Shown here piece after piece: positions 1-36,464 of a DNA stretch of 36,464 nucleotides. The notes under the pieces were generated by a model, which had not been told where the DNA came from, ran no database searches, and saw only the letters and a list, made by a program, of their open reading frames with translations. Source of the DNA: a virus (lineage: Duplodnaviria; Caudoviricetes); IMG/VR virus record IMGVR_UViG_3300020161_002501, positions 1 to 36,464 of that record. One strand, given 5' to 3'. A program made the position numbers and the translations under genes. How positions within the stretch are numbered: position 1 is the stretch's first letter; every line of letters begins with the position of its first letter.

Positions 1-1
1 C

Positions 2-211
2 CCCCTGCAGACCATCCTCTCTGCTGATCGCTACCCCTACGCTGTGGCGATGGTGAAGGACGGTAAGATCGCCTGCACCATGGCATACGCTGCCACCCTA
101 GAGGACTGCTACTTCCAGGTCCAGGGTTGGCGTGGTTGCTACAGCAGCGCCGCCTACATCATGGCAGAGCAGCGTGAGCGCAACGGCAAGTCCTACTGGG
201 TGGCGGTTTGA
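2..211 (+). CDS. 5'-truncated small hypothetical protein, first visible cassette of the GC-rich array
   Basis: Frame is open from the window edge (PLQTILSADRYPYAVAMVKDGKIACTMAYAATLEDCYFQVQGWRGCYSSAAYIMAEQRERNGKSYWVAV) to TGA 209-211. High GC3 codon usage; the stop is immediately followed by the cassette repeat. Confidence 0.7.
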   Translation, partial: PLQTILSADRYPYAVAMVKDGKIACTMAYAATLEDCYFQVQGWRGCYSSAAYIMAEQRERNGKSYWVAV

Positions 212-218
212 TCCGCCA

Positions 219-255
219 GGGGCACTTGACGGGTGCCCCACCCATCGTCTACAAT
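219..255 (+). promoter_or_regulatory. Hairpin-embedded sigma70-type promoter, copy 1
   Basis: Stem GGGGCAC(219-225)/GTGCCCC(233-239), loop TTGACGG; -35 TTGACG 226-231; -10 TACAAT 250-255 (18-nt spacer); ATG at 282. Confidence 0.8.
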
Positions 256-281
256 TCCAGAAGTTCACCACCCGAACCACC

Positions 282-521
282 ATGCGCCTCAAGCAAGTGA
301 CCACCACCAGCACCGAAGTGGAACTGGCAAACGGCACCTGTGTGCTATTCTCATACCAGACCCCCGTTGCCGCCCTGGTGCCTGGCAAGGGTTGGATCCG
401 CACCGCGACGAAGTGGAGCGTGACCACCAGCAAGCACATCAACCGCTGGCTGGCAGAGAACTGCGGTGGAGATGTTGCCACCGTGCCCCAGTGGGAACTG
501 GATCAACTGGTGGCGTTCTGA
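282..521 (+). CDS. Small hypothetical phage early protein (79 aa, MRLKQVTTTSTEVELANG...LFSYQTPVAA...SVTTSKHINRWL)
   Basis: ATG lies 26 nt after the -10 box. The ORF-track start at 132 runs through the promoter repeat and is unlikely. The SYxTPVA...SxTTSKHIN pattern looks like small phage proteins. Confidence 0.8.
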   Translation: MRLKQVTTTSTEVELANGTCVLFSYQTPVAALVPGKGWIRTATKWSVTTSKHINRWLAENCGGDVATVPQWELDQLVAF

Positions 522-528
522 TCCTCAC

Positions 529-565
529 GGGGGTGCTTGACAGGCACCCCCCGACCGACTACCAT
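529..565 (+). promoter_or_regulatory. Hairpin-embedded sigma70-type promoter, copy 2
   Basis: Stem GGGGGTGC(529-536)/GCACCCCC(544-551), loop TTGACAG; perfect -35 TTGACA 537-542; 17-nt spacer; -10 TACCAT 560-565. Confidence 0.85.
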
Positions 566-589
566 TAGCAAGCAACCGACCCACACCTC

Positions 590-784
590 ATGACCAACAC
601 CTTCTACGTTGCCTGCCCCGCCCTTGGTGAGGCAGAGACCGTGACCGACCTGGACCGTGCCATGGACCTGTGCTTCTCCATGCACGATGAGAGCGGCGAC
701 TATGCCTACATCCGCGACGCTGCTGGCGACATCGTGGGTGAGTATGGTGACGTTCTCCAGAGCATCGCTGACCTGCTGTTCTGA
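590..784 (+). CDS. Small acidic hypothetical protein (64 aa)
   Basis: ORF track; ATG 24 nt after the -10 box; ends in TGA followed by the cassette repeat. Confidence 0.8.
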   Translation: MTNTFYVACPALGEAETVTDLDRAMDLCFSMHDESGDYAYIRDAAGDIVGEYGDVLQSIADLLF

Positions 785-811
785 TCCTCACGGGGGGCGC
801 TCCTGCCCCCC
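778..811 (+). repeat. Cassette repeat with a hairpin but no -35 in the loop
   Basis: GTTCTGATCCTCACGGGGG at 778-796 is identical to 515-533. Stem GGGGGGC(792-798)/GCCCCCC(805-811), loop GCTCCT; no recognisable -10. Confidence 0.75.
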
Positions 812-838
812 TTCCTACACACCCCCAACCACACCCCC

Positions 839-997
839 ATGCGCTGCATCCTCCCTACTGCCTTCGCTGCCTTCGCCGTGCTGCTGGGCACCGCCACCCT
901 GCAACGGGCAGATGCCACGATCAACGTCTATCATGAGCAAACCGCCGAAGCACTCTGCAAGGCAGACCCTGCCTGGTGCGGTGACACCCGCCGCTGA
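839..997 (+). CDS. Small protein with a signal-peptide/TM-like N-terminus (52 aa)
   Basis: Translated by hand: MRCILPTAFAAFAVLLGTATLQRADATINVYHEQTAEALCKADPAWCGDTRR*. Below the ORF-track cutoff; C-rich leader like its neighbours. Confidence 0.65.
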   Translation: MRCILPTAFAAFAVLLGTATLQRADATINVYHEQTAEALCKADPAWCGDTRR

Positions 998-1008
998 TCG
1001 ACTATAAT
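978..1008 (+). promoter_or_regulatory. Degenerate cassette promoter overlapping the upstream ORF end
   Basis: Short stem GCGG/CCGC around TGACAC; GTGACA 981-986; perfect -10 TATAAT 1003-1008 in the shared CGACTAnAATTCCAGAG context; ATG 25 nt later. Confidence 0.6.
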
Positions 1009-1033
1009 TCCAGAGCACACCGCAAGGCACCCC

Positions 1034-1228
1034 ATGAACGGCATCCGCATCGGCACCCCCTACCAGGACGTGAGCCTCTCCTACTGCAGCGACGACAACA
1101 CCTACACCGAACACCCCATCACCCGCCTGGGTGTTGCCTGCCCCCTGGAGTGGGCACCACGCCCGCCCCAACCCGAAAGCATCATCGACCTGTGGCAGGA
1201 GATGTTCGGTGACTGCCCCATGCCCTGA
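1034..1228 (+). CDS. Small hypothetical protein (64 aa)
   Basis: ORF track; preceded by a -10 box and a C-rich leader; ends in TGA. Confidence 0.7.
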   Translation: MNGIRIGTPYQDVSLSYCSDDNTYTEHPITRLGVACPLEWAPRPPQPESIIDLWQEMFGDCPMP

Positions 1229-1234
1229 TAGAAT
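1226..1234 (+). promoter_or_regulatory. Extended -10 promoter (TGnTAGAAT) overlapping a stop codon
   Basis: TGA 1226-1228 followed by TAGAAT 1229-1234 and TCTC, as in the copy at 1735; ATG 22 nt downstream; no clear -35 or hairpin. Confidence 0.5.
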
Positions 1235-1256
1235 TCTCTCAACCGCAACCGATCCG

Positions 1257-1442
1257 ATGACCGTGATCCTCACCCCGATCAGCAGCAAGGCGAAGAACCG
1301 CCTGGCAAATCAGATGGCAGGCGACCCCGTGGTGGTGGTTGAGCAGCGCCAGGGCAACGACCTGTTCTGCGTGAGCAGCAACCGCACCTGGTGCGCCTGG
1401 GTCAACTGCCTCACCGACCCGAACTGGGCAGTTCGATTCTGA
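1257..1442 (+). CDS. Small hypothetical protein (61 aa, MTVILTPISSKAKNRLANQM...)
   Basis: In-frame ATG 1257 within ORF-track 1131..1442, positioned after the -10 box; ends in TGA plus repeat. Confidence 0.75.
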   Translation: MTVILTPISSKAKNRLANQMAGDPVVVVEQRQGNDLFCVSSNRTWCAWVNCLTDPNWAVRF

Positions 1443-1449
1443 TCTGCCA

Positions 1450-1484
1450 GGGGCACTTGACGGGTGCCCCCCATGCTGTAGAAT
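1450..1484 (+). promoter_or_regulatory. Hairpin-embedded sigma70-type promoter
   Basis: GGGGCAC-TTGACGG-GTGCCCC at 1450-1470 (1446-1470 is identical to 215-239); -10 TAGAAT 1479-1484; 16-nt spacer. Confidence 0.8.
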
Positions 1485-1510
1485 TCCAGAGCAAACCAAC
1501 GGAGCGCACC

Positions 1511-1696
1511 ATGCCCGCAACTGCCACCAAGACCTTCCGCTTCGACGCCACCTGGATCGGTGACGACGGCATCGAGTCTGAGATCCTCACCATTGAGGCA
1601 GCAACCCTTAAGGAGGCAACCGCTGCAGCAGTGGTTCAGATCAACGGGGTCAACTCCTTCGCGGATTGCCTGATCGACCTGCAGCGCCTCCGCTGA
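1511..1696 (+). CDS. Small hypothetical protein (61 aa, MPATATKTFRFDATW...)
   Basis: ATG 26 nt after the -10 box; GGAG at 1501-1504; ends in TGA plus repeat. Confidence 0.75.
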   Translation: MPATATKTFRFDATWIGDDGIESEILTIEAATLKEATAAAVVQINGVNSFADCLIDLQRLR

Positions 1697-1703
1697 CCCC
1701 TGC

Positions 1704-1740
1704 GGGGGCACTCACGGGTGCCCCCTCCATGCTGTAGAAT
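1704..1740 (+). promoter_or_regulatory. Hairpin cassette with a degenerate -35
   Basis: Stem GGGGGCAC(1704-1711)/GTGCCCCC(1718-1725), loop TCACGG; -10 TAGAAT 1735-1740. CCATGCTGTAGAATTC (1727-1742) is identical to 1471-1486. Confidence 0.7.
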
Positions 1741-1764
1741 TCTCAAGCACACCGCACCCGATCC

Positions 1765-1944
1765 ATGATCCTCTCTGCTGCCTCCCGCCTCTCTGATCGC
1801 CAGATGGTCTGGGTTGCCCGTAAAAACAACGTCGAATCGTTCAACCGCCTGACCACCGACTACGGGGTGCCTGCCACCGTATGGGCAGCGCAGTTCGCTG
1901 ATGTCCATGCCGCCGACGTGAAGGCGCCGACCTGGAGGGATTGA
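1765..1944 (+). CDS. Small hypothetical protein (59 aa)
   Basis: Translated by hand: MILSAASRLSDRQMVWVARKNNVESFNRLTTDYGVPATVWAAQFADVHAADVKAPTWRD*; ATG 24 nt after the -10 box. Confidence 0.7.
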   Translation: MILSAASRLSDRQMVWVARKNNVESFNRLTTDYGVPATVWAAQFADVHAADVKAPTWRD

Positions 1945-1969
1945 CTCCTGCCTCCTGATCGACTACCAT
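1934..1969 (+). promoter_or_regulatory. Hairpin-embedded promoter whose -35 contains the upstream stop codon
   Basis: Imperfect stem GGAGG(1934-1938)/CCTCC(1951-1955); TTGACT 1941-1946 includes TGA 1942-1944; 17-nt spacer; TACCAT 1964-1969. Confidence 0.75.
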
Positions 1970-1993
1970 TAGCAAGCAACCGCAACCGCCCAG

Positions 1994-2254
1994 ATGCTGA
2001 CCTCCATCATCCGCACCGCGATCCGCACCCGCCTGATCAAAGACGGCCCGATGACCTGCAGCGACCTGGTTCGCGCCATGGGCATGGACCCCCGCCGCCA
2101 CAAGGGCACCATCCACGCCCTCATGGTTGACATGGAGAAGGACGGCACTCTGGATGCTACCCGCTCCGACAGCGGCAAGCGCGACCTCTGGTTCATCGTG
2201 CCGACCGCGATCCGCAAGCGGGACCGCATCGCTGCTGCCATGGCAGGCATCTGA
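1994..2254 (+). CDS. Putative winged helix-turn-helix DNA-binding protein (86 aa)
   Basis: Pattern IRTRLIKDGPMTCSDLVRAMGM...TIHALMVDMEKDGTL...GKRDLWFI matches wHTH architecture (GPxTxxELxxxLG, recognition helix, wing ending in W), similar to the FaeA/PapI style. Confidence 0.65.
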   Translation: MLTSIIRTAIRTRLIKDGPMTCSDLVRAMGMDPRRHKGTIHALMVDMEKDGTLDATRSDSGKRDLWFIVPTAIRKRDRIAAAMAGI

Positions 2255-2263
2255 TCCGCCAGC

Positions 2264-2301
2264 GGGGGCGCTTGACGGGTGCCCCCTCCATCGACTACAA
2301 T
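2264..2301 (+). promoter_or_regulatory. Hairpin-embedded sigma70-type promoter
   Basis: Stem GGGGGCGC(2264-2271)/GTGCCCCC(2279-2286) with one G-T pair; loop TTGACGG; -10 TACAAT 2296-2301; 18-nt spacer. Confidence 0.8.
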
Positions 2302-2326
2302 TCCAAAGCAATCGACACCGCACCCC

Positions 2327-2590
2327 ATGACCACCACCGCTCCGATCTTCCGCCCCTTCACCACTGAGCAGAGCAGCGCCATCGCCAACATCGAAATCGA
2401 CGGCACCGCTGTGGAGGTGATCTTCCAGAGCAACGCCGACCGTGCCTACGGGTTCGATGCCACCCCTGCCTTCGCTGCCCGCCTGATCGAGGTGATCTCC
2501 TCCCCCGACCTGCTGGGCCTCTCCCTGGGGCGCCTGATCAGCGATGCCCGCCGCAGCGGCGACCTGCAGCAGATCGCTAGCGAGATCTGA
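2327..2590 (+). CDS. KTSC-domain-like small protein (87 aa)
   Basis: SSAIANIEID...VEVIFQSN..RAYGF...SLGRLI resembles the KTSC pattern (SSxIxxIxY..LxVxF.....YxY....SxGxxx); ATG 25 nt after the -10 box. Confidence 0.55.
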   Translation: MTTTAPIFRPFTTEQSSAIANIEIDGTAVEVIFQSNADRAYGFDATPAFAARLIEVISSPDLLGLSLGRLISDARRSGDLQQIASEI

Positions 2591-2597
2591 CCCCTAC

Positions 2598-2634
2598 GGG
2601 GCAGGTTGACGCCTGCCCCATCATCGACTACCAT
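2598..2634 (+). promoter_or_regulatory. Hairpin-embedded sigma70-type promoter
   Basis: Stem GGGGCAGG(2598-2605)/CCTGCCCC(2612-2619); the loop is exactly TTGACG; 17-nt spacer; TACCAT 2629-2634. Confidence 0.85.
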
Positions 2635-2658
2635 TAGCAAGCAACCGCACCGCACCCG

Positions 2659-2850
2659 ATGACCAGCACCACCATCGACGGCATCCAGTTCACCATCACC
2701 CGCCTGCCCGTGGCACACGGCACCCGTGCCAACCGCTGGGCGAACCAGATCAAGGGCGGCAGCACCCGCGTTCGCACCCACGGCGGAGCAGCAGGCAGCA
2801 GCGCCACCCGCATGAGTACCGCCAACAGCGCCCTGGGCGACGTGCAGTGA
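2659..2850 (+). CDS. Small basic hypothetical protein (63 aa), last cassette
   Basis: ORF track; ATG 24 nt after the -10 box; ends in TGA. Confidence 0.7.
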   Translation: MTSTTIDGIQFTITRLPVAHGTRANRWANQIKGGSTRVRTHGGAAGSSATRMSTANSALGDVQ

Positions 2851-2858
2851 CGGCAGCA

Positions 2859-2878
2859 GGGGGGCGGCAACGCCCCCT
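2859..2878 (+). terminator. GNRA-tetraloop hairpin closing the array (terminator-like, weak U-tract)
   Basis: GGGGGCG(2860-2866)-GCAA-CGCCCCC(2871-2877), just after the last ORF; followed by TCCGTTCGTTCG rather than poly-T. Confidence 0.5.
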
Positions 2879-2970
2879 CCGTTCGTTCGTGCGATACAGC
2901 AGTATAACGCTAGCGTGATGCCGTTCGTTCGTGTGAAACAGCAGTATTATCGTATAACGGTATCGTGATG
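2879..2970. repeat. Imperfect tandem direct repeat (2 copies, ~42-50 nt)
   Basis: CCGTTCGTTCGTGCGATACAGCAGTAT (2879-2905) vs CCGTTCGTTCGTGTGAAACAGCAGTAT (2921-2947); GTATAACGCTAGCGTGATG (2902-2920) vs GTATAACGGTATCGTGATG (2952-2970). Confidence 0.85.
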
Positions 2971-3029
2971 GCGGGCGCCGTGTGGCTAAAAACCGATGGA
3001 TCCCCCAATCTATAAAGTGTTACCCAAAC

Positions 3030-3116
3030 AAGACTTATAATTCTCTAAAGATAAAAAAAAATCCCCCCCCCATATAATAAGTCTTATAATTCCCGAAAGG
3101 TAAAAAAATTTTCCCC
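3030..3116. repeat. Imperfect AT-rich direct repeat (2 copies, period ~49 nt)
   Basis: AAGACTTATAATTCTCTAAAGATAAAAAAAAATCCCC (from 3030) vs AAGTCTTATAATTCCCGAAAGGTAAAAAAATTTTCCCC (from 3079). Confidence 0.75.
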
Positions 3117-3191
3117 ATAAAAATTCTTCAAATAAGTCGCACATAAATTTAAAATTTACTATATAAAACGAAATGTAAAGTAATGAATGGA

Positions 3192-3365
3192 ATGAAAAAA
3201 AATCTTGATGAAAATCGCCAGCTACTGCAAGTGGACCCAGTGAGTGGGGAATATTATGTGGTTATTCCCGAATGTATGGTAAATGAATTTTCGTGGTATG
3301 AAGACACTGAAATAATATTGAAAGTCGATGGAGATGAATTAATCTTGCACGAAAACAAAGATTGA
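3192..3365 (+). CDS. AbrB/MazE-like swapped-hairpin small protein
   Basis: GEYYVVIPECMVNEFSWYEDTEIILKVDGDELIL fits the AbrB pattern (V.IP..+...L.W..G..+.+.+....+.+). Start could be 3183 or 3192. Confidence 0.6.
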   Translation: MKKNLDENRQLLQVDPVSGEYYVVIPECMVNEFSWYEDTEIILKVDGDELILHENKD

Positions 3366-3371
3366 GACTGT

Positions 3372-3400
3372 TTGACTTTTTATACATAATACTGTATGAT
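3372..3400 (+). promoter_or_regulatory. sigma70-type promoter (no hairpin)
   Basis: TTGACT 3372-3377, 17-nt spacer, TATGAT 3395-3400; ATG at 3424. Confidence 0.7.
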
Positions 3401-3423
3401 ACTGAAGTAAAATTATTCCTATT

Positions 3424-4185
3424 ATGGCTAAAGGATTTACTGTAAAAGCAAAGACTCCACTTCCATCAAGCTCATCTGAACCAGAATTTGATTACGAAAA
3501 AGCCCGTGAAATTATTCGCGGAAAATCTATCGTTTTCTGTTTGCCTGGTAGAGGAGTTTCTTACACGTACTTAAAGAATTTCGTTCAGCTCTGCTTCGAT
3601 CTTGTGCAGAACGGGGCAAGCATTCAAATTTCACAAGATTACAGTTCCATGGTGAACTTTGCACGATGCAAGTGCCTTGGAGCAAATGTATTGAGAGGTC
3701 CCGATCAACTTCCATGGGACGGTAAGTTAAATTACGATTACCAACTTTGGATCGATTCGGATATTGTATTCAACACCGAATCATTTTACCGCCTTGTTCT
3801 GATGGACAAAGATATCGCAGCAGGTTGGTATTGCACTGAAGACGGTATGACTACTTCTGTTGCACACTGGTTGGACGAAGAAGATTTCCGTGGAAACGGT
3901 GGTGTCATGAACCACGAAACACTGGAAACAATCTCCAAGCGCCGCAAACCATTCACTGTTGATTACACTGGATTTGGTTGGTTACTGATTAAGAAAGGTG
4001 TATTTGAACACACTGAAATGAAGTATCCTTGGTTTGCACCTAAAATGCAAGTTTTTGAATCTGGAGAGGTTCAAGACATGTGTGGAGAAGATGTCAGTTT
4101 CTGTTTGGATGCAAAAGAAGCAGGATTTGAAATTTGGTGCGATCCTCGCATTAGAGTTGGTCACGAAAAAACAAGAGTTATTTGA
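3424..4185 (+). CDS. GT-A-fold (family 2-like) glycosyltransferase-like protein
   Basis: DxD motif WIDSDIVF; TGFGWLLIK; GEDVSFC; C-terminal VGHEK. These are typical GT-A motifs. Confidence 0.7.
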   Translation: MAKGFTVKAKTPLPSSSSEPEFDYEKAREIIRGKSIVFCLPGRGVSYTYLKNFVQLCFDLVQNGASIQISQDYSSMVNFARCKCLGANVLRGPDQLPWDGKLNYDYQLWIDSDIVFNTESFYRLVLMDKDIAAGWYCTEDGMTTSVAHWLDEEDFRGNGGVMNHETLETISKRRKPFTVDYTGFGWLLIKKGVFEHTEMKYPWFAPKMQVFESGEVQDMCGEDVSFCLDAKEAGFEIWCDPRIRVGHEKTRVI

Positions 4186-4355
4186 TGTCTAACAAATCTG
4201 TCGAAAGGTATAATATTCTCTGTAAAGGGCGTAAAATTTATACTAATCTTACAGAGGAAGAATATTTTCAAATCATGGAGGATCTGTCGATTCAATTTTA
4301 TCAGACAGGTTCTCCAAGTCCAGAAGAACTTGAAACTGAAATTATAGGAGAATAG
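4185..4355 (+). CDS. Small acidic hypothetical protein (56 aa)
   Basis: TGATG stop/start overlap; MSNKSVERYNILCKGRKIYTNLTEEEYFQIMEDLSIQFYQTGSPSPEELETEIIGE*. Confidence 0.75.
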   Translation: MSNKSVERYNILCKGRKIYTNLTEEEYFQIMEDLSIQFYQTGSPSPEELETEIIGE

Positions 4356-4357
4356 CA

Positions 4358-4510
4358 ATGGCAGCAAAGGCAAAAGGCGGACTGAATAAGCGTGAGTCTT
4401 ATATTCCTGGTCCTCCGAAGAAAACAAGGCAGGGAGCAGGCGATGGCACCAAGTATGCTGCGACGTCTCGCAACAAGGCTCGTAAACCCTATAGGGGACA
4501 GGGCAAGTAA
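4358..4510 (+). CDS. Small highly basic protein ending YRGQGK (50 aa)
   Basis: SD AGGAG upstream; MAAKAKGGLNKRESYIPGPPKKTRQGAGDGTKYAATSRNKARKPYRGQGK*. The YRGQG C-terminus recurs in small phage peptides. Confidence 0.8.
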   Translation: MAAKAKGGLNKRESYIPGPPKKTRQGAGDGTKYAATSRNKARKPYRGQGK

Positions 4511-4516
4511 TTAAAA

Positions 4517-4726
4517 ATGATACAATTAAATCCCACGATCCCAGTCATTACCCCTAAAGGTAGTGGTTGGGCGTTTTTTTTAATCGATAGATCTCAAGAG
4601 CATGACCTAGAATGGGTCGTTTTTCTCGATGAAGGAGGTATTTGTTGGACTTTTCGAAATAAAGACATTCGAATTCAAGAAAATGACACTTTTTCTCGAA
4701 AAAACATCTTGGATTTTCCGAAATAA
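4517..4726 (+). CDS. Hypothetical protein (69 aa)
   Basis: ORF track; tight packing with neighbours. Confidence 0.75.
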   Translation: MIQLNPTIPVITPKGSGWAFFLIDRSQEHDLEWVVFLDEGGICWTFRNKDIRIQENDTFSRKNILDFPK

Positions 4727-4765
4727 ATATATTTTTGCGATTTTTGTGCATTGGAACAGTTTTCG

Positions 4766-5092
4766 ATGGGTAATCACCTACTCCTAGAGGTGTATGATGT
4801 TGATTTTGAAGCGATTAACAACCTAGAAACGCTTCAAAATGCCATGATACGTGGTATTGAACGTGCAAACATGACTATTTTGAACATTTTTTCACACTGC
4901 TTCATTCCCCAAGGGTGTACAATAGTAATCGCACTTGCAGAAAGTCATGTCTCGTGTCATACTTGGCCAGAAAATGGATGTTTAGCAATAGATGTATACA
5001 CTTGCGGTGAAGGAAACCCCAAGTTAATAGCACTTGAGATGCTAAAATACCTAAATTCCGATAATTATAACTTAAGATACCTTTATCGTTAA
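4766..5092 (+). CDS. speD: S-adenosylmethionine decarboxylase proenzyme (class 1b, pyruvoyl-dependent) or a homologue
   Basis: MGNHLLLEVY...HCFIPQGCT...LAESHVSCHTWPENG...IDVYTCG contains the E-S-H self-cleavage site and the HTWPE motif. Alternative TTG start at 4751; TAAATA at 4724-4729. Confidence 0.9.
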   Translation: MGNHLLLEVYDVDFEAINNLETLQNAMIRGIERANMTILNIFSHCFIPQGCTIVIALAESHVSCHTWPENGCLAIDVYTCGEGNPKLIALEMLKYLNSDNYNLRYLYR

Positions 5093-5162
5093 ATAATGGT
5101 AGGGGAGATAGCAACCTCCTTCCAAAAAAAGTTCTGTTTTTAACAAAACAGGAGCTAAAATG
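5090..5162 (+). promoter_or_regulatory. Late-promoter-like TAAATA plus a structured leader with two hairpins
   Basis: TAAATA 5090-5095; hairpin 5098-5123 (GGGGAG/CTCCTT); hairpin CTGTTTT(5134-5140)/AAAACAG(5145-5151) overlapping the SD AGGAG. Confidence 0.5.
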
Positions 5163-5405
5163 GCAAATTTACCAGTAGATAGGGACAAAAACTACATGCA
5201 TCAAATGTGGGGAACCACAAGACTTGCTACAGATTATGGAGTTGTTGCCGAAAAAAAGAAAGTTATCCAAGAAATCATGCATGATGATGTTGAAAAAACT
5301 AAATTTAACTTATCTGAACAGTCTCACAAATCCATACGCAATGATAATGATTATGATGACTGGGATTATGGAACTGAACCTATCTACGGACGTCCTTGGT
5401 CCTAA
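5160..5405 (+). CDS. Hypothetical protein (81 aa, acidic C-terminus YDDWDYGTEP)
   Basis: ORF track; SD AGGAG at 5150-5154. Confidence 0.8.
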   Translation: MANLPVDRDKNYMHQMWGTTRLATDYGVVAEKKKVIQEIMHDDVEKTKFNLSEQSHKSIRNDNDYDDWDYGTEPIYGRPWS

Positions 5406-5413
5406 TATAAATA
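5406..5413 (+). promoter_or_regulatory. T4-type late promoter
   Basis: Exact TATAAATA, 27 nt upstream of the gp25 start. Confidence 0.8.
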
Positions 5414-5440
5414 AAAAAAAGTACATAACTTAATACGTTA

Positions 5441-5842
5441 ATGGCAATAACGAGAGTATCAAAAGGATTTAAGGATATCAGTTTGTCTTTTGACATGCAT
5501 CCGGTCACTAAAGATATTCTCGTTTTAACAAATGAAATTGCAATCAAAAAATCTATAAAAAATATCATTCAAACAATTCCATCTGAAAGATTTTTTAATC
5601 CTCTGTTTGGATCTCAAGTAAAACCTACTTTATTTGAATTTATAGATTTTGGTACTGCTTCGATATTAAAAAGTTACGTTGAACTAGCAATATCAAACTT
5701 TGAACCACGTGTTACTGATGTTGAAGTTGAAGTTACACCATATCCAGACTTAAATTCTTTTGAAATTATTGTATATTTTAGTATTATTGGTGAAAATACA
5801 CCAAAACAAACATTCACTTACATTTTAGAGGCAACTAGATAA
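5441..5842 (+). CDS. gp25: Baseplate wedge subunit, T4 gp25-like
   Basis: FKDISLSF..HPVTKD...AIKKSIKNII.T...ERFFNP.FGS...FEPRV motifs; position before gp6. Confidence 0.9.
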   Translation: MAITRVSKGFKDISLSFDMHPVTKDILVLTNEIAIKKSIKNIIQTIPSERFFNPLFGSQVKPTLFEFIDFGTASILKSYVELAISNFEPRVTDVEVEVTPYPDLNSFEIIVYFSIIGENTPKQTFTYILEATR

Positions 5843-5843
5843 A

Positions 5844-7724
5844 ATGCCTTTTACCAGATTTGCTAATCTAGATTTCGACGAAATCAGAACATCTATAAAA
5901 GATTATCTTAGATCAAATTCAAACTTCACCGATTTTGATTTTGAAGGATCTAATTTCTCGGTTTTAATAGATATTTTAGCATATAATACTTACATAACGG
6001 CATTCAATGCCAACATGGTTGTAAATGAATCGTTTTTAGATTCTGCAACAATTAGAGAAAATGTAGTTTCTTTAGCAAGAAACGTAGGTTATGTTCCTAG
6101 GTCGCGTAGATGTGCAAGAGCGACTATATCATTTAATGTCAATTTAGGAACCCCAGTTACTGCACCAACTCAACTTATTCTCAAATCAGGTTTAGTTTGT
6201 GTTGCACCAACTGATAACACTTCATACATATTTTCAATACCAGAAAATGTTATTACAACAGTTAATGCAGATTCTGCAGTAGCTTCTTTTGAAAACGTAG
6301 AAATTTATCAGGGAAATTTAATAACACAGCAGTTTGCAAATATTTCCACATCAAACTATAAATTTATTTTAAATAATGCAAATATTGACACTAGCACAAT
6401 TGTTGTTAAAGTGAATGGTGTTCAATATAAAATGATTGATAACATAACTGAAATTGATAGTACTTCTGAAATTTATTTAATTCAAGAAATAGAAGATAAT
6501 AGATATCAAGTAATATTTGGTGATGGCATTTTAGGTAAAAAATTACAAGGTGGAGCAACAGTAGATATTAGTTACATCATTACTGATGGAAAAGACGGAA
6601 ATGGTCCATCTTTATTTTCTTTTTCCGGAATTTTAACAAATAATTTAGATCAAATTCAAACTCCAGCATCACCAATTTCAATAATAACCGTATCTTCTGC
6701 TACTGGTGGTAATGATTTAGAAACAATTGATTCGATTAAATATTTTGCACCAAGACTATACTCTTCTCAATATAGAGCAGTTACTTCTGTTGATTATGAG
6801 TCAATAATTAAATATATCTATCCAGAAGCTGAGGCAGTAACTGTTATTGGTGGAGAAGTAATGGATCCTCCACAGTATGGTAATGTTTTTATAAGTATTA
6901 AACCAAAAGATTCATATAGATTATCAGATTTTACAAAGAGTGATATTCTTAAAAAAATAAAAAAATATGGAGTAATTGGAATAAATCACCAGATAATGGA
7001 TCTTAAGGTTCTTTATGTTGAAATTGACAGTTCAATCTATTATAATCCAAATAGAGTTTTAAATTCTTCAGTCTTAAAAGAAAAAATATTGACTTCATTA
7101 GAATCTTATGCAGAATCTATAAATTCTACAAAATCATCTGGAAGATTTAGATATAGTAAAGTTGTTCAATTAATTGATAACGTTGATTCTTCTATAACAT
7201 CCAATATTACTAAAGTTAAAATGAGACGTAATTTAAATTGCGTTTTAAATAATTTTGCACAATATGAATTATGTTTTGGAAATCAATTTCATAAAGAAAT
7301 TGGAAAATATAATATTAAAAGTACTGGATTTACTGTTTTAGGCGAAACTGGAACATGTTTCTTTGTTGATGTTGCGACTAATGATGATATCGGAGATTTA
7401 ACTATAGTTAAACCTCTTGAAGATTTAAAAACTTTCCAAATAGTTAAAAAATCAATAGGAACAGTTAATTATAAAACTGGTGAAATACTAATTAATACGA
7501 TCAACATTACGTCAACAAATTTAAATAATGGAGTAATAGAAGTTCAAGCATATCCAGAGTCTAACGATGTAATAGGACTAAAAGATTTATATGTTATTTT
7601 CGATGTTAATGCTAGTACAAGTAACATAAATATGCTAAGAGATACTATTGTTTCAGGTGAGCAAACTTCTGGAATTGATTTCCCAGTAACTTCAAGTTAT
7701 TCAAACGGCAAAATAACGAGGTAA
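5844..7724 (+). CDS. gp6: Baseplate wedge subunit, T4 gp6-like
   Basis: LDFDEIR...FTDFDFEGS...LAYNTY...ESFLDSA..RENVVSLAR..GY.P; FGDGILG; QYRAVT..DYE. Confidence 0.92.
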   Translation: MPFTRFANLDFDEIRTSIKDYLRSNSNFTDFDFEGSNFSVLIDILAYNTYITAFNANMVVNESFLDSATIRENVVSLARNVGYVPRSRRCARATISFNVNLGTPVTAPTQLILKSGLVCVAPTDNTSYIFSIPENVITTVNADSAVASFENVEIYQGNLITQQFANISTSNYKFILNNANIDTSTIVVKVNGVQYKMIDNITEIDSTSEIYLIQEIEDNRYQVIFGDGILGKKLQGGATVDISYIITDGKDGNGPSLFSFSGILTNNLDQIQTPASPISIITVSSATGGNDLETIDSIKYFAPRLYSSQYRAVTSVDYESIIKYIYPEAEAVTVIGGEVMDPPQYGNVFISIKPKDSYRLSDFTKSDILKKIKKYGVIGINHQIMDLKVLYVEIDSSIYYNPNRVLNSSVLKEKILTSLESYAESINSTKSSGRFRYSKVVQLIDNVDSSITSNITKVKMRRNLNCVLNNFAQYELCFGNQFHKEIGKYNIKSTGFTVLGETGTCFFVDVATNDDIGDLTIVKPLEDLKTFQIVKKSIGTVNYKTGEILINTINITSTNLNNGVIEVQAYPESNDVIGLKDLYVIFDVNASTSNINMLRDTIVSGEQTSGIDFPVTSSYSNGKITR

Positions 7725-7725
7725 T

Positions 7726-10700
7726 ATGATATCGACAAATTTTGAGAGCAGAATAAAAATAAATCAAATTATTGATAGTCAAATACCAGAATTTATTTTA
7801 GAAGAAAATCCTAAATTTCTAGAATTTTTGCGCCAATATTATGTCTCACAAGAATCTGAGGGAGCCCCTACAGATTTAATAGAAAATTTAGATCAATATT
7901 TAAATTTTGATTATTTGAACGATAAGATAGTTTCTAGTACAATTTATTTGTCGTCTAATATCACATCTAGTTCAAAATCAATTACGGTTTCATCGACAAA
8001 AGGATTTCCCAAAAAATATGGGTTATTAAAGATTGATGATGAAATAATAACTTACGAAAGTATTAATAATAATACATTTATAGGTTGTTCTCGTGGATTT
8101 TCAGCAATAACCTCATTTAATGATCCTCAAAATCCCGAAGAATTAATTTTTTCTTCCTCAAAAGCAAGTTCCCATAATTCTGGAGCAGATGTTACAAACT
8201 TAAGTTCATTATTTTTAAAAGAATTTTACAAAAAATTAAAGTATATTTTTGCTCCAGGATTTGAAGATTTTGAATTTTCTCCACAATTAAATATTAATAA
8301 TTTTATTTCAAAAATAAAATCTTTTTATCAATCGAAAGGTACAGACGAATCAATAAAAATTTTATTTAAAGTATTATATAATGAAACTCCAAAAATTATA
8401 AATCTTGAGAATTTTTTAATTAAACCTTCAGATGCGGAATATTTACGCAGAAGTGTAGTAGTATGTGATTTAATCACAAAAAATGCAGATCCCTTTAAAT
8501 TGGTCGGGCAACAAATAAAAAGTAACGATGGTACTTTTTCTGGACCAATATCGAAAGTAGATATATCAACAAAAAATAATAAAACTGTTTATAAAATTCA
8601 TTTATTTTATGGATATGGTGATGATGATTTAATTGAGGGTAATTTTGCAATTACACCAAAAACTAAAGTAACCGATTTTGTTCAAGCAGGATCTTCAACC
8701 ATTACAGTCGATTCTACCGTAGGATTTAAAAATTCTGGTAAATTTATTTGTGATGGGCAAGAAATTACATATCAGAGCAAAAGCGTTAATCAACTTTATG
8801 GATGTACTGGAATTTTAAAATCAATAAATTCAGGAAAAGATTTATACTTTAAAGACTCTGTAGTCTATGGGTATGAGAATGGAAATACTTCCAAAAAAGT
8901 AGAATTTATTGTTATCGGATCATTATATGATGTTGAAGGAATAGAAAATTTTAACTTATTAAGATCAAATGATTTAATTGATTTGGGAGAGTTTGGTAAT
9001 GATATTAGATTTGATGTGGAAAACAAATCTATTAAAGAATATGGATTTAATTCTTGGATTTATAATGTTAGATCTAGTTATGATGTCCAATATTTTAATT
9101 TAGGAAGCCCAATATTAAACACATATGAAGAAGCTCACCCCTCTAGTTTAAAGGTTAATGATACTGTTGATATTTTATTAAAAGAAACAGAAACTGCAGT
9201 TTTAACAAATGTTGTAGTAACTTCTATTTCTAAAACTCAAATAATTTTAAATACTCCAATAACTGGAATTTTACCACAACAAAAAATAGCAATAAGAAGA
9301 AAATATAATTATGCATCTAGTTCTATTGTACCATTAAAACATCAAAGTATATTAGCAAACGTACAAAATACTTATGTCTATGAAAATGACATGTATGTTG
9401 CCTCAAATTCGTTACCATCAAGACAAATAGTATTAGATATTAAGGAATCTTCAAAAACAATATCTAACGCTCAAGATGCAAATGAATTTTTTGATGGTAT
9501 TTTGGGTGGAAAGTATACTGTACTTTCTTTTACAACCGATGTTCCGTTTTTAACAGGAGATGTTATTAAATATTTCCATACAACATCCAATCCAATTAAT
9601 GGATTGCAAAATAATTCTGAATTTTATGTTGAAGTTTTACCTCAAAGAAATAAAATAAGGTTATATTCTGCAATTTCATTTTTGCCAGTACAAGATTTCT
9701 TAAGATTTGATAAAAATACTGAAATTGGTAAACATAGATTTGTTCTTGTCCAACACGCATCTCAAATTATAAGTCCAACGAATAATCTTAAAAGAATACC
9801 ATTAAACCAATCTTTTAATTTGGGTGAAGATGAAATAGTAACTGAACCAGGAGTAATAGGGGCATTAATTAATGGTGTGGATATTATAAATTATAAATCA
9901 ACGGATAAAGTTTATTATGGACCATTGGAAAAAATTGATGTTTCTAATCCTGGTTTTAATTATGACGTAATAAATCCACCAGAAGTCGTAGTCACATCAC
10001 CAAACACTGGCATTGGAACAACCGCAAAAGTAAAATTAATAGTGACTGGGGAATTCAAAGAGGTATTGGTAGATCCGCAACAATTTGGAGTTGAAAGAAT
10101 TATTTCCATTTCCGCAAAAGGTGGAAATGGCAAAAATGCGGTTTTTGAACCAATTGTCAAAAAACAATACAGGGAAATTAGTTTTAATGCCCAAACTTTA
10201 GATTTTGGCGGATCAATTGATTTTGTAAATGATTCTTTTACATTTAAAGAACCTCATGGATTAAATAATGGCCAAAAAATAGTTTATAATTCTAATGGCA
10301 ATTTGGGAATTGGTATTGGATCATTTGGGGGATCAAATTTAGATAGTGGAAAATATTTAATTAATGGTGGAATTTATTTTACAAAAGTTCTTAATTCTAA
10401 AAGTATTCAGATATTTTCAACTTCTTCAGATTTGAGTAGTGGAATTAATACTGTTGGAATAACAACAGTTAATACTTACGGAATTCATAAGTTTAGATTA
10501 TATGAACCTATTAAAGTGTTATCATATGTTAGAGTTGTTAATCCTGGTGAAGGATATTCTTATAAATCTTTAAATATCGAATCCTCTGGAATATCAACAC
10601 AAACGGGCACTATAACATTTAAAGAACATAAGTTTAATGATGGAGATTTAATTAATTATTCTTATGATCAGCAACCTATTGTTGGATTATCGTCAATAAA

Positions 10701-13700
10701 AAAATATTATGTTTTAAAGATTGATAATAACTCATTTCAATTATCTGACGGTGGTCCAATAAATGAAGATGAAACCAAATTAAGTAAATTAAATTACACT
10801 AAAAGAAATCCAATATCTATAAAATCAGTTGGTAATGGATATCACACATTTTCTTATCCAGAAATAACGGTAAAAGTAACAGCAGAATATAGTGGGATTA
10901 GTTCAGCAATACAATTAACTCCAGTGCTCAGGGGGAGTGTAACTGGTGCATACTTATATGATTCTGGATCAGACTATGGATCTACTGCACTTAATTTAAA
11001 TATTAAACCACTAATAAGCGTAAAAAAAGGTTCTGGTGCTCAACTAAAACCATTAATTTTTAATGGTAAAATAATATCTGTTCAAGTTCAAAATAAAGGA
11101 TCTAATTATAATAAATCTATAGATTTAGAAGTAATTGGTAATGGTCTAGGTTGCAAATTACGAGCAGTTGTAGTTGATGGTTTAATAGAATCTGTAGTAG
11201 TTTTAAATTCCGGGGTTGGATACGATGAAACTACAACTATTAATATATCTTCTCCCGGTCAAGGTGTTGTTTTAATCCCAACTGTAAGATCTTTAACAGT
11301 TAATGATTACTATAGATACCCTGGAGAATTTTATTTAGAAAATAAAGAAAAAACCGGATTAACTTATGGAGTAAATGGTTATTACTCTAATAGAGAAGGT
11401 GTAGAATTTGATGATCCTGACAAAAATATATTCCATTCTAGAATAATTGGATGGGCAAAAGATGGAAATCCAATATATGGACCATACGGATATACAGATC
11501 CTTTCAACTTCTCTTCGCAAGTTATTGCATTAAAAACTGGATATGAACTAAAACCATCAAAAATTAAAAATAGACCATCTTTAGATGTATTACCTGCTGG
11601 ATTTTTTATTGAAGATTATGAGTTTACTAATTCTGGAAATTTAGATGAGCATAATGGCAGATTTACTAAAACTCCCGAGTTTCCAAATGGAGTATATGCA
11701 TATTTTGCTAGTACAAAATTAGATATTGGGACAGCAGCTAAAACTGAAATAGTCCCAGAATTCCCATATTTTATTGGTAACTCTTTTAGATCTAAGCCAA
11801 CAGATAATTTTATTTTGGACCAAAACCTAGATTTAGATGATACAAAATTATTAAGAAACACTTTTCCATATAGAGTTAATAGAAAAAATTCTTCAAATTA
11901 CTTTTTACCAAAAAATTATGGTCTAAAGCAAAAATGTGAGATAAAATCTGTAGAAACAGGATCTATAGAAAATATAACGATCCAAACATCCGGAACTGGA
12001 TATAGTGTCGGTGATAGTATTATCTTTGATAATACCGATACTGGAGGATCCGGAGCTTCTGCTGCAATTTCTAATGTTTTTAATGGTGTAGATGTTGACT
12101 CAATAAAAACAACAGTTACAAAATATGATAATGTAGTATTTTTATGGGAAAATAATAATTCTATATTAGTATCTATTTTACCTTCTCATGATTTTTTAAA
12201 TCAAGACTATGTTGAAATTAGTGGTTTAAGTACATCATCGATAAAGGGATTAAATGGCAATCATCAAATAACTGTTGACGTTGGTTCTTCTATTTTATTA
12301 CGTGATTTAAGTTCAGCAAACGCAGTTGGAGTAATTACGGATATCTATTTGGATAAACCTCTACCAAATGTTAGTATTGGTAGTAGTGTGTTTATAGGAA
12401 GTGAAAAATTTATTGTTTTGAACGTTTTTGATGATAATATTTTAAGATGTCAACGCAATCAAACAGGAATATCACATACATCATCTTCAACAGTAACCGA
12501 AATACCTTCAAAGTTTAGAATAAATTTAAATACAGATAATTTTACTTCTAACGATAAATCAATAGTTTATTTTAACCCCCAACTGTCAATCGGAGTTGGA
12601 ACAGCAGATGGTCTTGATGTACTTTCTACACAATATTATGGAGATTTTATTAAAAAAGTTTCTATACCAACAAGATCATTATACTTACCGAATCATACTT
12701 TTGAAACAAATGATGTAGTTTCCTTGACGATAAGTCCTTCTGCGGGTAGTGCAACTATTACAGTTTCTAATTTACCTAATTCTAATCAGTTTTCTATTCC
12801 CGCAGAAACTAATGAGAGTATTCAATTATATGTAATTAAAAAATCAAAAGATTTTATTGGTATAGTAACTCAAGTTGGTTTAACTACAACATCCTCCGGA
12901 TTATATTTTATATCAAATGGTTCGAATAAGTATGACTATAAACTTGAAAAAGTAGAATCTTCTAATAAAGTTGTAACTGGAACTGCTGCAAAAATAAAAT
13001 CAGAAATCGTTACTTCTAATCCACATCAATTAAAAAATGGAGAAACTATCAACCTTGAAGTTATTCCAAAATTAAATTCAGGGGGAATAACCACATCATT
13101 ACCATTAAAAGTTAAATATAATGAAAATTATCATAAACTTTTAGTAGATCCGGTGTCTTTCAGTTCATCCGGTATAAACACATCAAAAAATACTATTGCG
13201 TTACCTTCTCACAAATTTTATACAGGACAAAAAGTTTTTTACAATACTACAAATTATGTTACTGGTGGAATTTCCACAGGTGTTTATTATATCCACAAAG
13301 TTGACAGTAATACTATTAATTTATGCGAAACATATTATGATTCAGTATCTTTCCCAGTTCAAGAAATAGATATAACAAATGTTGGTGGAAATGGACAAGA
13401 ATTATCTTTAGTAAATCCCCAATTAATATCAATAAAGAATAATAATCTATCTTTTAATCTTTCAGATTCTTCACTTTCTGGATATAAACTCAATATTTTT
13501 TATGATAAAAAATTCAACAAAAACTTTGTTTCTACTGGTTCAACCTCAAAATTTAATGTAGAAACTTCCGGTGTTACAGGTGTTAATGGATCTCTTACAA
13601 TTAATTATGACTCTTCCATTCCACCACTATATTACACACTAACTAAAAATGGATACTCAATATTTTCAAACGAAAATGAAAATGATTACCAAATAATTTT

Positions 13701-16700
13701 TACAGAAAGTCTATACAATAATAAAACATGTGTTGTTTCTGGCGTATCAAATACAAGTTTTTATGTTAGTTTAAATAACATACCAGAAACTTTACAATAT
13801 ACATCTGAAGAAAACGTAAGTATACGTTATTATACAAATTCAAGAAGTGTAACTGGTCCAATACGTTCGATAAAACTTTTAAGTGGTGGTTCTGGATATA
13901 CTCAACTACCAAGAATAGTAGGAGTTGATACTGCATTTTCAAAGAGAATATCCGGAAATAATGCTTTAATTTCTATACAATCAAACTCAATTGGCAAATT
14001 TAGATCAATTGATATACCTAATGATGGTTTTGATTATCCTTCAGATAAAACTTTACGGCCATCCGCAAATTTAAATACTTTGCTACTATTGACAAATAAT
14101 GAAGAAATAACAGAAATTAAAGTTGTTGATGGTGGAAAAAATTACTTATCAGCACCAAATTTTGTTTTAATTGATACATTATCAAGAAAAAAAGTTTCTC
14201 CCGGTATAATTGAACTTGGGTTAAATGGAAGTTCTGTTGGATTTGTAAAAATAATATCAAGACCAAAAGGGTTGGCATCATCTACTCATAGATTGTTTAC
14301 TCTTAATAATAGTAATGGAATTACTATTACCGGTGTAACAACCACTGTAAATGGAGTAGTCCATGCAAATGTCAGAACTCCTGCAATTTTTGGATTTACA
14401 ACTCCACCATTCGTTGCTGGTGATTATGTTTTCGTTGAAGGAGTTCAGAAAGGTCCATCAGAAGATGAATTTGGAAATATTTCTTTTCCTGGGGATGGAT
14501 TTAATTCGGAAGATCATGGATATAACTTTTTTAAAGTTGTTGATTTTATAAATGATCCTGGTAGTGCAGTATTAAAATATGACGTATCCCCATACACACT
14601 AAATCCAGGAATATCTGTAATAAGTCAAACAACGTATAGTTCAGCAATAAATGAAAAAAATTATCCTACATTTAACATAACACAGATAAAAAGCACTTTT
14701 GTTGATGGGGAAAATTTATACTTGAATGAAACCCCTACACAAATCCAAATAAAAGGTCTACTTTATAATTCAATTAATGTTTCCAAAACATCGGATTCAA
14801 TTAATAAATTTGATGTGATAAAAGGTTCTATTTCAAATTCAAAAGCTTTGGTTTCTGAGGTATTTCAATATTCTGCAAGATTTAATTACTCTTCTTTAAG
14901 TAGAGCTTCAGTTGGATGGGTCAATGATACTGGAAAACTAAATTTTGACACGCAATCTTTACCAGATAATGATTATTATCAAAACTTATCATATTCAATT
15001 AAAAGTAATATAGAATATGATAAGTTTTCTGAAGCACTTAATAAGTTAGTTCACCCTATAGGAACCAAAAATTTTGGAGAAATTGGATTTAGTTCATCTT
15101 CAAAAACCTCAATTGGAGGAACTTCTTCCCTATCTACCGTTTTAAATTTAGATAATGAAAATCGTGTCGATATAATCAAAAACTACGATTTAGTAGTTGA
15201 TTATGATGCTCTTTCGGGATCCTCTTCTAATGTTAGATTAGTTAATAAAAAATTATCGAACTATATTGAATGCAAATCAAATAGAGTTTTGCAAATAGAT
15301 GATATTAGTAATAGTTTTTCTAGCTCAGAATTCAATAAAGATGAAATTTTAGAATCAATTTCTTATGATATAGGCGAATTTTATTCTAAATTCTTAGTTC
15401 AAGTTTATAATGTTCCCCAAACTGAAACAGAACAAAAATCTTTTCAGATTTCTGATTTAGTAGTTTTAAATGATTTTAAAAATACTTATACTTTGAATAA
15501 AACTAATCTTTATACTAATTTTAGTCTTGGATCTTTTGAAGGATCTCTTAACAACGTTGGTGACCCATCATTAATATTTACTCCTTCAGATCCTTTTAAT
15601 ACTAATTACGAGTTAAAGATTTATAGAGAATATTTTACTTTACCTAATGTTACCGGATTTGGAATTACGGATTATGGATTTCTTAGATTGTTTAGTGAAG
15701 CAAGGACTGTAAAAAATCAATCTGGATTTACAACATCTGTTTTTAGATCTTTGTCAAATGATTATCATACCATACATTCTTCTTCTTTAATTATTAATAC
15801 CTCGGACTATTCTTTAAATTATTATGAAGTTGTTGGAACTTATGATGGAACTAATACCCATTTAGCAGAATTTTATTTTGATTCTTCCCAATATTTGGGT
15901 GGATTTTCTGGAGGATATATTGGTACTTTTGGTTTAACAGAAAATTCTGGCGTTTTAAGTTTAAACTTTACAAATAATACTAATGATAATCTTGTAATTA
16001 AATCAAAAACAGTTGCAATAGGAAAAACTAGTCTTGGTGAAGGTGTACATAGATTTTTAGTTGAAGATCAAATACCAGGATCAGAAAAAACTTGTAGAAT
16101 TGAAAGTGATTATTTGTATATAACTGGAATAAGTACTATTAAGACTTTTGATAGTTCTGTAGAGTCTGGATTAAAATCAATAGTAAGAGTTTCTATAGGA
16201 TCTACAGTTTCGGTATATCAAATTTTAGTAATTAGTGATCAAACATATACCAAATTGCAAAGTGATCCATTTATTACCGTGGGATCTTCTGCTGGATTGG
16301 GAACATTTTCTACAACAAGTGATGGTTCCTTAATTAACGTTATTTTCCATCCAGATCCTAACTTTAATTCGACAAGTCTTTTAGTTCAATCCATTGATCA
16401 TTTTATCTATGCAGAAACTGATGAATTTAATATTCCAGATATTTTATCATATGGACCAACACGAGAAAGATTATATGTCAATAAGTATGGTTCAATTAAT
16501 AATTTCGGAAAAGATAGATTAGATTTTGATTTAAATTGGAATAGAACTCCTATATTCGAAAAATCTTTTAATCCAAAAAATATTAAACAACTTGATACCT
16601 CAACCGGAATATTCTCTATTAGAAATCATTTCTTTGAAGATAATGAAGAACTTACATACACTCCAGGATCTACTCTTGTTGGTGTTGCTGCTTCATCTGT

Positions 16701-19700
16701 GGGAATAGGAACTACTTTAGTTGGTGGAACATACTTTACTGGAGATTCTATAAATGGATCTTCAGTCATAACAGGTATAGCATCTTCTGAAGGAATTATA
16801 ACTTCAGCATCAAATGTATTCTATGGTCCAAATATTCAAAATAATTCTTCTGTTATCAGTGTAGGAAAAACTTATAGTTATTTTATTGGAAATGTTTCAG
16901 CAGGATCTACTATTATCACCGGAATTGCCAATACTAGCATATTGAAAGTTGGTTCTGGAATATTTTCTGGAAATAATACACAATATGGAACTATAGTTGC
17001 TATTGGCATTAACTCTATAACATCTTCGGTTGCCATTCCTTCAGCAAATAATATTCTCTACTATGCCAATAATTTAAATTATTCGGTAACATTAAATAAT
17101 GTTTCAACAGGAACAACTTTTAGACAAATATATCAAGTTGGAATAATAACTGATATTTGCCCAACAAAGGTTTATGTGAGAAAGTTAGGAGAAAATAATT
17201 TCACCTTAACTGGAACTAAAAATGGTATAGGGTTTACATTTACAAATTATGGATCAGGCAACGTTCATAAATTGGAAATGGAGAAAAAGCTTGAAAAAAC
17301 TGTATTGACTGTTAATGGAGTTATGCAATCTCCATTAACATATACTCCATTATCCAAAACACTGGGTGGTAATATTAATGGTTTAGTTAGCACTGGAACA
17401 ACGTATATTTCATTATCCGGAATATCATCCATTCAACCTATTGATATTCTTAAAGTTAATAATGAATACATGACAGTTATTAGTGTTGGAATTGGAACTA
17501 CACCATCAGGACCAATTACAGGAATAGGAACTGTCCAATTATGTAATGTTAATAGAGGAACTTTAGGTTCAATTGGAAGTACTCATTTAGATGGATCTGA
17601 AGTAAAAATTTATAAAGGTTCTTATAATATTGTAGGTAATAAAATATGGTTCTCTGAAGCTCCAGATGGAAAAGGAAATAATGCTTTGTTTGCTGATAAT
17701 TATTTACCATTACCCAAATCTACTTTTAATGGAAGAGTTTATTTAAGAAAAGATTATACGACCAATAGAATTTATGATGATGTTTCATTACAGTTTAGTG
17801 GAATTGGCAGGACATTTAGTTTGTATAGTGGTGGAAATGTAGTTTCAGATGCTCAACCAGGAAATAATATCTTAATTTTAAATGATATATTCCAAACTCC
17901 AGATACTGCGACTAATACTGGAAATAATTATGAAACTTTAACAAACAATGGAATTTCTAGTATAAGATTCAAAGGCATAACATTACCAAATACAACAGAA
18001 TCATTTACTGTTGATTATGATATAAACCAAAATGATTTGCCAAGAGGAGGAATATTAGTATCATTAGCATTTACTGGTGGATATGGATATGCTCCTTTAC
18101 TTGGTGTTCCTTCTGAAGTTTTAGATATAAGGGTTGGTGCTGGAGGATCTATTTCTAATATTGGATTTACAACTTCAATAATAGTCGGATTGGCAGCAAC
18201 TGGAGTTATTGGAGTAACTACAAATATAATAACTGGTATTAATACCGATAGTATTAAAATTAACCAAAAAGTTATTAATATTTTAAATAAGTATGTTGAT
18301 GAAATTAAATTTGTTCCACAACATGTAAATCTTAAAGTTGCTAATCAAACTGATATTCTTCAATTTGATACTTTAGTATCAGGTATCGGATCTAACTCAA
18401 TATCATTATCAAAAACAACTACAAATACATCGTCTTTAACAACTTCTTTTGGATTTGATTTCGGTGATGAATTTAGAGGATCTGGATACTATAATAATGT
18501 TTCTGTTGCAATTACAGATACTTCTCATGTTGGATCATCTGCTACTATTATTGCATATGTTGGTTCGGGAGGTTCAATAACACAATTTAATATTGTTCAT
18601 CCTGGTAATGGGTATGTTAATCCTCAAGTGTCTATTTCTGATCCTTCATATGAGAATTTAGCAATTGAAGGCATATATAGACCTTCAATTGGGTATGCAA
18701 AAACAACCGGAATAGGACTTTCTTTAACTATAGAAGTTTCTCCATCAGAAAGAACTGGAATTGAATCAACTTCTTCTTATGTTAGTGATTTTAAAATATC
18801 AAAACCAGGATATAATTTTGAATTAGGTGATATATTTACAGTTTCTGGTCTAACTACTGCTAAAGGATTATCAAATCCATTCGAAAAACTTATATTTACA
18901 GTTACAGAAGTTAAAGGGGATACTTTTGCATCCTGGCAAGTTGGTGAATTTGATTTCGTAGATAGTATAAAATCTCTACAAAATGGAATTAGAACAAGAT
19001 TTCCTTTAGTAAGAGATAACAAATTATTAAGTTTTGAGAAGAGTAAAACTGATCCGGCAGCAGCAATAATTGATTTTTCTACTATTTTACTTATTTTTAT
19101 TAATGGTGTTATGCAGGAACCAGGCGCTTCCTATACATATTCAGGAGGAACAACGTTTAAATTTACAGAACCACCTAAATTTGAAGATAACATATCTATA
19201 TTTTTCTACAGAGGAACTAGAGATGTTGATAGTGTTGAAATCACAGTATACCCAACAATTAAACCTGGTGATACCATTCAAATTAAAAAAAATAATTCAT
19301 TACCATTATCTGTAGACCAAGACCAAAGAGTAATTTCTTATATCACTTCTTCTGATACTTTTGAAACTGGAATTTATTTAGGACAGGGAATTGACGAAGT
19401 AAATCCAAAACCAATGGATTTACTTCGTCAGAAAACAGATGTTATAACGAATAATATTTACCAATATAAAGATAGAGATTCTTTAGAATCTCTAGTTTTT
19501 CCAACTGCAAAAATAATAAAATCATTTAGTTCTTCTGATAATGAAATATTTGTAGATAATGCAGAATTTTTTAATTATGAAGAAAATGTTTTAAATTTAA
19601 ATATTCCATCTTTTGACGCTGTAATATTAGATTCTGTAACACAAGTTTCTGCAGCATTGACTGCAACAGTTTCTTCTGCATCTACCATTTCTTCTATTAA

Positions 19701-20445
19701 TATTATTGATGGTGGTAGTGGATATATCGGTATTGGAAGTAGTTTACTGTTAAAAATACATTCAACCTCAGGAGTTACTACTGCCGCAATTGTATATGCA
19801 ACTGTTTCTTCTGCAGGAACGATAACATCACCATTTAATATAATTAATCCTGGTTATGGATATACTGCAAGTAATCCTCCACAAATTATTTCACCTATGC
19901 CATCGTTTAAAAATGAATTAGTTGAAAATATTCAATTTGTTGAAGGATTTGCAGGAATAATAACTGGTATAACTACATGCCCAGGAATTGGCACTGATAT
20001 GGCTATCAAATTCTTTACTTCTTATGATCAAAATTCATTAGTTGAAACGTTAAAGGTTGGATATCCAATTTGTGTTTTTGACACTGCTGTTGGTAATGGA
20101 GTAACTTCTACTAATTCTAATGGATCTTCAATTGTTTCAATTGGAACTACTTATTGCGATAATATATACGAAGTTCACCAAATAGTAGATTTAAGTTTAA
20201 GGGGAGAATTAATATGCAATATTTCAAATAACACTAACATATCAGGAATTAATACTTTTGGATTATCCCAAAAAGGTAAATTCTCCTGGGGTAGGTTTAG
20301 TAACATGAAGAGGTCCTCTTTACCAATTTCTATTGGATTATCCGCATATACTACATCATCCGGATTGACAACGTTCCCATCAATTCAAAGACGTGGATAC
20401 GGATTAAGAGATCTTGGAAGTTTAATAAAAATAGTTGTGGAATGA
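7726..20445 (+). CDS. Giant baseplate wedge initiator / virion structural protein (gp7-like position), 4239 aa
   Basis: Between gp6 and gp8. N-terminal QIPEFI...FL.QYY and FYQSKGT..SIKILFKVLY; DNDYYQNLSYSIKS...LVHPIG motif; many GxGY beta repeats, H-x-F/L-x-x-G repeats and a YHYH-like segment. Confidence 0.8.
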   Translation: MISTNFESRIKINQIIDSQIPEFILEENPKFLEFLRQYYVSQESEGAPTDLIENLDQYLNFDYLNDKIVSSTIYLSSNITSSSKSITVSSTKGFPKKYGLLKIDDEIITYESINNNTFIGCSRGFSAITSFNDPQNPEELIFSSSKASSHNSGADVTNLSSLFLKEFYKKLKYIFAPGFEDFEFSPQLNINNFISKIKSFYQSKGTDESIKILFKVLYNETPKIINLENFLIKPSDAEYLRRSVVVCDLITKNADPFKLVGQQIKSNDGTFSGPISKVDISTKNNKTVYKIHLFYGYGDDDLIEGNFAITPKTKVTDFVQAGSSTITVDSTVGFKNSGKFICDGQEITYQSKSVNQLYGCTGILKSINSGKDLYFKDSVVYGYENGNTSKKVEFIVIGSLYDVEGIENFNLLRSNDLIDLGEFGNDIRFDVENKSIKEYGFNSWIYNVRSSYDVQYFNLGSPILNTYEEAHPSSLKVNDTVDILLKETETAVLTNVVVTSISKTQIILNTPITGILPQQKIAIRRKYNYASSSIVPLKHQSILANVQNTYVYENDMYVASNSLPSRQIVLDIKESSKTISNAQDANEFFDGILGGKYTVLSFTTDVPFLTGDVIKYFHTTSNPINGLQNNSEFYVEVLPQRNKIRLYSAISFLPVQDFLRFDKNTEIGKHRFVLVQHASQIISPTNNLKRIPLNQSFNLGEDEIVTEPGVIGALINGVDIINYKSTDKVYYGPLEKIDVSNPGFNYDVINPPEVVVTSPNTGIGTTAKVKLIVTGEFKEVLVDPQQFGVERIISISAKGGNGKNAVFEPIVKKQYREISFNAQTLDFGGSIDFVNDSFTFKEPHGLNNGQKIVYNSNGNLGIGIGSFGGSNLDSGKYLINGGIYFTKVLNSKSIQIFSTSSDLSSGINTVGITTVNTYGIHKFRLYEPIKVLSYVRVVNPGEGYSYKSLNIESSGISTQTGTITFKEHKFNDGDLINYSYDQQPIVGLSSIKKYYVLKIDNNSFQLSDGGPINEDETKLSKLNYTKRNPISIKSVGNGYHTFSYPEITVKVTAEYSGISSAIQLTPVLRGSVTGAYLYDSGSDYGSTALNLNIKPLISVKKGSGAQLKPLIFNGKIISVQVQNKGSNYNKSIDLEVIGNGLGCKLRAVVVDGLIESVVVLNSGVGYDETTTINISSPGQGVVLIPTVRSLTVNDYYRYPGEFYLENKEKTGLTYGVNGYYSNREGVEFDDPDKNIFHSRIIGWAKDGNPIYGPYGYTDPFNFSSQVIALKTGYELKPSKIKNRPSLDVLPAGFFIEDYEFTNSGNLDEHNGRFTKTPEFPNGVYAYFASTKLDIGTAAKTEIVPEFPYFIGNSFRSKPTDNFILDQNLDLDDTKLLRNTFPYRVNRKNSSNYFLPKNYGLKQKCEIKSVETGSIENITIQTSGTGYSVGDSIIFDNTDTGGSGASAAISNVFNGVDVDSIKTTVTKYDNVVFLWENNNSILVSILPSHDFLNQDYVEISGLSTSSIKGLNGNHQITVDVGSSILLRDLSSANAVGVITDIYLDKPLPNVSIGSSVFIGSEKFIVLNVFDDNILRCQRNQTGISHTSSSTVTEIPSKFRINLNTDNFTSNDKSIVYFNPQLSIGVGTADGLDVLSTQYYGDFIKKVSIPTRSLYLPNHTFETNDVVSLTISPSAGSATITVSNLPNSNQFSIPAETNESIQLYVIKKSKDFIGIVTQVGLTTTSSGLYFISNGSNKYDYKLEKVESSNKVVTGTAAKIKSEIVTSNPHQLKNGETINLEVIPKLNSGGITTSLPLKVKYNENYHKLLVDPVSFSSSGINTSKNTIALPSHKFYTGQKVFYNTTNYVTGGISTGVYYIHKVDSNTINLCETYYDSVSFPVQEIDITNVGGNGQELSLVNPQLISIKNNNLSFNLSDSSLSGYKLNIFYDKKFNKNFVSTGSTSKFNVETSGVTGVNGSLTINYDSSIPPLYYTLTKNGYSIFSNENENDYQIIFTESLYNNKTCVVSGVSNTSFYVSLNNIPETLQYTSEENVSIRYYTNSRSVTGPIRSIKLLSGGSGYTQLPRIVGVDTAFSKRISGNNALISIQSNSIGKFRSIDIPNDGFDYPSDKTLRPSANLNTLLLLTNNEEITEIKVVDGGKNYLSAPNFVLIDTLSRKKVSPGIIELGLNGSSVGFVKIISRPKGLASSTHRLFTLNNSNGITITGVTTTVNGVVHANVRTPAIFGFTTPPFVAGDYVFVEGVQKGPSEDEFGNISFPGDGFNSEDHGYNFFKVVDFINDPGSAVLKYDVSPYTLNPGISVISQTTYSSAINEKNYPTFNITQIKSTFVDGENLYLNETPTQIQIKGLLYNSINVSKTSDSINKFDVIKGSISNSKALVSEVFQYSARFNYSSLSRASVGWVNDTGKLNFDTQSLPDNDYYQNLSYSIKSNIEYDKFSEALNKLVHPIGTKNFGEIGFSSSSKTSIGGTSSLSTVLNLDNENRVDIIKNYDLVVDYDALSGSSSNVRLVNKKLSNYIECKSNRVLQIDDISNSFSSSEFNKDEILESISYDIGEFYSKFLVQVYNVPQTETEQKSFQISDLVVLNDFKNTYTLNKTNLYTNFSLGSFEGSLNNVGDPSLIFTPSDPFNTNYELKIYREYFTLPNVTGFGITDYGFLRLFSEARTVKNQSGFTTSVFRSLSNDYHTIHSSSLIINTSDYSLNYYEVVGTYDGTNTHLAEFYFDSSQYLGGFSGGYIGTFGLTENSGVLSLNFTNNTNDNLVIKSKTVAIGKTSLGEGVHRFLVEDQIPGSEKTCRIESDYLYITGISTIKTFDSSVESGLKSIVRVSIGSTVSVYQILVISDQTYTKLQSDPFITVGSSAGLGTFSTTSDGSLINVIFHPDPNFNSTSLLVQSIDHFIYAETDEFNIPDILSYGPTRERLYVNKYGSINNFGKDRLDFDLNWNRTPIFEKSFNPKNIKQLDTSTGIFSIRNHFFEDNEELTYTPGSTLVGVAASSVGIGTTLVGGTYFTGDSINGSSVITGIASSEGIITSASNVFYGPNIQNNSSVISVGKTYSYFIGNVSAGSTIITGIANTSILKVGSGIFSGNNTQYGTIVAIGINSITSSVAIPSANNILYYANNLNYSVTLNNVSTGTTFRQIYQVGIITDICPTKVYVRKLGENNFTLTGTKNGIGFTFTNYGSGNVHKLEMEKKLEKTVLTVNGVMQSPLTYTPLSKTLGGNINGLVSTGTTYISLSGISSIQPIDILKVNNEYMTVISVGIGTTPSGPITGIGTVQLCNVNRGTLGSIGSTHLDGSEVKIYKGSYNIVGNKIWFSEAPDGKGNNALFADNYLPLPKSTFNGRVYLRKDYTTNRIYDDVSLQFSGIGRTFSLYSGGNVVSDAQPGNNILILNDIFQTPDTATNTGNNYETLTNNGISSIRFKGITLPNTTESFTVDYDINQNDLPRGGILVSLAFTGGYGYAPLLGVPSEVLDIRVGAGGSISNIGFTTSIIVGLAATGVIGVTTNIITGINTDSIKINQKVINILNKYVDEIKFVPQHVNLKVANQTDILQFDTLVSGIGSNSISLSKTTTNTSSLTTSFGFDFGDEFRGSGYYNNVSVAITDTSHVGSSATIIAYVGSGGSITQFNIVHPGNGYVNPQVSISDPSYENLAIEGIYRPSIGYAKTTGIGLSLTIEVSPSERTGIESTSSYVSDFKISKPGYNFELGDIFTVSGLTTAKGLSNPFEKLIFTVTEVKGDTFASWQVGEFDFVDSIKSLQNGIRTRFPLVRDNKLLSFEKSKTDPAAAIIDFSTILLIFINGVMQEPGASYTYSGGTTFKFTEPPKFEDNISIFFYRGTRDVDSVEITVYPTIKPGDTIQIKKNNSLPLSVDQDQRVISYITSSDTFETGIYLGQGIDEVNPKPMDLLRQKTDVITNNIYQYKDRDSLESLVFPTAKIIKSFSSSDNEIFVDNAEFFNYEENVLNLNIPSFDAVILDSVTQVSAALTATVSSASTISSINIIDGGSGYIGIGSSLLLKIHSTSGVTTAAIVYATVSSAGTITSPFNIINPGYGYTASNPPQIISPMPSFKNELVENIQFVEGFAGIITGITTCPGIGTDMAIKFFTSYDQNSLVETLKVGYPICVFDTAVGNGVTSTNSNGSSIVSIGTTYCDNIYEVHQIVDLSLRGELICNISNNTNISGINTFGLSQKGKFSWGRFSNMKRSSLPISIGLSAYTTSSGLTTFPSIQRRGYGLRDLGSLIKIVVE

Positions 20446-20447
20446 CT

Positions 20448-20455
20448 TATAAATA
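20448..20455 (+). promoter_or_regulatory. T4-type late promoter
   Basis: Exact TATAAATA, 25 nt upstream of gp8. Confidence 0.8.
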
Positions 20456-20480
20456 TAGATAAAATAGTATAATATAATAA

Positions 20481-22043
20481 ATGTCGGCAATAGTTACTGA
20501 TCAATTTAGGATATTAAATTCTAAAAATTTTCTAGATTCTGTCAAAGATCCGAATAATTCTTATTATGTATTTTTATCACTACCAAACCCTTCTCAAGTT
20601 GGGTTTGGTAGAACTTCGACTTGGGATTCTTCAATTCCAACTCCAGAAGATAGTTTTAATTACTTAGATCATGTCAAAGATACTATTCTTTTTGGAAAAA
20701 GAATAACTTCAGATAATATCAGAAGATTAATAAAAAAAGTTCAGTGGGAAAAAAATACAATTTATGAAATGTACAGACATGATTATTCTGTACAAAACCC
20801 ATCACCAAAAACAAATTCATATAGATTATATGATTCAAATTATTATGTGATTAATAAAGATTATAGAGTTTATTTGTGTATTGATAACGGTTCAAAATCA
20901 ACAAATAGATTGGGCAACCCATCACAAGACGAACCATCTTTTATAGATTTGGAACCATCTAGAGCAGGTGAAAGTGGAGATGGATATGTTTGGAAATATC
21001 TATTTACAGTATCACCAAGTGATATTATTAAATTCGATTCGATTGAATATATACCAGTTCCTACAGACTGGGAAACTTCAAATGATTCTGATATAAAATC
21101 TATTAGAACTAGTGGAGATTCGTTATTAAACGATAACCAAATAAAAAAAGTATATATAGAAAATCCAGGTTCTGGATATAATTCATCAACAGAATCTTTA
21201 GATATACTTGGAGATGGTGAAGGTGCTAAAGTAATTGTTGATGTTGTAGGGGGAAAAATAAATGATGTTTTAATCTCAAATGGTGGAAAAAATTACACTT
21301 ATGGTAGAGTTGATTTGTCTCCAATAAATCAAGGAGCAACTTCTTTTGCACATTTAATTCCGATTATTCCACCTTCAAGAGGGCATGGGTTTGATATATA
21401 CAAAGAATTGGGATGTGAAAGAATTTTAGTTTATGCTAGATTTGATGATTCTACGAAAGATTTTCCGACTGATATAAAATTTGCACAAATAGGTGTTATT
21501 AAAAATCCAACAGTCGCAGGGTCTGCCTCATCAATATATACTAATAGTACTTTTTCAAACTTATATTCAGTAAAACTAAATTCGAATACAGTTTCATCAC
21601 CAGAATTGGCAACACCCGGAACAAAAGTGTACCAATCAATAACTGGAGTTGGAACTGCAGTAGGATATGTTGCTTCATACGACAATGAAACAAAGGTTTT
21701 AAAATATTTTGTAGACAGATCTTTATATTTTAATGATATTTCATATGATCAAAAAGATTCAAAAAATGTTTTTACACAAAGTAATCCTATAGGATTTTCA
21801 ACTTCAGGAAGTTTAATAACTTCGGCTTCTGGTTTTAGTGCTGCAATAGATCCATCATTCCAAGAAAGTGTGCTAGTTATTTCTAACACAAAATCTATTA
21901 ATCTAAATTCAACCTTTGTTAATGGCATTTCCCAACCAGAAATAAATAAAAGATCTGGTGAAATATTATACATTGACAGTAGACCTATTGTCAACCGAAA
22001 CCCAAAACAAAAAGAAGACATTAAAATCGTACTGGAATTTTAA
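20481..22043 (+). CDS. gp8: Baseplate wedge subunit, T4 gp8-like
   Basis: MSAIVTDQFRI...YRVYLCIDNG...EP...DGYVWKYLF...SGEILYIDSRPI.R...QKEDIKIVLEF. Confidence 0.9.
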   Translation: MSAIVTDQFRILNSKNFLDSVKDPNNSYYVFLSLPNPSQVGFGRTSTWDSSIPTPEDSFNYLDHVKDTILFGKRITSDNIRRLIKKVQWEKNTIYEMYRHDYSVQNPSPKTNSYRLYDSNYYVINKDYRVYLCIDNGSKSTNRLGNPSQDEPSFIDLEPSRAGESGDGYVWKYLFTVSPSDIIKFDSIEYIPVPTDWETSNDSDIKSIRTSGDSLLNDNQIKKVYIENPGSGYNSSTESLDILGDGEGAKVIVDVVGGKINDVLISNGGKNYTYGRVDLSPINQGATSFAHLIPIIPPSRGHGFDIYKELGCERILVYARFDDSTKDFPTDIKFAQIGVIKNPTVAGSASSIYTNSTFSNLYSVKLNSNTVSSPELATPGTKVYQSITGVGTAVGYVASYDNETKVLKYFVDRSLYFNDISYDQKDSKNVFTQSNPIGFSTSGSLITSASGFSAAIDPSFQESVLVISNTKSINLNSTFVNGISQPEINKRSGEILYIDSRPIVNRNPKQKEDIKIVLEF

Positions 22044-22049
22044 ATTAAA

Positions 22050-25000
22050 ATGGCAAAAACAAATTTAAACGTATCACCATATTTTGATGATTTTGATGCA
22101 TCTAAAAACTTTTATAAGGTTTTATTTAAACCAGGATATCCGGTTCAGGCAAGAGAATTAACCACGTTACAATCAATATTACAAGATCAAATAACTTCTC
22201 TAGGAAAAAGCATTTTTAAAGATGGATCAGTTGTTGTCCCTGGAGAAGTTTCTTATGATTCAAATTATTATGCTGTTAAAATAAATCCAATTCATTTAGG
22301 ATTGGATGTAGAGTTTTACTATAAAGAATTAATTGGAAAACGTTTATTAGGAGACATTTCTCAAGTTAGTGCGGTAGTTCAAAATGTTATTTCTAGAAAC
22401 AATTCTATAGATAATTCAACAACATTATATGTAAAATACTTAAGTTCAAATTCAAATAACCAAAACTTAAGTTTTATTGACGGTGAAACTCTAACTACAT
22501 TAGATAACGTTAAATATGGAAATACGACAATAACTTCCGGAAATACTATTGCTTCTCTAGTCGATACGAATTCAACTGCTACTGGATCTGCGGTTTCAAT
22601 TTCTCCTGGGATTTATTTTATAAGAGGTTTATTTGTTACTGTTGATCAAGATACACTTATATTGGATCAATATAGTAATAATCCATCTTATAGAGTTGGT
22701 CTGTCAGTATCTGAAGAGTTTATATCTTCATATGATGATTCTACATTATATGATAATGCTAAAGGATTTACAAATTATTCTGCTCCGGGAGCAGATAGAT
22801 TTAGATTAAAAACAAAACTATCTAAACAACTTTTAACGGATTATCAAGATACTAATTTTATAGAAATATTAAGAATAAGTGATGGTGTAGTTAAAAAGAT
22901 AAAAGAAACTAGTGATTATTCATTAATAAAAGATTATATTGCAAAAAGAACTTATGAACAATCTGGAAACTTTTCATTAAGTCCTTTTTCGGTTTCTGTT
23001 GAAGATTCATTAAATAACTTAACAGATCAAACTGGAATTTTTAAGTCAAATCAAAAGACAGAGCAAAATAATACTCCAAGTGAAGATTTAATTTGTGTTA
23101 AAATTTCTTCAGGAAAAGCTTACGTTAATGGAAATGACATAGAAAAATCTTCAACTACAATATTAGACGCAAGAAAAACAAGAACTGTTAACACAGTACC
23201 AAACTCTCCCGTTTTATTTGAAATGGGAAATTTGATAGTATTAAATAATGTTTCGGGATCTCCTGCAATTGGTTTAAATAATGATTACGAAATTAAACTA
23301 TTTGGTGATAGAAAATCTAGTAATATTTCTGGAGCAGGAACAACAATAGGAAAAGCCAGGGCATATTCATTCTCATTAAGTGATAGTCCATATGAAAATC
23401 AGTCTAGTCGTTGGAATTTATATGTTTATGATTTGCAAACATACACTACATTAACATTAAATACAAATTCTTCGACAGAAATAGTAAAATCTTCGTTTGT
23501 AAAAGGTTTAAGTAGTGGTGCTTCTGGATATGTTGCAGAAAATCCAAATGGTGGAAATATAATACAGTTATACCAAACTTCTGGATCATTTATTAAAAAC
23601 GAACAAATAATTTTTAATAATAATAAAAATTTAATAAGATCTGTAGAAAAAATTAAAATTTACAATCCAAAAGATATAAAGTCAATATATCAAAAAGCTT
23701 CTGATGTTTCTTTAAGTGGATTATCTACTGATTTTTCTGCTGATGTATTTTTGCAAAAAAATACTGCTCAAGGATTTAGTCCTTCAGATACAATAACAAT
23801 TCAAGCAGCAGTTTCTGGAGTTAGTACTGTTACATCAGCTGGACGAATTTTTTCTGGAATAAAAACAGATTCTATTATACGTTATCAAATAACAGGATTT
23901 TCGACAGAAACTTACAATAAAGTTATATCAATAAGTGAAGATGGATTAAGCATGAACGTGGTTGGAGTTACAACAGTACCAAATGTTTGTGTTGGATCTC
24001 TACCATCTGGAAGCTCGGTTTCTTCTCTATTCTCATTAGGAGAATCAACCGTTAAAAATAAAGATAAATCAAATTTATACATTAATCTACCAAATAAAAA
24101 TGTTTCTAGTGTAGATTTGTCTTCATCATCAATAACAATAACAAAACAAATATCTCAAAAAAGTACATCAAGTGTTGGAACACTTTCACTATCTGTTTCT
24201 GGAGATTTTGGAATTAGTAGTGGTTATTTTGAGCCATTTTCTCCAGAAAGATACTCTATTTTTTATGCTGACGGCACAGTAGAAAAATTAACTTCTGATA
24301 AAACACAAATTACTAATAATGGATCTGATATAACTTTTTATGGTTTAAAAACTTCTCAATCTGGAAATGTTTCTGTTGTATGCACAATAACAAAAAATTC
24401 TATACGAAATAAAACAAAACTTTATAAAAAAAGTCAAAAATTATTAATTTCAAAAACATCTCTAGGAATTTCCAATGGAATTAGTGGTTTAACAACCAGT
24501 GTATATTATGGAACAAGAGTAGAAGATGAAGAAATATGTTTAAACGTTCCCGATGTTTCTAAAATTTTAGCAATTTATGAGTCTTCTAACTCGGATTCTC
24601 CAGTTTTAGATAAATTAGTATTTTCTTCACAGTCAATAACTGGAGCAATTGTTGGAGAAAAAATTTATGGATCTGCAAGTGAGTCTGTTGGGCAAATTGT
24701 GGACATTCAAGGCACGGACATAAGTTTTGTTTATTTAAATTCTAATAAATTTCAAACTAATGATATCATAGATTTCGAAGAGTCTAAAATATCATCTTCG
24801 ATTTTAAATATTGTTCCCGGAATTTATATAAACAGAACAAACGACTTTACTTTAGACAAAGGACAAAAAGACCAATACTACGACTATTCAAAGATAGTTA
24901 GAAATTTTGGATTGAATTCACCAGCAAAAAAATTATTAATTATATTTAATTATTTTGAAGTTTCTGAATCTGATTCTGGAGATTTATATACTGCAAATAG

Positions 25001-28000
25001 TTACAACTCATCTAATTTTAAATTCGATATTCCGATTTTAAAGAGCGAATATAGGTTATCTGATGTTTTAGATTTTAGACCTAGAGTTTCTAAATTTACA
25101 TCATCATCTTCATCACCTTTTGACTTTTCCAGTAGAAATTTTTCAACAGGTCAATCAAGTATACAGATTGTAGTTTCACCTAACGAATCTACTAAAGTTT
25201 CATACTCATATTATGTTCCCAGAATAGATAAATTAGTTTTAAATAAGAATGGTAATTTCCAATTAATTACTGGTTCATCTTCTGCAAATCCACAAGAACC
25301 ATCTTCATTAGAAGATGCCATGGATATTGCAAGAATAGAAATACCAGCGTATATTTATGATGTAGAGGATATTAAAGTATCTTTAATTGAAAATAAAAGA
25401 TATACCATGAAAGATATTGGAACTTTGGAAAATAGAATTAAAAATCTTGAAAATTTTGCATCATTAAGTTTACTGGAATTAGATATTAAATCTCTGCAGA
25501 TTATTGATAATGATGGATTAGGATTGGCAAAATATAAATGTGGATTTTTTGCAGATAGTTTTATAAATTCAAATTTAGTTGATTATAAAAATCCAGATGC
25601 AAAAGTGTCTATAAATTCTGAAGATGGTGAAATGAGCACAGATGTATCTATTACATCTCTCAAAACTCAAATATTACCAAGTCAAGGTACAAATTTAGAA
25701 GGCGCAGATTATTCTCAAAATTTAGATTTGCTTGATGCAAATGTTAAAAAGACTGGCGATTTAGTTACTTTAAACTACTCTGAAGTTCTTTGGGGAGACA
25801 TATCACAACCATTTGCAACTAATCAAGAAAATATCAATCCCCATGGATTGGCAGATTATAATGGAAATATTAAATTGCGTCCATCGACTGATGCTTGGGT
25901 TAAAACAATAAATTCAGTTAAAGGTAAAGTTGTAAGGACACAAAGTGAGTGGAAAAATGCTTATTTAAATAATTTATATTTAAGTGGGGAGACCAGCAAT
26001 AAAATAAGATCTAGAAATGTTGAATTTTTGGGATCTAATTTATTTCCTCTCTCGAAATATACTTCGTATTTTGATGGATCAACATCTATTGATATAATTC
26101 CAAAATTACTAAAAGTATCTATGGCATCTGGTATTTTTAGTATAGGTGAAACTATAGATGGTTACGAAGGAAACGTTAAAGTATTTTCTGCTAGACTATG
26201 TACACCAAATCATAAGTATGGTCCTTATAATTCTCCATCAGAAACATATTCACTGAATCCATATCAAACTGCAGAAATACTTTCAGATTATTCACAATCA
26301 ACAACCGTTTTAAATATAGACACTTATTCTTTGGCGGATAATGCCGATGGTAGATTTTATGGATACATTTCATATAATATGATTTTGGTTGGAAGATCTA
26401 GTGGGGCACAATGTACTGTAAATAATCAAGATCTTATTTCAGATAATTATGGAGACTTGATTGGTTGTTTATTCATTAGAAATCCATTTTCTTCATTATT
26501 ACCATCAAATATTTTTAATGTAGGGGATAAAACTTTTAAATTAGAAACAACATCCAATACACAATCTACGTCATCAATACAAATAGAAAAAGGTTTTTGT
26601 GAATCTGTACTATACTTATCAGAAAATTCCAATTTTTCAAATAATAGTATTATTAGAAGACCAGTTTTAACTAGATCTTCAATTTTATCATCAAATAGTC
26701 ATCTATCACAAACTTTTAAAGTTGATAATTCTGGTGGATTTTTAACTTCTATTGATTTATTTTTTGCATCAAAAGATAATAACGAAAAAGTGACTGTTGA
26801 AATTGGTGAAGTTGATCTGGGAGGAGTTCCTACAAATAAACCATTACAAGATTTTGCTAGAGTTCAACTTTTACCAAGTCAAGTTAATATATCTTCTGAT
26901 GGAGAAACTGCTACTAATATTAAATTCCCATCTCCACTTTATCTAGATCCAAATAAACAATATTGTATAAGAATTTATTCTCCAGCATCATCCTTGTATT
27001 CTATTTGGACTGCAATATCAAATGAAGCAACGGTTACTACTCAAAATTATCCAAATGCTCAACAAATAATATATTCAAATCAATTTATTGGTGGCAATTT
27101 ATATAAACCACAAAATGGTGCTATTCCTTCTGCATGTTTATTACAAGATTTAAAATTTAACTTATATAAAGCGCAGTTTGTTTCTGCGGGAACAGTCTTC
27201 TTTAGTAATCCAATTCTTTCGGATACATCCTCTGGAGAATTTTATGATAGTAATAATGATAAATTAGTATCAAATCCAATAACAGGATTCCCACAAAAAT
27301 ATATAATTGGAATTTCTACTTCATATGCCAATGATTTTTATACTTTTGGCAAAAAAATACAATTCTCAAATGGAAATTATGGATTTATAGAAAGATCGGG
27401 AGGAAAAATATCTGGCATAACAACAACTAATGTTGGAATAGGGTATTCTGATGGATTATATTCAAATGTGCCATTATTTACTGTAAATGGATTTGGACCA
27501 AATGTATACGGCGCAGCAGCAGATTTAACTTTTAGTGGTGGAAAATTAAGTAAAACAGTTATATTAACTTCTGGAAGTGGATATTCTAAAGGAGATTTAC
27601 TTGGAATTTCGACTGGTTATAATCCAAAAGGATCTGGAGCTTTAATATCGGTTTCGAACTTAAATGGTATTGATACTTTATTATTAACAAATGTTCCAGG
27701 AAGAACAATTCAGTTAGGAAATACTTTATCTTACTTTGACGAAAATGGCACACAGGTATCTTTGGCAGGGACTACAGTTATTCAAAATCCAAAAATTTTA
27801 AATGATTTATATACTGGAGATATATTTAAAGTCGATCATTACAATCATGGTATGCATGATAGTAACAATTATATTACAATTAGTGGCGTATTTCCTGACA
27901 CTACTCCGCAAGAATTGTCTGCATCTATAACTGCAGAAACAAATACAATATCTGTTGCAAGTACTTCAACATTTTATAATTTTGATGGTGGTTCAGTTGT

Positions 28001-29135
28001 TGGGATTAACACGGGTTATGTTTTAATTAATAATGAAATTATTGCATATAGTTCAGTTAATGCAAATACTTTACAAATTTCTGCCCGAGGAGTTAATGGA
28101 TCTATAATTAGAAATCATAACTCTGGTGATATGGTATACAAGTACGAGTGTAATGGCGTATCTTTGATTAGAATTAATACCACTCATCAAAAAACTAATT
28201 CACAATATTTAAAATCATTAGAATCTTCGGACAGTTATTATTTAAAATTTACTAAAGGAGAATATAGCAATTCTACTTTTGTTGAAGAAAAAACTTTTGG
28301 AGGTTCTAATTGCAAAATAACTCAAAACTACCAGTATAATTCAATTATTCCCAAATTTAATATTTTAACTCCTCCAGGAACTTCTTTAAATAGTTCAATT
28401 AGAACAGTATCCGGAACCAGTGCCTCTGGATCAGAATCATCTTTTGTTGATCAAGGTCTTCTCCCATTGGCATTAAATTCTAAAAATGATTTTGATACTT
28501 CAAAATTAATAGCATCTAGGATTAATGAAATTAACAATGTTTCAGGAACACCTAGATCTAAATCTATGCTCATTTCTTTAACTTTAAGAACAAGAGATCC
28601 TAATGTTTCTCCAGTTGTAGATACTGTTGAAGGCGCTACAGTAGCACTTATCAGAAATAAATTAAATAATCCAATATCAAATTACATTTCTGATAATAGA
28701 TCAAACCTTTTAATTAATGATCCACATTCATCTATTTACATATCTAATCAAATTACACTGTTAAAACCGGCATCTTCATTAAAAGTAATAACGAATTGTT
28801 ATAAGACTTCTTCCAGTGATTTTAGAGTATTATATAAATTGATACGTCCAGATTCTAGTGAAGTTGAGCAATCATATGAATTTTTCCCAGGATATAGTAA
28901 TTTAAAAGACATAAATGGTGATGGTGTTGGTGATACAATTATAGATACATCTTTCAATGATGGAACATCTGACTTTTTTGTGGGTTCAACTGCAGAAGGT
29001 GAATATTCCGAATACGAATTCACCGCAGATAATTTGGGACAATTTGTTGGATTTGTTATTAAGATAGTTATGAGTGGTTCGAATGAATCTAGACCATTAA
29101 AATTCAAAGATATTAGAGCAATTGCGTTGGCATAA
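22050..29135 (+). CDS. Large virion structural protein, VrlC/DUF4815-like (2361 aa)
   Basis: TNLNVSPYFDDF...FYKVLFKPG.PVQARELT.LQSILQ; APGADR; KRYTMKDIG.LE.RI..LE; SQTF; C-terminal DIRAIALA. Confidence 0.8.
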   Translation: MAKTNLNVSPYFDDFDASKNFYKVLFKPGYPVQARELTTLQSILQDQITSLGKSIFKDGSVVVPGEVSYDSNYYAVKINPIHLGLDVEFYYKELIGKRLLGDISQVSAVVQNVISRNNSIDNSTTLYVKYLSSNSNNQNLSFIDGETLTTLDNVKYGNTTITSGNTIASLVDTNSTATGSAVSISPGIYFIRGLFVTVDQDTLILDQYSNNPSYRVGLSVSEEFISSYDDSTLYDNAKGFTNYSAPGADRFRLKTKLSKQLLTDYQDTNFIEILRISDGVVKKIKETSDYSLIKDYIAKRTYEQSGNFSLSPFSVSVEDSLNNLTDQTGIFKSNQKTEQNNTPSEDLICVKISSGKAYVNGNDIEKSSTTILDARKTRTVNTVPNSPVLFEMGNLIVLNNVSGSPAIGLNNDYEIKLFGDRKSSNISGAGTTIGKARAYSFSLSDSPYENQSSRWNLYVYDLQTYTTLTLNTNSSTEIVKSSFVKGLSSGASGYVAENPNGGNIIQLYQTSGSFIKNEQIIFNNNKNLIRSVEKIKIYNPKDIKSIYQKASDVSLSGLSTDFSADVFLQKNTAQGFSPSDTITIQAAVSGVSTVTSAGRIFSGIKTDSIIRYQITGFSTETYNKVISISEDGLSMNVVGVTTVPNVCVGSLPSGSSVSSLFSLGESTVKNKDKSNLYINLPNKNVSSVDLSSSSITITKQISQKSTSSVGTLSLSVSGDFGISSGYFEPFSPERYSIFYADGTVEKLTSDKTQITNNGSDITFYGLKTSQSGNVSVVCTITKNSIRNKTKLYKKSQKLLISKTSLGISNGISGLTTSVYYGTRVEDEEICLNVPDVSKILAIYESSNSDSPVLDKLVFSSQSITGAIVGEKIYGSASESVGQIVDIQGTDISFVYLNSNKFQTNDIIDFEESKISSSILNIVPGIYINRTNDFTLDKGQKDQYYDYSKIVRNFGLNSPAKKLLIIFNYFEVSESDSGDLYTANSYNSSNFKFDIPILKSEYRLSDVLDFRPRVSKFTSSSSSPFDFSSRNFSTGQSSIQIVVSPNESTKVSYSYYVPRIDKLVLNKNGNFQLITGSSSANPQEPSSLEDAMDIARIEIPAYIYDVEDIKVSLIENKRYTMKDIGTLENRIKNLENFASLSLLELDIKSLQIIDNDGLGLAKYKCGFFADSFINSNLVDYKNPDAKVSINSEDGEMSTDVSITSLKTQILPSQGTNLEGADYSQNLDLLDANVKKTGDLVTLNYSEVLWGDISQPFATNQENINPHGLADYNGNIKLRPSTDAWVKTINSVKGKVVRTQSEWKNAYLNNLYLSGETSNKIRSRNVEFLGSNLFPLSKYTSYFDGSTSIDIIPKLLKVSMASGIFSIGETIDGYEGNVKVFSARLCTPNHKYGPYNSPSETYSLNPYQTAEILSDYSQSTTVLNIDTYSLADNADGRFYGYISYNMILVGRSSGAQCTVNNQDLISDNYGDLIGCLFIRNPFSSLLPSNIFNVGDKTFKLETTSNTQSTSSIQIEKGFCESVLYLSENSNFSNNSIIRRPVLTRSSILSSNSHLSQTFKVDNSGGFLTSIDLFFASKDNNEKVTVEIGEVDLGGVPTNKPLQDFARVQLLPSQVNISSDGETATNIKFPSPLYLDPNKQYCIRIYSPASSLYSIWTAISNEATVTTQNYPNAQQIIYSNQFIGGNLYKPQNGAIPSACLLQDLKFNLYKAQFVSAGTVFFSNPILSDTSSGEFYDSNNDKLVSNPITGFPQKYIIGISTSYANDFYTFGKKIQFSNGNYGFIERSGGKISGITTTNVGIGYSDGLYSNVPLFTVNGFGPNVYGAAADLTFSGGKLSKTVILTSGSGYSKGDLLGISTGYNPKGSGALISVSNLNGIDTLLLTNVPGRTIQLGNTLSYFDENGTQVSLAGTTVIQNPKILNDLYTGDIFKVDHYNHGMHDSNNYITISGVFPDTTPQELSASITAETNTISVASTSTFYNFDGGSVVGINTGYVLINNEIIAYSSVNANTLQISARGVNGSIIRNHNSGDMVYKYECNGVSLIRINTTHQKTNSQYLKSLESSDSYYLKFTKGEYSNSTFVEEKTFGGSNCKITQNYQYNSIIPKFNILTPPGTSLNSSIRTVSGTSASGSESSFVDQGLLPLALNSKNDFDTSKLIASRINEINNVSGTPRSKSMLISLTLRTRDPNVSPVVDTVEGATVALIRNKLNNPISNYISDNRSNLLINDPHSSIYISNQITLLKPASSLKVITNCYKTSSSDFRVLYKLIRPDSSEVEQSYEFFPGYSNLKDINGDGVGDTIIDTSFNDGTSDFFVGSTAEGEYSEYEFTADNLGQFVGFVIKIVMSGSNESRPLKFKDIRAIALA

Positions 29136-29332
29136 TGATACCAATAGAAGGACATAAAAATTTATACCGCGATGAAAATACCGGTGCTATATTAAATGCT
29201 GACAATATTGAATACAACAATTATCTAAAATTGAGAGATGAAAAACTTAAGCAAAAAAATGAGATTGACAATTTAAAAAAAGAATTGACAGAAATCAAAT
29301 CGTTACTAAAGGAGTTAATAAATGGATCCTGA
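29135..29332 (+). CDS. Small coiled-coil hypothetical protein (65 aa)
   Basis: IPIEGHKNLYRDENTGAILN followed by a heptad-rich C-terminus; TAATG overlap with the upstream gene. Confidence 0.8.
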   Translation: MIPIEGHKNLYRDENTGAILNADNIEYNNYLKLRDEKLKQKNEIDNLKKELTEIKSLLKELINGS

Positions 29333-29510
29333 TAAAATTGAACTAGAAAATTTGAGTAAAAGTTTTGAATATTATAAATTTACTTCAGAAATAGATAGTA
29401 TTGATGATATCGAATCTTTAAAAAATATAGCAAAATCTTATTTTAAATTATATTTAAAGCAGCAAGAAGTTTTTTCTTCACTTTCATCGATTCATGCAAA
29501 TGAAACATAA
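29322..29510 (+). CDS. Hypothetical protein (62 aa)
   Basis: ORF track; SD AGGAG upstream. Confidence 0.75.
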   Translation: MDPDKIELENLSKSFEYYKFTSEIDSIDDIESLKNIAKSYFKLYLKQQEVFSSLSSIHANET

Positions 29511-29513
29511 ATA
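29506..29513 (+). promoter_or_regulatory. Late promoter variant CATAAATA
   Basis: One mismatch to TATAAATA; overlaps a stop codon; upstream of 29543. Confidence 0.55.
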
Positions 29514-29542
29514 TTTCATATATTACTTATGGCACTAGAATA

Positions 29543-29881
29543 ATGGCCTCAATATATGTAAGTAATCTTATCATTAATTCTGGAGCGTCTTTTTCTCAAG
29601 ATTTTTTTCTAGAGGATAGTGCCACAAATTCTGCGATGAATTTATCTTCCACAACTGTATCATCTCAAATGAGAAAATGGTCTGGAAGCACTGGAGTAAC
29701 TACATTTACATCTTCTATTGTTAATTCTCAAAGCGGTCAAATTAGAATCAGTTTAGGTTCTAGTATAACATCATCATTAAAACCAGGAAGATATGTTTAT
29801 GATGTATTGTTAACTAATAATACATCGACTACCAGAGTTGTTGAAGGTATGGCTTTAGTTAGAGAAGGAGTTACAAGGTAA
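29543..29881 (+). CDS. Small virion structural protein (Ig-like/BppU-N-like, 112 aa)
   Basis: NLIINSGASF...SQMRK...GQIRISL....TSSLKPGRYVYDV...RVVEG.ALVREGVT. Confidence 0.7.
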   Translation: MASIYVSNLIINSGASFSQDFFLEDSATNSAMNLSSTTVSSQMRKWSGSTGVTTFTSSIVNSQSGQIRISLGSSITSSLKPGRYVYDVLLTNNTSTTRVVEGMALVREGVTR

Positions 29882-29885
29882 AAAT

Positions 29886-30731
29886 ATGGCTAAACCAGCA
29901 TCCAGACAACAACTAGTTGATTATTGTTTAAGAAAATTAGGTGCTCCTATACTAGAAATTAATGTTGATGATGATCAAATAGATGATCTAGTCGATGATG
30001 CTTTACAGTATTTTCACGAACGCCACTTTGATGGTGTTGAAAGAATGTACTTGAAATATCAAATAACACAAGAAGATATTGATAGGGGATCTGCAAATGC
30101 AAAATCACCGGTTGGTTCTGGGATAGTTACAACTACTGGCACATCAAATATTAATGGGGTTTCTAAAACATTTAATTTTTACGAATCTTCAAATTATATA
30201 CAAATTCCAGATTCTGTAATTGGGGTTGAAAAAATATTTAAATTTAATTCCAGTACAATATCTTCTGGAATGTTTAGTATTAAATATCAACTATTTTTAA
30301 ATGATTTATATTATTTTAATTCTATACAACTTCTTCAATATTCTATGGTAAAGTCATATCTTGAGGATATTGACTTTTTACTTACTACAGATAAACAGAT
30401 TAGATTTAATAAAAGGCAAAATAGATTATATTTAGATTTTAGTTGGGAAGGTAATAATGCTGGGGACTTTTTAATAATAGATTGCTTTAGAATTTTAGAT
30501 CCAAATGATTTTACTAAAGTATATAACGATAGTTTTATTAAAAAATATTTAACTGCATTAATTAAAAAGCAGTGGGGACAGAATTTAATTAAATTTAGAG
30601 GTGTTAAACTTCCAGGTGGAGTGGAGTTAAATGGAAGAGAAATATATGAAGATGCGGAAAGAGAATTGGAAGATATTAAGCAGAGAATGACTTTAGAGTA
30701 TGAACTCCCACCATTAGACATGATTGGTTAA
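29886..30731 (+). CDS. gp13: Neck protein, T4 gp13-like
   Basis: SRQQLVDYCLRKLGAPILEINVDDDQ...KKQWGQNLIKF.GV.LPGGV.LNG. Confidence 0.92.
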   Translation: MAKPASRQQLVDYCLRKLGAPILEINVDDDQIDDLVDDALQYFHERHFDGVERMYLKYQITQEDIDRGSANAKSPVGSGIVTTTGTSNINGVSKTFNFYESSNYIQIPDSVIGVEKIFKFNSSTISSGMFSIKYQLFLNDLYYFNSIQLLQYSMVKSYLEDIDFLLTTDKQIRFNKRQNRLYLDFSWEGNNAGDFLIIDCFRILDPNDFTKVYNDSFIKKYLTALIKKQWGQNLIKFRGVKLPGGVELNGREIYEDAERELEDIKQRMTLEYELPPLDMIG

Positions 30732-30732
30732 T

Positions 30733-32130
30733 ATGGCATTAAATCCATTTTTTCTCCAAGGATCTCCTGGTGAACAAAGATTAATACAAGAACTGGTAAA
30801 TGAACACCTAAAGATATATGGTGTTGAGGTCTTGTACATACCTAGAAAATTTGTTAGAAAGGATACTATTTTTAGAGAAGTTACAACATCAAGATTTGAT
30901 GATAATTTCTCAATTGAGGCATATGTTAATAACTTTGAAGGTTATGGTGGGTCTGGTGATATTTTAACTAAATTTGGAATGAGCTTAAGAGATGAATTAA
31001 CATTAATAATCTCAAAAGAAAGATTTGAAGATTTTATTTCTCCATTTTTAGAAGGGATGGATGATAATGAAATAGTTTTGACTACTAGACCTAGAGAAGG
31101 AGATATTGTATATTTTCCACTTGGTCAAAGGTTATTTGAAGTTAAATTTGTTGAGCATGAACAACCTTTTTATCAATTAGGAAAAACTTATGTTTATGAG
31201 TTAAAGTGTGAACTATTTGAATATGAGGATGAAATTGGAGGATTTTCTGATGTTAGTACTGCTGTTGACGAAATAGATGGAACTCTACAACAGCAAGGGT
31301 ATATCACATCTTTACAATTATTCTCGTTTGGACAAACTGCAAATGCAACATCTGGAATTTCTAGTGGTTATGTTAGAAGAGTAATTGTTAATAATGATGG
31401 TAACGGTTATACTGGTATACCAACAGTGGGATTTTCTCCGGCACCGTCAGGAGGAACTTCAGCATCTGCAGTAGCTATTACTACATGTAAAGGTGGAGTT
31501 TGTTCAATAAAAGAAATATTATTAGTTAACCCTGGATCTGGATATACTTCTATACCATCTGTTACCATTTATTCAAATGGAAATGGTGTGGGTGCAGCAG
31601 CAACAGCAGATTTTGTAGAAGGATCTTATGGTGCTCGTGTTGTTGGATTTAGTAGTTATGGTGAAGGTTATGTAAGACCTCCAGCAGTAACTTTTAGTGG
31701 TCCGATTGGATCTGGAGTTACTGCTAATGGAATTGCAGTTGTTGGAACATCTGGATCCATAACTCAAATATTAATCAGAGATGCTGGTATTGGATATAGT
31801 GCAGCACCTTCTATAACAATTGCTCCTCCACCACTTTTAACTGGCATAGGAACTTACAAATTTAACGAAATAATAAGAGGATCCGAGTCTAATACGACTG
31901 CTAGAGTTAAATCTTGGGATAAAGATACTAACGTATTAACTCTTGGAGTAATTGATGGTGAATTTATTGCAGGAGAAAATATAGTTGGAACATCTTCATC
32001 TGCTATATACACATTAAAGACAAAATCTGGAACTGAATTTGCCGATAAATATGAACAAAATGATGAAATAGAAGAAGAGGCAGATCTGATTCTAGATTTT
32101 ACAGAATCAAACCCATTCGGTAATTACTAA
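30733..32130 (+). CDS. gp14: Neck protein, T4 gp14-like, with a Gly-rich insertion
   Basis: MALNPFF...EQRLIQEL...YIPR...LTKFG...RPREGDIVYFPL...FEVKFVEHE.PFYQLG; C-terminal DFTESNPFG. ATG 30733 preferred over 30724. Confidence 0.9.
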   Translation: MALNPFFLQGSPGEQRLIQELVNEHLKIYGVEVLYIPRKFVRKDTIFREVTTSRFDDNFSIEAYVNNFEGYGGSGDILTKFGMSLRDELTLIISKERFEDFISPFLEGMDDNEIVLTTRPREGDIVYFPLGQRLFEVKFVEHEQPFYQLGKTYVYELKCELFEYEDEIGGFSDVSTAVDEIDGTLQQQGYITSLQLFSFGQTANATSGISSGYVRRVIVNNDGNGYTGIPTVGFSPAPSGGTSASAVAITTCKGGVCSIKEILLVNPGSGYTSIPSVTIYSNGNGVGAAATADFVEGSYGARVVGFSSYGEGYVRPPAVTFSGPIGSGVTANGIAVVGTSGSITQILIRDAGIGYSAAPSITIAPPPLLTGIGTYKFNEIIRGSESNTTARVKSWDKDTNVLTLGVIDGEFIAGENIVGTSSSAIYTLKTKSGTEFADKYEQNDEIEEEADLILDFTESNPFGNY

Positions 32131-32927
32131 TGCTAGGAACTTATTACTATCACGAAATTATTAGAAAAACAATAGTTTCATTTGGAACGTTGTTTAATCA
32201 ACTTTACATTAAACATAAAGATGCTGATGGAGATACTTATAGTGAAATAAGAGTTCCTATTTCATATGGTCCTTCTCAAAAGTTTTTATCAAGAATAGAG
32301 CAGCAGGCAAATTTAAATAAACCAGTTCAAATTACATTACCAAGAATGTCTTTTGAAATGAATTCAATTCAATATGATTCCTCAAGAAAATCTGGTGTAA
32401 CACAAACATTTAAAGCATCTGATGGCAATAATTTAAAAAAAGTATATTTACCAGTTCCATATAATATTGGATTCGAATTAAATATTTTGAGTAAATTAAA
32501 TGATGATTCTTTACAAATTATAGAACAAATTTTACCATACTTTCAACCAGCATTTACATTAACTGTTGATTTGGTAGATTCGATTGGGGAAAAAAGAGAT
32601 ATTCCAGTCGTATTAGATAATATTTCTTTCCAAGATGATTATGAGGGTGATTTTTCTACAAGAAGAGCTTTAATTTATACCTTACAATTTACAGCAAAAA
32701 CATACTTATTTGGTCCTATTGCTACTACTACGGATGGATTGATTCGTAAAGTTCAAGTCGATACTCATACAAGTACGGATATAGTTTCCGCAAAGAGAGA
32801 AATGAGATATACAGTTCAACCAGATCCAATAAATGCAGATCCAGATGATGACTTTGGATTTGATGGAACTTGGGAATTTTTTGACGACAGTAAAACTTAC
32901 AGCGCAACACAACAAACTGATATCTAA
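32130..32927 (+). CDS. gp15: Tail sheath stabiliser / tail terminator, T4 gp15-like
   Basis: YYYHEIIRK..V.FG.LFN...VPISYGP.QKFL...LPRMSFEM...PVPYN...QIIEQILPYFQP. Confidence 0.92.
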   Translation: MLGTYYYHEIIRKTIVSFGTLFNQLYIKHKDADGDTYSEIRVPISYGPSQKFLSRIEQQANLNKPVQITLPRMSFEMNSIQYDSSRKSGVTQTFKASDGNNLKKVYLPVPYNIGFELNILSKLNDDSLQIIEQILPYFQPAFTLTVDLVDSIGEKRDIPVVLDNISFQDDYEGDFSTRRALIYTLQFTAKTYLFGPIATTTDGLIRKVQVDTHTSTDIVSAKREMRYTVQPDPINADPDDDFGFDGTWEFFDDSKTYSATQQTDI

Positions 32928-32932
32928 TTAAT

Positions 32933-33364
32933 ATGAAAAATAGTTACGATAAACTGGACAAAGCATTAAACCTTGACGGTCAAATAATTGAAAGTGATTC
33001 TGTAGATTGCCAAATAGAAATTATTAAACCAAAAGAAGAACAAAATGATATAAAAAAAGATTATGAATATACAAGAGCTAACTTGTACTCTTTAATTGAA
33101 AAGGGTCAGGAAGCGATTAATGGAATCATGGAACTTGCGGGTGAAGGTGGAAGCCCTAGAGCATATGAAGTAGCTGGACAACTTATAAAAAACGTTGCAG
33201 ATACAACTGACAAACTTATAGATTTACAGAAAAAGTTAAAGGATGTTGAAGAAGAAACAGTAAGAACAACTAACAATGTGACCAATAATGCTTTGTTTGT
33301 TGGATCAACTGCGGAATTATCAAAATTATTAAAGCAAGGTTTTCTAAATAATAATACAGACTAA
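32933..33364 (+). CDS. gp16: Terminase small subunit, T4 gp16-like
   Basis: DYEYTRANLY.LIEKGQEAI...SPRAYEVAGQLIK...NNALFVGST.EL.KLLK. Confidence 0.9.
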   Translation: MKNSYDKLDKALNLDGQIIESDSVDCQIEIIKPKEEQNDIKKDYEYTRANLYSLIEKGQEAINGIMELAGEGGSPRAYEVAGQLIKNVADTTDKLIDLQKKLKDVEEETVRTTNNVTNNALFVGSTAELSKLLKQGFLNNNTD

Positions 33365-33373
33365 TTTTTAACT

Positions 33374-35068
33374 GTGCAAAAATTAAAACCATATAAAACT
33401 GTTGAGCAAATTGCAAAGAAACATCGCCTTGAAGTTTCTTTCATACAAAAGCAGCTTGATATGGGAGAACCGATTGAGCATGAGCACACTAAAGATCATA
33501 AACTTGCTACAGAAATAGCATTACAACACCTGGACGAAATACCAGATTACTATACAAGACTTAAAAAAATGGAAACTTCTGCAAAGAAAGAACATAAAAA
33601 ATTTAAAGATGTTACCGAAGGTAAAGGTCTTTGGGCAAATATTCATGCTCGCAGAAAAGCAGGAAAACCTGCAAAAAAACCTGGTGAAAAAGGATATCCA
33701 AAAACTTTAGATATTCCAGAGCAAGTTGACATGCAAAGGTATTGTCCAAGGTGTGAAAAAAATGAAACTAGAGATGCTTGTAAGTATGGTTCAAAGTATT
33801 GGGATATGTTCTCAACACCAATTAGTTTGAGTTCAAATGCCTATGATCCTAATAGACCTCACCCAGCAAATGAGGAAAAAGATCATGAATATTCTATGGC
33901 ACGTTCAGAAATTTCCACTATTATTGCTGCAGCTAAAAGACTAAAGAAGAAAATGGGAAAGGGTGAAGGTAGTTTAGAGGCATGGGTTCAATCAAAAATT
34001 ACTAAAGCAGCAGATTATCTCGACAGTGCTGCAGACTATGTGAATAGTGGTGAAATGAAAGCAGAGAGTAAAAGTTTTGTTGTTGGATCAGATCATACAA
34101 GAGTAAGAACTACAAATGCTTCTAAAAAACTTCAAACAATGTCAACTGCACAACAAGCACAGTTGCCAAAGGAAAAAGTAAAAAAAGTTTTAGGAACGGA
34201 TCTTCCAAGATTTAACAAAGAAGAAACATCAGTAGATGAAGGATATAGAAATATTGCTCGCAAAGCGGGTGTGATGACTAAACAGGCAGCAAAAGCTGGT
34301 GTTACTGCTGGTAGCGCTCAAATAGGTGCAAGAGCACTTAGAACTGGTGGTGTTAGAAACGCCATTCGTAACAAAATTGGTCTTTCTTCAAAACAAAGAA
34401 ATCATCCTGGTGCTGATCAGTTAGACGCAACAGCGAAAAAGGCAAGAAGGAGAGCAGCAACAATTGCTGCTGTTCAAGCATCCCATAAACCAGGGGTAGC
34501 ACAAGATCAAGAAGCAATCAATAGAAAAAGAGGTGTAGAAAAAAATAGAGAAAAAATTGAAAAAGCATATAATCAAAGTGAAAGTGTAACCATTGAAGAT
34601 GCTAAAGGAAATCATTATGTAGAATTTATTGATATAATTAAACCAGAACCATTAAAACCTTCAAAGGGAATTGGTAGTGATATGCTCGGGGAAAAATGTT
34701 GGGATGGATATACTCAAAAAGGTATGAAAAAGAAAGGAAAAAAAATGGTTCCAAACTGCGTTCCTGAAGGAAAAACTTTTAGTTCTTTTATTGATGAAGC
34801 AAAGAAATCGGAGATGAAGTGCAACTCCCCAAAGTCTGAACCCGTGGGTGACTCACTCACGGGTAAGTCTCATGTCGTAAAAGCATGTTCTGGTGGGAAA
34901 GAAAAACTTATTCGTTTTGGGCAAAGAGGTGTAAAAGGTTCTCCAAAGAAAAAAGGTGAATCAAAGGCATATGCAAGTCGTCGCAATAGATTTCAAACTA
35001 GACACGCAAAGAATATTGCTAAAGGTAAAATGTCTGCGGCCTATTGGTCGAATCTTGTAAAGTGGTAG
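33374..35068 (+). CDS. Modular Lys/Arg-rich protein (564 aa), possible internal head polyprotein
   Basis: GTG start after TAAATA (33345-33350). Distinct short modules: EHEHT...IALQHLDEIPDYYTRL (DUF5661-like), GLWANIHARR, CPRC..C, DHEYSMAR...WVQSKIT, CWDGY...VPNCV, KLIRFG...SAAYWS. Confidence 0.75.
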   Translation: MQKLKPYKTVEQIAKKHRLEVSFIQKQLDMGEPIEHEHTKDHKLATEIALQHLDEIPDYYTRLKKMETSAKKEHKKFKDVTEGKGLWANIHARRKAGKPAKKPGEKGYPKTLDIPEQVDMQRYCPRCEKNETRDACKYGSKYWDMFSTPISLSSNAYDPNRPHPANEEKDHEYSMARSEISTIIAAAKRLKKKMGKGEGSLEAWVQSKITKAADYLDSAADYVNSGEMKAESKSFVVGSDHTRVRTTNASKKLQTMSTAQQAQLPKEKVKKVLGTDLPRFNKEETSVDEGYRNIARKAGVMTKQAAKAGVTAGSAQIGARALRTGGVRNAIRNKIGLSSKQRNHPGADQLDATAKKARRRAATIAAVQASHKPGVAQDQEAINRKRGVEKNREKIEKAYNQSESVTIEDAKGNHYVEFIDIIKPEPLKPSKGIGSDMLGEKCWDGYTQKGMKKKGKKMVPNCVPEGKTFSSFIDEAKKSEMKCNSPKSEPVGDSLTGKSHVVKACSGGKEKLIRFGQRGVKGSPKKKGESKAYASRRNRFQTRHAKNIAKGKMSAAYWSNLVKW

Positions 35069-35082
35069 AAAAGGTAAAATGG

Positions 35083-35115
35083 TATAAATAATAGTAGATT
35101 TAAATTTCTACTATG
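35083..35115 (+). promoter_or_regulatory. T4 late promoter plus a hairpin occluding the start codon
   Basis: TATAAATA 35083-35090; ATAGTAGA(35091-35098)/TCTACTAT(35107-35114) perfect 8-bp stem covering the AT of ATG 35113. Confidence 0.75.
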
Positions 35116-35613
35116 TCTATTATAAAAGGAAAAGATGGAAGGTATTATAAACCTTGTCCCGAATGTAGTGAAATGCAAAGTTATTTAAGAAAAAACTATG
35201 CTTTAGAAAGCTTAAATCTTAAAAAATTATGCAAAAAATGTTCTAATAGAAAAACTGAAAATTGTTTTAGGGGTTGGCATAGAAATATACGCATTTCTTG
35301 GTTCAATAAATTTAAAACAGGTGCAGAAACTAGAGGAATATTGTGGGATTTATCTATTGATGATGTTGCTGATATTATGGAAAAGCAAAATTATAAATGC
35401 AATCTTACCAATTTGGATATAGAGTTTCCAAGTGTAGGACATCCACAAAAATCACCAGCATCTATTGATAGGATAGATAGTAAAATGGGGTATATTAAAG
35501 ATAATATACAATTAGTAGTAAAGGATATAAATATGATGAAGCAGGGATATTCCCAAGAACATTTTATAGAGCTCTGTAGATATGTTACAGAAAACATTAA
35601 AATAAAAAAATAA
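35113..35613 (+). CDS. Putative free-standing HNH-like (beta-beta-alpha-Me) endonuclease with an N-terminal Zn ribbon
   Basis: CPEC...CKKC; C-terminal KCNLT...SIDRIDSKMGYIKDNIQLV...INMMK, a pattern typical of phage HNH-like endonucleases. Confidence 0.7.
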   Translation: MSIIKGKDGRYYKPCPECSEMQSYLRKNYALESLNLKKLCKKCSNRKTENCFRGWHRNIRISWFNKFKTGAETRGILWDLSIDDVADIMEKQNYKCNLTNLDIEFPSVGHPQKSPASIDRIDSKMGYIKDNIQLVVKDINMMKQGYSQEHFIELCRYVTENIKIKK

Positions 35614-35619
35614 CATAAA

Positions 35620-35931
35620 ATGAAATCTTTTCAACAGTTTATTTCAGAAAGCGTCAATATTGCAGGAGATTTCAACGGAAATCTTTATATGAATTCTTCA
35701 CAACCAGAAGAAGCAAAAGAGTCTTTTGTTGCCGATGTGGTTTGGGAGGGGAAAATATATAGATTGGAGGTTGAGGGTAAAATTATGAGCAAAAATGAAC
35801 TTGCAGAGCAACTCCAAGGAGAATATCCAGGAGCAATTGTTCATAACATTTATCCACAACAATCACAAAGTTCTTTAAGAATCAAAAATTCACAAAGATA
35901 TCAACCAGAAAGACTAACTTGGACTGATTAA
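35620..35931 (+). CDS. Hypothetical protein with a capsid-targeting-sequence-like N-terminus (103 aa)
   Basis: Begins MKSFQQFISE, compared with MKTYQEFIAE in the T4 internal proteins. Confidence 0.75.
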   Translation: MKSFQQFISESVNIAGDFNGNLYMNSSQPEEAKESFVADVVWEGKIYRLEVEGKIMSKNELAEQLQGEYPGAIVHNIYPQQSQSSLRIKNSQRYQPERLTWTD

Positions 35932-35933
35932 TT

Positions 35934-36464
35934 ATGGCACAATTTAATAAAAACACGCAGGACTTTCTGAATCAAGAAAGGACGCTTTTTGAGGTGAATA
36001 TGATCGCCAATAAAAATGGCGAAGTAGTTACTTATGATAATCCATTTCCAGTATCTCTAGGAAGTTCAACAATTACAATTGTTGGTGACATTACAATTCC
36101 AACAACTGTAAGTGTTGCAAGTTCTCCTACAAATCCAGTTCATAATCACATCACAGAAGTTGGAACAACTGACATTTTAAATGTTCCATACCTTCCAGTA
36201 GGTATTGGAACCAATAATTTAAATCTTACATATCTTCCAGTTGGCATTTCTTCATTACTGAATACTGTAAGTATAGGAAATACAGTATCAATATCCAACA
36301 CTTCATTCTACATAACCAATCCAGTCACAACAGTTGCAGTATCAGGTATTGGTTCTACAGTCACAGTTCAAGGCACAGTAGGAATTGGAACAACAGGGCA
36401 AGTATCACTCAATCTCAATAGTGCTCCTGTAAGTTCCAGTAATCCTCTACCAGTCACAGGAACA
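35934..36464 (+). CDS. 3'-truncated putative virion structural protein
   Basis: Open from ATG 35934 to the window end: MAQFNKNTQDFLNQERTLFEVNMIANKNGEVVTYDNPFPVSLG...; Thr/Val/Ser/Gly-rich beta-repeat character (NPxPV, YLPVGI repeats). Confidence 0.75.
   Translation, partial: MAQFNKNTQDFLNQERTLFEVNMIANKNGEVVTYDNPFPVSLGSSTITIVGDITIPTTVSVASSPTNPVHNHITEVGTTDILNVPYLPVGIGTNNLNLTYLPVGISSLLNTVSIGNTVSISNTSFYITNPVTTVAVSGIGSTVTVQGTVGIGTTGQVSLNLNSAPVSSSNPLPVTGT

What the first reader, a model, noticed from the sequence alone, without database searches (positions are those of the whole stretch)
201..2878. Array of one-gene cassettes, most driven by a promoter whose -35 box sits in the loop of a GC-rich hairpin
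Seen: 11 small ORFs separated by a recurring unit of TGA, ~7 nt, a GC stem with TTGACN(N) loop, a -10 box (TACAAT, TACCAT, TAGAAT or TATAAT) and 22-26 nt to the ATG. Clear copies are at 219, 529, 1450, 1704, 1934, 2264 and 2598; degenerate ones are at 792, 978 and 1226. Known: T4-like phages carry host-sigma70 early promoters, and RB49-type phages have repeated promoter/stem-loop (PeSL) cassettes linked to gene shuffling. Inference: this is a related but architecturally distinct system in which the -35 is enclosed by the stem, giving nearly every accessory gene its own structure-gated promoter. It is the best candidate for an undescribed system in this window.
Basis: partly seen in the sequence, partly recalled or inferred. 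Interest (0 to 1): 0.9.

Follow-up and report, generated by a model that had tools for sequence, protein, structure and literature searches.

The report
Shuffling hairpin-promoter gene cassettes, cyanophage
A virus of cyanobacteria carries a GC-rich row of 11 tiny genes joined by a repeated hairpin-plus-promoter linker at which relatives have lost and reordered single genes, as in the known 'PeSL' cassettes of T4-type phages; the -35 box sits in the hairpin loop likely through tight packing, not as a structural gate.

Summary
The array is real: 11 small ORFs in a 61-65% GC island of a ~30% GC T4-like cyanophage contig. The repeated linker runs stop, hairpin, -10, then ATG 22-26 nt later. TTGAC lies in a good stem loop at 5 of 10 junctions and imperfectly at 1934; the 'clear' copy at 1704 has none. 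Stems covary across relatives and S-PM2 has the same unit. The gating idea is not supported. The hairpin keeps its place in linkers without TTGAC (88 of 143, against 97 of 137 with it), and these often use an extended -10 or an upstream motif instead. The same -35-in-loop layout occurs elsewhere in these genomes as ordinary U-tailed terminators. The PeSL paper already lists stems overlapping the -35. Relatives lose and reorder single genes at the linkers. Verdict: a cyanophage variant of PeSL cassettes, GC-rich and lacking the AT-rich upstream tract, Shine-Dalgarno and U-tract. This scan has reported the same system before in at least six other genomes. An open lead is that the array may be the terminally redundant, first-entering DNA. 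No transcription data were available.

The parts
1..2878 (+). GC-rich cassette array (right part; contig starts inside it), 11 small ORFs with GC3 0.73-0.90
209..281 (+). linker: stop, stem 219-225/233-239 round TTGACG 226, 18-nt spacer, TACAAT 250, ATG 282
282..521 (+). g2, 79 aa, phrog_5643 (unknown function)
519..589 (+). linker: stem 529-536/544-551 round TTGACA 537, 17-nt spacer, TACCAT 560
590..784 (+). g3, 64 aa, phrog_25733; DNA homologues in S-RSM4, S-WAM2, S-H9-1
782..838 (+). linker with hairpin only (792-811), no -35 and no clear -10
839..997 (+). g4, 52 aa, no family
978..1033 (+). GTGACA-16-TATAAT promoter with a small stem inside the end of g4
1034..1228 (+). g5, 64 aa, no family
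1226..1256 (+). minimal linker: stop TGA forming TGn, then TAGAAT; no hairpin, no -35
1257..1442 (+). g6, 61 aa, phrog_1653
1440..1510 (+). linker: stem 1450-1456/1464-1470 round TTGACG 1457, 16-nt spacer, TAGAAT 1479; left end of the one-cassette deletion seen in run X3
1511..1696 (+). g7, 61 aa; absent from a ~96% identical relative, joint inside the 3' arms of the flanking stems
1694..1764 (+). linker: 8-bp stem 1704-1711/1718-1725 with loop TCACGG (no TTGAC), TAGAAT 1735
1765..1944 (+). g8, 59 aa, no family
1934..1993 (+). linker: imperfect stem, TTGACT 1941 contains g8's stop, 17-nt spacer, TACCAT 1964
1994..2254 (+). g9, 86 aa, virus-only cluster; winged-helix-like lead only (MarR_2 and DsrD clusters at 0.92)
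2252..2326 (+). linker: stem 2264-2271/2279-2286 with one G.T pair round TTGACG 2272, 18-nt spacer, TACAAT 2296
2327..2590 (+). g10, 87 aa, phrog_4357; weak KTSC-like lead (0.81, family on 19% of that cluster)
2588..2658 (+). linker: perfect 8-bp stem 2598-2605/2612-2619 round TTGACG 2606, 17-nt spacer, TACCAT 2629
2659..2850 (+). g11, 63 aa, no family
2859..2878 (+). last hairpin of the array, GCAA tetraloop, no promoter
2880..3130 (.). conserved right-boundary element (TTCGTG..GCAGT, AAAA.CCAT GG[AG]TCCC..CTAYAAA at 2998, then A-tracts) where GC drops abruptly

Best explanation
This is a row of one-gene cassettes in a T4-like cyanophage, joined by a repeated ~70-base linker (stop codon, GC hairpin, host-type promoter boxes, short A/C-rich leader) at which relatives have lost and reordered single genes; the hairpin likely folds in the upstream gene's RNA as a weak stop or 3'-end cap, and the -35 likely sits in its loop through tight packing. 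Steps: (1) Shown: linker anatomy, covarying stems, gene loss and reordering at linkers. (2) Inferred: host sigma70 polymerase starts each gene from its own promoter, which comes in three exclusive types: TTGAC plus -10, TGn-extended -10, or an upstream TG(G/T)(C)CAC motif plus -10. (3) Inferred: the hairpin descends from the terminator-over-promoter composite found elsewhere in these genomes. The arms fill the free positions before the -35 and in the 17-nt spacer, so the fixed hexamer must be the loop. The array copies have lost the U-tract and would pause, weakly terminate or protect 3' ends while allowing read-through. (4) Inferred: general phage recombination between near-identical linkers deletes, inserts and reorders cassettes; no dedicated recombinase was found. 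(5) Inferred: GC3 of 0.73-0.90 fits translation by a GC-rich picocyanobacterial host early in infection.
For: Covariation: perfect stems of 7 bp or more in 31 of 85 units picked without reference to the stem, against 10% (max 19% in 500) when arms are swapped between units; double changes G-C/C-G, A-T/G-C, C-G/A-T. Promoter logic: TGn in 6 of 137 units with TTGAC against 57 of 146 without; upstream motif in 1 of 137, 2 of 57 and 42 of 86 of the three classes (motif chosen after seeing sequences). Hairpin independent of -35: 97/137, 34/57, 54/86, mostly 8-11 nt before the -10 and a median 7-10 nt after a stop (A vs B+C p=0.13); 36 of 150 post-stop hairpins contain TTGAC. Terminator ancestry: in two near-complete records 8 of 89 promoter-like sites outside the island have the enclosing stem and 7 of those 8 a U-tract; inside, 9 of 9 have the stem and 0 of 9 a U-tract (p=0.0004). 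U-tailed composites occur in S-RSM4, P-SSM2, S-SRM01 and S-T4. Sense-strand folding: G.T 19 vs A.C 1 in 76 cores; 43 vs 9, or 27 vs 7 of 68 clusters, although A exceeds T on this strand. Shuffling: one contig in run X3 covers 2-1467 then 1721-1899, dropping exactly g7 with the joint in the stems' 3' arms; further one-cassette skips in X5 and X7; 24 arrangements in relatives, with neighbours such as g2-g6, g1-g6, g9-g11, g6-g4, g6-g3. No integrase, Y1 transposase or RT in 0 of 5 records, 3 of them 90% complete or more.
Against: No start sites, 3' ends or reporter data; the one RNA run (X20) is contigs of other strains and cannot show ends. No U-tract (4 T or fewer in 8 nt after all 185 stems), so termination is doubtful. 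The G.T:A.C ratio does not differ from chance hairpins inside coding DNA (43:9 vs 11:4, p=0.47); only the G.T share of all mismatches does (43/73 vs 11/53, p=2e-5). A sense-strand DNA hairpin would show the same bias. Units are related, so counts overstate independent events. Non-coding parts of the island are GC-rich too, which codon adaptation alone does not explain. Joints come from assembled contigs, not reads.
Confidence: 0.65

Rival explanations
1. The hairpin is mainly a DNA recombination or template-switch signal on the sense strand, and any RNA effect is secondary.
For: The X3 joint lies inside the 3' arms. U-tracts are absent. G.T pairs are tolerated in DNA hairpins too. Cassette edges are fixed at the stop codon.
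Against: Other joints fall in the -10 and leader part of the linker (1758->1986 in X7), as plain homology would give. No integrase, Y1 transposase or RT in 5 records. The same fold serves as an evident terminator elsewhere in these genomes.
Confidence: 0.13
2. The stems are decayed terminators kept alike only by copying among linkers (gene conversion, palindrome correction), with little present function.
For: U-tract lost in 9 of 9 island copies; about a third of units have no good stem; identical linker variants recur across phages.
Against: Many different arm sequences stay paired, G.T dominates mismatches, and hairpins persist after stops where no promoter was seen by eye (S-SRM01).
Confidence: 0.12
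3. One reading: the stem extrudes in DNA (cruciform or single strand) and gates access to the looped -35.
For: TTGAC is at the symmetry centre in most class A units; 8-bp perfect stems are common; such units lie nearest the right boundary (median 905 nt vs about 3000).
Against: Same stem, same place without TTGAC. 40 of 137 TTGAC promoters have no good stem. G.T pairs become A.C mismatches on the other strand of a cruciform. U-tailed versions exist. T4-type DNA enters double-stranded, and 7-9 bp arms with 6-7 nt loops extrude poorly (own knowledge).
Confidence: 0.07

Closest known systems
PeSL (promoter-early stem-loop) cassettes of RB49/phi1, T4/PST, KVP40/nt-1 (PMC2839356: passages and section 14 read; PMC4122927: parts 1-2 of 3 read)
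   Same: Repeated intergenic sigma70-type promoter plus polyG/polyC stem between small ORFans; stems may overlap the -35; indels and swaps at the repeats.
   Different: Cyanophage host; GC-rich island with no AT-rich upstream tract; Shine-Dalgarno-like motif in 1 of 9 leaders; stem at one fixed place and covarying; three alternating promoter types; mini-circles and terminator activity not shown here.
Terminator-over-promoter composites in core regions of cultured cyanomyoviruses (S-RSM4, P-SSM2, S-SRM01, S-T4)
   Same: GC stem with TTGAC in the loop, -10 at 16-18 nt.
   Different: They carry a U-tract in the spacer and are scattered single sites; array copies lack the tract and repeat at nearly every gene.
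Early-gene regulatory element of Syn9/P-TIM40 (Doron et al. 2016; recalled, paper not held)
   Same: A non-sigma70 upstream motif plus -10 drives small early genes (recalled); class C units in relatives may be this element.
   Different: Could not compare sequences. The window's linkers lack the class C motif and use TTGAC or TGn, which by the recalled scheme could be middle-type promoters.
Hairpin or single-strand promoters (N4 virion RNA polymerase promoters, plasmid Frpo; recalled; plasmid leading-region preprint 10.1101/2025.04.03.647016, abstract only)
   Same: Hairpin tied to a promoter; host-adapted codons in first-expressed small genes.
   Different: Here the boxes are ordinary duplex sigma70 elements and the stem persists without the -35; no single-stranded entry is known for T4-type phages (own knowledge).
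T5 first-step-transfer region and SPO1 host-takeover module (recalled)
   Same: Dense small genes with strong host promoters, bounded by A-tract-rich elements.
   Different: Those lie in proven terminal repeats; here genome ends are not established.

Membership tests
PeSL | sigma70-like -35/-10 before small ORFs | tested here: met
   (sequence only)
PeSL | GC stem-loop at or overlapping the promoter | tested here: met
   overlap with -35 is a listed subclass
PeSL | dense in a hyperplastic region of a T4-type genome | tested here: met
PeSL | indels or exchanges with joints in the repeat | tested here: met
   (contigs, not reads)
PeSL | AT-rich tract upstream of the -35 | tested here: not met
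   upstream is the stop codon and the G-rich arm
PeSL | Shine-Dalgarno before the ATG | tested here: not met
   SD-like in 1 of 9 leaders
PeSL | promoter and terminator activity | not testable with these tools
   no raw RNA reads
PeSL | mini-circle formation | tested here: inconclusive
   'goes back' joints have short sides or fit paralogues and other gene orders
intrinsic terminator | GC stem followed by a U-tract | tested here: not met
   no tract in array copies; met for copies outside the array
structure-gated (cruciform or ssDNA) promoter | stem obligatorily tied to the promoter element it gates | tested here: not met
structure-gated (cruciform or ssDNA) promoter | activity depends on extrusion | not testable with these tools
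   needs in vitro transcription
integron cassette array | tyrosine integrase in the genome | tested here: not met
   0 of 5 related records, 3 of them 90% complete or more; the window's own contig is a 36-kb fragment and was not searched
Syn9-type early element (Doron 2016) | published motif upstream of the -10 | not testable with these tools
   paper not held; class C motif absent from the window's linkers by eye
terminal-repeat pre-early module (T5, SPO1) | lies in a fixed terminal repeat with about double read depth in virion DNA | tested here: inconclusive

The most novel reading that the evidence does not exclude
The array is the terminally redundant, first-entering segment of T4-like cyanophage genomes: a T5/SPO1-style host-takeover module with fixed boundary signals, host-like codons rising toward its right edge, promoter types ordered along it, and U-less hairpins that let each incoming gene fire from its own promoter while serving as swap joints. 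Hints: PMC4503421 reports 2-3x read depth just downstream of the S-PM2 ORFanage and reads it as terminal redundancy; the S-PM2 array, about 4 kb further on, spans about 5.9 kb, about 3% of the genome (figure not seen). The RN05-S record opens within the right-boundary element. 17 of 21 long contigs end within 10 kb upstream of the next conserved gene, against 1 downstream.
Probability: 0.2. Interest if true: 0.7.

Novelty: new variant of a known kind. Interest (0 to 1): 0.36.

Why it matters
It extends PeSL-type modular shuffling to cyanophages. The only paper found that weighs PeSLs in a cyanophage (PMC4503421) judged them too sparse at a neighbouring S-PM2 region. It marks a compact, host-adapted set of likely early genes in abundant viruses of picocyanobacteria, and the exact unit exists in culturable S-PM2 (record LN828717, stem 12495-12518), so promoter, terminator and gating claims can be tested directly. 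If the array proved to be a fixed terminal module, the assumption that these phages are simply circularly permuted like T4 would need revising.

Tried and rejected
Rfam scan of 1-6000 at E up to 1: nothing. Structured ncRNA at the right boundary: the alifold consensus of 58 copies was empty on both strands. Integrase, Y1 transposase and RT searches: 0 of 5 records. Stable RNA tetraloops as a hallmark: 5 GNRA and 0 UNCG among 26 four-base loops, too few to use. G.T:A.C ratio as proof of RNA folding: not different from the in-gene control. Contig depth as a test of a terminal repeat: X3 50-57 in the array vs 22.5 beyond, but X1 and X2 only about 1.1-1.3 times, and the tool warns depth is no copy number. 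Record ends of isolates: RN05-S at the right boundary, S-8S53 in repeats left of the array, S-H9-1 mid-gene in the array, S-SCSM1 at a gene start upstream, S-T4 10 kb upstream; mixed. Contig breaks also follow from strain diversity. Mini-circles: back-joints are not decisive. Pfam gave no hit over cut-off for the 11 cassette proteins. Runs X11-X20 held small shares and say nothing of habitat. Dropped rows: 3 of 283 units (coding false hits in the downstream gene or too near a locus end). Literature: ten searches found no paper describing this array's linker; Doron 2016 and subscription papers were not searchable, so prior description cannot be excluded. No supplements were read.
Full report
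Setting. The window is a whole 36,464-base virus contig. Downstream of the finding lie a 253-aa gene about 85% identical to genes of S-SRM01 and P-SSM2, an S-adenosylmethionine decarboxylase and baseplate gp25, then a gp6-sized ORF in the order seen in S-RSM4 and S-SRM01. It is therefore a T4-like cyanophage. Bases 1-3000 are 61-65% GC against 26-39% elsewhere. The 11 cassette genes have GC3 0.73-0.90, three structural genes 0.12-0.15.

Observation. The ORFs and linkers are present. The linker pattern gives 7 matches at 5 sites against 0.05 expected. Four of 6 promoter-like sites in 1-3000 have a perfect enclosing stem, against 0 of 19 in the rest of the contig. The -10 to ATG distance is 22-26 nt in 9 of 9, with an A/C-rich leader and an SD-like motif in only 1. 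Of 10 junctions, five have TTGAC in a good loop (219, 529, 1450, 2264, 2598) and one imperfectly (1934). 1704 has stem and -10 only, 792 a stem only, 978 a promoter with a small stem inside the coding end, and 1226 only TGn plus -10. No Rfam family matches.

Relatives. One search kept the best 80 of 599 confirmed loci (the scan stopped after 9 of 64 parts). Many show a GC peak just upstream of the 253-aa gene that fades leftwards. L022 shows a full array of about 8 kb. Cultured phages have the syntenic array: S-RSM4, S-WAM2, S-SRM01, S-PM2. S-PM2 holds a perfect 9-bp stem round TTGACG with a 17-nt spacer and TATACT. The GC peak in 500-nt bins is 46% in the Prochlorococcus phage P-SSM2 and 52-60% in six Synechococcus phages. 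In two near-complete uncultured records it is the only GC island.

Is the stem selected? I collected units by TTGAC, spacer and the -10 plus leader only. Of 85 distinct units, 31 have a perfect stem of 7 bp or more; swapping arms between units gives 10% (max 19% in 500), and arms differ by paired double changes. So the fold is kept, though the units are related and not independent. Mismatches on the sense strand favour G.T: 19 vs 1 A.C in 76 cores, and 43 vs 9 in 148 post-stop hairpins or 27 vs 7 of 68 clusters, although this strand has more A than T. Against this, chance hairpins inside genes give 11:4, not significantly different; only the G.T share of all mismatches is higher (p=2e-5). This is moderate support for sense-strand folding and cannot separate RNA from single-stranded DNA.

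Is it a gate on the -35? Among 283 units picked on the -10 and leader alone, TGn occurs in 6 of 137 with TTGAC and 57 of 146 without. An upstream TG(G/T)(C)CAC motif, chosen after seeing the sequences, occurs in 1 of 137, 2 of 57 and 42 of 86 units of the TTGAC, TGn and neither classes. This complementarity is what working sigma70-type promoters would show. The hairpin, however, is present in 97/137, 34/57 and 54/86 (280 units after dropping 3), mostly 8-11 nt before the -10 and with 7 nt the commonest stop-to-stem distance in the first two classes (p=0.13 for A vs the rest). Only 36 of 150 post-stop hairpins contain TTGAC. With an 8-bp arm and 9 further bases making a 17-nt spacer, a -35 can only fall in the loop. 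The same layout occurs outside the array as ordinary terminators. In G002 and G004, 8 of 89 outside sites have the enclosing stem and 7 of the 8 a U-tract, while 9 of 9 island sites have the stem and none a tract. Four of five cultured phages show U-tailed examples. None of 185 array stems has more than 4 T in the next 8 nt.

Shuffling. A 1649-nt contig from another study (run X3) follows 2-1467 and then 1721-1899, dropping exactly g7, with the joint in the shared 3' arms. X7 skips g8 and X5 skips g9 at linkers. Among fetched loci, 24 distinct arrangements carry three or more homologues of window genes, often 85-98% identical, with new neighbours and reversed orders; none matches the window's full order. 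No integrase, Y1 transposase or reverse transcriptase was found in five related records, so general recombination between linkers is the likely engine. Mini-circles were not shown.

Comparison with print. Arbiol 2010 (PMC2839356; passages, section 14) defines five PeSL subclasses including stems overlapping the -35, and shows promoter activity, reduced read-through for one stem, and mini-circles. Comeau 2014 (PMC4122927; parts 1-2 of 3) extends this to PST and nt-1. Puxty 2015 (PMC4503421; parts 2-3 of 4 and passages; figures not seen) found PeSL-like sites too sparse at the S-PM2 ORFanage, a region upstream of this array, and reports 2-3x read depth just downstream of it. PMC3152331 (passages) argues that phage tRNAs serve AT-rich codons and cites a proposal that early expression uses unmodified host polymerase, which fits GC-rich codons in early genes. 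PMC5780444, PMC10452541 and PMC1524935 (passages) did not give the cyanophage early motif or this layout; PMC8707807 and 10.1101/2025.04.03.647016 were seen as abstracts. Doron 2016, T5, SPO1, N4 and Frpo are recalled. The element works like a PeSL and meets its positional and recombination features, but fails two listed ones (AT-rich upstream tract, Shine-Dalgarno), so I file it as a variant, not a plain member.

Earlier scan notes. Several follow-ups on other genomes reached the same PeSL-like reading. I had that reading before looking and do not count them as evidence.

Open lead. The array ends at a conserved non-coding element (58 distinct copies; also in P-SSM2) where GC falls from 63% to 30%. 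GC3 rises toward it (0.63 to 0.76, rho -0.29, n=217). With the S-PM2 depth report, the RN05-S record break there and 17 of 21 long contigs ending upstream against 1 downstream, a terminal, first-entering module is possible. Other isolate ends and contig depths are mixed, and strain diversity explains contig breaks, so I give it 0.2.

Verdict. Real feature, new variant of a known kind, gating unlikely (0.07), interest 0.36.

Noticed in passing
window 2880-3130; L001 ~10071, L002 ~10433, L224 ~15540-15680: Conserved non-coding right-boundary element at the sharp GC drop, in 58 distinct copies including marine phages; no consensus RNA fold. Candidate packaging, end or origin signal.
   Followed up: partly
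L001 6460-6870, L002 6590-6970, L224 9700-10090: A matching left-boundary region with A/T-tract repeats and a shared TTGGCTTAGC-like motif precedes the array in S-RSM4, S-WAM2 and S-PM2.
   Followed up: no
L022 480-1020 and 2490-2610; L087 7570-7750 and 12900-13010; L227 5830-6120: Clusters of short dispersed repeats (ACGAGAT, CTCGACGAG, CTGCGCG types) at the left part of the arrays; possible binding sites or modification targets.
   Followed up: no
L225 end and L226 start (RN05-S, PV261924.1): The isolate's record opens and closes with a 77-nt overlap lying exactly in the right-boundary element.
   Followed up: partly
window 2591-2601 and 1697-1707: A small alternative hairpin CCCC-TAC/TGC-GGGG shares its G run with the main stem's 5' arm; on the other strand its loop is GNA.
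   Followed up: no
window 1993-2308, run X5 contig 17: One contig reads end of g9, linker, 301 other letters, start of g9: a two-gene circle, tandem copy or g9 paralogue.
   Followed up: partly
window 7726-20445 and 22050-29135: Very large ORFs (4239 and 2361 aa) in the baseplate and tail region, about 28% GC.
   Followed up: no
window 3183-3365, 3424-4185, 4751-5092: 60-aa AbrB/MazE-like ORF (below cut-off), conserved glycosyltransferase-like gene and S-adenosylmethionine decarboxylase directly after the boundary.
   Followed up: partly
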